A stretch of DNA of 28,370 bases from Pseudanabaenales cyanobacterium (GTDB lineage: Bacteria; Cyanobacteriota; Cyanobacteriia; Phormidesmidales; Phormidesmidaceae): positions 1 through 28,370 of the forward strand of contig JAKSDM010001206.1 of NCBI GenBank assembly GCA_022360135.1. The letters are read 5' to 3'. A model generated the notes under the pieces. That model ran no database searches. It worked only from the letters and a program-made list of their open reading frames with translations, and was not told the DNA's origin. Position numbers and translations under genes: made by a program. Shown piece by piece: positions 1-28,370 of the stretch. Numbering within the stretch: position 1 is the first letter of the stretch; every line of letters starts with the position of its first letter.

Positions 1-148
1 TCAATTCTTTTCGCTGACTGACCTGCCCGGTTTTGATCCACCAAAGCATTAGCAGTCTTTCTTTTTGAGTCCCACTCTTAGCTTGCTTGAGACTTTTCTC
101 CAGGTAGTCAGCCGTTTCGGTAATATCGAGGATAAAGGGACATGCCAT
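1..148 (-). CDS. Probable IS630-family transposase, N-terminal fragment (runs off window start; not in ORF track)
   Basis: Manual translation of minus strand from ATG at 148: MACPFILDITETADYLEKSLKQAKSGTQKERLLMLWWIKTGQVSQRKEL (49 aa, open to window edge). Resembles the N-terminus of cyanobacterial IS630-type HTH transposases (...KERL.ML(W/Y)W.K.GQV...). Confidence 0.65.
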   Translation of the reverse strand, partial: MACPFILDITETADYLEKSLKQAKSGTQKERLLMLWWIKTGQVSQRKEL

Positions 149-210
149 ATACACACCAATCTTGGTAGAAGCACCTTCAATTATGCTCTACTTCATTTCA
201 GATTGGTATA
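1..210 (-). mobile_element. Probable left end of IS630-family insertion sequence
   Basis: Minus strand reads TATACCAATCTGAAATGAAG from 210, about 60 nt upstream of the transposase-like ATG. A TA-initiated end fits IS630/Tc1 elements. The partner end lies outside the window, so the inverted repeat cannot be confirmed. Confidence 0.5.
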
Positions 211-380
211 ACAACCGCACTGCAATGGAACAGTCTGCTAAGGGCGAGTGATTTGCAAAAGGTATCTGCGTCCCCGCCTAAGCCGCCCTATTGGACTGGG
301 GTTGAAAACTACCGTTGTCAGAATACCACTTTAGTCGGATACATGATTAAATCCTCGCTCCTTACAATGGACCTGCCAAC

Positions 381-2093
381 ATGTTGGGGCTAAGTGCAAT
401 GACCAACGTTCAAATGGAGCCACTACCCATCAAAACCTCCATTGCAAGGCGAGTGTTACTGATTTATCCCATCTTTCCGCCGTCGTTTTGGTCCTTTGAA
501 AATGTCTTAGCTCTGGTGGGCAAAAAAGCCTTACTGCCACCTTTGAATCTGATTACTGTGGCTGCTATTTTACCCCAAACTTGGGATTTCAAGCTGGTCG
601 ATCGCAACGTTAGAGACATCACGCAAGCCGAGTGGGCCTGGGCAGAATGTGTGATTATTTCTGGCATGATTGTGCAAAAGTCAGACCTCTTGGCCTGTGT
701 ACAAGAGGCAAAATGCCGAGGTAAGTTAGTAGCGGTGGGCGGTCCTTACGCCACAGCGCTCCCCCAAGAGGTGCAGGATGCTGGCGCGGACTATTTGGTT
801 TTAGATGAAGGGGAACTCACTCTCCCCCTATGGGTAAAGGCCTTAGAATGCGGTGAAACTCAGGGAATATTTCGAGCCGCCGAAAAACCGGATGTGACCC
901 AAACCCCGATTCCACGATTTGACCTCCTAGACCTCAAAGTCTACGATACTATGTCGGTTCAGTTCTCCAGAGGTTGCCCGTTCCAATGTGAATTTTGCGA
1001 TATTATCGTGCTCTATGGTCGCAAACCCCGCACCAAAACCCCTGCTCAACTCCTGGCTGAACTGGATACGCTCTACGATTTGGGATGGCGGGGCGCTGTG
1101 TTTATGGTGGACGATAACTTTATTGGCAATAAGCGCAATGTCAAATGTCTGCTCCGAGAACTCAAGATCTGGCAAGCTAAACGTGAACGCCCTTTTGGGT
1201 TTATCACAGAAGCCTCAGTCGATTTAGCCGATGATCCAGAGTTAATGGACTTGATGGCGGAGTGCAAATTCTACTGGGTATTTTTAGGGCTTGAAACCCC
1301 TGATGAATCGAGTCTCAGCCTCACCAAGAAGTTTCAAAATACGCGCAGTTCGATGCTGGAAGCCATTGATAAGATTTACCAGAAAGGAATCAGGGTGATA
1401 GCGGGGTTGATTATTGGCTTTGATGGGGAAAAAGCGGGTGCAGGTCAACGGATTGTCAATTTCATTGAAAAAGCTGCGATTCCAGCGACCACATTTAGTA
1501 TGTTACAGGCCCTGCCCGATACCGCGCTCTGGCATCGGCTAAAAGCAGAGGGGCGTTTGCTCAACCATACAGGGAATATCAACCAAACCACATTAATGAA
1601 CTTTGTCCCCACTCGTCCAATCGAAGAGATTGTCCAGGAATATTTAGACGCGATCGATCAGCTCTTTGACCCAGAACGTTACCTGGAGCGAGTTTATAAT
1701 CAATTTATGCGTCTGGCTCCCCTACCCCATCATCTCAATCCACCCAGGAAAAACCATCGGAGTATTAAGCCTAGGAAAAAAGAGCCAAATTTTAAGCCAT
1801 CCACATGGGTGCGATTGCGAGCATTTTTAACCGTTTGTTGGCGGCAGGGGATTAAGCAGCGTAGCCGCCGAAAATTTTGGGGTTACTTATTCTCAATTTG
1901 GAAATATAAACCCTACCGCCTGTCTTCCTATATCTCCACCTGCGCCTATAGTGAACATTTCCTGACATACTATCCAATCGTACGATCTCAACTGATGGAT
2001 CAGTTAACTGAGCATCTACAAGCCACCGCTCACTTGCAAACCAATCAACTTGAAGTAAATCCCAAGGAAACTAAACTCTCAGCAGCCGGATAA
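381..2093 (+). CDS. B12-binding radical SAM protein (class B methyltransferase-like; HpnP-related/DUF4070-type paralog)
   Basis: CxxxCxxC (CPFQCEFC), N-terminal cobalamin-binding region (PPLNL...VAVGGPY), MVDDNFIGN. Start uncertain (ATG 381, 399 or 414). Confidence 0.85.
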   Translation: MLGLSAMTNVQMEPLPIKTSIARRVLLIYPIFPPSFWSFENVLALVGKKALLPPLNLITVAAILPQTWDFKLVDRNVRDITQAEWAWAECVIISGMIVQKSDLLACVQEAKCRGKLVAVGGPYATALPQEVQDAGADYLVLDEGELTLPLWVKALECGETQGIFRAAEKPDVTQTPIPRFDLLDLKVYDTMSVQFSRGCPFQCEFCDIIVLYGRKPRTKTPAQLLAELDTLYDLGWRGAVFMVDDNFIGNKRNVKCLLRELKIWQAKRERPFGFITEASVDLADDPELMDLMAECKFYWVFLGLETPDESSLSLTKKFQNTRSSMLEAIDKIYQKGIRVIAGLIIGFDGEKAGAGQRIVNFIEKAAIPATTFSMLQALPDTALWHRLKAEGRLLNHTGNINQTTLMNFVPTRPIEEIVQEYLDAIDQLFDPERYLERVYNQFMRLAPLPHHLNPPRKNHRSIKPRKKEPNFKPSTWVRLRAFLTVCWRQGIKQRSRRKFWGYLFSIWKYKPYRLSSYISTCAYSEHFLTYYPIVRSQLMDQLTEHLQATAHLQTNQLEVNPKETKLSAAG

Positions 2094-2174
2094 ACTGTTG
2101 GGAAAAGGGAAAAAGGAAGGCTATGTTTTTTGATCCGACTTGCTTAATCAAACACAGGGTAGGAGTATTCTAGA

Positions 2175-3977
2175 TTGCAAAATCCACAAGCCAATTCATG
2201 GTCAACGTTGGTCGAATTATTGCAATTTAGAACAGTGGCTCAACCGCACCAAGATTTATACATTTTTCTCAAAGATGACAATGTTGAATCGGGTTGTTTA
2301 ACCTATGCAACTTTGGATCGAAAAGCGCGGGCGATCGCCGCTTACCTGCAAACCCAGTCTGTCCAACCAGGTCAACGGGTTTTATTGAGCTATCCCCTGA
2401 CAGAAGGGCTAGCCTTTATTGCCGCTTTCTTCGGTTGTCTCTACGCCGGGGCTGTTGTAGTCACGGCATGGCCTCCCATGAACCAATCCCTATCCTCTGA
2501 GTTGCAGTATAAAGCAGCTGACGCAGCGGTCAGTTTGGGGCTGACCGCTCAAACCTTGCTGGCGCAAATTCAAACTACTTTTGGCCAGAATCCAGAACTC
2601 GCCCATATTCCCTGGTTAGCCACAGAGCCCTTTTCCTTAGACCTGGCAGAGGACTGGCAAGCCCCTGAGTTAGCCTCCCATACCCTAGCGTACCTTCAAT
2701 ACACTGCAGGCTCAACAGGTATTCCGAAGGGGGCCATGATTAGCCACAAAAACTTGCTCCACAATTCAGCCGTCATTGCCCATTGCTTTGGCGCAACGCG
2801 TGACGATCGAGGAGTGATTTGGTTACCGCTATATCACGATATGGGATTAATTGGCGGGATTCTCCAGCCGCTCTATGCCAGCTTTCCTGTCTGTTTAATG
2901 TCGCCGCTATCATTCATGCGTCGGCCACTACGGTGGTTACAAGCAATCTCCCATTACCGGGCGACGATCAGTGGCGGGCCGAATTTCGCCTATGAGTTGT
3001 GTATAGATAAAATCAAATCGGCTGACTTAAAAAGGCTGGATTTGAGTACCTGGACGATCGCCTTCAATGGTGCAGAACCCGTTCAAGCAAGAACTCTAGA
3101 ACGGTTTGCAGCGGCTTTTGCTCCTTACCAATTTCGGCCTGAGGCTTTTTGCCCTTGTTATGGCATGGCTGAAACCACGGTGATGGCGGCCAGTAATCTG
3201 AAATTACAAACTCCTCAAGTTCTCTACTTAGATCCAGATGCGTTGGCTCAAAATCAAGTGCGCCAGATCAAGGAGGAACAAGTAGCGGGTCTCAGGGTCG
3301 AAAATCGCTCCGCAGTGAGTTGTGGTCAGGCTGTTTTAGGTCAACAAATTCGCATTGTTGATCCAGAAACTTGCCAACCTTGCTCAGTAGATCAAGTGGG
3401 AGAAATTTGGATCGCAGGGGATAGCGTCGCCCAAGGTTACTGGAATAATGCTGAAGCAACGGCGGCCACATTTCAGGGCTGTTTAGCGAACACGGGTGAA
3501 GGTACCTTTTTACGGACGGGTGACATAGGCTTTTTAGCCTCTGAACAGCTTTACATCACAGGAAGGCTTAAGGAAGTCATCATTATCTGGGGACGTAACC
3601 TTTACCCCCAGCATTTAGAACAGGCGATCGCCCAAAGCCATCCAGCGTTTGCTTTTAGCCAAGGGGCCGCCTTTAGTCTGGAGCAAGACGGTCAGGAGCA
3701 ATTAGTAATTGTGCAGGAAATCTCGCGGCGATCGCAGCATAGCGCCCCCCTCACTGACTTAGTTGCAATCATACAAACCACGATCAGCCAACAATTTCTG
3801 GTGGAACCCCAACAGATTGCGCTGGTAAAATCTGGCTCAATTCCAAAAACCCCAACAGGGAAGGTACAACGCATCCACTGTCGCCAACAATGGCGAAATG
3901 GACAATTGCCTGTGATTCACACCTGGCGGCAAACAATTAGTGGTGGAAACATTGATTGGGAGGCAGCATTGGCATGA
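2175..3977 (+). CDS. Fatty acyl-AMP ligase (FAAL), stand-alone
   Basis: YLQYTAGSTGIPKG, WLPLYHDMGLIGG, SGGPNFAY, FNGAEPV, CYGMAE, RTGD, GRNLYPQ, PKTPTGKVQR; FAAL-type insertion near QVLYLDPDAL. TTG start with AGGAG at 2161-2165. Confidence 0.9.
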   Translation: MQNPQANSWSTLVELLQFRTVAQPHQDLYIFLKDDNVESGCLTYATLDRKARAIAAYLQTQSVQPGQRVLLSYPLTEGLAFIAAFFGCLYAGAVVVTAWPPMNQSLSSELQYKAADAAVSLGLTAQTLLAQIQTTFGQNPELAHIPWLATEPFSLDLAEDWQAPELASHTLAYLQYTAGSTGIPKGAMISHKNLLHNSAVIAHCFGATRDDRGVIWLPLYHDMGLIGGILQPLYASFPVCLMSPLSFMRRPLRWLQAISHYRATISGGPNFAYELCIDKIKSADLKRLDLSTWTIAFNGAEPVQARTLERFAAAFAPYQFRPEAFCPCYGMAETTVMAASNLKLQTPQVLYLDPDALAQNQVRQIKEEQVAGLRVENRSAVSCGQAVLGQQIRIVDPETCQPCSVDQVGEIWIAGDSVAQGYWNNAEATAATFQGCLANTGEGTFLRTGDIGFLASEQLYITGRLKEVIIIWGRNLYPQHLEQAIAQSHPAFAFSQGAAFSLEQDGQEQLVIVQEISRRSQHSAPLTDLVAIIQTTISQQFLVEPQQIALVKSGSIPKTPTGKVQRIHCRQQWRNGQLPVIHTWRQTISGGNIDWEAALA

Positions 3978-4112
3978 TTGCTTGATTACAGTCTACGTTG
4001 TTCTGCCTGGATGTATTGTGGATATTTCAAAGCACTGATTAAATTTTATGTCAACAAATTAAAACTGTATAGATATCTTATTACTGGGTAGTAGAGCGCA
4101 TCCGAAAAGCTC

Positions 4113-4670
4113 TTATTTTACCCCTAATCTTTTACGTAACCAGGTTGATCCCATGAATAGAAGCGGTGTCATCCAAAGACCATTGAGTATTAAATGAAGT
4201 GGAAGTCTGAAGTAGACGTATAGCGTTAGCAAAACACCATAGGGTGAATCCATATGGTCAATCCAATAAAAAACAGGATTGCTTTCATCCCCAGGTGAGA
4301 TCTTAAGACGGCGTTTAATAAACGAGTTAGGTAGTTCAGATAGGTTAAAAATAAAACCAATGAGTAAGCCATAGAGAATTCCATTAAAGCTACTTAGAAG
4401 AATAATGTTTTTAAGGTTAAATTTTAGACCAATTTCCAACATCTGGAATATCCAAACACTGACCAAATGAGTTAGAGGTAAACTTACCAGACCCCGCCAT
4501 TTTTTGTTGACCCCAAATAGTCCTACATGGATGGGATAGCTGAGCCTGTTAAATAGGGCTGTCTTCCACAAAAGAGCTTCAAAGATACTGGCCAGTAAAA
4601 GAGGAAGTCCTAGCCACACTAGACTTAAAAAGTCATTCTTATATAGATCAAGTGGACTCATTATACTCAT
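4113..4670 (-). CDS. CDP-archaeol synthase (CarS)-like membrane cytidylyltransferase
   Basis: Small hydrophobic protein with ELPNSFIKRRLKISPG...IDHMDS, matching the CarS/CTP_transf_1-type SFIKRRL...G...D-Q/H-x-D signature. Confidence 0.75.
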   Translation of the reverse strand: MSIMSPLDLYKNDFLSLVWLGLPLLLASIFEALLWKTALFNRLSYPIHVGLFGVNKKWRGLVSLPLTHLVSVWIFQMLEIGLKFNLKNIILLSSFNGILYGLLIGFIFNLSELPNSFIKRRLKISPGDESNPVFYWIDHMDSPYGVLLTLYVYFRLPLHLILNGLWMTPLLFMGSTWLRKRLGVK

Positions 4671-4712
4671 GATTTAGATCTTTTTATAACTGCTAAAAGT
4701 TGAAACAATGAT

Positions 4713-5750
4713 ATGCTGCTCAAATCGAAACAATCCAATACCATCGTGACTGATTCTCAAATGAGTGAGTCACGTCTTATGATTGCTCTGATTAACCCTA
4801 AAAGTGGCCAAGGTAAAGCCAGACGAGATTTGAATGTTGTTTTACCCATTTTTGAGAAGAGTAACATCCATCTGCGCGTTGCTGAAATTCAGGGTTCCCA
4901 AATTGTTTGTCAGGGGGTTCGACAATCCTTTCTGAACTTTTTCCAGTCATTAGATCTGGCTACAATTCATGGCATTATTGTGGGCGGAGGAGACGGAACA
5001 GTTCACTCAACAGTAAATGCCTTGATGAGTCGAGCAGATTGGACACAGGCGATTAAAATTCCTATTGGTTTTTTACCCAGCGGCACCGATAATGGTTTGT
5101 GTAAGACGGTTCTAGAACTTTCAGGAGAACCCTATAGTTTGAAGCATGCGGCCCTTCTCATTGCTCAAGGGCGGTTGCGATCGCTTGATATATTCAAAAT
5201 CCATCAGGAGAAACGTACGTTCTACGGCGTACATTCTCTGGCTTGGGGCTTAGTCAGCGACATTGACATCGAATCCAACCACCTCAGATTTCTGGGGCCG
5301 TTCAAAGAATGGATTTATGGATTGGCCTATGTTTTAAGACGTAGATTTTATGCGGGTACGTTACTGTTTGACCCTCAGTTTTCGCTGCAGGCTAAGTCAC
5401 CCATCTTGAGCAACAAACAAACAGATACATTTATTGGCATCTGGGCAGTTAATGTTCCCTGGGCAGGACGAGACCGCCTTTCTACTCCATTCGCCAAACT
5501 CGATGATGGTTTGATCGATTTACTCGTTCTGCGCCAAGGCATTTCAAGAAGGCATCTTTTAGAGCTTTTTATTAAAACAGAAGATGGTTCTCATATTCAT
5601 TGTCCAAAGCTTGAATACTATAAAACCCAAGCTTTAGCATTAAACCCTATCAGCATACCTGGCACTATCGCTATTGATGGTGAAGCGGTTGATTATGGCC
5701 CTATCAGCATTGAGGTTTTACAGAAACTCTGCACCATTTTTTGCCGTTAA
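4713..5750 (+). CDS. Diacylglycerol-kinase-superfamily lipid kinase with eukaryotic sphingosine-kinase-type motifs
   Basis: LINPKSGQGKA (C1), GGGDGTVHSTVNALMSRADW (C2), LPSGTDNGL (C3), SLAWGLVSDIDIESNHLRFLG (C4), DDGLIDL and IAIDGE (C5). Start may be ATG 4761. Confidence 0.85.
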   Translation: MLLKSKQSNTIVTDSQMSESRLMIALINPKSGQGKARRDLNVVLPIFEKSNIHLRVAEIQGSQIVCQGVRQSFLNFFQSLDLATIHGIIVGGGDGTVHSTVNALMSRADWTQAIKIPIGFLPSGTDNGLCKTVLELSGEPYSLKHAALLIAQGRLRSLDIFKIHQEKRTFYGVHSLAWGLVSDIDIESNHLRFLGPFKEWIYGLAYVLRRRFYAGTLLFDPQFSLQAKSPILSNKQTDTFIGIWAVNVPWAGRDRLSTPFAKLDDGLIDLLVLRQGISRRHLLELFIKTEDGSHIHCPKLEYYKTQALALNPISIPGTIAIDGEAVDYGPISIEVLQKLCTIFCR

Positions 5751-5751
5751 T

Positions 5752-6414
5752 TTACTGTTTTACAGTGTCGGTAAAAAGCTGACGCTGTTGTAAATCGATA
5801 GCCGCGATACAAACAGCAGATGCATATAGTTGAATAACATTAGTGATTTGTTTAAGTAGATAGATGGGAAAAATGCTCCATAGCAAGATCTGTCCGGTAT
5901 GGATTAAATCAAGCGGCAGATTAGGCGCGTAATAGTTTAAATACAGCAGTATATAGAACAGCTCATTGCCAAAAATTAAGGCGTCCATAAATCGTTTGTC
6001 GCCGTAATAAAGGTTGAGGAGCCGGTTTTTAGACCAGCGTTTGGTATTTTTATGGTTATGTTCCGCTTGTATAGAGGTTGCCTGTAAAAGATAGTAGTGA
6101 CTGCTGACATCTAGCGCTATGAGCAGAATGAAAATAAGTAGGTATTCTGGATAGAGTTGGGCAAGGATGAAACATAAACCTGTTGTTGCAGCTCGATCAG
6201 TCACCATATCAAGGGTAGCTCCAAACTGGGTTCTCTGATTAAGTCGTTTTGCTGCTTGACCATCGAGTTCATCGAGTAAGAAGGCCATAAGATAAAAAAT
6301 CAAACACCATAACCCATGTCCAAATGTATGAGAAATAAAGCTAATTGCATAAAGAACAACTCTTAAATAGCCAATGATATTGGGTAGCAATAGAAAAATA
6401 TTATTGGACTTCAT
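5752..6414 (-). CDS. CDP-alcohol phosphatidyltransferase, eukaryotic phosphatidylinositol synthase (PIS/CDIPT)-like
   Basis: CDP-alcohol motif DELDGQAAKRLNQRTQFGATLDMVTD, plus PIS-type segments NIFLLLPNIIGYLR, LDVSSHY, HK...N.LL..YY and GNELFYILLYL. Confidence 0.85.
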   Translation of the reverse strand: MKSNNIFLLLPNIIGYLRVVLYAISFISHTFGHGLWCLIFYLMAFLLDELDGQAAKRLNQRTQFGATLDMVTDRAATTGLCFILAQLYPEYLLIFILLIALDVSSHYYLLQATSIQAEHNHKNTKRWSKNRLLNLYYGDKRFMDALIFGNELFYILLYLNYYAPNLPLDLIHTGQILLWSIFPIYLLKQITNVIQLYASAVCIAAIDLQQRQLFTDTVKQ

Positions 6415-6526
6415 ACTCTATATTGTGGATTTGGATAAAGATTGCGACCAGCTTTGATCTTTAGTTACTTAAAGCCATTTTTTTTCTACGGTTACCTAGT
6501 TATTTCTTTCGTAAACCAGTAGGTCT

Positions 6527-7813
6527 TCATAGCCTTATTAAATCATGCGATCGCTGACAAACTGTCTCAAAGAGTTTCTCATACTCGCGTGTAATTTTGA
6601 CGGCATCAAAATCCTGGGCTCTGATTAACGCATTGCGGGCAAGTCTCGCCGCTTGATCAGGATTAGAAATCAGCTGATGAATGGCCCCTGCCAATTTCTC
6701 TGGGCTGCGGATCGGGACTAATAATCCTATTTGATCATCCTCAATGATTTCCTTAGGTCCATAGTCACAGTCTGTGGCAATGACAGGCGTCTGGCAGGCC
6801 ATTGCTTCAACCACAACATGTGGAAAGCCTTCCCATAAGGATGACAGGACAAAAGCCTGAGCTGCCGTCATATATATCCATGGATTCTCAACAAAGCCAG
6901 CTAACTTAACGTATTCCTGAAGCTTTAAAGTTTGGATTTGTACTTCTAAAGTATCTCGGTAATTGCCTTCCCCTAAAATTAGCAGCTTTAAATCCCTGAG
7001 ATGATACTGATGATGACAAAGGTATAAGGCTTGGATCAGATATTCAAATCCTTTTTGTGGGTATAACCGCCCAACAGCCACAATATAACGATCATCGGAG
7101 ACTTGCAGATTGGGTTCAGGCTTATATTTAGAGGATTGAACAGCCTGCTGAATCTGTACAAGATTGGTGGGATTATAAATATAGGTGATCTTCCCTGGAT
7201 TAATTTTATATACTTCTGAAACTTCTCTCGAAATACCCTTAGAAACTGTCAGGATTTTATCTGCTTGACTGTAACTATTCTGAATAATTCTGAATATCAA
7301 CATTTTCAGTATTCGATTCTTGGTAATACTTTTGAGATTAGTTGGAAAGCTATTTCCTTCACGCGCAATCCATTGGACTTTTCGGCTTCCTTGCTGACCT
7401 AAGGCAAAATTTGTCAGAATATTTAAACCTGTCATACTGGTCATGACGATGTCTGGCTGAATTGCCCTGACTAAAGCTTGAATTTGGTAAATTGAGGCTG
7501 GAGTTCGTAACAATCTCGGCAAGAGGCTTTTCAGACTGAAAGAATGAATTGTACTAGGCAAGGCTAAAACATATTGTAACCAGTCAGGTAATTTAGCCGT
7601 TCTGATATCTGCTACAGTCACCAAGTTGAGATATTCGCCAGTTTGGGATAAAAGACCAAGATAAGGGATAAAGCGATCGCGATCGATATACTCTAATAGG
7701 TCAACAATAGTACGCTCAGCTCCCCCACCTGATAAATCTGGCAGGATAAACAGGACTGAAATTTTCTTGGCGTCAGCTAAAGTTTGTTTCTTCACCACTT
7801 TATTGTTATCCAT
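6527..7813 (-). CDS. Glycosyltransferase family 4 (GT-B fold)
   Basis: PDLSGGGAER N-terminal motif, AVGRLYPQKG, FVLSSLWEGFPHVVVEAMAC (Ex7E). Start reassigned to ATG 7813, which overlaps the upstream stop (ATGGATAA); ORF track starts at 7870. Confidence 0.9.
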   Translation of the reverse strand: MDNNKVVKKQTLADAKKISVLFILPDLSGGGAERTIVDLLEYIDRDRFIPYLGLLSQTGEYLNLVTVADIRTAKLPDWLQYVLALPSTIHSFSLKSLLPRLLRTPASIYQIQALVRAIQPDIVMTSMTGLNILTNFALGQQGSRKVQWIAREGNSFPTNLKSITKNRILKMLIFRIIQNSYSQADKILTVSKGISREVSEVYKINPGKITYIYNPTNLVQIQQAVQSSKYKPEPNLQVSDDRYIVAVGRLYPQKGFEYLIQALYLCHHQYHLRDLKLLILGEGNYRDTLEVQIQTLKLQEYVKLAGFVENPWIYMTAAQAFVLSSLWEGFPHVVVEAMACQTPVIATDCDYGPKEIIEDDQIGLLVPIRSPEKLAGAIHQLISNPDQAARLARNALIRAQDFDAVKITREYEKLFETVCQRSHDLIRL

Positions 7814-8633
7814 ATTTCTCATAGCCAAAGAACTCCAGAGCAGGACTTGCTTCACGATTAAATTCATCAATCATTTCATCTGATAGTCTATCTATCTGCC
7901 TTTGATTCACATTTGGCTCTAGTATCTGATTTATGCTCTCCCTATCAAACCAATACTTCCGCCGCTCTTTTCCGAAAATAACTCTGTGTTCCCCTTGTTC
8001 AGTAATTACCTTTTTTGATTTAAATCGAAGCTTTTCTAGTTGGCGAGGACAAACATCTAAGAAGGTAGATAAATCCTCGATAACCTCGAAAGGGTTTTGA
8101 AGAATGTCCTCAAATTTGATCATTTTGAATCTGAGAATAACATCAGCATATCTTTTCATCTCTTCTGAAATCTGATAATACAATTGACCTACTCTGGCTG
8201 CAGTTCTCCCTCTTCTGAGATATCCATCGACTAATGCATAGCCATTTCGAGTAAGTGCTATGAAATACAAATCCGGATACACTTTGAGTAAGAGATCGGT
8301 GAGAAAAATATCTCTATTTACAGATTTGAGGCAGAGTGCTGTATTTGCAATCTGTTCGTGGGTATAGAGTTCTCCCTCAGCAATGAATCTGTCATCAGGA
8401 TGTTTAAGACTCAGTAATTTAAACCTAAACAATTGATTGTCTATGATTCGCTGGTAATCAATGATTTGTTCAGCAAGCAAGCGACAAAACCATAGCGCCC
8501 AAGACCTATAGAATAGTTCTCCAGTCTCGTATATTGGTGAGCAAATTTCAGGATGTGATTGCAATAAATTCCATGCAATATTTGTGCCTCCTCTTGCAAA
8601 ACCACTTATGACGATGACCTTGGTATTCAGCAC
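7806..8633 (-). CDS. Sulfotransferase-family protein (divergent)
   Basis: N-terminal GFARGGTNIAWNLLQSHPEI resembles the 5'-PSB loop (GxxRSGT..L..LL..HP); FIALTRN and IKFEDILQNP match later sulfotransferase segments. GTG start with GGAGGA 9 nt upstream. Confidence 0.7.
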   Translation of the reverse strand: MLNTKVIVISGFARGGTNIAWNLLQSHPEICSPIYETGELFYRSWALWFCRLLAEQIIDYQRIIDNQLFRFKLLSLKHPDDRFIAEGELYTHEQIANTALCLKSVNRDIFLTDLLLKVYPDLYFIALTRNGYALVDGYLRRGRTAARVGQLYYQISEEMKRYADVILRFKMIKFEDILQNPFEVIEDLSTFLDVCPRQLEKLRFKSKKVITEQGEHRVIFGKERRKYWFDRESINQILEPNVNQRQIDRLSDEMIDEFNREASPALEFFGYEKYG

Positions 8634-8956
8634 AGTCGTTATTCCTCCATCAACCGGCCTTGAGGTCAGCGGTGTGAGACAGCGTGAGATTGCTTTCCAA
8701 CGGAGTCAGACACTTTGCTTACACGTCTACTATTCTCAAACCCATGTTAGCCTGGTTACCGCCTAAACCATCAAGAAACTGGCAACTCAGATTTAATCCT
8801 TCGCCATGGATTAAGTGACTTAGGAGACTCAATGGTATCATTGCTGAAGCTGAAGTTAAATAGTGCAACCTGTCGGGAATACTAAGGGCCAGGTATCTGC
8901 AACATAGCTATCCCCTCTCACCTAGTTTCAACTCTTAGATAAGTGCAAGCGGTGAT

Positions 8957-10129
8957 ATGAGCGTGCGACTATTTTCCAGAATCCCCTTAGCATGGCTACA
9001 ACTAACCAGAAATAAGGTCCGTCTCTTAGTCGCTTTGATGGGGATTACCTTTGCAGTTGTGCTCATTTTCATTCAACTTGCCTTTTTGGACTCCCTATAT
9101 GAGAGTCAGACAGCCTTACACAGAAGTCTCAAGGCTGACCTGGTATTGATTAATCCTGAAATGAAGACGTTAGCAAGTAAAAGAAATTTTTCTCGTCAAC
9201 ATTTATATCGCGCTTTAAATTTTGACCAGGTAGCATCGGTTAACTATCTCTATCATGGTCAACAGACCTTTAAATACAAGGGCAGTGCTGGTGGTAAAGG
9301 AATCATTATTGTGGGAGTTAATCCAGAAGCACCACCCTTTGAAATCCCTAATTTTGATCAGCTGGCGCCTCAGCTTAGAACGACAGGTACAGTTTTATTT
9401 GATCAGAATTCTGATCTTAAGGAATATGGCAACATTGTCGAAGATTTGCAATCCGGTAAGCCGATAACTGCAGAGGTCGGAGATCGAAAAGTTTGGATTG
9501 GTGGAGCCGTTGACTTTGCAGGCGCTTCATTTGCAGACGATGGAAACTTGATTGCCAGCAGCGCAACTTTTTTGCAAATTATACCTCATCGTAATGCAGA
9601 TGATATAACCATTGGTTTGATCACGCTAAAACCGGATGTTGACAAACAAAAATTTCTGAATGGAATGGCGGCTCAGTTACCGGAAAATGTTCAAGTAATG
9701 ACGCTTCAAGACTTTATCGATCTTGAAAAACATTACTGGTCTACGAGTGCGCCAATTGGATTCGTTTTTGGTATGGGTGTCCTCGTCGGTTTTCTGGTGG
9801 GGGTAATCATTGTTTATCAAATTCTTTACAACGAAGTTTCTGACCATTTGCCAGATTATGCAGTCCTGAAAGCAAGAGGCTATAAGCATCGTTACTTTTT
9901 AGGGATTCTTTTCCAGGAAGCTTTACTTCTAGCGATCCTGGGTTATATTCCTGGATTCGCCATCTCTTTAGGACTTTATGATGTGACTAAAGACGCCACC
10001 GCTCTCCCCATTCATATGACGTTTCAAAGAGCATCACTGGTGCTTTTACTCACCATTATGATGTGCTTCATGTCCGGCGCTATTAGTATGCGTAAATTGC
10101 GGGAGGCAGATCCAGCAGAACTTTTCTAA
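8957..10129 (+). CDS. devC: DevC-family ABC exporter permease (FtsX-like)
   Basis: RIPLAWLQL...RLLVAL.GI.FAVVLIF.QL, IGFVFGMG, YQILYNEVSDHLPDYAVLKARGY, LREADPAELF. Confidence 0.9.
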   Translation: MSVRLFSRIPLAWLQLTRNKVRLLVALMGITFAVVLIFIQLAFLDSLYESQTALHRSLKADLVLINPEMKTLASKRNFSRQHLYRALNFDQVASVNYLYHGQQTFKYKGSAGGKGIIIVGVNPEAPPFEIPNFDQLAPQLRTTGTVLFDQNSDLKEYGNIVEDLQSGKPITAEVGDRKVWIGGAVDFAGASFADDGNLIASSATFLQIIPHRNADDITIGLITLKPDVDKQKFLNGMAAQLPENVQVMTLQDFIDLEKHYWSTSAPIGFVFGMGVLVGFLVGVIIVYQILYNEVSDHLPDYAVLKARGYKHRYFLGILFQEALLLAILGYIPGFAISLGLYDVTKDATALPIHMTFQRASLVLLLTIMMCFMSGAISMRKLREADPAELF

Positions 10130-10140
10130 ATTTATTTTTT

Positions 10141-10273
10141 GTCACTTGTCACTTGTCACTTGTCACTTGTCACTTGTCACTTGTCACTTGTCACTTGTCA
10201 CTTGTCACTTGTCACTTGTTACTTGTTACTTGTTATCTGACCAATGACCAATGACCAATGACTCATGACTTAT
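10141..10273 (+). repeat. STRR-type heptamer array, bipartite
   Basis: 19 in-phase heptamers: 11x GTCACTT, 2x GTTACTT, GTTATCT, 3x GACCAAT, GACTCAT, GACTTAT. GACCAAT is a rotation of the reverse complement of STRR2 TTGGTCA. Confidence 0.95.
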
Positions 10274-10334
10274 GTCCCTGCTAGTTCGATAACGATCTAA
10301 GTTAATACCTTCTTTGAGCACACTTCATAATACT

Positions 10335-11876
10335 ATGACGGCTCAATCTATTGTTTCAGTTCAGAATCTAAATCACTTTTTTGGAGAAAATACACTCCGA
10401 AAACAAGTTTTATTCGATGTCAATCTTGAGATTCGCCCTAAAGAATTTGTCATCCTGACTGGGCCTTCCGGTTCGGGTAAAAGTACCTTGTTGAGCCTGA
10501 TTGGTTGCTTGCGCTCAGTTCAAACCGGAAGTCTTAAGGTCTTGGGTCAAGAGCTTAATGGGGCTAATAATAGCCAGTTAATCCAGGTCCGTCGTCACTT
10601 TGGCTTTATTACCCAATCCAGTAACCTACTTCATTTTCTGACGGCCCAGCAAAATGTACAGATGTCGCTAGAATTACATCCGGAACTTTCGGGGCAAGAT
10701 AGGCGTACAAAGGCAAAAGCCATTTTGGAAGCAGTTGGATTGGGCGATCGCATTGCCTACTATCCTGATAGCCTATCAGGTGGACAGCGCCAAAGGGTGG
10801 CGATCGCCAGCGCCCTAGTCACCAATCCCAAATTGATGCTGGCCGATGAACCCACCGCTGCTTTAGATCGAAAGTCAGGCCGGAACGTGGTCGCCTTGAT
10901 GCATCGATTGGCAAAGGAGCAGGGAAGCGCTGTCTTGATGGTTACCCACGATAATCGCATCCTTGATCTCGCCGATCGGATCATCAACGTTGAAGACGGC
11001 AAGCTGGGATTAGCCGTTAGTCAAGAACTCTCTATTGCATTACCAGGCTTTAACGCCGCCCTGCTTGAGAAAAGCGATACAAAACCGACCGTCCTCACCT
11101 ATGAAGCTGGCGAGATTATCGTGCGACAAGGTGAAACCGCTACTAAGTTCTATGTCATTCTCGAAGGTGAGGTGGAGATTCTTCAAGAAACCCCTGATCA
11201 ACCCGCCAAACTTCTAAGACGGATGGGGCGGGGAGAATATTTTGGTGAAATTGGTTTGCTGCAAGGAGGTGAACGCACAGCCACAGTTCGCGTCGCCAAA
11301 GATTCAGAAGTCAAAGTTATGGTGATTGAGGAAACGCTTTTTCGACTTCTGATCGCCGATTCTGACCTCACCAATACCGATGTGGCTCGCCGCCTGCATC
11401 AGCGCATCATGACCAGTCACCTGGCGATCGCCTTGCCGAACCTGAGCACAGCTCGCATCACCGAGATTTTAGCTGCGGTGGAGGTGGTTCGATACGGGCC
11501 AAATTCCAATATTGTGCAACAAGGTGAGTCCGCCGATCGGTTTTACTTGATTTCTAAGGGCCAGGTCGCCGTAATTAACCATCAGGACGATGGCCAGGAA
11601 GCCACTCTCCGCACAATGCAAGCGGGTGAATACTTTGGTGAGACCGAGCTAATGAACAGACAAGACTATGGCTTTACGATTCGAGTGCTTCCTGAAGCCA
11701 GTGTTGAAGTCATGGTGTTAGACCGGACAACCTTCTGTAGCCTGATCGTTGAGTCCAATGCCAGCCAAGACAAAGTCGCCACAGTCTTGCGTAACCGCCT
11801 CATCGGCAATACCGAATATCCCTCTGAATCTATCTCCCTCAATCAAAACGCCCTTAAATCACGTTCCTCTCCCTAA
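10335..11876 (+). CDS. devA: DevA-family ABC ATPase fused to two C-terminal cNMP-binding domains
   Basis: Walker A GPSGSGKS, LSGGQRQRV, Walker B LMLADEPT, MVTHD; then GEYFGEIGLLQGGERTATVR and GEYFGETELMNRQDYGFTIR. ATG 10335 preferred over TTG 10314. Confidence 0.9.
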   Translation: MTAQSIVSVQNLNHFFGENTLRKQVLFDVNLEIRPKEFVILTGPSGSGKSTLLSLIGCLRSVQTGSLKVLGQELNGANNSQLIQVRRHFGFITQSSNLLHFLTAQQNVQMSLELHPELSGQDRRTKAKAILEAVGLGDRIAYYPDSLSGGQRQRVAIASALVTNPKLMLADEPTAALDRKSGRNVVALMHRLAKEQGSAVLMVTHDNRILDLADRIINVEDGKLGLAVSQELSIALPGFNAALLEKSDTKPTVLTYEAGEIIVRQGETATKFYVILEGEVEILQETPDQPAKLLRRMGRGEYFGEIGLLQGGERTATVRVAKDSEVKVMVIEETLFRLLIADSDLTNTDVARRLHQRIMTSHLAIALPNLSTARITEILAAVEVVRYGPNSNIVQQGESADRFYLISKGQVAVINHQDDGQEATLRTMQAGEYFGETELMNRQDYGFTIRVLPEASVEVMVLDRTTFCSLIVESNASQDKVATVLRNRLIGNTEYPSESISLNQNALKSRSSP

Positions 11877-11989
11877 ATTTGGGATGTTGGCTGCGAGATT
11901 GGGAATTCTGTAATTTAACATTACCTATTCAACTCAACTACGTTTCCCCTATTGAGCATCGCCGCCTTACAGCCTCGGAGTGAGGATGT

Positions 11990-13225
11990 ATGACGAATAC
12001 CTTGGACATTCAGTGTGTCATCGCTAAGACAATTGTTGATATGGAAATCAGACAATCTCGATTCAAATCCAAAACATGGATGACTATCCTGCTCCTGGCG
12101 GCTGGTGTCCTGACTGCGAATACGCTTTTGCCCACGGGTTTCTTCAAGGTTCGGGAAACTCAACGGAATGTTGTTTCGGAGGTTTCTGCTAGCGAGCCTA
12201 CCCTGACCACGGTAACGGCGCTAGGACGATTAGAACCTCAAGGAGAAATCACTCGTCTATCTGCATCTAGCTCTAATCAGCGTTTGGCTCAAGTGTTGGT
12301 GGGTGAAGGGGATATCGTTCAAGCTGGGCAAGCGATTGCTGTTCTCGACAATATCGATATTCGGAAAGCGGCTCTAGAGGAGGCGCAAGCAAAAGTAAAA
12401 GCTGCTCACGCCCATCTGACTCAGGTCAGCGCCGGGGCCAAGATGGGCGCCATTAATGCTCAACAAAGCAAAATAGTCATGTTAGAGGCTCAATTGGTTG
12501 GGGATATCGAGGCTCAGAAAGCGACTATTGCTCGTCTAGAGGCAGAAGTGCGCAATGCTGAAGTAGACTATCAACGCCATCAGAATCTTTATGATTCAGG
12601 GGCGATTTCAGCCTCTCTGTTTGACACCAAGCGCACCCAAATGGAAACCTTGCGGGAACAGCTTCGAGAAGCAACCGTGACCTTAGAACGAACTGTTAAC
12701 ACGGGTCAAGCCCAAGTTCAAGCTGAAAAAGAAACTCTACAGAGCATTGCTGAAGTTCGCTCAGTTGACATAGCCGAAGCCCAAGCCCAAGTGGATGAAG
12801 CATTGGCGTTAGTGAGCAAAGCAGAGGCAGACTTGGAACTTGCCTATGTGCGATCGCCTGTGGATGGACAAATTTTGAACCTTCACGCCAAAGCGGGTGA
12901 AATTGTGGGCGGCCAGGGCTTTGCTGACATCGGTCAAACTCAACAGATGTATGTCGTGGCTGAAATCTACGAAACCGATATTCGCCATGTGCAGATTGGC
13001 CAAACAGCTGCCATTATTAGTGAATACGGTGGGTTTACGGGCGAACTCAGGGGGGTTGTGAACCAAATTGGCCTGCAAATTGACAAACCTGGCATTTCTA
13101 ATGATGATCCAGCTGCTAAGGCGGATGTCAGGGTGGTGGAAGTCAAAATTCGCCTCAATTCAGAAGACAGTGAGCGAGTCAGACATCTCAATAACCTACA
13201 AGTTCGGGCATCCATTGAAATCTGA
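11990..13225 (+). CDS. devB: DevB-family HlyD-type membrane fusion protein
   Basis: VTALGRLEPQGE, long coiled coil, VRSPVDGQIL, QMYVVAEIYETDI, RVVEVKIRL...NNLQV. GAGGA upstream of ATG 11990 (alternative start 12041). Confidence 0.9.
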   Translation: MTNTLDIQCVIAKTIVDMEIRQSRFKSKTWMTILLLAAGVLTANTLLPTGFFKVRETQRNVVSEVSASEPTLTTVTALGRLEPQGEITRLSASSSNQRLAQVLVGEGDIVQAGQAIAVLDNIDIRKAALEEAQAKVKAAHAHLTQVSAGAKMGAINAQQSKIVMLEAQLVGDIEAQKATIARLEAEVRNAEVDYQRHQNLYDSGAISASLFDTKRTQMETLREQLREATVTLERTVNTGQAQVQAEKETLQSIAEVRSVDIAEAQAQVDEALALVSKAEADLELAYVRSPVDGQILNLHAKAGEIVGGQGFADIGQTQQMYVVAEIYETDIRHVQIGQTAAIISEYGGFTGELRGVVNQIGLQIDKPGISNDDPAAKADVRVVEVKIRLNSEDSERVRHLNNLQVRASIEI

Positions 13226-13246
13226 ATAAAATTCCCAGGGCAAGGA

Positions 13247-13358
13247 TCCAGAATTCAGAATCCAGAATTTAGCTGTCACTTGTCACCTGTCACTTGTCAC
13301 CTGCCACTTGTCACTTGTCACTTGTCACTTGACCAATGACCAATGATCAATGACCAAA
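13247..13358 (+). repeat. STRR-type heptamer array, bipartite, preceded by a third heptamer
   Basis: 3x TYCAGAA (13247-13267), then 8 GTCACTT-type units (13275-13330, variants GTCACCT/GCCACTT) and 4 GACCAAT-type units (13331-13358). Confidence 0.95.
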
Positions 13359-13521
13359 GGATTCTTGCTCAGCCAGCAAGTTCTGGCGTAAGTGGATGCC
13401 CAATAAACGTTTTGGAGGCGAATTCGTGAAGAGTTGATAAACACCAAAATTCTGGCCGCAGGATTCCAGGCGCTATGGGCAATCTAGAACTAATCAAGGC
13501 GCTAGTCTTAGTCAACTCGGA

Positions 13522-14298
13522 GTGATATCGATGCCAACCAGAAAAGTAACGGCCGCCGTCAAAACATTCAGTATGTTGCTCTCATCGGCGACTTTATTGG
13601 TGACTAGTTTGATCTCCCTGCAACCCAGTTATAGTATTGAGTTTCCCTCTACTGGCAACCGAGGCGGTCCCGCTAGAACAACCGGCGGCGGTGTCCGAGG
13701 CGGCGACTGCAGGGATGGCGCGTCCCAAGCGCATCAAGTATTTTCTCTAACTCCGTTAATGCCGTTGAACATAAGCGGCGAATATCAAAATACGTTCGTT
13801 GATGATTCTGTTGTGATGCTGTTCTATGTGCCAGATGGCGTCCGCAATAAGTATGCCGAAGTCTATGTCGAAGATCCCAACACAGGTGAAGTGGTCTATG
13901 AAAGCATTTTCTTCCTGGCCACGCCTCCGAGAATTATGCAGGTGAGTTTCCCAGCTTTTTCGGAGGAAACAGGCGAGACTCTAGAGATGGATAAAGATTA
14001 TCTCTGGGAATTCGCTATTATTTGTGACTTTCGCGATCGTGGCCTTGATATTTATACTTCAGGTTACACTCGACGGGTTGCCCCCCCATCTCAACTGCCC
14101 CCAACATTTGACCAACTGCAGAACTGGACAGTCGCCAGCGCTGATAGCTATGCCCAGGCTCTGATCTGGCAAGAATCTCTGCGGATTCTTGATCATGTGA
14201 AATGTGACTCTCAAGCCGAATGGACAGAGTTTTTAAACTCTGCAGGGCTGGATCAGGCAATCACGCAAGTCAGTCTTGAGCAGTGCCGTGCTGAGTAA
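13522..14298 (+). CDS. DUF928-domain protein (predicted secreted)
   Basis: Signal-peptide-like N-terminus, GGPARTTGGGVRGG motif, L.PLMP, Y.WEF.IICD..DR, YAQALIWQESL; sits directly before a CHASE2 gene, the usual context for DUF928. Confidence 0.75.
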   Translation: MISMPTRKVTAAVKTFSMLLSSATLLVTSLISLQPSYSIEFPSTGNRGGPARTTGGGVRGGDCRDGASQAHQVFSLTPLMPLNISGEYQNTFVDDSVVMLFYVPDGVRNKYAEVYVEDPNTGEVVYESIFFLATPPRIMQVSFPAFSEETGETLEMDKDYLWEFAIICDFRDRGLDIYTSGYTRRVAPPSQLPPTFDQLQNWTVASADSYAQALIWQESLRILDHVKCDSQAEWTEFLNSAGLDQAITQVSLEQCRAE

Positions 14299-14324
14299 AC
14301 CATAAGGGCATTGGACGAATTGCT

Positions 14325-16571
14325 ATGTGGACAACGCTGCGGCAAATTCTCTGGGAATGGCGGGGAGTTGTGATCACAACCCCCAGTGTCGCCAGTCTGG
14401 TGATTTTGCTCCGGTTGGCGGGCTTGTTACAAGCCTGGGAATGGTCCGCCTTTGACCAATATATGCGCCTTCGTCCGCAAGCGCCAAGCGATGATCGAGT
14501 TGTTATTGTTGGTCTGGATGAAAATGATGTTAGATCCATTGGACAAGCCATTATTCCAGACGGTGTTTACGCCGAACTCATCAAGAAACTTCGAGCCCAA
14601 GAGCCACGTGCGATCGGGTTGGATATTTATCGTGACTTACCGGTTGAACCAGGGCACGATGAACTGATTGAGGTCTTCAAAACCACCCCCAATCTGGTGG
14701 GAATTCAAAAAGTGATTGGCGAGGCTGGACGGGACACGATCGCCCCGCCTCCGGTCTTGAAGGAACAGAATCAAGTTGGTGCAAACGATCTGGTAACTGA
14801 CGCTGATAACACAGTGAGGCGTGGATTAGTCTCCGTTAATGATGCAAACGGAGAGACGATCTATAGTTTAAGCTTGTATCTTGCACTGCTCTATCTGGCA
14901 GCTGACGGTATTGCTCCGATCATGCTAGAGGGTAGTGACGATAGTTGGTGGTTAGGTCAATCGCTGTTTAAGCCATTCGAGGCAAACGATGGGGGGTATA
15001 TTCGAGCGGATGCAGGCGGCTATCAGCAACTAATTAATTATCGAGGGCCGACCCAGACCTTTGAAACAGTGTCCCTCATGGATGTCCTGAACAATAAGAC
15101 GCCGCTAGATTGGGCGCGGGATCGGATCGTTTTGATTGGGGCTGTTGGCGAAAGTTTCCAAGATGTTGTCTACACCCCCTATAGCAGTGGTTTATTATCC
15201 ATACCAGAACCCATGTCGGGGGTGGAAGTCCATGCCAATTTCACCAGTCAAATTATTAGCGCTGCGATTGAAGGGCGTCCGCTGATTCAAACCTGGCCTG
15301 AACCTGTAGAGTGGGTCTGGATCCTTCTCTGGTCGGGCGCTGGCGCCACCTTGGTTTGGCAGACTCGGAAACCCGGAAACCTTCACAGAGGTTGGTTGCA
15401 AAGAAGCACTGTAGCAGCGGCAGCGATCGTCATCCTATTTGGTGGCGCCTATGGGGCGTTTGTAACGGGTTGGTGGATTCCTCTAGCACCCGCTTTAGTT
15501 GCCTCAGTTGGAGCCGCTACAGTTGTCACCGGGTATCTTGCCTACACCGCTGGGAATATTCGAAAAACCTTCGGTCGTTACCTGAGCGATGAGATTGTCA
15601 CTAATCTTCTGGAGAACCCAGACGCCCAGAAGTTAGGAGGAGAGAGACGTCGACTCACCATCCTCACCTCTGATTTGAGAGGGTTCACTGCTACCTCAGA
15701 GCGATTATCTCCCGAAGAGGTGCTTAAAGTTCTTAACTTCTACCTGGGGCGCATGACAGACGTAATTACCCGCTACCAGGGAACCATTGATGAGTTTATA
15801 GGCGACGGCATCCTAGTCTTGTTTGGGGCGCCGATCTGCCGAGAGGATGACGCCCAGCGTGCTGTGGCCTGTGCTGTGGCCATGCAGTTGGTAATGATTG
15901 AGGTCAATCAGACCATCCAAATATGGGGTTTGCCACCGTTGGAGATGGGCATTGGCATCCACACGGGCGAAGCGGTCGTTGGCAATATTGGTTCTGAGAG
16001 ACGCACCAAGTACGGTGTAGTTGGAAGTGCAGTAAACCTAACCTACCGGATTGAGTCTTACACCATCGGGGGGGAAATTTTGATTTCCGAGGAAACCCGC
16101 CAAGCGGCGGGATCGATTGTGCAGATTGAGAGACAAAAGGAGGTCCAACCTAAGGGTGTTCGGAGCCCCATCACTATTCATGAGGTCGGTGGAATCGGCG
16201 GCTCCTACAATCTCACCCTAATCCAGGAAGTAGAAACTTTCCTACCCTTGGCTGAAGCAATTTTAGTGCGGTATACTACGCTGCTTGGTAAGCATGTGGG
16301 GAAGACCTACTTCCAAGGATGGTTGATCCAACTTTCGGAGAAGGGTGCGTTAGTGCGCCCTGACTCCGTGGCAGATGCGTTTATGCTTCCTCTAACCAAC
16401 ATCAAACTAAATTTGTTGGGCAAGGGTGAATCGACCGTGATCAGTGAAGATATTTACGCCAAGGTCATAGAAAAACCAACAGAACCAGATAAGTTTTATA
16501 TTCGCTTTACCGCTAAGCCGCCTACCGTTAACACCCAGCTCAACAGTCTTTATCAAGCGCTCAAAGCGTAA
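14325..16571 (+). CDS. CHASE2-domain class III nucleotide cyclase, Cya2-like (guanylyl-type specificity residues)
   Basis: CHASE2 (IGLDIYRD, VLIG, GVEVHA), three TM helices, cyclase SDLRGFT, IDEFIGDG, GIHTG, KYGVVGSAVNLTYRIES; extra C-terminal domain. Confidence 0.9.
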   Translation: MWTTLRQILWEWRGVVITTPSVASLVILLRLAGLLQAWEWSAFDQYMRLRPQAPSDDRVVIVGLDENDVRSIGQAIIPDGVYAELIKKLRAQEPRAIGLDIYRDLPVEPGHDELIEVFKTTPNLVGIQKVIGEAGRDTIAPPPVLKEQNQVGANDLVTDADNTVRRGLVSVNDANGETIYSLSLYLALLYLAADGIAPIMLEGSDDSWWLGQSLFKPFEANDGGYIRADAGGYQQLINYRGPTQTFETVSLMDVLNNKTPLDWARDRIVLIGAVGESFQDVVYTPYSSGLLSIPEPMSGVEVHANFTSQIISAAIEGRPLIQTWPEPVEWVWILLWSGAGATLVWQTRKPGNLHRGWLQRSTVAAAAIVILFGGAYGAFVTGWWIPLAPALVASVGAATVVTGYLAYTAGNIRKTFGRYLSDEIVTNLLENPDAQKLGGERRRLTILTSDLRGFTATSERLSPEEVLKVLNFYLGRMTDVITRYQGTIDEFIGDGILVLFGAPICREDDAQRAVACAVAMQLVMIEVNQTIQIWGLPPLEMGIGIHTGEAVVGNIGSERRTKYGVVGSAVNLTYRIESYTIGGEILISEETRQAAGSIVQIERQKEVQPKGVRSPITIHEVGGIGGSYNLTLIQEVETFLPLAEAILVRYTTLLGKHVGKTYFQGWLIQLSEKGALVRPDSVADAFMLPLTNIKLNLLGKGESTVISEDIYAKVIEKPTEPDKFYIRFTAKPPTVNTQLNSLYQALKA

Positions 16572-16611
16572 CAGCGACAAAAAGTTAGATGACTGCTCTA
16601 GCAGGAAAAAC

Positions 16612-17376
16612 ATGAGGTTACTCTTTTTGGGTTCTGGTTCTGCTTTCACAGTGGGGGCCGACAATTTTCACTCCAACCTACTTCTGATCAGTGAGACGGG
16701 ACGGAAACTACTATTGGACTGCGGTTCCGATATCCGCTTCTCGCTTCATGAGGCTGATTTATGCCATCGTGACATTACAGATATCTATATTAGCCATCTC
16801 CATGCTGATCACGTTGGCGGTTTGGAGTATATGGGATTTAGGGCTCTATTTGATCCGGATTGTCAAAAATCCAATCTCTTTTTGAGTCAAGATCTGGCTG
16901 GAGAGCTTTGGGAAAAAACACTCTCCGGCGGTATGCGTTGTCTTGAGGGAGATATTGCAACCCTTGATACTTTCTTCACCGTTTATCCGATTAAGCCCAA
17001 GGGGCAGTTCCTATGGGAGGGGATTCAGTTCAACTTGGCGCCAGTTATCCATATCAACACCGGATATTTTGTCATGCCCAGTTATGGGCTATTTTTTGAG
17101 ATCGCAGGCGTCAAAATTTTTCTCTCAACCGATACCCAACTTTGCCTGGACGTAGTGGGATCCTATTACGAGCAAGCCGATGTCATCTTTCATGACTGTG
17201 AGACGTCCCAATTCCCCAGTCCTGTCCATGCTCACTATCACCAACTGGTTACCTTACCCGCGGCGATCAAGCAGAAAATGTGGCTCTACGGTTACCAGCC
17301 AGGTTCTCTACCTGACGCCAAACGGGACGGCTTCTGTGGATTTGTCAAACGCGGCCAAACTTTTGAGTTTCTTTAA
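16612..17376 (+). CDS. Metallo-beta-lactamase-fold hydrolase (possible cyclic-nucleotide phosphodiesterase)
   Basis: LLDCG, HLHADH (HxHxDH), STDT, IFHDCET, VHAHY. Overlaps the convergent ziaA stop by 4 nt (TTAA, 17373-17376). Confidence 0.8.
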   Translation: MRLLFLGSGSAFTVGADNFHSNLLLISETGRKLLLDCGSDIRFSLHEADLCHRDITDIYISHLHADHVGGLEYMGFRALFDPDCQKSNLFLSQDLAGELWEKTLSGGMRCLEGDIATLDTFFTVYPIKPKGQFLWEGIQFNLAPVIHINTGYFVMPSYGLFFEIAGVKIFLSTDTQLCLDVVGSYYEQADVIFHDCETSQFPSPVHAHYHQLVTLPAAIKQKMWLYGYQPGSLPDAKRDGFCGFVKRGQTFEFL

Positions 17377-19391
17377 CTCTTTAACACTCGACCAGCATTG
17401 AAAATTGCCAGGAGGGCAACGCCAACATCAGCAAACACAGCTCCCCACAGTGTTGCTAGCCCCACTGCTCCAAGCAAGATGACACCGCCTTTAATGGTTA
17501 GAGCTAGGATGATGTTTTGCCAAACAATGCGGCGTGTTTTGTGAGCGATCTGAATTGCTTCAGCAACCTTGGAAGGGGCATCGGTCATAATCACCACATC
17601 CGCCGTTTCAATCGCCGCATCGGAGCCTAAACCGCCCATTGCCAGGCCCACATCCGCCCTGGCGATCACGGGCGCATCGTTGATGCCATCACCCACAAAG
17701 GCGACTTTGCTATTGGAGTGATTGGCTGTCTGTAGTAACTCTTCTAGCACAGCAACCTTATCTTCTGGCAGTAGTTCCGCCCGATAGCGATCCAGTCCTA
17801 GTTTGCCAGCGATTCTATCTGCAACGGGCTGACTATCACCTGTCAGCATCACGGCTTCAATACCTTGGGTGTGTAACGCTTGAATCGCCTTGCTGGCATC
17901 CTCTTTTAGCTCATCTGCAATGATGATGCGCCCGGTATACTCCCCGTCTACCGCAAGATGAGCTACGGTGCCATCAACGGCGCAGCCATCATGGGCGATC
18001 GCTGCTTGATTCAGCAGCCGTTCATTTCCAGCAATCACAATCTGGCCATTGATCCTGGCGCGAACGCCATGACCGGAAATTTCTTCATAGTCTTTTACTG
18101 CAGACTCATCGACAGGCTGGCCATAAGCATCTCGAATAGACTGAGCCACCGGATGATTGGAATGGACTTCAACTTTGGCGGCTAGTTCCAGCAATTGCGC
18201 CTGACTTAACCCATTGTGGGACACCACCTCAGTCACTTTGAACTTGCCTTTTGTCAGTGTTCCAGTCTTATCAAAAACAACAGTTTTGAGTTGGGTTAGG
18301 ACATCCAGAAAAGTTGATCCTTTGACCAGAATACCGCGCTTAGCGGCTCCGCCCACACCGCCGAAATAGCCCAGGGGAATACTAATCACCAATCCACAAG
18401 GACAGGAAATGACTAGCAAAATCAGGGCTCGATACACCCATTCCTCATGGGAGGCGCCCGAAATCAGCAGCGGCGGCAGCATGGCAATAGCCAAGGAGAG
18501 CACCACAACAACAGGTGTGTAGTAGCGGGCGAAGCGAGTGATGAACTTTTCGGTTGCGGCCTTCTTGCTGCTGGCGGTTTCAACCAAATCTAGGATCTTG
18601 ACGATAGATGACTCTTCAAATCGCTTAGTCACGCGCAGCGTTAGCACGCCAGACTGATTGATCATGCCCGCCAGAATGGTTTCACCCACCTTTACGGTGC
18701 GAGGTGTGGATTCACCTGTTAAGGGTGAGGTGTCTACCTGGGACTTGCCATCAAGAATTTCTCCATCAAGGGGAATCTTTTCACCCGGTTTGACCCGAAT
18801 GATGTCTCCAACCGCAATTACCTCAGGGGAAACGGGTTTGACTTCACCGTTGATTTTCAAGTTAGCGATATCAGGTCGAACCGCCAGCAGCGACTTAATC
18901 GAATGGCGAGATTGCCCTACTGCAAACCCTTGAAACATCTCACCAACCTGGAAGAATAGCATCACTGCAACTGCTTCCGGCAATTCATGGATAGCGATCG
19001 CCCCCAATGTGGCGATCACCATCAGAAAATTCTCATCAAAAATACGCCCCCGTAAGATGTTCCGCCCTGCCGCAGTCAGTACACTCCAACCACTGATCAG
19101 ATAAGCCGTAAGCAAGATCGCATATTCTGCAATCGAAAAGGGCGTATGGTGTAGAAAATCCTGGAAGAACAGGCCGATGAGAAAGAGAACTAAGGCAATG
19201 GCGAATGGGGTTAGTTCTGCTCGCAAGTTGAAATCACCATCGTCATAACCATGGCTATGGTCATGACCACAACCATAGTCATGACTGCGATCGTGGCTAT
19301 GATTGTGGCTGTGGTCATGGCTATGATCATGGCTGTGGTCATGACTATGGCAGGCTGAACAGGAGTGGGCGGAAGATCGCGGTGCTGTCAT
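17373..19391 (-). CDS. ziaA: P1B-type heavy-metal (Zn/Cd) exporting ATPase with His-rich N-terminus
   Basis: TGES, SCPC, DKTGT, HP, GDGINDAP; (HSHD)n N-terminus. ATG 19391 preferred (ORF track TTG 19406). Confidence 0.9.
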   Translation of the reverse strand: MTAPRSSAHSCSACHSHDHSHDHSHDHSHNHSHDRSHDYGCGHDHSHGYDDGDFNLRAELTPFAIALVLFLIGLFFQDFLHHTPFSIAEYAILLTAYLISGWSVLTAAGRNILRGRIFDENFLMVIATLGAIAIHELPEAVAVMLFFQVGEMFQGFAVGQSRHSIKSLLAVRPDIANLKINGEVKPVSPEVIAVGDIIRVKPGEKIPLDGEILDGKSQVDTSPLTGESTPRTVKVGETILAGMINQSGVLTLRVTKRFEESSIVKILDLVETASSKKAATEKFITRFARYYTPVVVVLSLAIAMLPPLLISGASHEEWVYRALILLVISCPCGLVISIPLGYFGGVGGAAKRGILVKGSTFLDVLTQLKTVVFDKTGTLTKGKFKVTEVVSHNGLSQAQLLELAAKVEVHSNHPVAQSIRDAYGQPVDESAVKDYEEISGHGVRARINGQIVIAGNERLLNQAAIAHDGCAVDGTVAHLAVDGEYTGRIIIADELKEDASKAIQALHTQGIEAVMLTGDSQPVADRIAGKLGLDRYRAELLPEDKVAVLEELLQTANHSNSKVAFVGDGINDAPVIARADVGLAMGGLGSDAAIETADVVIMTDAPSKVAEAIQIAHKTRRIVWQNIILALTIKGGVILLGAVGLATLWGAVFADVGVALLAIFNAGRVLKS
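19251..19349 (-). repeat. 12-bp-period coding repeat encoding His-rich (HSHD)n tract
   Basis: Protein HSHDHSHDHSHDHSHNHSHDRSHDYGCGHDHSH. Confidence 0.9.
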
Positions 19392-19416
19392 GACAGTAAA
19401 GTCCAAAATACGACTG

Positions 19417-19442
19417 AATATCTGAGAGCCTATTCAGGCATG
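19417..19442. promoter_or_regulatory. SmtB/ZiaR-type 12-2-12 operator upstream of ziaA
   Basis: AATATCTGAGAGCCTATTCAGGCATG has the TGA-N8-TCA core and resembles the zia operator as I recall it (AATATCTGAG...TTCAGG). Candidate -10 TATCAT on minus strand at 19440-19445. Confidence 0.75.
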
Positions 19443-19618
19443 ATATAGCAGAAACCCTACATGTCCTTACGGGATCTTCCACAGCTTTCAGCAATTCTCA
19501 TTTTAAGATTTCATGAGATTAAAACCCTGGCTCCAAGAGGGGTTGGCTATTCTTGAAATAAAGTTGGATTACTGAAACGCCGTAAAATTGTTTCAAACTT
19601 ATTTCGGCTGCAAAGTTC

Positions 19619-20020
19619 TTATGAAGCCGATTCGTCTAAGTGCTCCGCCACTTCTCGGTAAAGATTGATGACATGGTGATCAGCCAGTCGATAGTAAACA
19701 TTTCGGCCTACTTTGCGGTAGCTGACTAAGCGCAGCGTGCGGAGGAGTCGGAGTTGGTGGGATACGGCCGATTCACCCATCTTCACCAGCGCCGCCAAAT
19801 CACAAACGCACAATTCCTGCTTCGCTAGCGCTGAAATCAATTTTAGGCGGTTAGGATCGGCCAATACCCCAAAAAATTCAGCCATCCGTTGCGCTTTTTC
19901 TGTGGGTAAAATCTCTGGCTGAACCTGGCGAACATTGTCCATATGAACCAGAGACGATTCACAGGCCGGCGTCCCTGATAAATGCATTAGAGGTTGTTCC
20001 AATTTGTTAACATGACTCAT
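19619..20020 (-). CDS. ziaR: ArsR/SmtB-family Zn-sensing repressor
   Basis: ELCVCDLAA...SAVSHQLR, alpha5 site DHH...EHLDE, N-terminal Cys (ACESSLVH). Start uncertain (20020 or 19987; ORF track 20077). Confidence 0.9.
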   Translation of the reverse strand: MSHVNKLEQPLMHLSGTPACESSLVHMDNVRQVQPEILPTEKAQRMAEFFGVLADPNRLKLISALAKQELCVCDLAALVKMGESAVSHQLRLLRTLRLVSYRKVGRNVYYRLADHHVINLYREVAEHLDESAS

Positions 20021-20116
20021 GACTGCTAACCAACGACGCCCTTTTGGCATTGAGTAATCCAGCGACTTCAAAAGCAAGTTTGATGCTGTAAGGGCGTAGT
20101 TGAGTCCAAATACATT

Positions 20117-20157
20117 AGATAATCATTATTAGATAATCATTATCATAATCATTATAC
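20117..20157. promoter_or_regulatory. Triple Fur-family (Zur-like) box upstream of ziaR
   Basis: Core ATAATCATTAT at 20119, 20133 and 20145; best copy AGATAATCATTATCA matches 13/14 positions of TGATAATnATTATCA. Minus-strand TATAAT at 20151-20156. Confidence 0.65.
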
Positions 20158-20179
20158 ATCTGAGTAGATGCTCATGGAT
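20154..20179. promoter_or_regulatory. Second SmtB/ZiaR-like operator
   Basis: ATACATCTGAGTAGATGCTCATGGAT with TGAG-N6-CTCA dyad. Confidence 0.55.
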
Positions 20180-20212
20180 TGAATAATTGAATGGGTCCAT
20201 GGCGACATAGTT

Positions 20213-20704
20213 CTACCGCTGAAACCAGGCGGTGAGGGCGACCGCAAGGGCGTCAGCAGCGTCGTCGGGCTTGGGGATTTTCTCCAGATTCAGTTCCCGA
20301 GCCACCGCTGCTTGAACCTCATATTTATCGGCATTACCATATCCTGTCAGCGCCTGCTTAATTTGGGCTGGGGTGAACTCTACAAACGGCAGCTTATATT
20401 GCGCCAGTACAAGCATCACGACACCTCGCGCTTGAGCTACCAGAATGGTATTCCCCATGCGGTAAAAAAATAGCTTTTCAATCGCCACCAAATCTGGCAG
20501 CCACTGATCCAGCAGACTATGGAGATCCTCGTAAATAGTACAGAGCCGAGCTCCTGTTTCAGTGTGAGCCGGAGTCTGGATAATACCAAAATCTAAAATC
20601 GAGATCTTTGATCCAGGCTCCTCGTTGATTATGGAATCACACTCAATTGCGCCAAATCCTAAGATTGCCAGCCCTGGATCCAATCCCAGGATTCGTTTAA
20701 CCAT
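20213..20704 (-). CDS. ruvC: Holliday junction resolvase RuvC
   Basis: [30 protein letters not shown]. Confidence 0.95.
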
Positions 20705-20733
20705 CTGAATAGAAGCCGATCAACTTGAGCAGC

Positions 20734-21843
20734 TTAGCGGACGTCAGAAGTTCTAAGACCATTTACCTGGGCCATTTCCTCTGAATCCATAAGACCAAAG
20801 ACCCGCCTGAAAAACTTATCAACTTTGTAGCCAGAGTCAATGGACTCCAAGGGATCTTTGCGCAGACGATGACGTAGGGAGAGGCAAATAACTCTGCGAA
20901 TATCTTCAACGACCACCTCGGTTCGCCCTTCGTAGGCGGCCAAAGCCTTGGCCGCCCGGTTAGTCACAATATCGCCCCGCAATCCATCCACATCCAATTC
21001 AGAACAAACTTGGGAAATCTTGACTCGGTACTCGCGATCCATGGTAACGGACTTCAAGCGATCTTGAGCTTCGATCAGTCGCTGCTGCAGTTCAATTTGC
21101 TTGGATTGATATCGCTCCCAAAAAGCTTGGGGGTCTTGATCAAAGGCGGCGCGTTGCTCCACAATCTGCACCCGCAGTGTTGGCTCCTTAACCGTATGGA
21201 TTTCGGCGTGCATGCCAAAGCGGTCTAAAAGCTGGGGACGAAGTTCCCCTTCCTCAGGGTTGCCTGAGCCCACCAACACAAACTGAGCGGGATGTCTGAC
21301 AGAGATACCTTCTCGCTCCACCGTATTCCAGCCCGAAGCCGCAGAATCAAGCAGCACATCCACTAGGTGATCGTCCAGCAAATTGACCTCGTCCACATAG
21401 AGAATCCCTCGATTGGCCTTCGCCAATAAGCCGGGCTCAAAGGCTTTTACTCCTTCTACTAGGGCTTTTTCGATGTCGATAGTGCCACAGACTCGATCTT
21501 CAGTTGCCCCCAAAGGGAGATCTACCATTGGCGTCTTTTTGTGAATCACCTGGATCGCTTCAGGCGCTTGCACACTCAATACATCTGGATCGTCGGCAGA
21601 GCGATTAAAGGGATCATTAGCCACCACATCGATTTCCGGCAACAGATCGGCCAGGGCTCGAATAGCTGTTGACTTGCCGGTACCGCGATCGCCCATGATC
21701 ATTACCCCACCCACTTTGGGATCAATCACGTTCAGCAGCAAGGCCAATTTCATATCTTCTTGGCCAATGACCGCTGTGAAGGGAAATACTATTCGATGCG
21801 GAGCCGATGCTTTATTAGAACTAACTGCAGGGGTAGAACTCAC
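20734..21843 (-). CDS. chlI: Magnesium chelatase subunit I
   Basis: [54 protein letters not shown] 21843 preferred (ORF track 21888). Confidence 0.95.
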
Positions 21844-22126
21844 AAGTTTTCTTCTAGGGCTTAAGGTAATCTGATGACTGTCCCCCATTGTGCCACACTA
21901 TATCCTCTGTTCGATTTACTGGCGCATGCCTAGCAAGCCAAAAAGATCCGACTCTAAAGTCAGAAGACTTGGGTTAGCTTTTAACCAATTTAAGGGCAAC
22001 CAATAAGGGAGATTTACGCCATCAAAATTTAGGAGCGAAACCTCAGGCGCAAAACTATGGATTAAACTCCAACTCTTACGCATTCTTAAGTTTTGCCCCT
22101 ACTCTCTTTTTTTGAATTAGTCTGAT

Positions 22127-23245
22127 TTAACGGATATATTCCTTCAATACGCTATTTCGGTTGGGATGGCGGAGCTTTCGGAGAGCCTTAGCTTCTATTT
22201 GGCGAATACGCTCCCGAGTCACGTTAAAAATCTGGCCAATTTCTTCCAAAGTCTTCATGCGGCCATCGTCCAGACCGTAACGGAGACGCAGAACATCTCG
22301 CTCCCGAGGGCTGAGCGTACCTAGAACACTTTCAAGATCTTCCCGCAAAAGGCTCTTGGAGACTTGATCTTCGGGCGTCTCTCCATCAGATTCAATAAAG
22401 TCTCCTAATCGAGAATCTTCTTCCTTACCAATGGGCGTCTCAAGCGAAATGGGAAGCTGGGCGGACTTAGCGATAAACCGCAGCTTCTCAATGGTCATTT
22501 CCATCCGAGTAGCGATCTCTTCCTCGGTGGGCTTACGACCTAACTCTTGAGAGAGCAGCTTGGTGGTCTTCTTAATCCGGGAGATGGTCTCGTAAAGGTG
22601 AACAGGTAAGCGAATGGTGCGAGATTGATCCGCGATCGCCCGGGTAATCGCTTGACGAATCCACCAAGTTGCATAGGTAGAAAATTTATAACCCTTTTCG
22701 TGGTCAAACTTTTCAGCAGCTCGAATCAGGCCCAAACTACCCTCTTGAATCAAATCCTGGAAGGATAAGCCCCGGTTCATATACTTTTTGGCGATGGACA
22801 CCACCAAGCGCAAATTGGACTGCACCATCTTGTCTTTAGCCCGACGGCCCATATGAAGGCGGCGACGGAAAGCAGGCAAAGGCATATCTACAGCTTCGGC
22901 CCACTCACCATCTTGGGGTTCGCGCTCTAAAGTTTCAGTCAACTTTTCCCGAATCCTCTCCAACTCCAAGAGATCAGCAATCTTACGAGCCAGCTCAATC
23001 TCCTCCTCTGCTCTCAGGAGACGGATACGGCCAATTTCCTGAAGATAGAGGCGAATAGAGTCTTCGGTATAGTGCTTCTTTTTAGTTTGAGTACGACGGC
23101 GAGTTGACTTCCCCTTCGCAGTTTTACTTTGTTCCTCATCCTCAACCGGAGTCTCAAAGTTCTCATCCCCACCGTTATCAAGTAAGAGGTCTAGTTCACT
23201 CTCAGGATGCTCAATGGTTCCGAGTAATCCGTTTGCCTGGGTCAT
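22127..23245 (-). CDS. sigA: Group 1 primary sigma factor SigA
   Basis: MTQAN start with GAGGA upstream; [55 protein letters not shown]. Confidence 0.95.
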
Positions 23246-23796
23246 GCCGCTTTCCTCATGCTCCTTATGTAGGTCAAAATCAAACGCAGTCAGCTTAGAA
23301 CCAAAGCACACTAGCTAGGGTAGCAATGTCAAGCGCCTAATTGGCTTAACTTGAATGCAAGGTACCTAAGCCTGAACCACTAGATGAGACACATCAGTTT
23401 AGCAAAGTGTCCTAGGGTCCAGCTCCAAGAAATACGGCGCTGATACAGATGCACCACAACCTTGTCAGATTCCGCTAGGCGCTATCTAAAGACTTTCCGA
23501 TTGTAGCTTTTCTGACAGAAAATGCACCACATCCAAAGCTGAAATTCATTCCCCTATTTAATCAGTTTTTTTCCACTTTTTTGGAATTTCCTTTACGCAC
23601 TAGGCTGGGCTCAAGGCTTACAGGCTTTATATCGCCTATTATTCTAAGATAACGATTTCGTCTCAATCTGGGAGTTGAGTTTGTAAAATTCTAAAGATTT
23701 TGAGTGAGTTAAATAATTTTTTTGGTTAAAAAACTTTAATTGAATAATATTTGGTTTATCGCCTCCCCTTTAACCAACCAGACTCTCTCTCTGAGT

Positions 23797-24486
23797 TCAA
23801 TTGAAAATATGCTGCCGCCAAAGGTCGTCAATGGTTACAAACTGGTAGCCCTGAGCCAGTAATTGGGGCGCCAACAAAGCAACGATCTCAGCAATGTCCT
23901 CGCCACCATACACACCATCGTGAAGTACGATTAATGAACCTTTGCTGACTTGTCGCATCACTCGTTTCACTACTACAGAGACACCCGGTCTGACCCAATC
24001 TTCTGGGGCAATTGTCCACATTACAGGGCGATAGTGCTCTTGCCGCAGTTGGTTAAGAATTTGGGGCGTGAACAATCCATTGGGAGGCCGAACGTCTCGT
24101 ATCCGTTGTTTGACTTCGGACAGCGGAAGTTGACAGGCTCGGGCGATCGCAACCTGAGTTTTCTCTAGACTTTGGTTCAATTCCGCCGCAGAGAGGCGTG
24201 GAAAAGAGCGATGGGTGTAGCCATGAAGACCGATCCAATGACCTTGCTGATAAATCGCTCGAGCGATTTCGGGGGCCTGTTCCACACATACCCCCAACCA
24301 AAAAAAGCTGGCTGGAATTTGATACCGTTCGAGTTCAGTGAGAAGTTGAGGCGTGTACTTCGGGTGAGGTCCATCATCGAAGGAGAGAGCCACCGTAAGC
24401 GCATCGGTTCCGCCTTTCCAAAGGCAATGGGGAAATAACGGTTCAAGGATTCGAGATGCTAGGGAATAGAGCGAGGCAATTTCCAT
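23797..24486 (-). CDS. Polysaccharide deacetylase (NodB/CE4)
   Basis: SFDDGP, HGYTH, RPP, LHDG. Confidence 0.9.
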   Translation of the reverse strand: MEIASLYSLASRILEPLFPHCLWKGGTDALTVALSFDDGPHPKYTPQLLTELERYQIPASFFWLGVCVEQAPEIARAIYQQGHWIGLHGYTHRSFPRLSAAELNQSLEKTQVAIARACQLPLSEVKQRIRDVRPPNGLFTPQILNQLRQEHYRPVMWTIAPEDWVRPGVSVVVKRVMRQVSKGSLIVLHDGVYGGEDIAEIVALLAPQLLAQGYQFVTIDDLWRQHIFN

Positions 24487-24493
24487 CTAGACA

Positions 24494-24889
24494 TCAACTG
24501 GTCCAACAACAAGCCTGCTTTATGATCGCAGACTGGATTAGAGTACTGAGGACATCTCTGCTTAGGGGCTTAACTAAAAAACCATCTAACCCAGGATGAT
24601 CCTCCTGATGAGACCAACTGGGATTGCCAGAATCAGTTAATGCAACGATGGTGACTCCATGGGTATTAACGGTCTGCCGCAATCGGTAGACCAAAGCATT
24701 AGACCAACTTTGATTATTCCCCGACAGAATAACTAGGTAGGGGGCTGTTTGGCTTGCTTGGGCGACTGCCTGATCGGGTGACTCAGCAATAAATACAGAG
24801 CAGCTCAGCCGCGACAAAACCGACTCTACGACCTGAAGGTCTTCAGATTGCTGGTCGACAACTAAGATATAGCCCTGCGGTGCTTTCAT
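24494..24889 (-). CDS. Single-domain receiver-like protein (atypical, no phospho-Asp apparent)
   Basis: ILVVD, VALTD, FLVKP receiver segments; LVILSG where D is expected. Confidence 0.8.
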   Translation of the reverse strand: MKAPQGYILVVDQQSEDLQVVESVLSRLSCSVFIAESPDQAVAQASQTAPYLVILSGNNQSWSNALVYRLRQTVNTHGVTIVALTDSGNPSWSHQEDHPGLDGFLVKPLSRDVLSTLIQSAIIKQACCWTS

Positions 24890-25528
24890 AAGAGCTGGAT
24901 GGATTTGCTATTTATAGTAACTGGCTGCAACCGCATGATTTTGCTCGAATTGAGCGCCAGAAACCTTTCAGATAAACCCGTTCAAGCTAACGAGTTTAAA
25001 TTTAGTCTCTTACATTTTTTTTAGGCTTTATACACTCAATAAAATGCAATATTTCTTAGGTCGCGACTAAAGGAATCAACATCAGAAACTTAAAGTCATA
25101 AACTTTAATTTATTTCCAAGTCAGGACTCGCATCAATCCGATACTAGATAGGCTCGATAAGTAACTTGTAGAAGACGTTGCAGGCAATATATCTGGGTCT
25201 GTTTGGGACCTCCCAAGCGGGTTAACTGACACAGTATTGAGATTTGTCTAGGCTCCCGCCATGGCTGCTTAAATCTTTGCAAGTCTTGACTTGCAGAAGT
25301 TTCGGCTGCTTCAGGATAATTGAATGCTGGCCTCAAAGACTGATTGATCGCCGCTATAGAAAACGGTTTACCATCAGCATCAAATGGTGGTCTAGATCTT
25401 TTTAGACTGATAGGGCTATTTCTTAATACTAATTTCAAATAAGCCTGCAAAATATTGATTGTCCGCCAGCGACATGGCTAGGCGCTCAGGAGAGAAAATT
25501 CAATGCAAACTTGACAAAAAAACGCTTC

Positions 25529-26251
25529 CTACGGCGCTAGTCTTGCCTTTTTCAATCGATTCTCCTCATACCAATTGGCGATCGCGGGAACCCAACCCTT
25601 AAAGTGGGGCCAAATATGTTCACAAAGTTTCTGAGCTTCAAGTTGGGCGTCTGTTTTCCATCTCAGGTCTAGCAAATGCATCAGCGATCGCACATTGGCG
25701 GAAAGCACCCAATGTTGACGCACATCGAAAGGAATTAAGCCCCGCGCATGCTCTTCGGAAAACCCCTGTTGAATGCGCTCCTGATAGCGGCGACAGGCGG
25801 TTAAGCACCACTCCAGGTCCTCCTGCCGCTGCGCTTTGGTGTATTCATAGCGTTTCCCCTGGCGATCGCTATATAGTCCCAACGGACGCAGATAAAACAC
25901 TTCTTCCACCGCCTGTCTGCCTGCAGCCACATCAATGATGCGGCTGCCAGTATAACGAAAGGACTGGACATCGAAGCTGACCCCTACACGATGGGTTCTG
26001 ATTTGCTGCATGGTGGAATGGGGAAACCAACCGCAGTTGAGTACAATTTGGGGATGCTCCAGCGGCCCATAGTGGCCCCTTCCCCCTTTCAGCAGATGTT
26101 TGATCACAATGTCGCCACACTCGGTTTCATCGGGCCAGCGATCGCGTTCATGCCAAACAAATCCTTCGGCATAGTCCTGATGCATCGCAGCATAGATAGT
26201 CTGCTGAGGATTAGGCGTCTGGGCGACAACTTCGACCTTGAAGCGATCCAT
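25529..26251 (-). CDS. thyX: FAD-dependent thymidylate synthase
   Basis: GHYGPLEH, QIRTHRVGVSFDVQSFRY, EEHARGLIP, NVRSLMH, AQLE. Confidence 0.92.
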   Translation of the reverse strand: MDRFKVEVVAQTPNPQQTIYAAMHQDYAEGFVWHERDRWPDETECGDIVIKHLLKGGRGHYGPLEHPQIVLNCGWFPHSTMQQIRTHRVGVSFDVQSFRYTGSRIIDVAAGRQAVEEVFYLRPLGLYSDRQGKRYEYTKAQRQEDLEWCLTACRRYQERIQQGFSEEHARGLIPFDVRQHWVLSANVRSLMHLLDLRWKTDAQLEAQKLCEHIWPHFKGWVPAIANWYEENRLKKARLAP

Positions 26252-26472
26252 AGTGGCTATATTTCAATTAACTCCAAGCTCTATAGCGTAAACCATAACT
26301 CAACTCTCATCTGACGTTTTACAGTATTTGCGGGTAGAAACCGGGTGTGGGGTGTAGGGATATTTCCTGCCCCGCTCCATCCTGTATCACTTGACTTTAG
26401 TTAAATCGTGTGATGGGTTGAGTCTAAGGCAATCCTAAGACAAAATGCTGTCAGCGGCTACCGAAATAAAGC

Positions 26473-27204
26473 ATGGAATCCCCCTGGTTCTACCCTTTCC
26501 CCCCCTTATTTCCCGGCACACTGATCAAGCGTTACAAGCGGTTTTTAGCCGATATTGAACTGGATGCTGGGGAAGTAATTACAGCCCACTGCGCCAATAC
26601 TGGCCCAATGACCGGAGTCTGTTCTGTGGGGAGTCGGGTGCAGGTGTCTCACAATCCCAACCCCAGGCGGAAGCTGGCGTATACCTGGGAGATTGCCGAG
26701 GTCAATGGCGCCAACAAATCTACATGGGTAGGCGTGAATACAGCGCTGCCAAATCGAGTGGTGAAAGCGGCGCTGCAGGCCCGAATTTTTTCAGAATTAG
26801 GACATTTCAGCAATATTCGGACTGAAGCGCCCTATGGTAGTGATAAAAAGAGCCGCATCGATTTTTTACTGACCAGTGAATCAGACGAACTGGCCATTTA
26901 CGTAGAAGTTAAAAATACCACCTGGGCTAAAGGTAGCCTCGCTCTCTTTCCAGATACGGTAACGACGCGAGGCCAGAAACATCTATATGAACTAATGAAT
27001 TTACGCCCGAACGCTAGAGCAGTGATGCTGTATTTCATCAACCGGGGAGACTGCTCTGAATTTTCTCCAGGCGATGAGGCCGATCCGGAGTACGGTAAAC
27101 TGTTGCGGGAGGCGATCGCCCGAGGGGTTGAAATCTTACCCTGCCGCTTTGAAATAACCCCTAGGCAAATTTCTTACCTAGGCTTAGCTAAGTTAACGTA
27201 TTAG
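26473..27204 (+). CDS. sfsA: SfsA-family nuclease
   Basis: KRYKRFLAD, HCANTGPM, SRIDFLL, YVEVKN, FPDTVTTRGQKHL. Confidence 0.92.
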   Translation: MESPWFYPFPPLFPGTLIKRYKRFLADIELDAGEVITAHCANTGPMTGVCSVGSRVQVSHNPNPRRKLAYTWEIAEVNGANKSTWVGVNTALPNRVVKAALQARIFSELGHFSNIRTEAPYGSDKKSRIDFLLTSESDELAIYVEVKNTTWAKGSLALFPDTVTTRGQKHLYELMNLRPNARAVMLYFINRGDCSEFSPGDEADPEYGKLLREAIARGVEILPCRFEITPRQISYLGLAKLTY

Positions 27205-27385
27205 CAAAGTCATCTTGCAGACGGTAGCCCTTGCTTAGCAAATTAAGTGTCCAACCTCTAATCTTTAGAGCCAATGCTTTGCCTCTACTGAGAATCTATA
27301 AAGCTTGTCGAGTAAAGTCAACTGGCTTTTTCCGAGAAAGAGTTGGGTATAGTAAAAAAGATGTTATTAGCCGTTCAAAAAAACT

Positions 27386-28141
27386 ATGGCAGTCAGTCCT
27401 GTTCAGGGAACTGCCCCTTCTACTTCTAAAAGAATTGCAGCACAGGATACTCAAGCACTCAGGCAAGTCTTTGCAGCAATTGAGGCAAATAGCTGTCCAA
27501 GCGCTTATAACTTCCATATGCATACTACCTATTCTGATGGCAGGCTGAAGCCAGATGAGTTAATTAGGCAAGCTATTTCTTTAGAACTCAGGGGATTAGC
27601 CATCACCGATCACCACACTATCCAAGGATATTATCGAGCTAGAGCATGGTTGGAAGATTGGCGATGGCGAAACCCAACTTCGGTTTATAAGGGGGCATTA
27701 TCATCAGATTATCCGCAAAATTCTTCGCCCCATCTCTGGATTGGGGTTGAAATTAACGCCCTATTGTTAGATACAGAAGTCCATATCCTTGGATACGCCT
27801 TCAGTCCTAGCCACCCAGATATCCAACTCTATCTCCAGGGGGTTGCGCCTCAAAAGTATGATCGACAGGCAGAAAAGGTAATTGGGGCCATTCAAACGGC
27901 CGGGGGTATTGCTGTATTGGCCCATCCCGCCCGTTATCGGCGGCCTGCTCTAGACCTTATTCCTGAAGCAGTACGGCTAGGAATAGATGGCGTAGAAACT
28001 TACTACGCTTATGACAACCCATCTATCTGGCGACCTAGTCCACATCAGACTATGGCCATCAAACAATTGGCGGATAGCTATCAGCTCTTAAGTACTTGTG
28101 GAACCGATACCCATGGCTTAAGCCTGAATAAACGGTTATGA
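27386..28141 (+). CDS. PHP-domain metallophosphoesterase
   Basis: FHMHTTYSDG, ITDHHT, GVEI, HILGY, LAHP, GTDTH. Confidence 0.88.
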   Translation: MAVSPVQGTAPSTSKRIAAQDTQALRQVFAAIEANSCPSAYNFHMHTTYSDGRLKPDELIRQAISLELRGLAITDHHTIQGYYRARAWLEDWRWRNPTSVYKGALSSDYPQNSSPHLWIGVEINALLLDTEVHILGYAFSPSHPDIQLYLQGVAPQKYDRQAEKVIGAIQTAGGIAVLAHPARYRRPALDLIPEAVRLGIDGVETYYAYDNPSIWRPSPHQTMAIKQLADSYQLLSTCGTDTHGLSLNKRL

Positions 28142-28156
28142 CGATTACCCGATTGA

Positions 28157-28369
28157 TTAACCATGGGATTGAATCAGACGGGTGCGATCGAGACAACTCT
28201 CAGCATCATAGTTGATGGGGATTTCATATCTTAAGGCTTGATAGGAATCAATCTGAGATAAGTCTTGATTTTCTAAAAACCGCCACAATGACTGGGCTGC
28301 CCAATTGTTCAAAGCGCCATAACCTGTGCTTTTGAGTAACCGAGGATGATCAACAATCCGCCCTTCAGG
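28157..28369 (-). CDS. C-terminal fragment of a probable TonB-C-like protein (enters from window end; not in ORF track)
   Basis: Manual translation: PEGRIVDHPRLLKSTGYGALNNWAAQSLWRFLENQDLSQIDSYQALRYEIPINYDAESCLDRTRLIQSHG*. The STGY..LN..A segment resembles TonB C-terminal domains. Confidence 0.45.
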   Translation of the reverse strand, partial: PEGRIVDHPRLLKSTGYGALNNWAAQSLWRFLENQDLSQIDSYQALRYEIPINYDAESCLDRTRLIQSHG

Positions 28370-28370
28370 A

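Follow-up and report, generated by a model that had tools for sequence, protein, structure and literature searches.

A three-gene neighbourhood in a cyanobacterium as the candidate head-group half of an inositol-phosphate sphingolipid pathway

Phosphatidylglycerol is taken to be the only phospholipid of model cyanobacteria, and the enzyme that makes phosphatidylinositol (PI) in eukaryotes, PI synthase (PIS), uses CDP-diacylglycerol (CDP-DAG). Inositol phosphoceramide (IPC) is made by AUR1-type synthesis in fungi, plants and kinetoplastids, and in this route and that to Bacteroides PI-DHC (BT_1522-1526) the source of the inositol phosphate is PI or a proposed CDP-inositol (PMC9246714). In the whole cyanobacterial phylum, no more than two sphingolipids have so far been identified (PMC8895605). 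The lipidome of Arthrospira platensis lists the ceramide phosphoinositols PI-Cer t18:0/16:0, t18:0/18:0 and t19:0/16:0, an annotation obtained by database matching on non-axenic, commercial-type biomass (PMC11051859).

We have analysed a 28,370-nucleotide stretch of DNA from a Pseudanabaenales cyanobacterium (the window), in which a sequence-only reading had proposed that three genes at 4113-6414 encode a lipid kinase, a CDP-activating enzyme and an inositol transferase. Both the coordinates and the family assignments were found to be correct, each of the three open reading frames exceeding its Pfam gathering score. The features discussed here are as follows.

381..2093, plus strand: B12-binding radical SAM protein (Pfam B12-binding, Radical_SAM and DUF4070)
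2175..3977, plus strand: stand-alone fatty acyl-AMP ligase (FAAL) with AMP-binding and DIP2-like domains (NCBIfam FAAL subfamilies, 375-413 bits)
4113..4670, minus strand: CarS-like integral-membrane CTP transferase, the proposed CDP-lipid synthase (PF01864, 33.9 bits)
4671..4712, no strand: head-to-head spacer between the CarS-like and kinase genes (42 bp, read from the sequence)
4713..5750, plus strand: sphingosine-kinase-like lipid kinase (DAGK_cat, PF00781, 75.1 bits; YegS_C, PF19279, 41.4 bits)
5752..6414, minus strand: eukaryote-type PIS homologue (CDP-OH_P_transf, 58.2 bits)
6527..7813, minus strand: GT4 glycosyltransferase, upstream of the PIS-like gene (Glycos_transf_1, 144.7 bits)
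7806..8633, minus strand: sulfotransferase (Sulfotransfer_3, PF13469, 38.8 bits), first gene of a sulfotransferase-GT4-PIS string
8957..13225, plus strand: ABC exporter of the DevC-DevA(cNMP-binding fusion)-DevB type, divergent from the tailoring string

The order within the triad is CarS-like (minus), kinase (plus), PIS-like (minus), so that the first two genes lie head to head across a 42-bp gap while the kinase and PIS-like genes lie tail to tail with a gap of 1 bp. The earlier description of three contiguous genes thus holds for adjacency and fails for co-transcription. An operon was rejected, as the strands alternate and a consensus scan found fewer promoter and terminator sites than in shuffled sequences; the same kind of scan gave no convincing promoter in the 42-bp spacer. 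Because the strands alternate, we regard the triad as a conserved neighbourhood. The composition of the head-group block is foreign (GC3 0.34-0.40 against 0.47-0.56), while that of the genes on contig C1805 of the same genome, described below, is not. Short contigs, 96-99% identical, cover every cluster gene in four coral metatranscriptome runs; these lend weak support to transcription, at low depth and with DNA carry-over possible.

Both the DAGK_cat catalytic domain and the C-terminal beta-sandwich lipid-binding domain are present in the kinase, which lacks the N-terminal extension of about 100 amino acids that most relatives carry. The label sphingosine-kinase-like proved apt: among solved structures human SphK1 was the best match (E 3.4e-30), followed by acylglycerol kinase (4e-16) and bacterial DgkB (3e-8). 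When aligned to 3vzb, the GGGDG and S-LAWG...SDID motifs are kept, and D94, S175 and D185, which are invariant in eight family members, correspond by a hand-counted offset to SphK1 D81, S168 and D178, which we take to be the catalytic base and sphingosine contacts. The substrate of the kinase would probably be a sphingoid base or its N-acyl form.

The CarS-like protein matched PF01864 above the cut-off of 22 bits, over profile positions 43-171 of 175, whereas its score on the NCBIfam CDP-archaeol synthase equivalog (NF003114) was 28 bits, the cut-off being 148. Searches of PDB sequences with the protein and with its profile returned nothing useful, the profile missing 5GUF. The AF2 model (pLDDT 90.5) is nevertheless predicted to adopt the five-helix CarS fold, its sole confident PDB fold match being ApCarS 5GUF (probability 1.0, TM 0.56/0.64, 15% identity), and the family alignment contains invariant NSF.KRR...G.E...D..DS blocks. 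The view that the triad consists of eukaryote-like enzymes therefore applies to the kinase and the PIS-like protein; the CarS-like protein is of archaeal type. No match to GGGP synthase (PcrB/GGGPS) was found in the organism's own genome, which is 90% complete, and this argues that archaeol is not the CarS-like substrate. The genome also has a separate CdsA (on contig C1281), a pgsA and three genes of the IMPase family, to which the CarS-like and PIS-like genes come as additions. We suggest that the CarS-like enzyme may transfer CMP from CTP to a lipid phosphate, and we put this forward as a proposal since CTP-dependent kinases of dolichol and phytol belong to the CarS/CdsA clan.

For the PIS-like protein, a PDB sequence search found no eukaryotic PIS structure and a fold comparison was needed. 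The top nine Swiss-Prot structural matches of its AF2 model (pLDDT 91.6) were all eukaryotic CDP-DAG-inositol 3-phosphatidyltransferases (TM 0.83-0.89, 32-43% identity), in agreement with the original assignment, and the next were bacterial PgsA-type enzymes (TM at most 0.65, identity at most 21%). The CDP-alcohol phosphotransferase motif D-x2-D-G-x2-A-R-x8-G-x3-D-x3-D is represented by D48, D51, G52, A55, K56, G65, D69 and D73, with K replacing R at position 56; all of the other motif positions are invariant or nearly so in 35 homologues. Against the bacterial/archaeal PIP/AIP synthase equivalogs (NF045883 and NF040950) the protein scored 32.2 and 36.6 bits, the cut-offs being 170 and 180. 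Its nearest non-cyanobacterial sequences are eukaryotic PIS (36-43% identity). In a tree the cyanobacterial clade is monophyletic (support 99/95) and sits among eukaryotic PIS on a backbone that is a polytomy; the outgroup branch is very long, and no direction of transfer between eukaryotes and cyanobacteria can be read from it. The genomic context argues that this homologue would use a CDP-lipid donor other than CDP-DAG.

That context includes genes outside the window. The suggestion that substrates might be made elsewhere was borne out by C1805, on which an inositol-3-phosphate synthase (MIPS), a FAAL, an ACP-fused, serine-palmitoyltransferase (SPT)-like oxoamine synthase (AOS), a ketoreductase (KR) and a flippase lie side by side. 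The best solved relatives of the oxoamine synthase are SPTs (Sphingobacterium, 1.5e-69; human SPTLC2, 1.6e-63), while among NCBIfam models bioF (360 bits) scored above SPT (297-310 bits), all under their cut-offs. No recognisable ceramide synthase was found in the window. The head-group and sphingoid-base halves are on separate contigs in this genome: when contigs were joined by 141-base overlaps, C1805 ran into the 3.8-kb C1338 and then ended, and the start of C1642 had no neighbour.

In relatives the two halves come together. The PIS/kinase/CarS arrangement recurs in Jaaginema PMC 1079/1080 and in a Leptolyngbyaceae MAG, so the triad is syntenic elsewhere. The same cluster in Oscillatoria PMC 1068.18 is headed by the kinase/CarS pair, the PIS-like gene being cut at the end of another contig. 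Here and in Jaaginema a single cluster holds MIPS, two FAAL genes, FAAL-ACP-AOS, KR, LicD, Stealth, GT4, CarS and kinase, and in Jaaginema PIS as well. The cluster of locus L086 comprises MIPS, AOS, desaturase, KR, FAAL, CarS, kinase and GT4, its desaturase carrying a sphingolipid-delta4 Lipid_DES domain (26.9 bits, cut-off 23), and that of Oscillatoria SIO1A7 comprises fatty-acid hydroxylase, FAAL, ACAD, desaturase, ACP, AOS, KR, CarS and kinase. The DES-like desaturase, a KASIII/type-III-PKS-like gene and a 291-aa unknown of L086 were not found in the genome studied here. The full gene set is present in A. platensis PCC 7345. The sequence-only reading had also allowed alkylglycerol or a long-chain alcohol as backbone; with SPT-like, ketoreductase, Lipid_DES-type desaturase and fatty-acid hydroxylase neighbours in relatives, the list narrows to a sphingoid base or ceramide.

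A head-to-head kinase/CarS pair was found in at least 15 further loci, with very short spacers in Jaaginema, Oscillatoria PMC, Acaryochloris and Thiorhodovibrio. Kinase and CarS-like genes occurred in exactly the same 4 of 400 sampled cyanobacterial genomes (about 1%), and all sampled PIS carriers also have both. An apparent exception, in which PIS stands alone in Pleurocapsa/Waterburya, was discarded as counter-evidence, as the same Waterburya chromosome has MIPS-FAAL-GT4-CarS about 3.8 Mb away. MIPS was present in 3 of 300 sampled genomes, all of them carriers, and in nine of nine other carriers tested. The PIS type accompanies the pair in three of the four genomes; in the fourth an AIPS/PIPS-like transferase adjoins the kinase. 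The type-B cluster transferase scored 121.6 bits against the AIPS model, below its cut-off. Two non-orthologous inositol-specific CDP-alcohol transferases thus pair with the same kinase and CarS, which is an independent pointer to inositol.

These patterns bear on whether IPC might instead be made in the eukaryotic/Bacteroides way. The PIS homologue would then make PI from housekeeping CDP-DAG and a further transferase would move inositol phosphate to ceramide, with the kinase supplying a base-1-phosphate for turnover or signalling and the CarS-like protein acting as a CTP-dependent kinase, as others of its clan do, or in another role. This is the sole experimentally established logic for IPC, in AUR1-type eukaryotes, with a PI-dependent route proposed in Bacteroides (PMC9246714). 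Pfam scans of the cluster genes, however, gave no candidate of the PAP2 family or of the Bacteroides HAD-type kind, two kinases on the same lipid would be redundant, and the strict head-to-head pairing and exact co-occurrence of kinase and CarS are a better fit to consecutive steps. We consider both this route and the roles it would assign to the kinase and CarS-like protein improbable.

A second possibility is that the triad salvages DAG to ordinary PI (DAG to phosphatidic acid to CDP-DAG to PI), with the GT4 enzyme glycosylating it as in PimA-type mannosides and the sphingoid-base genes serving another product. The kinase does belong to the DAGK_cat superfamily and matches acylglycerol kinase, the PIS homologue is most similar to CDP-DAG-using enzymes, PI mannosyltransferases are among GT4 enzymes, and the oxoamine-synthase clade reaches beyond the module (23 as against 4 of 400 genomes). 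Yet SphK1 is a far better match to the kinase than are DAG kinases, with the equivalents of S168 and D178 kept, and at least eight loci have the kinase/CarS pair immediately next to AOS/KR/desaturase genes. The AOS orthologue was present in nine of nine carriers tested, and the pair was never found without it among them. As the genome has CdsA and phosphatidic acid is a normal intermediate, a second route to CDP-DAG would also be redundant. We therefore judge DAG salvage unlikely.

The genes that flank the triad vary more between lineages. A homologue of the B12-binding radical SAM protein (58-63% identity) adjoins the CarS-like gene in six Acaryochloris loci (L034, L035, L040, L044, L045 and L084) and, in one Waterburya locus, is 3 kb away from that gene; it is a probable tailoring enzyme of the pathway, judged by position. 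About 25 Pleurocapsales loci have a FAAL flanked by MIPS and CarS, and the window and C1805 FAALs are about equally near to the enzyme of these loci (44-48% identity each); a second FAAL also goes with the module in Jaaginema and in Oscillatoria. The GT4 gene likely starts at the ATG at 7813, overlapping the sulfotransferase stop by 8 nt, the longest reading frame starting with a TTG at 7870; equivalent clusters of other lineages hold non-orthologous GT4 genes. The sulfotransferase is specific to the present lineage, with Stealth and LicD in its place in Jaaginema and Oscillatoria. The exporter proteins exceeded the cut-offs for DevC (TIGR01185, 415 bits) and DevA (TIGR02982, 347 bits), DevB being HlyD-type, and exporters of the DevBCA kind are also found close to the kinase/CarS pair of Thiorhodovibrio and to the CarS gene of L060.

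Such variable tailoring genes, a rare and patchy gene set (about 1% of genomes), a head-group block that is a compositional island and an adjoining dedicated exporter would suit a horizontally moving natural-product island, with chemistry differing by lineage, whose product is a secreted lipo-amino-alcohol inositol-phosphate glycoside. FAAL/AOS and PKS-AOS combinations are common in cyanobacterial natural-product clusters, and a PKS adjoins the kinase/CarS pair in Thiorhodovibrio. All three head-group enzymes, on the other hand, come from membrane-lipid enzyme families, and PI-Cer is listed in total lipid extracts of Arthrospira biomass (PMC11051859). A specialised metabolite of this kind, to which we give little credence, would differ in physiological role and not in mechanism, the CDP-activation chemistry being compatible with it.

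We conclude, with a probability of roughly 0.6, that a dispersed cyanobacterial pathway leads to an inositol-phosphate sphingolipid and has the triad as its head-group half. Synteny, co-occurrence and the substrate genes in the genome favour the proposed sequence of lipid kinase, CDP activation and inositol transfer, at the level of sequence comparison. On the other side stand the placement of the two halves on separate contigs, their unlike composition, the bioF score and wide clade of the oxoamine synthase, and the failure to find a recognisable ceramide synthase in the window. In this pathway the C1805 FAAL would load a fatty acid onto the ACP of the SPT-like oxoamine synthase, which would condense the acyl chain with an amino acid, and an SDR would reduce the 3-keto product to a sphingoid base, while MIPS would make inositol phosphate. 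The SphK-like kinase would phosphorylate the C1 hydroxyl of the base or its N-acyl form, and the CarS-like enzyme would join CMP from CTP to the lipid phosphate, giving CDP-sphingoid or CDP-ceramide. The PIS homologue would then transfer the lipid phosphate to myo-inositol with release of CMP, the GT4 enzyme and sulfotransferase would decorate the head group, and DevBCA would export the product to the envelope. We infer all of the substrates, the CDP-lipid intermediate, the order of N-acylation, export and whether the free base or ceramide is used.

Terms such as 'CDP-ceramide' and 'CDP-sphingosine' had no occurrence in the searchable literature, and, judging by titles and abstracts, none of the papers on CDP-archaeol synthase and cyanobacteria concerns the present gene set. 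The fuller claim, that some cyanobacteria make inositol-phosphate sphingolipids (in the present case glycosylated, sulfated and GIPC-like) by way of a CDP-ceramide or CDP-sphingoid formed by a CarS-type enzyme and that a bacterial PIS-family member accepts the CDP-sphingolipid, we offer tentatively, at a little under even odds. The gene set would explain the origin of cyanobacterial inositol sphingolipids, among them those of Arthrospira/Limnospira, which is eaten as food, and of Acaryochloris marina, a model species. If true, it would be the first biosynthetic route to the ceramide phosphoinositols that spirulina is reported to contain, and CTP activation of the lipid would be a third means of joining inositol phosphate to ceramide. 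It would also place a prokaryotic clade beside the root of the eukaryotic PI synthases. One bacterial pathway would combine a CarS of archaeal type with a PIS and a sphingosine kinase of eukaryote type, which would bear on the origins of eukaryotic lipid enzymes, and the pathway is directly testable in cultured strains.

Compared with known systems, the Caulobacter ceramide (di)phosphoglycerate pathway is similar in having a DAGK_cat-type lipid kinase (the ceramide kinase CpgB), CTP-dependent activation for an anionic head group, and an SPT whose acyl substrate is carried on ACP after loading by an acyl-ACP synthetase/FAAL-like enzyme (PMC11324152, PMC13228409). The head group and enzymes differ, and CpgD is described as a CTP:phosphoglycerate cytidylyltransferase, so that activation falls on the head group instead of the lipid (PMC11324152, PMC13228409). 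AUR1-type synthesis and Bacteroides PI-DHC share with our proposal the predicted IPC product class and the clustering of MIPS with lipid genes; here, in contrast, the predicted CDP-activated species is the lipid, and the PIS-like protein in the window falls far below the cut-offs of the PIPS-type equivalogs (NF045883, NF052561). Eukaryotic PI synthesis (CDS plus PIS/CDIPT, EC 2.7.8.11) resembles it closely in the transferase and in the order lipid phosphate, CDP-lipid, inositol lipid. It differs in that the present CDP-donor synthase is CarS-type and not CDS/CdsA, the partner kinase is SphK-like, and an SPT-like synthase, in place of glycerolipid genes, accompanies the set, in a cyanobacterial host that has its own CdsA and PgsA. 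The archaeal archaetidylinositol route likewise couples a CarS-family CTP transferase and an inositol(-phosphate)-adding CDP-alcohol transferase to MIPS, and the type-B cyanobacterial cluster transferase is itself AIPS-like. The present genome, by comparison, shows no GGGP synthase, and its CarS-like protein is well short of the CarS equivalog cut-off and distant from ApCarS. A separate ATP-type kinase would supply the phosphate, the neighbouring genes are predicted to make a sphingoid base and not archaeol, and the transferase in the window is of the eukaryotic PIS type.

The three ORFs that the sequence-only reading had picked out at 4113-6414, with their family labels, were borne out, each scoring above the Pfam gathering score. 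They lie on contig C1642 (28,370 bp, all of it in the window), part of a fragmented 7.7 Mb genome (1,838 contigs, 90% complete) recovered from a coral-reef metagenome. The features are as follows.

381-2093, B12-radical-SAM/DUF4070 gene, upstream of the triad together with a stand-alone fatty acyl-AMP ligase (FAAL)
4113-4670, minus strand, CarS-like CTP transferase, 185 aa (PF01864)
4713-5750, plus strand, sphingosine kinase (SphK)-like kinase, 345 aa (DAGK_cat and YegS_C)
5752-6414, minus strand, PIS-like transferase, 220 aa (CDP-OH_P_transf)

The CarS-like and kinase genes are head-to-head across a gap of 42 bp, and the kinase and PIS-like genes are tail-to-tail across 1 bp. These orientations rule out an operon and the triad is therefore a neighbourhood, into which a sulfotransferase-GT4 string on the minus strand continues as far as the PIS-like gene, with a DevC-DevA-DevB exporter nearby in divergent orientation.

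Six consecutive genes at 4113-10129 (CarS-like, kinase, PIS-like, GT4, sulfotransferase and DevC) form a compositional island, with a GC3 of 0.34-0.40 and a GC of 0.375-0.433. GC3 is 0.44-0.56 over the remainder of the contig and on C1805, a second contig of the same genome, and GC is 0.475-0.53 in the flanks, in DevA and DevB and in the C1805 partner genes. The head-group block looks to have been acquired horizontally. Oddly, its edge falls within the devCAB string.

It can be seen from sequence comparison with solved structures that the kinase matches human sphingosine kinase 1 best (E 3.4e-30), ahead of acylglycerol kinase (4e-16) and bacterial DgkB (3e-8). It keeps the residues that align with SphK1 D81, S168 and D178, and D94, S175 and D185 are invariant in an alignment with seven relatives, one of them gammaproteobacterial. 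In most of the relatives (for example at loci L034 8579-10009, L019 66-1337 and L030 8280-9791) the N terminus is extended by about 100 conserved aa that matched no Pfam family and might, as in ceramide kinases, direct the protein to membranes or lipids; the window kinase and its closest relatives are without this extension.

The CarS-like protein belongs to its family both by Pfam and by fold, the sole confident PDB match being 5GUF (TM 0.56/0.64). We conclude that it is a CarS-family enzyme and not a CDP-archaeol synthase, because it scores far under the equivalog score for that enzyme and no GGGP synthase was found in its own 90% complete genome.

The PIS-like protein contains the full CDP-alcohol motif. 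The first nine fold matches to its AF2 model (pLDDT 91.6) are eukaryotic PI synthases (TM 0.83-0.89, 32-43% identity), and the remaining CDP-alcohol transferases rank after these at TM 0.65 or less. An exhaustive homologue search over 1.8 billion cluster representatives returned a single cyanobacterial cluster, followed by named PIS of eukaryotes (yeasts, Naegleria, an amoebozoan, a scallop and a chytrid). The cyanobacterial proteins form a single clade (support 99/95), placed among eukaryotic PIS in a polytomy.

The genome also encodes an ordinary CdsA, pgsA and three IMPase-family genes. Since it has its own CdsA and pgsA, the triad is extra to housekeeping phospholipid synthesis. It had been proposed that the substrates might be made elsewhere, as the window lacks inositol-3-phosphate synthase (MIPS) and serine palmitoyltransferase; this holds for the window, and we found MIPS and a serine palmitoyltransferase-like enzyme encoded side by side on C1805. 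This contig, which the assembly graph does not join to C1642, carries on a single strand MIPS, FAAL, an ACP-fused alpha-oxoamine synthase (AOS), an SDR ketoreductase and a Polysacc_synt flippase. The best solved relatives of the AOS are serine palmitoyltransferases (Sphingobacterium, 1.5e-69; human SPTLC2, 1.6e-63), and NCBIfam gives it no amino-acid substrate assignment.

The kinase and CarS-like genes occurred in exactly the same four of 400 sampled cyanobacterial genomes, from three genera. All four carriers have MIPS and the AOS orthologue, three have the PIS type, and in the fourth an AIPS-like transferase adjoins the kinase. Five further CarS carriers, including A. marina MBIC11017 and Arthrospira platensis PCC 7345, each have MIPS, the AOS orthologue, the kinase and a second CDP-alcohol transferase. 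As background, MIPS was present in 3/300 sampled genomes, all of them carriers, and the AOS clade in 23/400, so that the clade is broader than the module; these counts span related, non-independent genomes and are given with no statistic. A route in which the triad salvages DAG to PI is disfavoured, as it would be redundant with CdsA, the kinase is of SphK type and linkage to sphingoid-base genes is strict. Comparative genomics supports the earlier interpretation, in which a kinase and a CDP-lipid lead to an inositol lipid, and also supports narrowing the predicted backbone to a sphingoid lipid.

A synteny search using the CarS-like alignment as query (one genome per species) returned 53 loci, all cyanobacterial, whose contexts sort into three patterns. 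In type A (Jaaginema, Oscillatoria PMC, Oscillatoria SIO1A7, a Leptolyngbyaceae MAG and metagenomic contigs L085 and L086) the transferase, kinase and CarS genes adjoin a ketoreductase, AOS, ACP, desaturases, an acyl-CoA-dehydrogenase-like gene and FAAL, often along with MIPS and GT4. The window order of PIS, kinase on the opposite strand and CarS recurs identically in Jaaginema and the Leptolyngbyaceae MAG. SIO1A7 additionally has a fatty-acid hydroxylase, and L086 a desaturase with a sphingolipid-delta4 Lipid_DES domain above cut-off; this 325-aa protein (5663-6640, domain N-terminal) is encoded between AOS and ketoreductase, and a search of the genome that holds the window returned no orthologue. 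Directly before AOS in the clusters of the two closest relatives (L085 6160-7221; L086 2977-4038) is a KASIII/type-III-PKS-like gene, whose product may substitute for a separate ACP loader by priming or extending the acyl chain. In SIO1A7 the transferase and kinase genes are separated by an insertion of two PDDEXK_2/DUF4351 genes (L031 6106-8220), and thus the neighbourhood tolerates insertions without gene loss.

Type B (Acaryochloris marina MBIC11017, other Acaryochloris, Lyngbya and Limnospira) combines kinase and CarS with an AIPS/PIPS-like transferase. In Acaryochloris, Lyngbya, Limnospira/Arthrospira and also Oscillatoria SIO1A7 this transferase takes the place of the PIS type (for example L017 11038-11709, L034 5508-6143 and L038 about 5000-5700). 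In Acaryochloris the CarS gene is followed by a radical SAM gene 58-60% identical to that at 381-2093, and the gene between transferase and kinase encodes a 744-aa protein that matched no Pfam family. The kinase/transferase pair of A. platensis PCC 7345 is found with identical scores on two scaffolds (G433:C13 1068-2665 and G433:C298 19751-21348) and its CarS-like gene is likewise found twice (L046, L048), reflecting either duplication or assembly redundancy. Type C, from about 25 Pleurocapsales genomes, groups MIPS, FAAL, GNAT or GT4, and CarS, with the kinase, PIS type and AOS at other sites of the same genome.

One non-cyanobacterial case is the purple sulfur gammaproteobacterium Thiorhodovibrio winogradskyi (CP121472.1), which has a head-to-head kinase/CarS-like pair (CarS 61% identical) adjoining a 2,532-aa type I PKS, an HlyD/FtsX/ABC exporter, a PlsC-type acyltransferase and a ketoreductase. 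No AOS or CDP-alcohol transferase was in view at this locus, and therefore the pair may activate other lipid alcohols too.

We propose the most economical mechanism in which each conserved member has a part, and every substrate assignment in it is one that we infer. FAAL, the ACP-oxoamine synthase and the ketoreductase would provide a sphingoid base; the kinase would form the 1-phosphate of this base or its N-acyl form; the CarS-like enzyme would convert the 1-phosphate to a CDP-lipid; and the inositol-specific transferase would form a phosphodiester with MIPS-supplied inositol. The PIS type would accept free inositol, after an IMPase step, and the AIPS type would accept inositol phosphate. 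The two transferases are non-orthologous (33% identity over 43 residues) and accompany the same kinase/CarS pair, which gives independent support for an inositol acceptor. Less probably, IPC would be made by way of PI and CarS would have a different role; against this, no PAP2-type or HAD-type candidate appeared in any Pfam scan of the cluster genes.

Following the proposed CDP-lipid route, the head group would be extended in the window lineage by GT4 and sulfotransferase, as against Stealth and LicD in Jaaginema and Oscillatoria, and the lipid exported by DevBCA. Whether the product is a secreted specialised metabolite instead of a membrane lipid is a question of role, not mechanism. At 10314-17376 DevA, with two cyclic-nucleotide-binding domains, is followed by DUF928, a CHASE2-guanylate/adenylate cyclase and an Apyc1-like metallo-beta-lactamase; export could be under cNMP control via this cassette. 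In coral metatranscriptome libraries (four runs, window 1-13300) FAAL, CarS-like, kinase, PIS-like, GT4, sulfotransferase and DevCAB are all matched by short contigs at 96-99% identity; there is no cover at 889-1776 in the radical SAM gene, and a single run touches 1-888. Coral-associated communities are home to a close strain, which may express the cluster.

Only two sphingolipids have been identified in cyanobacteria according to PMC8895605. Three ceramide phosphoinositols (t18:0/16:0, t18:0/18:0 and t19:0/16:0) with inositol-phosphate fragment ions were reported by LC-HRMS/MS from Arthrospira platensis biomass that was not shown to be axenic, and no pathway was proposed there (PMC11051859). 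'CDP-ceramide' and related terms are absent from the searchable literature. We predict that the triad carries out CDP-lipid head-group chemistry in a new form.

Follow-up and report, generated by a model that had tools for sequence, protein, structure and literature searches.

A eukaryote-type sphingosine kinase homologue in a cyanobacterial gene cluster and its predicted role in inositol phosphosphingolipid synthesis

Sphingosine kinases (SPHKs) are chiefly known as eukaryotic signalling or catabolic enzymes, whose product acts as a signal or as an exit towards degradation. The window analysed here, a 28,370-nt stretch of DNA from a Pseudanabaenales cyanobacterium, encodes a lipid kinase that a preliminary description of the sequence had called eukaryote-related. 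What would such an enzyme do in a cyanobacterium, given that cyanobacteria are considered essentially sphingolipid-free, with just two sphingolipids ever described in this group (PMC8895605)? On balance, we lean towards the reading that it is a long-chain-base kinase feeding a pathway that leads through a CDP-sphingoid lipid to an inositol phosphosphingolipid. The kinase gene and its neighbours in the window are as follows:

381..2093, + strand, B12-binding radical SAM protein with DUF4070
2175..3977, + strand, stand-alone fatty acyl-AMP ligase (FAAL)
4113..4670, − strand, CarS-like membrane cytidylyltransferase, 42 bp from the divergently transcribed kinase gene; proposed consumer of the kinase product
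4713..5750, + strand, SPHK-family lipid kinase of 345 aa; intact ORF with ATG start; DAGK_cat at residues 24-163, YegS_C at residues 243-342
5752..6414, − strand, CDP-alcohol phosphatidyltransferase of the eukaryotic PI-synthase (PIS) type, convergent with the kinase gene, stop codons 1 bp apart
6527..7870, − strand, GT4 glycosyltransferase
7806..8633, − strand, sulfotransferase-family protein
8957..13225, + strand, DevC / ABC ATPase with two cNMP-binding domains / HlyD-type exporter

The kinase ORF contains two possible in-frame alternative starts, M17 (4761) and M23 (4779), and residues 1-16 are disordered in the AlphaFold model. As the preliminary description had claimed, the SPHK motifs C1 to C5 are present, and the best match in a PDB sequence search, human SPHK1 (E 3.4e-30; 108.7 bits), is far beyond chance. 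The motifs map as follows:

4794..4820, + strand, C1 motif NPKSGQGKA, kinase residues 28-36
4983..4997, + strand, C2 motif GGGDG at residue 91, with the D94 codon at 4992-4994
5082..5093, + strand, C3 motif GTDN at residue 124 (GSGN in SPHK1)
5235..5297, + strand, C4 motif SLAWGLVSDIDIESNHLRFLG, with SLAWG at residue 175 and DIDIES at residue 183
5676..5684, + strand, C5 motif DGE, kinase residues 322-324

The string VNALMSRADW quoted in that description lies in the sequence and pairs residue for residue with VNGLMERPDW of human SPHK1 in a HMMER alignment, as does the C4 segment with slawgfiadvdlesekyrrlg. Using SPHK1 residue numbers that we take to follow the SGDG and ADVDLES numbering, D94 is the equivalent of the catalytic base D81, and in C4, S175, D183 and D185 are the equivalents of S168, D176 and D178; the claimed counterparts of D81, S168 and D178 were thus all located. 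Both D94 and D185 are invariant across 54 cyanobacterial and eukaryotic sequences, in which R107, D109, W178, D183, S188, R192 and D322-G323-E324 are nearly invariant. Asp81 and Asp178 are the two head-group aspartates of SPHK1 (PMC8560647). The RxDW and AWG..D.D.ES segments, proposed to be atypical of bacterial DgkB/YegS kinases, are indeed both missing from the YegS-type sequences in the alignment, which likewise have no counterpart of D178. The substitution of GTDN for GSGN, pointed out as the single deviation, is real but its Asp is confined to the six closest homologues; GTGN or GTSN stands at this position in the rest of the cyanobacterial clade, and GTGN also in spinach SPHK1. The window kinase retains the Gly, the Asn and a hydroxyl residue at C3.

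In the same PDB search, AGK (4.4e-16), DgkB (2.9e-8) and YegS (8.8e-4) ranked lower. A Foldseek comparison using the AlphaFold (AF2) model (pLDDT 92.8) gave TM 0.84 (E 3e-36) for SPHK1, 0.71 for AGK, 0.65 for DgkB and 0.63 for YegS. With profiles, the kinase scored 313-329 bits for eukaryotic SPHKs, 192 for a group of marine bacterial 300-aa kinases and 76 for YegS-type proteins. When 1.84 billion representatives were ranked, approximately 30 bacterial clusters came first, followed by eukaryotic sphingosine kinases, the nearest of which were from scallop, oyster, Mesostigma, millipede, spinach and Nematostella. Pfam and NCBIfam give the kinase the names of DAG/lipid-kinase families only; its scores with the NCBIfam bacterial lipid-kinase models are far under cut-off (the best reaching 74.5 vs 313 bits; TIGR00147, 62.6 vs a cut-off of 118.65). 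Judged by sequence and modelled structure, the window kinase belongs to the eukaryote-type sphingosine/long-chain-base kinase family. The profile scores and the ranking of 1.84 billion representatives place it with the eukaryotic SPHKs, which bears out the description as eukaryote-related, and the nesting among ordinary bacterial DAG kinases that had been named as the refuting outcome was not seen.

Sequence comparisons indicate that the bacterial kinase clade is small and patchy and that the eukaryotic sphingosine kinases are its next relatives. Among 400 other sampled cyanobacterial species, four carry the kinase; it is also present in Pleurocapsa sp. PCC 7319, at G401:C7:723363-724334, and in the purple sulfur bacterium Thiorhodovibrio winogradskyi. 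Most clade members, not including the window kinase, have an N-terminal PH-like domain as do plant SPHK1/2, SPHK2 and CERK; we detected no N-terminal PH domain in the window kinase, which aligns from approximately core residue 20. In a free maximum-likelihood (ML) tree, the bacterial clade was nested among eukaryotes, and the cyanobacterial clade grouped with eukaryotes with supports of 99/95, values to be read with caution because the deep branching order does not hold up in AU tests. These tests rejected none of three alternatives, namely a single clade of the named eukaryotes (p 0.67; imposing it improved on the free search by 9.8 lnL), cyanobacteria with plants (p 0.46) and cyanobacteria with the marine 300-aa group (p 0.48), so we do not assign donor and recipient of the kinase gene. 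For CERK, AGK, LCB4, DgkB, YegS, CpgB and PG1348, none of which is in the tree as a named sequence, the PDB/AFDB rankings and profile scores stand in.

The marine bacterial 300-aa kinases (P0014-P0057), a sister group, were considered as orthologues and rejected, based on the lack of a D178 equivalent (they have Gly at this position), an unrelated gene context and lower profile scores. Contamination with eukaryotic DNA was likewise rejected: the window also contains DevBCA, CHASE2 cyclase and ArsR/P-type ATPase genes, and homologues are present in four 99%-complete cyanobacterial genomes, in one case adjoining phycobilisome genes.

The kinase and CarS-like genes form a divergent adjacent pair in the window, in the related loci L001, L006, L007 and G298 and in T. 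winogradskyi, with kinase identities of 37-59%, so that the pairing spans two phyla. Within the 400 other cyanobacterial species, strong CarS-like matches were found in exactly the four kinase carriers, often on other contigs, and a PIS-like gene was found in three of these four and nowhere else; the fourth, G364, gave no PIS-like matches. The nearest relatives of the PIS-like protein are eukaryotic CDIPT clusters (0.97), and PDB sequence searches using the PIS-like and CarS-like proteins as queries returned no matches. In related loci, the kinase or CarS-like gene is again adjoined by a GT4 gene, and a second FAAL likewise accompanies the cluster. A scan of positions 4000-6600 for promoters and terminators identified fewer sites than in shuffled sequences and is therefore uninformative.

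Genes of the type expected for long-chain-base synthesis are present elsewhere in the same genome, where contig C1805 has the order inositol-phosphate synthase (MIPS)-FAAL-oxoamine synthase fused to an acyl carrier protein (ACP-AOS)-SDR-flippase. The best PDB matches of this AOS are serine palmitoyltransferases (SPTs; 1.5e-69), with KBL and BioF nearly as similar (1e-60). All four kinase carriers have an ACP-AOS orthologue (56-66% identity); a genome from the same family that lacks the kinase has only a 39% paralogue. MIPS is also present in four of four carriers and is rare otherwise (6/401). Related clusters add a DEGS-like Lipid_DES desaturase (L001) and an FA_hydroxylase of the fatty-acid/sphingolipid type. 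In tblastn searches of the window's own genome, the L001 desaturase and a KASIII-like protein had no matches; a Pfam search of this genome for Lipid_DES also gave none, but since the control likewise came back empty everywhere, this result says nothing about absence. The PCC 7319 GNAT and the G364 FA-hydroxylase do have homologues in this genome, located on short contigs among housekeeping genes and thus uninformative. Separate contigs of a fragmented assembly (1838 contigs) carry the kinase block and the long-chain-base genes, and the two differ in GC3 (0.34-0.40 vs 0.50-0.56). Candidate acyltransferases of the GNAT, MBOAT and PlsC types near the cluster differ between genomes, and no N-acyltransferase is consistently linked across the kinase-bearing loci; because of this inconsistency, a free base and a ceramide are indistinguishable as substrate. 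In T. winogradskyi, the kinase/CarS-like pair has as neighbours a DevBCA-like exporter and the ER-KR-ACP end of a highly reducing PKS; the latter suggests that the lipid alcohol may be something other than a classical sphingoid base in some cases.

The conserved aspartates, together with the co-occurrence of FAAL, ACP-fused SPT-like and SDR proteins, a desaturase and a hydroxylase, support the prediction of a long-chain amino-alcohol substrate, and the kinase probably acts in a biosynthetic step feeding the CarS-like cytidylyltransferase. In the model that we propose, the FAAL, the ACP-fused SPT-like oxoamine synthase and the SDR of C1805 would make the sphingoid base. The kinase, as a soluble ATP-dependent enzyme, would phosphorylate a sphingoid-type 2-amino-1,3-diol at its C1 hydroxyl, with D94 as the catalytic base and the amino-alcohol head held by D185 together with S175, as by D81, D178 and S168 in SPHK1. 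Because the bacterial enzyme is set among biosynthetic genes, its product is probably an intermediate rather than a signal, unlike that of the eukaryotic enzyme. From this lipid 1-phosphate and CTP, the CarS-like enzyme would generate a CDP-activated sphingoid lipid, which the PIS-like enzyme would couple with inositol supplied via inositol-phosphate synthase; head-group modification may fall to the GT4 glycosyltransferase and the sulfotransferase, and export of the lipid to the Dev-type pump. Weighing against this model are the GTDN loop at C3, the missing N-terminal PH-like domain, the separate contigs and differing GC3 of kinase block and long-chain-base genes, the inconsistent acyltransferase linkage, the similarity of the AOS to KBL and BioF, the PKS beside the Thiorhodovibrio pair, and the carrier G364, in which a PIS-like gene was looked for and not found. 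We suggest, more tentatively, that the kinase could be the entry step of an undescribed phosphosphingolipid route in which a base phosphate or ceramide phosphate is converted to a CDP-sphingoid lipid and transferred to inositol by a eukaryote-type PIS. The literature searched contained neither CDP-activated sphingoid lipids, which hence have no precedent there, nor a described precedent for a route from a kinase through a CDP-lipid to inositol.

Other substrates would also be compatible with parts of these data. The kinase could function as a ceramide kinase that converts an N-acylated base to ceramide-1-phosphate, from which the CarS-like enzyme would make CDP-ceramide for a membrane lipid resembling inositol phosphoceramide. 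Two FAALs that could supply two chains occur with the cluster (window and C1805; G298; G364), L001 has the DEGS-like desaturase, and dihydroceramide is the substrate of eukaryotic DEGS; moreover, some genomes have the acyltransferases mentioned above close to the cluster, relatives have a CERK-like N-terminal PH-like domain and their model matches CERK over its full length (TM 0.81), and CpgB of Caulobacter provides a precedent for a biosynthetic ceramide kinase in bacteria. We nevertheless consider this reading unlikely: the Asp equivalent to D178, which binds the free amine, is invariant, the fold search ranks SPHKs (E 1e-43 to 1e-39) above CERKs (1e-36), acyltransferase linkage is inconsistent, and a regular-expression search of the window kinase, which has Cys at positions 66, 130, 297, 340 and 344 only, did not find the CxxxCxxC motif of CERK. 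The Dev-type exporter in the window and the PKS and exporter genes beside the Thiorhodovibrio pair would suit a long-chain alcohol or diol without an amino group, for instance a polyol of PKS or FAAL origin resembling a heterocyst-glycolipid aglycone, a Dev-type exporter being used for single-chain glycolipids in Anabaena. The likeness to SPHK would then reflect shared ancestry only. This is improbable given that the amine-binding Asp is conserved, that an orthologue of the amine-introducing ACP-AOS is present in all cyanobacterial carriers tested, and that Thiorhodovibrio, too, has an orthologue (48-52% identity) of the SDR that follows the AOS.

We attach a similarly low probability to a DAG or MAG kinase that provides phosphatidate to a private pathway via CDP-DAG and PI to a glycosylated, PIM-like PI. 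The Pfam and NCBIfam names, AGK as the second-best PDB relative and the sufficiency of CarS-like, PIS and GT4 enzymes for making PI-glycosides from phosphatidate fit such an activity, while the sub-threshold scores with all NCBIfam bacterial lipid-kinase models and a similarity to DgkB/YegS at least 20 orders of magnitude weaker than that to SPHK1 argue against it. It would also leave the co-occurrence with AOS and SDR unexplained and, since bacteria that make phosphatidylglycerol already possess phosphatidate and a CdsA-type CDP-DAG synthase, render a private pair of DAG kinase and CarS-like enzyme redundant. Lastly, eukaryotic SPHKs act in salvage, detoxification or signalling, and a kinase unconnected to its neighbour genes might do the same with sphingoid bases from eukaryotic neighbours or hosts (S1P/lyase-like), for which the patchy distribution and the low GC3 of the block would be fitting; the maintenance of the CarS-like pairing at the above identities across two phyla and the strict co-occurrence with biosynthetic genes make this very improbable.

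Compared with known systems, the window kinase resembles eukaryotic SPHKs (human SPHK1 3VZB/3VZD/4L02/4V24; Arabidopsis SPHK1/SPHK2) in its two-domain fold and C1-C5 motifs and retains both the catalytic Asp and the amino-alcohol-holding Asp and Ser; by profile score, eukaryotic SPHKs and the bacterial clade are mutual best matches, and most clade members share the PH-like domain of Arabidopsis SPHK1/2 in an end-to-end alignment. It differs from the eukaryotic enzymes in its identity of merely 26-39%, in C3 and in lacking their N-terminal domain and long insertions. DgkB, YegS and BmrU have DAGK_cat, YegS_C and the GGDG and DGE motifs in common with it and lack RxDW and WG..D.D..S (E 3e-8 to 9e-4; TM 0.63-0.65). 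The PH plus DAGK_cat architecture of CERK recurs in most clade members, but the window kinase has neither the PH domain nor CxxxCxxC, a motif essential in CERK (10.1101/2023.05.01.538943), and is nearer to SPHKs in the fold ranking. Dihydrosphingosine kinase dhSphK1 (PG1348) of Porphyromonas gingivalis, which was modelled on SPHK1 and conserves the D81 equivalent (PMC9045371), is likewise a bacterial DAGK_cat-family kinase with a long-chain-base substrate; published work places it in a bacterial clade of its own and describes no CarS-like or PIS partner for it. In Caulobacter crescentus, the ceramide kinase CpgB makes a phosphorylated sphingolipid that is an intermediate for an anionic head group (JBC 2023; 10.1101/2023.05.01.538943). 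CpgB thus resembles the role proposed here in being a bacterial lipid kinase with a biosynthetic product; unlike the window kinase, it is part of a distinct, purely bacterial clade, and in a published tree the CpgB and PG1348 clades are apart from CERK-like cyanobacterial proteins. In Caulobacter, CDP activation concerns not the lipid but the head group, as CDP-glycerate produced by CpgD, and the proposed lipid-CDP route would differ both from such head-group activation, also proposed in Prevotella, and from AUR1-type transfer from PI.

If the preferred reading of a long-chain-base kinase feeding a CDP-sphingoid pathway is correct, it predicts a new class of inositol phosphosphingolipids in cyanobacteria and purple sulfur bacteria with a CDP-activated sphingoid intermediate, and the module would give studies of how eukaryotic SPHK and PIS arose a concrete bacterial system for comparison. 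Because it unites an SPHK (with PH-like domain) and a PIS that are otherwise typical of eukaryotes, either a double eukaryote-to-bacterium transfer or a bacterial source would have to be invoked. Cultured carriers exist in Pleurocapsa sp. PCC 7319 and T. winogradskyi, which makes these predictions directly testable.

Further observations concern the surroundings of the cluster and of the family. P0113/P0229 and P0173 may be additional non-eukaryotic SPHK-like proteins with gene contexts that are not diagnostic. The patchy distribution and the low GC3 of the six-gene block would fit an accessory trait gained recently. In L006, a 58%-identical copy of the B12-binding radical SAM protein adjoins the CarS-like gene and the kinase.

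The kinase in the window is encoded by an intact ORF:

4713-5750, + strand, SPHK-family kinase, 345 aa

Pfam identified DAGK_cat at residues 24-163 (E = 5e-21) and YegS_C at residues 243-342 (E = 1.5e-10), and no hydrophobic segment was found in the protein (maximum 19-residue Kyte-Doolittle mean, 1.2). The NCBIfam bacterial lipid-kinase models all scored far under cut-off, the top score being 74.5 bits vs a cut-off of 313. When all PDB sequences were ranked against the kinase using HMMER, human SPHK1 was the top match (3vzb; E = 3.4e-30, 108.7 bits), and lower matches were to mitochondrial acylglycerol kinase (AGK; 4.4e-16), DgkB (2.9e-8), BmrU-like proteins (~1e-7), and YegS (8.8e-4). This alignment reproduced exactly the two string pairs quoted against human SPHK1 in the preliminary description, and it placed D94, S175, D183, and D185 of the kinase opposite the SPHK1 residues that we take to be D81, S168, D176, and D178, so that the equivalents of D81, S168, and D178 claimed there are present. 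Asp81 and Asp178 of SPHK1 are the two aspartates that hydrogen bond the amino-alcohol head of ligands (PMC8560647). Across 54 aligned sequences from the bacterial clade and eukaryotic kinases, G93-D94-G95 and D185 never vary, and conservation is 90% or higher at R107, D109, W178, D183, S188, R192, and D322-G323-E324. The YegS-type rows have neither the RxDW nor the WG..D.D..S segment, in line with the earlier description of these segments as atypical of bacterial DgkB/YegS kinases. The GTDN-for-GSGN deviation is real and is confined to the six nearest homologues; the remaining bacterial clade has GTGN or GTSN, and GTGN also occurs in spinach SPHK1.

An AlphaFold2 model built on the 54-sequence alignment was of high confidence (pLDDT 92.8, pTM 0.90). 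Using Foldseek, every SPHK1 chain ranked at the top (TM 0.81-0.84; E about 1e-36 to 1e-32), ahead of AGK (TM 0.71), DgkB (0.65), and YegS (0.63). The kinase is probably active.

To place the kinase among its relatives, we searched 1.84 billion representatives exhaustively with phmmer. The closest relatives were ~30 clusters with 36-59% identity, which are cyanobacterial by names and gene contexts (Waterburya MAGs and contigs with phycobilisome genes). The next matches were eukaryotic sphingosine kinases (E = 1e-49 to 1e-33), with scallop, oyster, Mesostigma, millipede, spinach, Nematostella, Lotharella, and Stenamoeba among the named organisms. In an LG+C20 maximum-likelihood tree with 79 rows, the bacterial clade was recovered (100/91) within a group shared with the eukaryotic kinases (99/95), and a marine bacterial SPHK-like group and the YegS-type proteins fell outside that group. 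The deep order of the tree is not robust, because three alternatives survived AU tests. The first makes the named eukaryotes monophyletic (p = 0.67), and its constrained tree even outperformed the one from the free search; the others are a clade of cyanobacteria and plants (p = 0.46) and a clade of cyanobacteria and the marine group (p = 0.48). Therefore, we rested the family assignment on other evidence, including clear profile scores. Clade members had a median of 340-365 bits against the eukaryotic SPHK profile (window protein, 313-329), 195 bits against the marine-group profile (192), and 64 bits against the YegS-type profile (76); named eukaryotes scored 327 bits against the bacterial-clade profile and only 176 against the marine-group profile. 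These results support the eukaryote-related nature of the kinase suggested in the preliminary description; this bacterial protein is a genuine sphingosine-kinase family member. The family itself is already known; what is new is its likely biosynthetic use and the proposed pathway around it.

The marine group is abundant and set apart: its proteins are ~300 aa, have Gly at the D178 position, and have unrelated neighbour genes. Its members P0014-P0057 (context, locus L008) form clusters of up to 280 members from Tara/ENA and keep GGDG, GSGN, and DGE. Two further SPHK-like proteins, P0113/P0229 and P0173 (loci L014 and L015), come from metagenomic contigs that are dense in genes and of unclear origin; they may belong to other lineages, either non-eukaryotic or compact-eukaryote.

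At 420-500 aa, most clade members include a conserved N-terminal domain of ~110 aa, as in homologues P0004, P0005, P0007-P0012, and P0073-P0088 (model m5f3ac8c46e10). Sub-threshold Pfam PH matches recurred in 5/6 (E = 5e-4 to 0.25). In the model of P0010 (pLDDT 87.6), the domain is a beta-sandwich with a C-terminal helix cap, and residues 1-438 align with Arabidopsis SPHK2/SPHK1 (TM 0.84) as well as with mouse and human SPHK2, Dictyostelium SgkA/B, and ceramide kinases (TM 0.81). When a small database was searched with an HMM of the bacterial domain, eukaryotic family members were matched at their N-termini (1e-11 to 5e-4). By sequence and modelling, the domain is predicted to be PH-like and common to the clade, plant SPHK1/2, animal SPHK2, Dictyostelium kinases, and CERK. 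The bacterial clade and eukaryotes thus have the whole two-domain architecture in common. The domain is lost in the window protein and in the homologues P0002, P0003, and P0006.

The genes surrounding the kinase, together with a row on a separate contig (C1805) of the same fragmented assembly, include fatty acyl-AMP ligases (FAAL), an SPT-like oxoamine synthase (AOS), an inositol-phosphate synthase (MIPS), and a PI-synthase-like CDP-alcohol phosphatidyltransferase (PIS-like):

Window: B12-radical SAM (DUF4070), FAAL, CarS-like, kinase, PIS-like, GT4, sulfotransferase, DevC-ABC-ATPase(cNMP)-HlyD
C1805, 9965-17175: MIPS, FAAL, ACP-fused SPT-like AOS, SDR, MOP flippase

A gap of 42 bp separates the start codons of the kinase and the divergent CarS-like gene. 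The kinase and PIS-like genes are convergent with stop codons 1 bp apart, and no terminator-like site was found between these stops (5748-5754); therefore, their transcripts would overlap. The CarS-like protein is closest to bacterial CarS-like clusters and the PIS-like protein to eukaryotic CDP-DAG-inositol 3-phosphatidyltransferase clusters (feature score 0.97). The best solved relatives of the C1805 AOS are serine palmitoyltransferases (1.5e-69; human SPTLC2, 1.6e-63), with KBL and BioF nearly as similar (1e-60). GC3 is 0.34-0.40 across the six consecutive genes from CarS-like to DevC (4113-10129) and 0.44-0.52 in the flanks (genome GC, 0.494), while the C1805 genes for the long-chain base are native in composition (GC3, 0.50-0.56), which suggests that the six-gene block was acquired separately.

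Related genes recur in variable order at homologous loci, including those in two other cyanobacterial genomes (G298 and G364):

L001 (59% identity): MIPS, desaturases, KASIII-like, 526-aa oxoamine synthase, Lipid_DES/FA_desaturase (DEGS-like), SDR, FAAL, CarS-like, kinase, GT4
L005: PIS-like, ACP-AOS, FAAL, kinase, GT4, ABC exporter
L006: rSAM-DUF4070, CarS-like, kinase, PIS-like
G298, contig C170: kinase, CarS-like, GT4, Stealth, LicD, SDR, FAAL-ACP-AOS fusion, FAAL, MIPS
G364, contig C276: FAAL, FA_hydroxylase, FAAL, ACAD-like, ACP, AOS, SDR, CarS-like, MBOAT
Thiorhodovibrio winogradskyi (L047, CP121472.1, 1-10567): highly reducing PKS, DevBCA-like exporter, PlsC-type acyltransferase, SDR, kinase, CarS-like

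In T. winogradskyi, a purple sulfur gammaproteobacterium, the kinase (37% identity) and CarS-like (61%) genes are divergent as in the window, and the SDR is of the cluster type. Pleurocapsa sp. PCC 7319 also carries the kinase (43% identity).

We sampled 400 other cyanobacterial species genomes. Only four of them, from three families, carry the kinase gene, and both genomes sampled from the window's own family lack it. Strong CarS-like matches (57-60% identity) occur in exactly these four genomes, three times on another contig. Three of the four also have the PIS-like gene, and no other genome does. An ACP-AOS orthologue (56-66% identity) is present in 4/4 carriers, compared with no more than a 39% paralogue in a same-family genome that lacks the kinase. 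MIPS (Pfam) is likewise present in all four and is otherwise rare (6/401). The carriers are mutually related, and these counts are therefore of non-independent events; even so, the pattern of co-occurrence, a gene order that varies, and the presence of the pair in a gammaproteobacterium all speak for a single functional module. 

The analysis shows the kinase's family, fold, and residues as well as the synteny and co-occurrence, and from these we infer the substrate, order of steps, and products of the following pathway. FAAL, ACP-AOS, and SDR would generate a sphingoid base, the 1-OH of which would be phosphorylated by the kinase. The CarS-like enzyme would activate the resulting lipid phosphate with CTP; the archaeal prototype of this family performs CTP activation of a lipid phosphate monoester. 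The PIS-like enzyme would move the phospholipid onto inositol, GT4 and the sulfotransferase would modify the head group, and the Dev-type pump would export the final lipid. The invariant amine-binding Asp, together with the fact that the window protein lacks the CERK CxxxCxxC motif, favours the free base as the kinase substrate; the two FAALs, the DEGS-like desaturase, and assorted acyltransferases favour the N-acyl form, ceramide.

According to PMC8895605, no more than two sphingolipids are on record for cyanobacteria, and Nostoc punctiforme makes none. In the literature searched, we found no paper on cyanobacterial sphingolipid genes and none on CDP-ceramide, CDP-sphingosine, or related compounds. 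Known bacterial counterparts of the kinase are P. gingivalis dhSphK1 (PMC9045371) and Caulobacter CpgB. In the Caulobacter and proposed Prevotella routes, the head group is CDP-activated, whereas the lipid would be CDP-activated in the pathway proposed here.

The B12-binding radical SAM protein (DUF4070; 381-2093) has a 58%-identical copy in another cyanobacterium (L006, 410-2023), where it is the immediate neighbour of the CarS-like and kinase genes. The protein is probably part of the module, perhaps with a role in lipid-tail modification. The homologous loci suggest that head groups and acylation differ between species. Accessory genes vary among clusters (L040, 1938-4604; L042, 2272-2802 and 12154-13722; L046, 9500-9985): the Stealth and LicD genes of G298 are phosphotransferase-like, G364 has the FA_hydroxylase, ACAD-like, and MBOAT genes, and Pleurocapsa PCC 7319 has a small GNAT gene between the FAAL and CarS-like genes.

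Follow-up and report, generated by a model that had tools for sequence, protein, structure and literature searches.

A candidate accessory inositol-lipid pathway beside a Dev-type exporter with cyclic-nucleotide-binding domains in a Pseudanabaenales cyanobacterium

A sulfotransferase, a GT4 glycosyltransferase and a PIS-like enzyme are encoded on one strand of a 28,370-nucleotide stretch of DNA from a Pseudanabaenales cyanobacterium (GCA_022360135.1 JAKSDM010001206.1:1-28370, hereafter the window), back to back with a devC-devA-devB exporter. This arrangement raises the question of which product, if any, the two units would make and export together. An earlier note had read the three enzymes as a tailoring operon and had suggested an exported glycosylated, possibly sulfated inositol lipid.

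Gene organization of the locus

The genes concerned and their neighbors in the window are as follows.

2175..3977, plus strand: fatty acyl-AMP ligase (FAAL), the second FAAL of the system
4113..4670, minus strand: CarS-fold CTP-dependent cytidylyltransferase (PF01864), same module as the PIS-like enzyme
4713..5750, plus strand: sphingosine-kinase-like lipid kinase (best PDB match SphK1), same module as the PIS-like enzyme
5752..6414, minus strand: eukaryote-type PIS-like CDP-alcohol phosphatidyltransferase, 220 aa (PF01066)
6527..7822, minus strand: GT4 (GT-B) glycosyltransferase, start at ATG 7822 or 7813 (Glycos_transf_1)
7806..8633, minus strand: PAPS-type sulfotransferase, 275 aa (Sulfotransfer_3)
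8634..8956: divergent intergenic region, 323 nt
8957..10129, plus strand: DevC, FtsX/MacB-type permease (TIGR01185)
10335 (or TTG 10314)..11876, plus strand: DevA ATPase fused to two cNMP-binding domains (TIGR02982)
11990..13225, plus strand: DevB membrane-fusion adaptor (TIGR02971)
13522..17376, plus strand: DUF928, CHASE2-cyclase and MBL Apyc1-like hydrolase, a candidate cNMP supply/removal unit for DevA

The coordinates bear out the spacing described in the earlier note: the PIS-like gene (5752-6414, minus strand) follows GT4 by 112 nt on the same strand, and 323 nt (8634-8956) separate the sulfotransferase-GT4-PIS unit from devC-devA-devB. The 8-nt overlap reported there between sulfotransferase and GT4 (ATGGATAA) is real when GT4 starts at ATG 7813. 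The GT4 frame, with its stop side at 6527, has two in-frame ATGs (7813 and 7822), and the gene callers used on identical metagenome contigs picked ATG 7822 (431 aa), which gives a 17-nt overlap; the two genes overlap whichever ATG is used. Since a scan of 5600-9100 revealed no terminator-like hairpin between the three minus-strand genes and promoter-like matches in the same interval were not above chance, a sulfotransferase-GT4-PIS operon is compatible with the sequence and is put no higher than that. From the CarS-like gene through devC the G+C content is 0.38-0.42, against 0.47-0.50 in the flanks. No CRP-like site was found in the divergent region, with window-wide matches below chance. Small repeats in this region look like chance. 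Contigs from coral metatranscriptome libraries cover most cluster genes, including one that spans the sulfotransferase/GT4 junction and coverage of 8635-8903 in the divergent region; none of them bridges the GT4-PIS gap. As these contigs are strandless and the libraries may contain DNA, we take their coverage as a weak hint of expression; stretches left uncovered carry no information.

The probable inositol head group and its lipid anchor

The PIS-like protein carries a CDP-OH_P_transf domain (PF01066, 58 bits) and aligns over its full length with a PIS cluster from the green alga Bathycoccus prasinos (35% identity, E 7e-40), and in the atlas it falls closest to eukaryotic CDIPT clusters (score 0.97). 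By full-length similarity it belongs with eukaryotic PIS rather than with the PIP/AIP synthases. Its match to the Mycobacterium tuberculosis PIP synthase PgsA1 (6H53) reaches only E 0.04, and all NCBIfam PIPS, AIPS and PgsA scores lie far under their cut-offs (AIP synthase 36.6/180 bits, PIPSynth 32.2/170, BT1523 type 19.6/350). All Asp and Gly positions of the CDP-alcohol signature (D-x2-D-G-x2-A-R-x8-G-x3-D-x3-D) are present and invariant across the family alignment. The motif reads DGxxAK...G...D...D, with Lys at the canonical Arg position, where relatives have K, Q, I or R. We considered loss of this Arg as a mark of cluster-associated PIS enzymes with a different donor and dropped the idea, as Arg-containing Pleurocapsa-type genomes also carry the CarS-like enzyme and the kinase. 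CDIPT/PIS1 is of similar length and shares motifs along the whole protein, including those downstream of the signature; in contrast to CDIPT/PIS1, the enzyme of the window has a bacterial host, Lys in place of the signature Arg, and genomic coupling to a CarS-like enzyme and a SphK-like kinase.

Gene distribution, too, is in keeping with an inositol head group. The PIS-like gene was detected in 4 of 401 sampled cyanobacterial genomes and MIPS (inositol-phosphate synthase) in 7 of 401, all four PIS-like genomes being MIPS-positive; MIPS is also found in the window's own genome. A search for related loci with the PIS protein alone yielded a single one, a stand-alone PIS in the MAG P01_G01_bin.67. 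Instead of acting as a tailoring enzyme, as had been proposed, the PIS-like protein would catalyze the head-group step of a conserved kinase/CarS-like/PIS module. The order and relative orientation of this trio are kept in the window, Jaaginema and Oscillatoria. In G298 the kinase adjoins the CarS-like gene and PIS lies at a contig edge, and in Pleurocapsa-type genomes the trio and MIPS are all present but dispersed.

The CarS-like protein has the CarS fold and falls in the corresponding Pfam family (PF01864, 33.9 bits, cut-off 22), which 60 of 70 relatives also match. Because sequence searches of solved structures gave nothing for this enzyme or for the sulfotransferase, we turned to fold searches for both. 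The sole real Foldseek match of the CarS-like AF2 model (pLDDT 96) is archaeal CarS (5GUF, TM 0.59/0.67), although the protein is not an archaeal CarS orthologue by PRK04032 (28 bits vs a cut-off of 148). At E<=1e-30 its homologues form only 4 representative clusters. A canonical CdsA and a PgsA-like gene are present elsewhere in the same genome, and the CarS-like/PIS-like pair is therefore additional. The kinase has human SphK1 as its best PDB match (3.4e-30), with DgkB at 2.9e-8. Because the PIS-like gene is coupled in the genome to these two enzymes, its CDP-lipid donor may be other than CDP-DAG, the substrate of characterized eukaryotic PIS enzymes.

Genes for a matching lipid core lie on another contig of this genome, C1805, which encodes MIPS, FAAL, an ACP-oxoamine synthase (AOS, Spt-like), an SDR reductase and a Wzx-like flippase. 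This contig overlaps only C1338 (3.8 kb), itself a dead end, and the window's left end has no overlap partner; a 55.8-kb metagenome contig stops at the same base. In Jaaginema and Oscillatoria, the trio is contiguous with MIPS, FAAL, AOS and the reductase, and PIS-like and CarS-like genes are contiguous with FAAL-ACP-AOS-SDR in three assemblies. The biosynthetic part of the Jaaginema cluster reads PIS, kinase, CarS, GT4, Stealth, LicD, SDR, FAAL-ACP-AOS, FAAL and MIPS, and after MIPS come an MsbA-like ABC transporter, DevC, DevA with its two cNMP domains, DevB and PEP mutase. A free-standing FAAL of the same kind occurs in related clusters (44-49% identity to the FAAL at 2175..3977). AOS orthologues were detected in 24 of 391 sampled genomes, and close CarS-like homologues (5 sampled genomes), PIS-like genes (4) and DevA-cNMP genes (3) were all in AOS-positive genomes. 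The best solved match of AOS is bacterial Spt (1.5e-69), although AOS stays under every curated NCBIfam cut-off, including those for serine palmitoyltransferase (bioF 361/426; Spt 310/640, 297/500 and 226/670 bits). No N-acyltransferase was identified for the proposed pathway. The hypothetical proteins (388 and 433 aa) that the Nostoc and Pantanalinema clusters have in common are without a homologue here.

The earlier note had implied a different anchor, DAG, with PI made from CDP-DAG. The kinase and CarS-like enzyme would then serve DAG-to-PA-to-CDP-DAG salvage, GT4 and the sulfotransferase would build a PIM-like sulfoglycolipid, and the AOS product would be separate. The substrate of eukaryotic PIS, the inclusion of DAG kinases among DAGK_cat enzymes, and the separation of PIS-like from the kinase and CarS-like genes in Pleurocapsa-type genomes are in line with such a route. 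Against it, the kinase matches SphK1 better than DgkB by 22 orders of magnitude, the genome already has CdsA, and PIS-like and CarS-like are confined to AOS-positive sampled genomes, with the contiguity described above. We consider a DAG route quite unlikely; a sphingoid lipid made via the oxoamine synthase is the probable anchor, in preference to phosphatidyl-DAG.

Candidate tailoring enzymes and the Dev exporter

GT4 contains a Glycos_transf_1 domain (Pfam, 145 bits) and reaches no NCBIfam equivalog cut-off. Its best PDB matches are TagF-like, TarM and Alr3699 (about 1e-17 to 1e-14). Its likeness to PimA is not specific: PimA follows at only 6e-9, behind about 18 other GT4 structures, and is outside the best 25 of 38 NCBIfam matches. 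The GT4s of the different clusters are not orthologous, this one having 24-28% identity to those of related clusters, and other clusters contain Stealth, LicD or phosphonate genes in place of this tailoring set. GT4 and the sulfotransferase are lineage-specific. The sulfotransferase has a Sulfotransfer_3 domain (Pfam, 38.8 bits, cut-off 27) and an AF2 model (pLDDT 95) with the sulfotransferase fold, matched in Foldseek by TPST1/2, CurM-ST, OLS-ST and HS 3-OST (prob 1.0, TM about 0.58). The 5'-phosphosulfate-binding loop is present as GFARGGTN (G-x2-R-G-G-T-N), conserved within the family, and an APS kinase is encoded in the genome.

Sulfation of the lipid is nevertheless the weakest step, suggested by adjacency in this lineage, because the closest relatives of the sulfotransferase with a readable context sit among non-lipid genes, mostly in glycan clusters. 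Two relatives (64-69% identity) are in glycan-type clusters with more sulfotransferases, methyltransferases, NeuB, an epimerase and an ABC exporter, and one (72%) is beside a hexapeptide acyltransferase; those with a named source are from Balneolaceae, Halomonas and Rhodohalobacter. Together with the non-orthology of the GT4s and the best NCBIfam and PDB matches of GT4, which are polymer or undecaprenol-linked glycan enzymes, this is what one would expect if GT4 and the sulfotransferase served a separate glycan pathway, for sulfated EPS, LPS or a capsule-like polymer, that merely lies beside PIS/kinase/CarS, and the lipid were neither glycosylated nor sulfated by them. However, a GT4 of some kind directly adjoins CarS-like in all the clustered variants observed (Jaaginema, Oscillatoria and G101), the two genes of the window are tied to PIS by their overlap, the shared strand, the hairpin-free 112-nt gap and the common low G+C, and the window has no polymerase, Wzy, priming transferase or chain-length gene. 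We regard the glycan explanation as unlikely.

All three Dev subunits score above the curated NCBIfam cut-offs (DevC TIGR01185 415/290, DevA TIGR02982 347/296, DevB TIGR02971 337/129 bits). The DevA C-terminus carries two cNMP_binding domains (Pfam, 134 bits), which the earlier note does not mention; the first has an FGE...RTA cassette that is degenerate in the second. About 30 relatives share this fusion, nearly all cyanobacterial. DevC orthologues with 65-73% identity adjoin AOS lipid clusters, and devC-devA(2x cNMP)-devB is found within or next to lipid clusters in each of the four further cyanobacterial assemblies whose DevA-cNMP locus was located, namely Jaaginema, Pantanalinema, Nostoc minutum and G116. 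In Pantanalinema and Nostoc minutum the unit adjoins AOS/FAAL/SDR/Wzx genes, and in G116 it is about 9 kb from the AOS gene on the same contig. The DUF928/CHASE2-cyclase/MBL Apyc1-like unit is not conserved next to devB in Jaaginema.

This synteny supports a functional link between the lipid pathway and the exporter. The pump might still carry another cargo, perhaps the amino-lipid core in free form or some other metabolite, in which case its place opposite the sulfotransferase would be incidental. Around the pump of Nostoc minutum and Pantanalinema, where AOS and FAAL are present, no PIS, CarS-like or MIPS gene occurs within the 21 kb read, which rules out an inositol lipid from these enzymes as the cargo in those two genomes; DevA-cNMP was also not found in G101, G288 and G364, despite their lipid genes. 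In contrast, Jaaginema keeps the pump together with a complete PIS-containing cluster, and the pump is present in G298 as well. A different cargo for the pump of the window seems to us very unlikely.

Proposed pathway and comparison with known systems

From the family and fold assignments, gene overlaps, conserved synteny and co-occurrence observed, we lean modestly towards the reading that sulfotransferase-GT4-PIS may supply the head-group steps of a larger accessory lipid pathway, one that only a minority of cyanobacteria possess, with devC-devA-devB as its dedicated exporter. The product suggested earlier is retained in part: the inositol head group (eukaryote-type PIS, MIPS co-occurrence) and the Dev link (synteny) are supported, but as a whole the suggestion was too narrow and its sulfation is weak. 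In the chemistry that we infer for all steps, FAAL would load a fatty acid onto ACP, the Spt-like oxoamine synthase would condense acyl-ACP with an amino acid, and the SDR would reduce the ketone to give a sphingoid-type amino alcohol. The primary alcohol of this base, or of its N-acyl form, would be phosphorylated by the SphK-like kinase, and the CarS-fold enzyme would use CTP to form a CDP-lipid, from which the eukaryote-type PIS-like enzyme would move the lipid-phosphate to myo-inositol supplied via MIPS. GT4 would add a sugar and then, in this lineage, the overlapping sulfotransferase a sulfate from PAPS. A Wzx- or MsbA-like flippase would bring the product to the periplasmic leaflet, and the MacB-type DevCAB, presumably with a TolC-like duct, would expel it to the cell surface, with cNMP binding at the tandem C-terminal domains of DevA gating the ATPase. 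Only tentatively, as a possibility short of a probable outcome, do we propose the full scheme: a cyanobacterial glycosylated (here sulfated) inositol phospho-sphingolipid made via SphK-type kinase, CarS-fold CDP-sphingoid and eukaryote-type PIS and delivered by a cyclic-nucleotide-gated DevCAB, a route undescribed in any organism. Our literature search found no paper on this cluster or pathway, on cyanobacterial FAAL-AOS or on a cNMP-fused DevA.

The Caulobacter anionic sphingolipid pathway (Spt, ACP, acyl-ACP synthetase and the ceramide kinase CpgB) resembles this scheme in that its Spt-type condensation depends on ACP and a lipid kinase then begins the head group, but it is not known to involve CDP activation, inositol or a Dev-type pump. 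The mycobacterial PIM pathway (PgsA1, PimA) is alike in logic, with a GT4 that extends an inositol phospholipid, whereas here the PIS-like enzyme is no PIP synthase and GT4 is no nearer PimA than many other GT4s. In Bacteroides, which likewise combines Spt-type long-chain-base synthesis with a cluster of MIPS and a CDP-alcohol phosphatidyltransferase, the end product is inositol phospho-dihydroceramide (PMC9246714). Two types of cluster are described there, the BT_1522-1526 type with PIP synthase, PIP phosphatase and a PI-to-ceramide transferase, and a B. vulgatus-type alternative with a soluble NTP-transferase (proposed CDP-inositol) and an HAD enzyme (Heaver et al. 2022, PMC9246714). The locus studied here differs in having a SphK-like kinase, a CarS-fold membrane cytidylyltransferase and a eukaryote-type PIS, without PIPS, the HAD enzyme or an AUR1-like enzyme, and in its attached dedicated tripartite exporter. 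As for the pump, DevBCA-HgdD is the heterocyst glycolipid exporter of Anabaena PCC 7120 (PMC6161253, PMC8064123). The three subunits of the window exceed the curated cut-offs of the DevC, DevA and DevB families, and in both cases the pump genes sit beside lipid-synthesis genes. The gene order is however B-C-A in Anabaena and C-A-B here, the neighbors are hgl PKS genes there and FAAL/AOS/PIS genes here, and DevA has two extra cNMP-binding domains here.

No genes for sphingolipid or inositol-lipid biosynthesis are so far known from cyanobacteria; none turned up in Nostoc punctiforme in a 2022 study, which lists just two sphingolipids ever reported from cyanobacteria (PMC8895605). If true, the proposed pathway would be a third bacterial inositol-lipid route, beside the two in Bacteroidetes (PMC9246714), with enzymes whose nearest characterized relatives are eukaryotic (PIS, SphK) and archaeal (CarS). 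Its CDP-activated sphingoid would be an intermediate new to lipid biochemistry, and direct cyclic-nucleotide control of a tripartite efflux pump a new way of regulating envelope lipid export. The variability in tailoring, with sulfate here and phospho-sugar and phosphonate genes elsewhere, would point to a family of surface lipids with a possible role in coral-reef and mat habitats; the source of this DNA is a coral-reef cyanobacterium.

Gene organization of the window

The window is the entire contig C1642 (28,370 bp) of the cyanobacterial assembly, which totals 7.7 Mb in 1,838 contigs. An earlier note had described a sulfotransferase-GT4-PIS unit (PIS designating a PIS-like CDP-alcohol phosphatidyltransferase) divergent from devC-devA-devB. 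ORF listing and direct reading confirmed this geometry, and Pfam and NCBIfam confirmed all the family assignments made there.

5752-6414, minus strand: PIS-like gene, 112 nt past GT4
ending at 6527, minus strand: GT4, with two in-frame ATGs (7813 and 7822); ORF listing and direct reading
7806-8633, minus strand: sulfotransferase; ORF listing and direct reading
8634-8956: divergent intergenic region of 323 nt
8957-10129, plus strand: devC, Dev family model over its curated cut-off
ending at 11876, plus strand: devA, Dev family model over its curated cut-off; two cNMP-binding domains
11990-13225, plus strand: devB, Dev family model over its curated cut-off

The overlap between sulfotransferase and GT4 is 8 nt (ATGGATAA), as first described, if GT4 starts at ATG 7813; starting from ATG 7822, the choice of gene callers on identical metagenome contigs, it is 17 nt. 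No terminator-like hairpin was found between the three minus-strand genes (sulfotransferase, GT4 and PIS), and promoter-like matches around them were not above chance. The G+C content is 0.38-0.42 from the CarS-like gene through devC (window 4001-10000) as against 0.47-0.50 on either flank, which is consistent with acquisition of the head-group module as one block. Further along, a P-type ATPase and an ArsR/SmtB-family regulator (17373-20077, minus strand) look like a zia-like metal efflux pair unrelated to the lipid cluster.

The PIS-like enzyme and the proposed lipid pathway

On balance we lean towards a reading in which sulfotransferase, GT4 and PIS form the head-group end of a lipid pathway based on an ACP-oxoamine synthase (AOS), with DevCAB as its exporter. 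The PIS-like protein can be aligned from end to end with a protein cluster containing the green alga Bathycoccus prasinos (35% identity, E 7e-40), the atlas clusters nearest to it are eukaryotic CDP-DAG-inositol phosphatidyltransferases (score 0.97), and in the alignment the motifs common to it and the eukaryotic enzymes extend well past the CDP-alcohol signature. The Arg of this signature is Lys in the window protein and K, Q, I or R among its relatives, which make up about 90 protein clusters (52-76% identity), the named ones all cyanobacterial. Assignment as PgsA was rejected, a separate PgsA-like gene being present on contig C272 of the same genome, and so was assignment as PIP or AIP synthase, all NCBIfam scores being far under cut-off and Mtb PgsA1 being matched at no better than E 0.04.

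Directly beside PIS lies a gene for a lipid kinase that, among solved proteins, comes closest to human sphingosine kinase 1 (3.4e-30, versus 2.9e-8 for bacterial DgkB), and the immediate neighbourhood also encodes a CarS-family membrane protein of 185 aa. The only real structural match of its AF2 model (pLDDT 96) is the archaeal CDP-archaeol synthase 5GUF (TM 0.59/0.67). The earlier note implied a PI glycolipid anchored on diacylglycerol. The eukaryotic relatives of the PIS-like protein would be compatible with such an anchor; the SphK-like kinase and the CarS-like protein, encoded in addition to a canonical CdsA elsewhere in the genome, point instead to a phosphorylated sphingoid base that would be activated as a CDP-lipid, and we regard the diacylglycerol anchor as quite unlikely.

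Upstream of the kinase and CarS-like genes the window carries genes for a FAAL and a B12-binding radical SAM enzyme. The latter (381-2093, with DUF4070) is directly upstream of FAAL; it most resembles, though weakly, the PhpK, ladderane-lipid and HpnR methylase families, and it was not seen in related clusters within the parts read. The other half of the lipid system is encoded on contig C1805 of the same genome (L004 9965-17175), where inositol-phosphate synthase (MIPS), FAAL, an ACP-oxoamine-synthase fusion, SDR and a Wzx-like flippase follow each other in one direction; no join between C1805 and the window contig was found. The best solved match of AOS is bacterial serine palmitoyltransferase (1.5e-69), human SPTLC2 coming second, and the protein falls under every curated family cut-off.

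Putative tailoring enzymes and the Dev-type exporter

Each clustered variant has a GT4 beside the CarS-like gene, with a mutual identity of only 24-28%, and the window GT4 is not specifically PimA-like. The sulfotransferase model (pLDDT 95) has a confident PAPS-sulfotransferase fold matching TPST, CurM-ST, OLS-ST and HS 3-OST; the phosphosulfate loop is conserved and an APS kinase is encoded in the same genome. Sulfotransferase relatives (64-72% identity; those named are from Balneolaceae, Halomonas and Rhodohalobacter) have non-lipid neighbours: two are in glycan-type clusters and one adjoins a hexapeptide acyltransferase, as would be expected if GT4 and sulfotransferase belonged to an unrelated glycan. 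We consider this unlikely: polymer-assembly genes are absent from the window, and the overlap with GT4, together with the strand and low G+C common to sulfotransferase and PIS, weakly suggests that the lipid may be sulfated.

In Jaaginema-type clusters Stealth, LicD and phosphonate genes occupy the position of the sulfotransferase. This exchange and the divergence of the GT4s indicate that tailoring is modular and lineage-specific. The Jaaginema genes concerned (L017 4315-5893 and 18740-19999) encode Stealth, LicD and a PEP-mutase/NTP-transferase fusion, which suggests that the Jaaginema version of the same lipid may be decorated with a phospho-sugar or phosphonate.

In the window DevA the FGE...RTA cassette is intact in the first cNMP-binding domain and the second domain is degenerate. 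Fusions of DevA to tandem cNMP domains account for some 30 protein clusters, almost all of them from cyanobacteria, and two contexts were read beyond the PIS-bearing lineages. The order is Wzx (minus strand), DevC-DevA(cNMP)-DevB, FAAL-ACP-AOS, SDR, FAAL in Pantanalinema GBBB05, and FAAL, fatty-acid hydroxylase, desaturase, Wzx (minus strand), DevC-DevA(cNMP), with DevB on the opposite strand, in Nostoc minutum NIES-26. In sample genome G116 about 9 kb separate the AOS gene from DevA-cNMP on a single contig. The location of the pump in these three genomes ties it to the AOS lipid core, whether or not the inositol module is present, and supports the earlier proposal that the divergently oriented Dev genes act for the adjacent lipid genes. 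Judged by gene order, this shows the predicted cargo class of the pump to be an AOS-derived lipid; that a pump set divergently from the head-group genes carries a different cargo is very unlikely. Because MacB-type pumps expel their substrate from the periplasmic side (PMC5985334), the conserved Wzx-like and MsbA-like genes fit as the preceding flippase, and either type would act before expulsion by DevCAB.

After devB, on the same strand (13522-17376), come DUF928, a CHASE2-domain nucleotide cyclase and an MBL-fold hydrolase that matches Apyc1-family phosphodiesterases of cyclic nucleotides (80 bits). They are a possible make-and-break cNMP unit for DevA; devB in Jaaginema does not have them as conserved neighbours. 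In metagenomic proteins (P0147-P0158 and P0157-P0177), tandem cNMP-binding domains like those of DevA also occur joined to cytochrome P450s and site-2-protease-type peptidases. Some DevA-cNMP relatives, such as one from Moorea sp. SIO2B7, are 772-807 aa long (P0114, P0116, P0117) and presumably contain additional cNMP domains.

Distribution, habitat and relation to known systems

Jaaginema sp. PMC 1079.18 has a contiguous cluster comprising PIS, kinase, CarS-like, GT4, Stealth, LicD and SDR, then a FAAL-ACP-AOS triple fusion, FAAL, MIPS, MsbA-like ABC, DevC, DevA (two cNMP domains), DevB and PEP-mutase/NTP-transferase, and its core also occurs in Oscillatoria sp. PMC 1051.18 and sample genome G298. 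Genomes of the Pleurocapsa type (G402, G101, G288) have PIS isolated, CarS-like adjoining MIPS, FAAL and GT4, and the SphK-like kinase at a separate site. The PIS-like gene is rare, occurring in 4 of 401 sampled cyanobacterial genomes; the corresponding counts are 5/401 for close CarS-like genes, 7/401 for MIPS over cut-off, 3/391 for DevA-cNMP and 24/391 for AOS orthologues. All genomes with PIS, CarS-like or DevA-cNMP were AOS-positive and all PIS genomes MIPS-positive in these samples of 391-401. The carriers are interrelated and represent perhaps three or four independent lineages, so that the counts have descriptive rather than statistical weight.

In a variant from G364 (L028 4272-4802, 6999-8987 and 14154-15722), FAAL, AOS, SDR and CarS-like are accompanied by an MBOAT acyltransferase, a fatty-acid hydroxylase and an acyl-CoA-dehydrogenase-like protein; the query used revealed no PIS-like gene in G364. 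In four genomes (G158, G017, G014, G202) AOS-domain orthologues are embedded in open frames 2,400-2,750 aa long, so that in some cyanobacteria the condensation step is part of a PKS-like megasynthase.

The stretch is present in coral-reef metagenomes, three runs holding more than half of the sampled words. Four coral metatranscriptome libraries from a single study contain contigs that match most cluster genes at 95-100% identity, one (7570-7856) spanning the sulfotransferase/GT4 junction and another covering 8635-8903. Since RNA libraries can contain DNA and the contigs carry no strand information, this is a weak hint that the cluster is expressed in coral samples.

Clusters for exported bacterial glyco-inositol lipids are already known. 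The nearest known counterparts are the Anabaena DevBCA glycolipid exporter, the two inositol-lipid clusters of Bacteroidetes (PMC9246714), the mycobacterial PIM pathway and eukaryotic PIS. The combination of SphK-like kinase, CarS-fold cytidylyltransferase, eukaryote-type PIS and Dev pump with cNMP domains occurs in none of them. We found no published description of this cluster system in the literature, and according to a 2022 paper cyanobacterial sphingolipid genes were not known (PMC8895605). If the CDP-sphingoid step is real, it would make this reading substantially more novel.

Follow-up and report, generated by a model that had tools for sequence, protein, structure and literature searches.

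A conserved Cya2-type guanylyl cyclase cassette with a predicted Apyc1-family phosphodiesterase adjoins a DevCAB exporter bearing cyclic-nucleotide-binding domains in a cyanobacterium

In the 28,370-nucleotide stretch of cyanobacterial DNA analysed here (the window), we have identified a cassette of a DUF928 gene, a Cya2-type cyclase gene and a gene for an MBL-fold hydrolase, which is conserved and recurs across cyanobacterial families, and which here adjoins a MacB-type exporter whose ATPase, DevA, has two cNMP-binding domains. The assignments of the cyclase as a writer of cGMP and of the hydrolase as its eraser, a cNMP phosphodiesterase of the Apyc1 family, are well supported by sequence comparison. 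It is also plausible, judging from the adjacency, that cGMP from the cassette gates the exporter through the first cNMP domain of DevA, and we put this forward tentatively. All of the genes lie on the + strand in the order devC, devA, devB, DUF928, CHASE2 cyclase and MBL hydrolase (Table 1), with gaps of 26 nt between DUF928 and the cyclase and 40 nt between the cyclase and the hydrolase. Their identities, like the motifs and conservation patterns described below, are direct observations. The ORF and domain calls agree with the original prediction in gene order, strand, gaps and motifs; the genes that it named are all present, but it left out devB and the 305-nt spacer that lie between devA and DUF928. 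The best explanation of the layout is two transcription units side by side, devC-devA-devB and DUF928-cya2-MBL. Conservation with a sister genome (L009) over the ~90 nt of the spacer nearest DUF928 suggests that a separate regulatory region lies upstream of that gene. Promoter and terminator scans gave no signal above shuffled expectation, and an Rfam scan of the whole window returned no RNA family. Alternative starts were noted for devA (TTG at 10314) and for DUF928, where the longest ORF begins with a GTG at 13522.

Table 1. Features of the exporter genes, the spacer and the cyclase cassette (positions counted from the first nucleotide of the window)
Feature	Position	Strand	Basis
devC, FtsX/MacB-type permease	8957..10129	+	TIGR01185, 415 bits (cut-off 290); PF02687
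devA, MacB-type ABC ATPase with two cNMP-binding domains (PKA/PKG-like tandem)	10335..11876	+	TIGR02982, 347 bits (cut-off 296); PF00027 twice
Phosphate-binding cassette of cNMP domain 1 (FGE...RTATV), intact	11241..11288	+	Almost unchanged in DevA-cNMP family members
Degenerate cassette of cNMP domain 2 (Tyr for Arg)	11634..11681	+	Tyr at the Arg position; degenerate throughout the subclade of the window
devB, membrane fusion protein of the exporter	11990..13225	+	TIGR02971, 337 bits (cut-off 129)
Spacer between exporter operon and cassette	13226..13530	.	Heptamer repeat arrays at 13249-13357; conserved stretch just 5' of DUF928
DUF928 protein, signal-peptide-like N-terminus	13531..14298	+	PF06051, 86 bits
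Cya2-type guanylyl cyclase: TM, CHASE2, three TMs, class III catalytic domain, C-terminal extension	14325..16571	+	PF05226; PF00211
Apyc1-family MBL-fold hydrolase, predicted cNMP (cGMP) phosphodiesterase	16612..17376	+	PF23023

Since 2000, Cya2 has stood as a verified guanylyl cyclase of bacteria, and the writer role proposed for the cyclase of the window is supported more strongly than had been argued. Its CHASE2 domain (PF05226, 240 bits, residues 23-341) is flanked by hydrophobic segments in the Cya2-type architecture, and its class III catalytic domain (PF00211, 88 bits, residues 443-613; at about 15627-16229) matches that of Synechocystis Cya2 (PDB 2w01) with an E-value of 6e-83. All eight residues of the Cya2 active-site set are found (D450, R452, E490, D494, G564, N571, R575 and K610; PMC6005667), and these include the metal-binding pair D450 and D494 and the catalytic residues R452, N571, R575 and K610. 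The alignment to 2w01 has no gaps, and in it the purine-specifying pair E490/G564 corresponds to E488/G562 of Cya2, and is not the alternative Lys-Asp/Thr (PMC6005667); the substitution E488K makes Cya2 an adenylyl cyclase (PMC5995499). The match to 2w01 and the Glu/Gly pair together support well the assignment of this protein as an orthologue of Synechocystis Cya2 that would produce cGMP.

The same genes are found together elsewhere. An MBL gene adjoins the Cya2 orthologue on its downstream side in 18 of 86 other loci, and DUF928 lies directly upstream of Cya2 orthologues at 36 of the 46 loci in a first set and at about 13 of 40 in a second. All of the MBL-linked cyclases in our tree (17/17) have the Glu/Gly signature. 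The genome that contains the window has a second DUF928-CHASE2 pair (contig C1531), and two cysteines of the DUF928 protein, C63 and C168, are conserved; the protein is presumed to be a periplasmic partner of CHASE2. Within a sample of 150 genomes, a Cya2-type cyclase was present in 45 overall, in all ten of those with the MBL gene and in all five of those with a DevA-cNMP fusion. Every one of eight fusion-bearing genomes tested had a Glu-type CHASE2 cyclase. For the fusion, this co-occurrence at the genome level adds little beyond lineage, because Cya2 is present in nearly all of the families in question. Among nine same-family genomes sampled, none had the MBL gene and none had the fusion (at E <= 1e-95).

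The models for DevA, DevB and DevC all exceed their cut-offs, and the three genes are contiguous, as in exporters of the DevBCA type. In an AF2 model of DevA (pLDDT 87), the nucleotide-binding domain resembles the ABC domain of MacB, with a TM-score of 0.89 on the target's length, and the C-terminal half matches a PKA regulatory subunit; the fold search with this model gave matches at the level of these domains alone, and the whole architecture was found in no solved protein. DevA-cNMP fusions are widespread, and our literature search found no paper describing them. Among the records of the fusion, those of Nostoc and Pantanalinema are from named strains. Lipid-synthesis genes lie upstream of the exporter both here and at nine related loci. 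The best explanation for devC-devA-devB is a MacB-type tripartite exporter that is part of the upstream lipid-biosynthesis cluster, and the neighbouring genes suggest that the exported substrate may be a lipid, although a heterocyst glycolipid is unlikely because, among named relatives, a Leptolyngbyaceae MAG is the nearest. No TolC-like gene was found in the window. At one related DevCAB locus (L147), the gene 3' of the exporter had been considered as a possible cyclase; it encodes a HAMP/TPR protein.

Two observations favour coupling between the cassette and the exporter. First, the genome (90% complete) contains 17 cyclase-domain hits, among which Cya2 is the only Glu-type, and 22 cNMP-domain hits; when these 22 Pfam-located domains were read individually, domain 1 of DevA proved to be the only RTA-type site, and so the single Glu-type cyclase and the single RTA-type site of the genome are neighbours. 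Second, a cNMP-binding gene is the next neighbour of a Cya2 cassette in 10 of 86 other loci, drawn from five families, where about 0.8 would be expected by chance. These neighbours are mostly MscS-type bCNG channels, whose genes lie immediately downstream of Cya2 or Cya2-MBL in four other families, and in four of the five families the channels have a PRTA cassette. Domain 1 of DevA is slightly closer to these Cya2-adjacent bCNG domains than to the other cNMP domains of its own genome, but by a margin too narrow to carry weight.

Against coupling, the two gene sets may simply be juxtaposed, with DevA answering cAMP or the cNMP pool of other cyclases and with the targets of the cassette lying elsewhere; this is a serious possibility, if not the one that we prefer. 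Nine independent DevA-cNMP loci, all in lipid-biosynthesis clusters, have no cyclase or MBL gene within 10 kb, and the adjacency of exporter and cassette is confined to the lineage of the window, in a near-identical ENA contig and the sister MAG MO_188.B28. The latter has the order devB-DUF928-cya2-MBL and, on another contig, a 92%-identical 5' end of devA; the fusion is unconfirmed in this MAG because a contig break inside devA removes the cNMP part. By the standard of the original prediction itself, under which an adjacency unique to this genome would count as refutation, the link comes close to being refuted; the cNMP neighbours in five other families partly rescue the proposal. Furthermore, the 305 nt and the separately conserved proximal region divide the two units, and the circuit cannot be called self-contained, as it had been, because the genome has 17 cyclase domains and 22 cNMP-domain hits; at least 14 of its cyclase domains are Lys-type (adenylyl-type) and could be a source of cAMP. 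Nor does the DevA cassette settle the ligand. The original prediction had taken Thr after the cassette Arg as favouring cGMP, but cAMP-preferring HCN channels also have RTA, which makes the rule weak. The DevA tandem is matched to much the same degree by the regulatory domains of PKG and of PKA, and for this reason we dropped the rule as a test and treat the RTA motif only as a lead; there is no sequence rule that separates cGMP from cAMP binding. Of the cGMP-gated lipid export first proposed, the writer and eraser assignments stand, whereas the link to DevA is drawn from adjacency in one lineage. Gating of the exporter by cGMP from the cassette is the reading that we tentatively prefer. A wider version, in which Cya2 cassettes travel with membrane-transport effectors of their own (bCNG channels, or DevCAB here), so that cGMP produced on a periplasmic cue would gate transport directly, with an Apyc1-type off-switch, is possible but somewhat doubtful.

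Any such gating would depend on a DevA domain that binds a cyclic nucleotide, and here the two domains differ. The cassette of domain 1 is FGEIGLLQGGERTATV (residues 310-325), with the Glu and Arg of functional domains of the CAP/PKA type, and that of domain 2 is FGETELMNRQDYGFTI (residues 441-456), with Tyr at the Arg position; both states are as originally described. The second cassette is degenerate in the subclade of the window and intact (RTATV) in more distant family members, and domain 2 is probably structural here. The absence of Arg from domain 2 would fit the idea that these domains are not cyclic-nucleotide sensors at all, and instead bind another ligand or serve as a dimerization or structural module, as do many CRP/FNR-type domains. 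Indeed, only 4 of the 22 cNMP-domain hits in the genome keep the cassette Arg, DevA domain 1 among them, and non-binding domains are evidently common because the other 18 lack it. However, the FGE...RTATV cassette of domain 1 is almost invariant across more than 70 family members, with E312 and R321 invariant in 48 homologues, and this near-invariance argues for selection on nucleotide binding. A non-sensing DevA is therefore unlikely, and for domain 1 we predict cyclic-nucleotide binding.

The hydrolase aligns over its full length with the Apyc1 family: PF23023 scores 80.4 bits against a cut-off of 50, with residues 4-251 aligned to positions 6-244 of the 250 in the model, and Apyc1 chains in the PDB (7t28, 7u2s and 7u2r) match at E-values of 2e-25 to 1e-20. 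The HxHxDH motif lies at H62-H67, and across 28 orthologues conservation of the metal ligands (H62, H64, D66, H67, H147, D174 and H206) is 95% or higher. Hydrolysis of 3',5'-cNMPs has been shown for phage Apyc1 and for bacterial homologues (PMC9117128). The original prediction had placed the enzyme among the class II phosphodiesterases; that label was rejected because the Pfam scan gave no match to PDEase_II (Apyc1, Lactamase_B_2 and Lactamase_B only), and the NCBIfam cyclic-nucleotide phosphodiesterase model scored 30 bits against a cut-off of 400, so that the fold alone is shared. Its role as an eraser is retained, and the family match, the Apyc1 structures and the recurrence of the gene 3' of Cya2 make an Apyc1-family cNMP phosphodiesterase a well-supported assignment. 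It is very improbable that the enzyme has another activity (for example, that of a lactonase, or of a nuclease resembling RNase Z) or that the trio is a Pycsar-like antiphage module, for although identity to Apyc1 is low, RNase Z gives weak N-terminal matches and PADLOC gives domain-level matches of the cyclase to PycC, the Apyc1 match is full-length and above the Pfam cut-off where that to RNase Z covers only ~70 residues, synteny with a characterized guanylyl cyclase is conserved, a CHASE2 sensor and the purine Glu/Gly pair are both present in the cyclase, no TIR or pore effector gene was found, and the hydrolase has no PADLOC hit. In Pycsar systems, by contrast, a pyrimidine cyclase is paired with a TIR or membrane effector that cNMPs activate.

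In the mechanism that we propose, CHASE2, probably with the secreted DUF928 protein, would sense a periplasmic cue, the Glu/Gly-type cyclase domain would produce cGMP, and the Apyc1-family enzyme would hydrolyse it and so reset the signal. Binding of cGMP to DevA domain 1 may alter the closure of the two ATPase domains, and export might be tuned in this way; the analogy is with the regulatory domains that MetN and MalK have at their C-termini. In this scheme, the identity of the ligand, the sense in which export is regulated and the nature of the substrate are inferred.

What would such a circuit mean? Reviews still describe the known targets of cGMP in bacteria as few, and Slr2100 as the sole cGMP phosphodiesterase known from cyanobacteria (PMC4284465, PMC10117731). 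The Apyc1-family enzyme is a candidate for the cognate phosphodiesterase of Cya2, a role that, if true, would answer the question of what host Apyc1 homologues do (PMC9117128). Similarly, the DUF928 protein is a candidate periplasmic partner of CHASE2 sensors, and transport proteins with cNMP domains (bCNG channels, and DevA here) are candidate cGMP effectors. If the wider version set out above is true, the window would contain the first known case of cGMP gating in an ABC exporter and would offer a concrete answer as to what cGMP does in cyanobacteria. A MacB-type exporter gated by a second messenger would also add a new way in which ABC transporters are controlled, and the export of envelope lipids would be tied to an external signal.

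Finally, each part of the locus can be set beside a known system. The exporter resembles the DevBCA/HgdBC heterocyst glycolipid exporters and MacAB-TolC (type VII ABC) in all three of its subunits, and it shares the ATPase fold of MacB; like DevBCA/HgdBC, it is tied to lipid-synthesis genes. The dev genes of Anabaena are in the order B-C-A, whereas the order here is C-A-B, and, in contrast to all of these systems, DevA here has ~280 extra C-terminal residues that form the two cNMP-binding domains. In MetNI and MalFGK2, too, a ligand-binding domain lies C-terminal to the ABC nucleotide-binding domain and is able to keep the two ATPase domains apart, and Foldseek matches of the DevA model include MetN and MalK. 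However, their regulatory folds are unrelated and they are importers trans-inhibited by their own substrates, so that the likeness is one of analogy only. The bCNG channels (MscS-like, with a C-terminal cNMP domain) are, as is DevA, membrane transport proteins with an RTA-type domain, but they belong to a different transporter class from DevCAB and none is encoded in the window; no ligand or physiological role has yet been assigned to them (PMC13591265).

The hydrolase and the cyclase, too, have known counterparts. The Apyc1 anti-Pycsar phosphodiesterases of phage SBSphiJ and their bacterial homologues belong to the same Pfam family as the hydrolase, which has in common with them the HxHxDH motif, the His/Asp ligands downstream of it and a GG[LI]E motif. 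Unlike phage-borne Apyc1, the enzyme here is chromosomal and conserved beside a cyanobacterial guanylyl cyclase, and its role is likely to be signal turnover rather than immune evasion. Cya2 of Synechocystis sp. PCC 6803 (sll0646) is alike in architecture and length (756 aa, compared with 748 aa here), and the catalytic domains align without gaps and have an identical active-site set, including the Glu-Gly pair. Over the full length, the protein is ~54% identical to its likely orthologue in Synechocystis, and in a likely Synechocystis genome in our sample (G023) the MBL gene lies directly downstream of Cya2, as it does here. The neighbourhoods differ on the other side of the cyclase gene, where the window has a clear DUF928 gene upstream and, beyond it, the Dev exporter.

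The six genes of the exporter (devC, devA and devB) and of the downstream cassette (DUF928, cyclase and MBL hydrolase) all have the same orientation. The 26- and 40-nt gaps within the cassette, and both cyclic-nucleotide-binding motifs reported for DevA, were reproduced; the original prediction had named genes that are indeed present but had missed devB and the 305-nt spacer after it. Within this spacer, three tandem arrays of heptamers lie side by side (CAGAATT x3, TGTCACT x8 and TGACCAA x4); directly 5' of DUF928 there is also a stretch conserved in the sister genome MO_188.B28, which suggests that the downstream trio has a control region of its own. The TGTCACT array has three extra copies in a near-identical ENA contig, and TGACCAA is the only array retained in the sister genome. 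An Rfam scan of the window matched no family. The P-type ATPase gene convergent with the cassette is of heavy-metal type, overlaps the MBL stop codon by 4 nt and has an ArsR/SmtB-type (HTH_5) regulator gene 5' of it on the same strand.

Features of the window (unprefixed coordinates), of contig C1531 from the same genome, and of comparison loci (L, with families f); bCNG, MscS-like channel with a C-terminal cNMP-binding domain
Feature	Position	Strand	Remarks
Lipid-building cluster	367-8633	both	5' of devC
devC, FtsX/MacB-type permease	8957-10129	+	TIGR01185, 415 bits
devA	10335-11876 (alternative TTG at 10314)	+	TIGR02982, 347 bits, residues 13-231; two PF00027 domains
devB, membrane fusion protein	11990-13225	+	TIGR02971, 337 bits
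Heptamer arrays	13249-13357		devB-DUF928 spacer
DUF928	13531-14298	+	PF06051
CHASE2 + class III cyclase	14325-16571	+	PF05226, PF00211
MBL-fold hydrolase	16612-17376	+	PF23023
P-type ATPase	17373-20077	-	convergent
DUF928-CHASE2 pair	C1531:958-2668	-	DUF928 directly 5'
bCNG	L017:11861-13324 (f9)	same	directly 3' of cya2-MBL
bCNG, two copies	L026:4918-7838 (f27)	same	directly 3' of cya2-MBL
bCNG, two copies	L030:11391-14335 (f27)	same	directly 3' of cya2-MBL
bCNG	L018:11316-12773 (f2)	same	directly 3' of cya2
bCNG	L130:6885-8378; L132:6972-8465; L136:2439-3956 (f26)	same	directly 3' of cya2
Stand-alone tandem-cNMP protein	L044:12245-13297; L045:12111-13175; L046:11952-13088 (f7)	divergent	relative to DUF928-cya2
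FeeM-like N-acyl amino acid synthase fused to cNMP-binding domain	L011:4545-5627		4.4 kb 5' of DUF928-cya2

By sequence, the cyclase is an orthologue of Synechocystis Cya2. Its catalytic domain aligns without gaps to that enzyme (PDB 2w01; E = 6e-83), and all eight Cya2 active-site residues (D448, R450, E488, D492, G562, N569, R573 and K608; PMC6005667) are kept, as D450, R452, E490, D494, G564, N571, R575 and K610. In vivo, Cya2 increases the level of cGMP and not that of cAMP, and in vitro its preferred substrate is GTP (PMC4284465, which cites Ochoa de Alda 2000 and Rauch 2008); changing its E488 to Lys converts it to an adenylyl cyclase (PMC5995499). Production of cGMP by the window cyclase is well supported, by this homology and not by the original prediction's argument from the binding domain. 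Among 17 cyclase domains in the genome, Glu occupies the specificity position in the window cyclase alone; two are unreadable and 14 are Lys-type, that is, adenylyl-like.

The hydrolase had been proposed to be a class II phosphodiesterase, but no match to such a family was found, and its sequence places it in the Apyc1 family. The Pfam model Anti-Pycsar_Apyc1 matches the whole protein (80 bits against a cut-off of 50), the closest solved structures are the Apyc1 proteins 7t28, 7u2s and 7u2r (E from 2e-25 to 1e-20), and similarity to RNase Z is confined to the first ~70 residues. Residues H62, H64, D66, H67, H147, D174 and H206 are conserved across 28 orthologues.

Similar cassettes were sought at 86 Cya2-like loci from other cyanobacterial genomes (a first set of 46 and a more divergent second set of 40). 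DUF928 lies directly 5' of the Cya2-like gene, on the same strand, at 36/46 loci of the first set and is rarer in the second (~13/40, by tblastn), while an MBL gene lies directly 3' on the same strand at 18/86. A 46-cyclase tree has 17 MBL-linked members, the window's included; every one of these is of the Glu/Gly type, and the Lys/Thr and Lys/Ser paralogues are without MBL. Of 150 genomes sampled evenly, 10 have an MBL orthologue; all 10 belong to the 45 in which a Cya2-type catalytic domain occurs, and four of the 10 have the two genes side by side. The pair is also present in a likely Synechocystis genome (G023, locus L039). The N-terminus of DUF928 resembles a signal peptide, and two of its cysteines are conserved; in Nostoc punctiforme its gene adjoins a CHASE2 gene (PMC5587647). 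As the CHASE2 protein of the second pair, on C1531, has a different output part from the window's, the pairing is not cyclase-specific. Our inference is that CHASE2 sensors have a periplasmic partner in DUF928. The cassette as a whole is very probably a sensor, a cGMP synthase and a likely phosphodiesterase.

Many cyanobacteria have DevA-cNMP fusions, which form >100 protein clusters and carry a single cNMP domain, a pair, or three to four. Homologues P0005, P0007 and P0029 (755-807 aa) apparently have three or four serial domains, with four, three and four cassette motifs, respectively; the P0005 gene neighbours type III PKS, inositol-1-phosphate synthase and CDP-alcohol transferase genes. 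In a confident AF2 model of the window's DevA (pLDDT 87, pTM 0.76), the ATPase domain resembles that of MacB, and the tandem after it resembles the one in PKA/PKG regulatory subunits. The domain 1 cassette (FGE...RTATV) is near-exceptionless, with E312 and R321 invariant in 48 homologues; the domain 2 Arg is gone in the window's subclade and intact in more distant members. Since Arg is kept in just 4/22 cNMP-domain hits in this genome, most such domains there are unlikely to bind cyclic nucleotides. DevA probably senses a cyclic nucleotide through domain 1.

At nine independent fusion loci, devC-devA is always present (9/9), with devB alongside where the contig permits, among lipid-biosynthesis genes: fatty acyl-AMP ligases, PKS, aminotransferase-type lipid synthase, inositol-1-phosphate synthase, CDP-alcohol transferases, and phosphonate, desaturase and hydroxylase genes. 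The window has the same kind of cluster 5' of the exporter, probably the source of its substrate. Its members include a B12 radical SAM enzyme, acyl-AMP ligase, CarS-like cytidylyltransferase, lipid kinase, CDP-alcohol transferase, GT4 glycosyltransferase and sulfotransferase.

It is quite conceivable, if short of probable, that the nucleotide sensed by DevA is cGMP from the adjoining cassette. The main rival, chance juxtaposition with DevA under cAMP control, is somewhat unlikely but a serious contender: exporter and cassette adjoin only in the window, the near-identical ENA contig and the sister MAG (whose contig stops inside devA), no cyclase or MBL gene lies within 10 kb of the nine other fusion loci (0/9), and nine same-family genomes have neither MBL nor a DevA-cNMP fusion at E <= 1e-95. 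However, DevA domain 1 is the sole RTA-type site among the 22 hits, the other three Arg-keeping domains being RS-type in CRP-sized proteins. A Glu-type CHASE2 cyclase also occurs in 8/8 fusion-bearing genomes tested, but lineage confounds this co-occurrence, since nearly all members of the families concerned have Cya2. Furthermore, when we surveyed the neighbours of the 86 other loci with a home-built cNMP-domain profile (checked afterwards against Pfam), a cNMP-domain gene was next to the cassette at 10, in five families, against ~0.8 expected by chance (from 19 genes in 7.74 Mb of the window's genome). The adjacency of cNMP-DevA to cyclase and MBL is limited to this lineage, but different cNMP-domain genes adjoin other cassettes.

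The cyclases at all 10 loci are of the Glu/Gly type. In four families the neighbour is a bCNG with the cassette PRTA[TS]V, and this recurrent position beside cya2 or cya2-MBL points to cGMP as the putative bCNG ligand. The f7 proteins (~355 aa, two cNMP-like domains, three related genomes) each gave one cassette-like motif in a motif scan, with Arg absent.

A literature search of incomplete coverage found nothing on DevA-cNMP fusions, the Cya2-MBL pair or Cya2-bCNG operons. Apyc1 itself is a metal-dependent cNMP phosphodiesterase of relaxed specificity with active bacterial homologues, and its discoverers asked whether host copies might regulate "other cNMP-based signalling systems" (PMC9117128).
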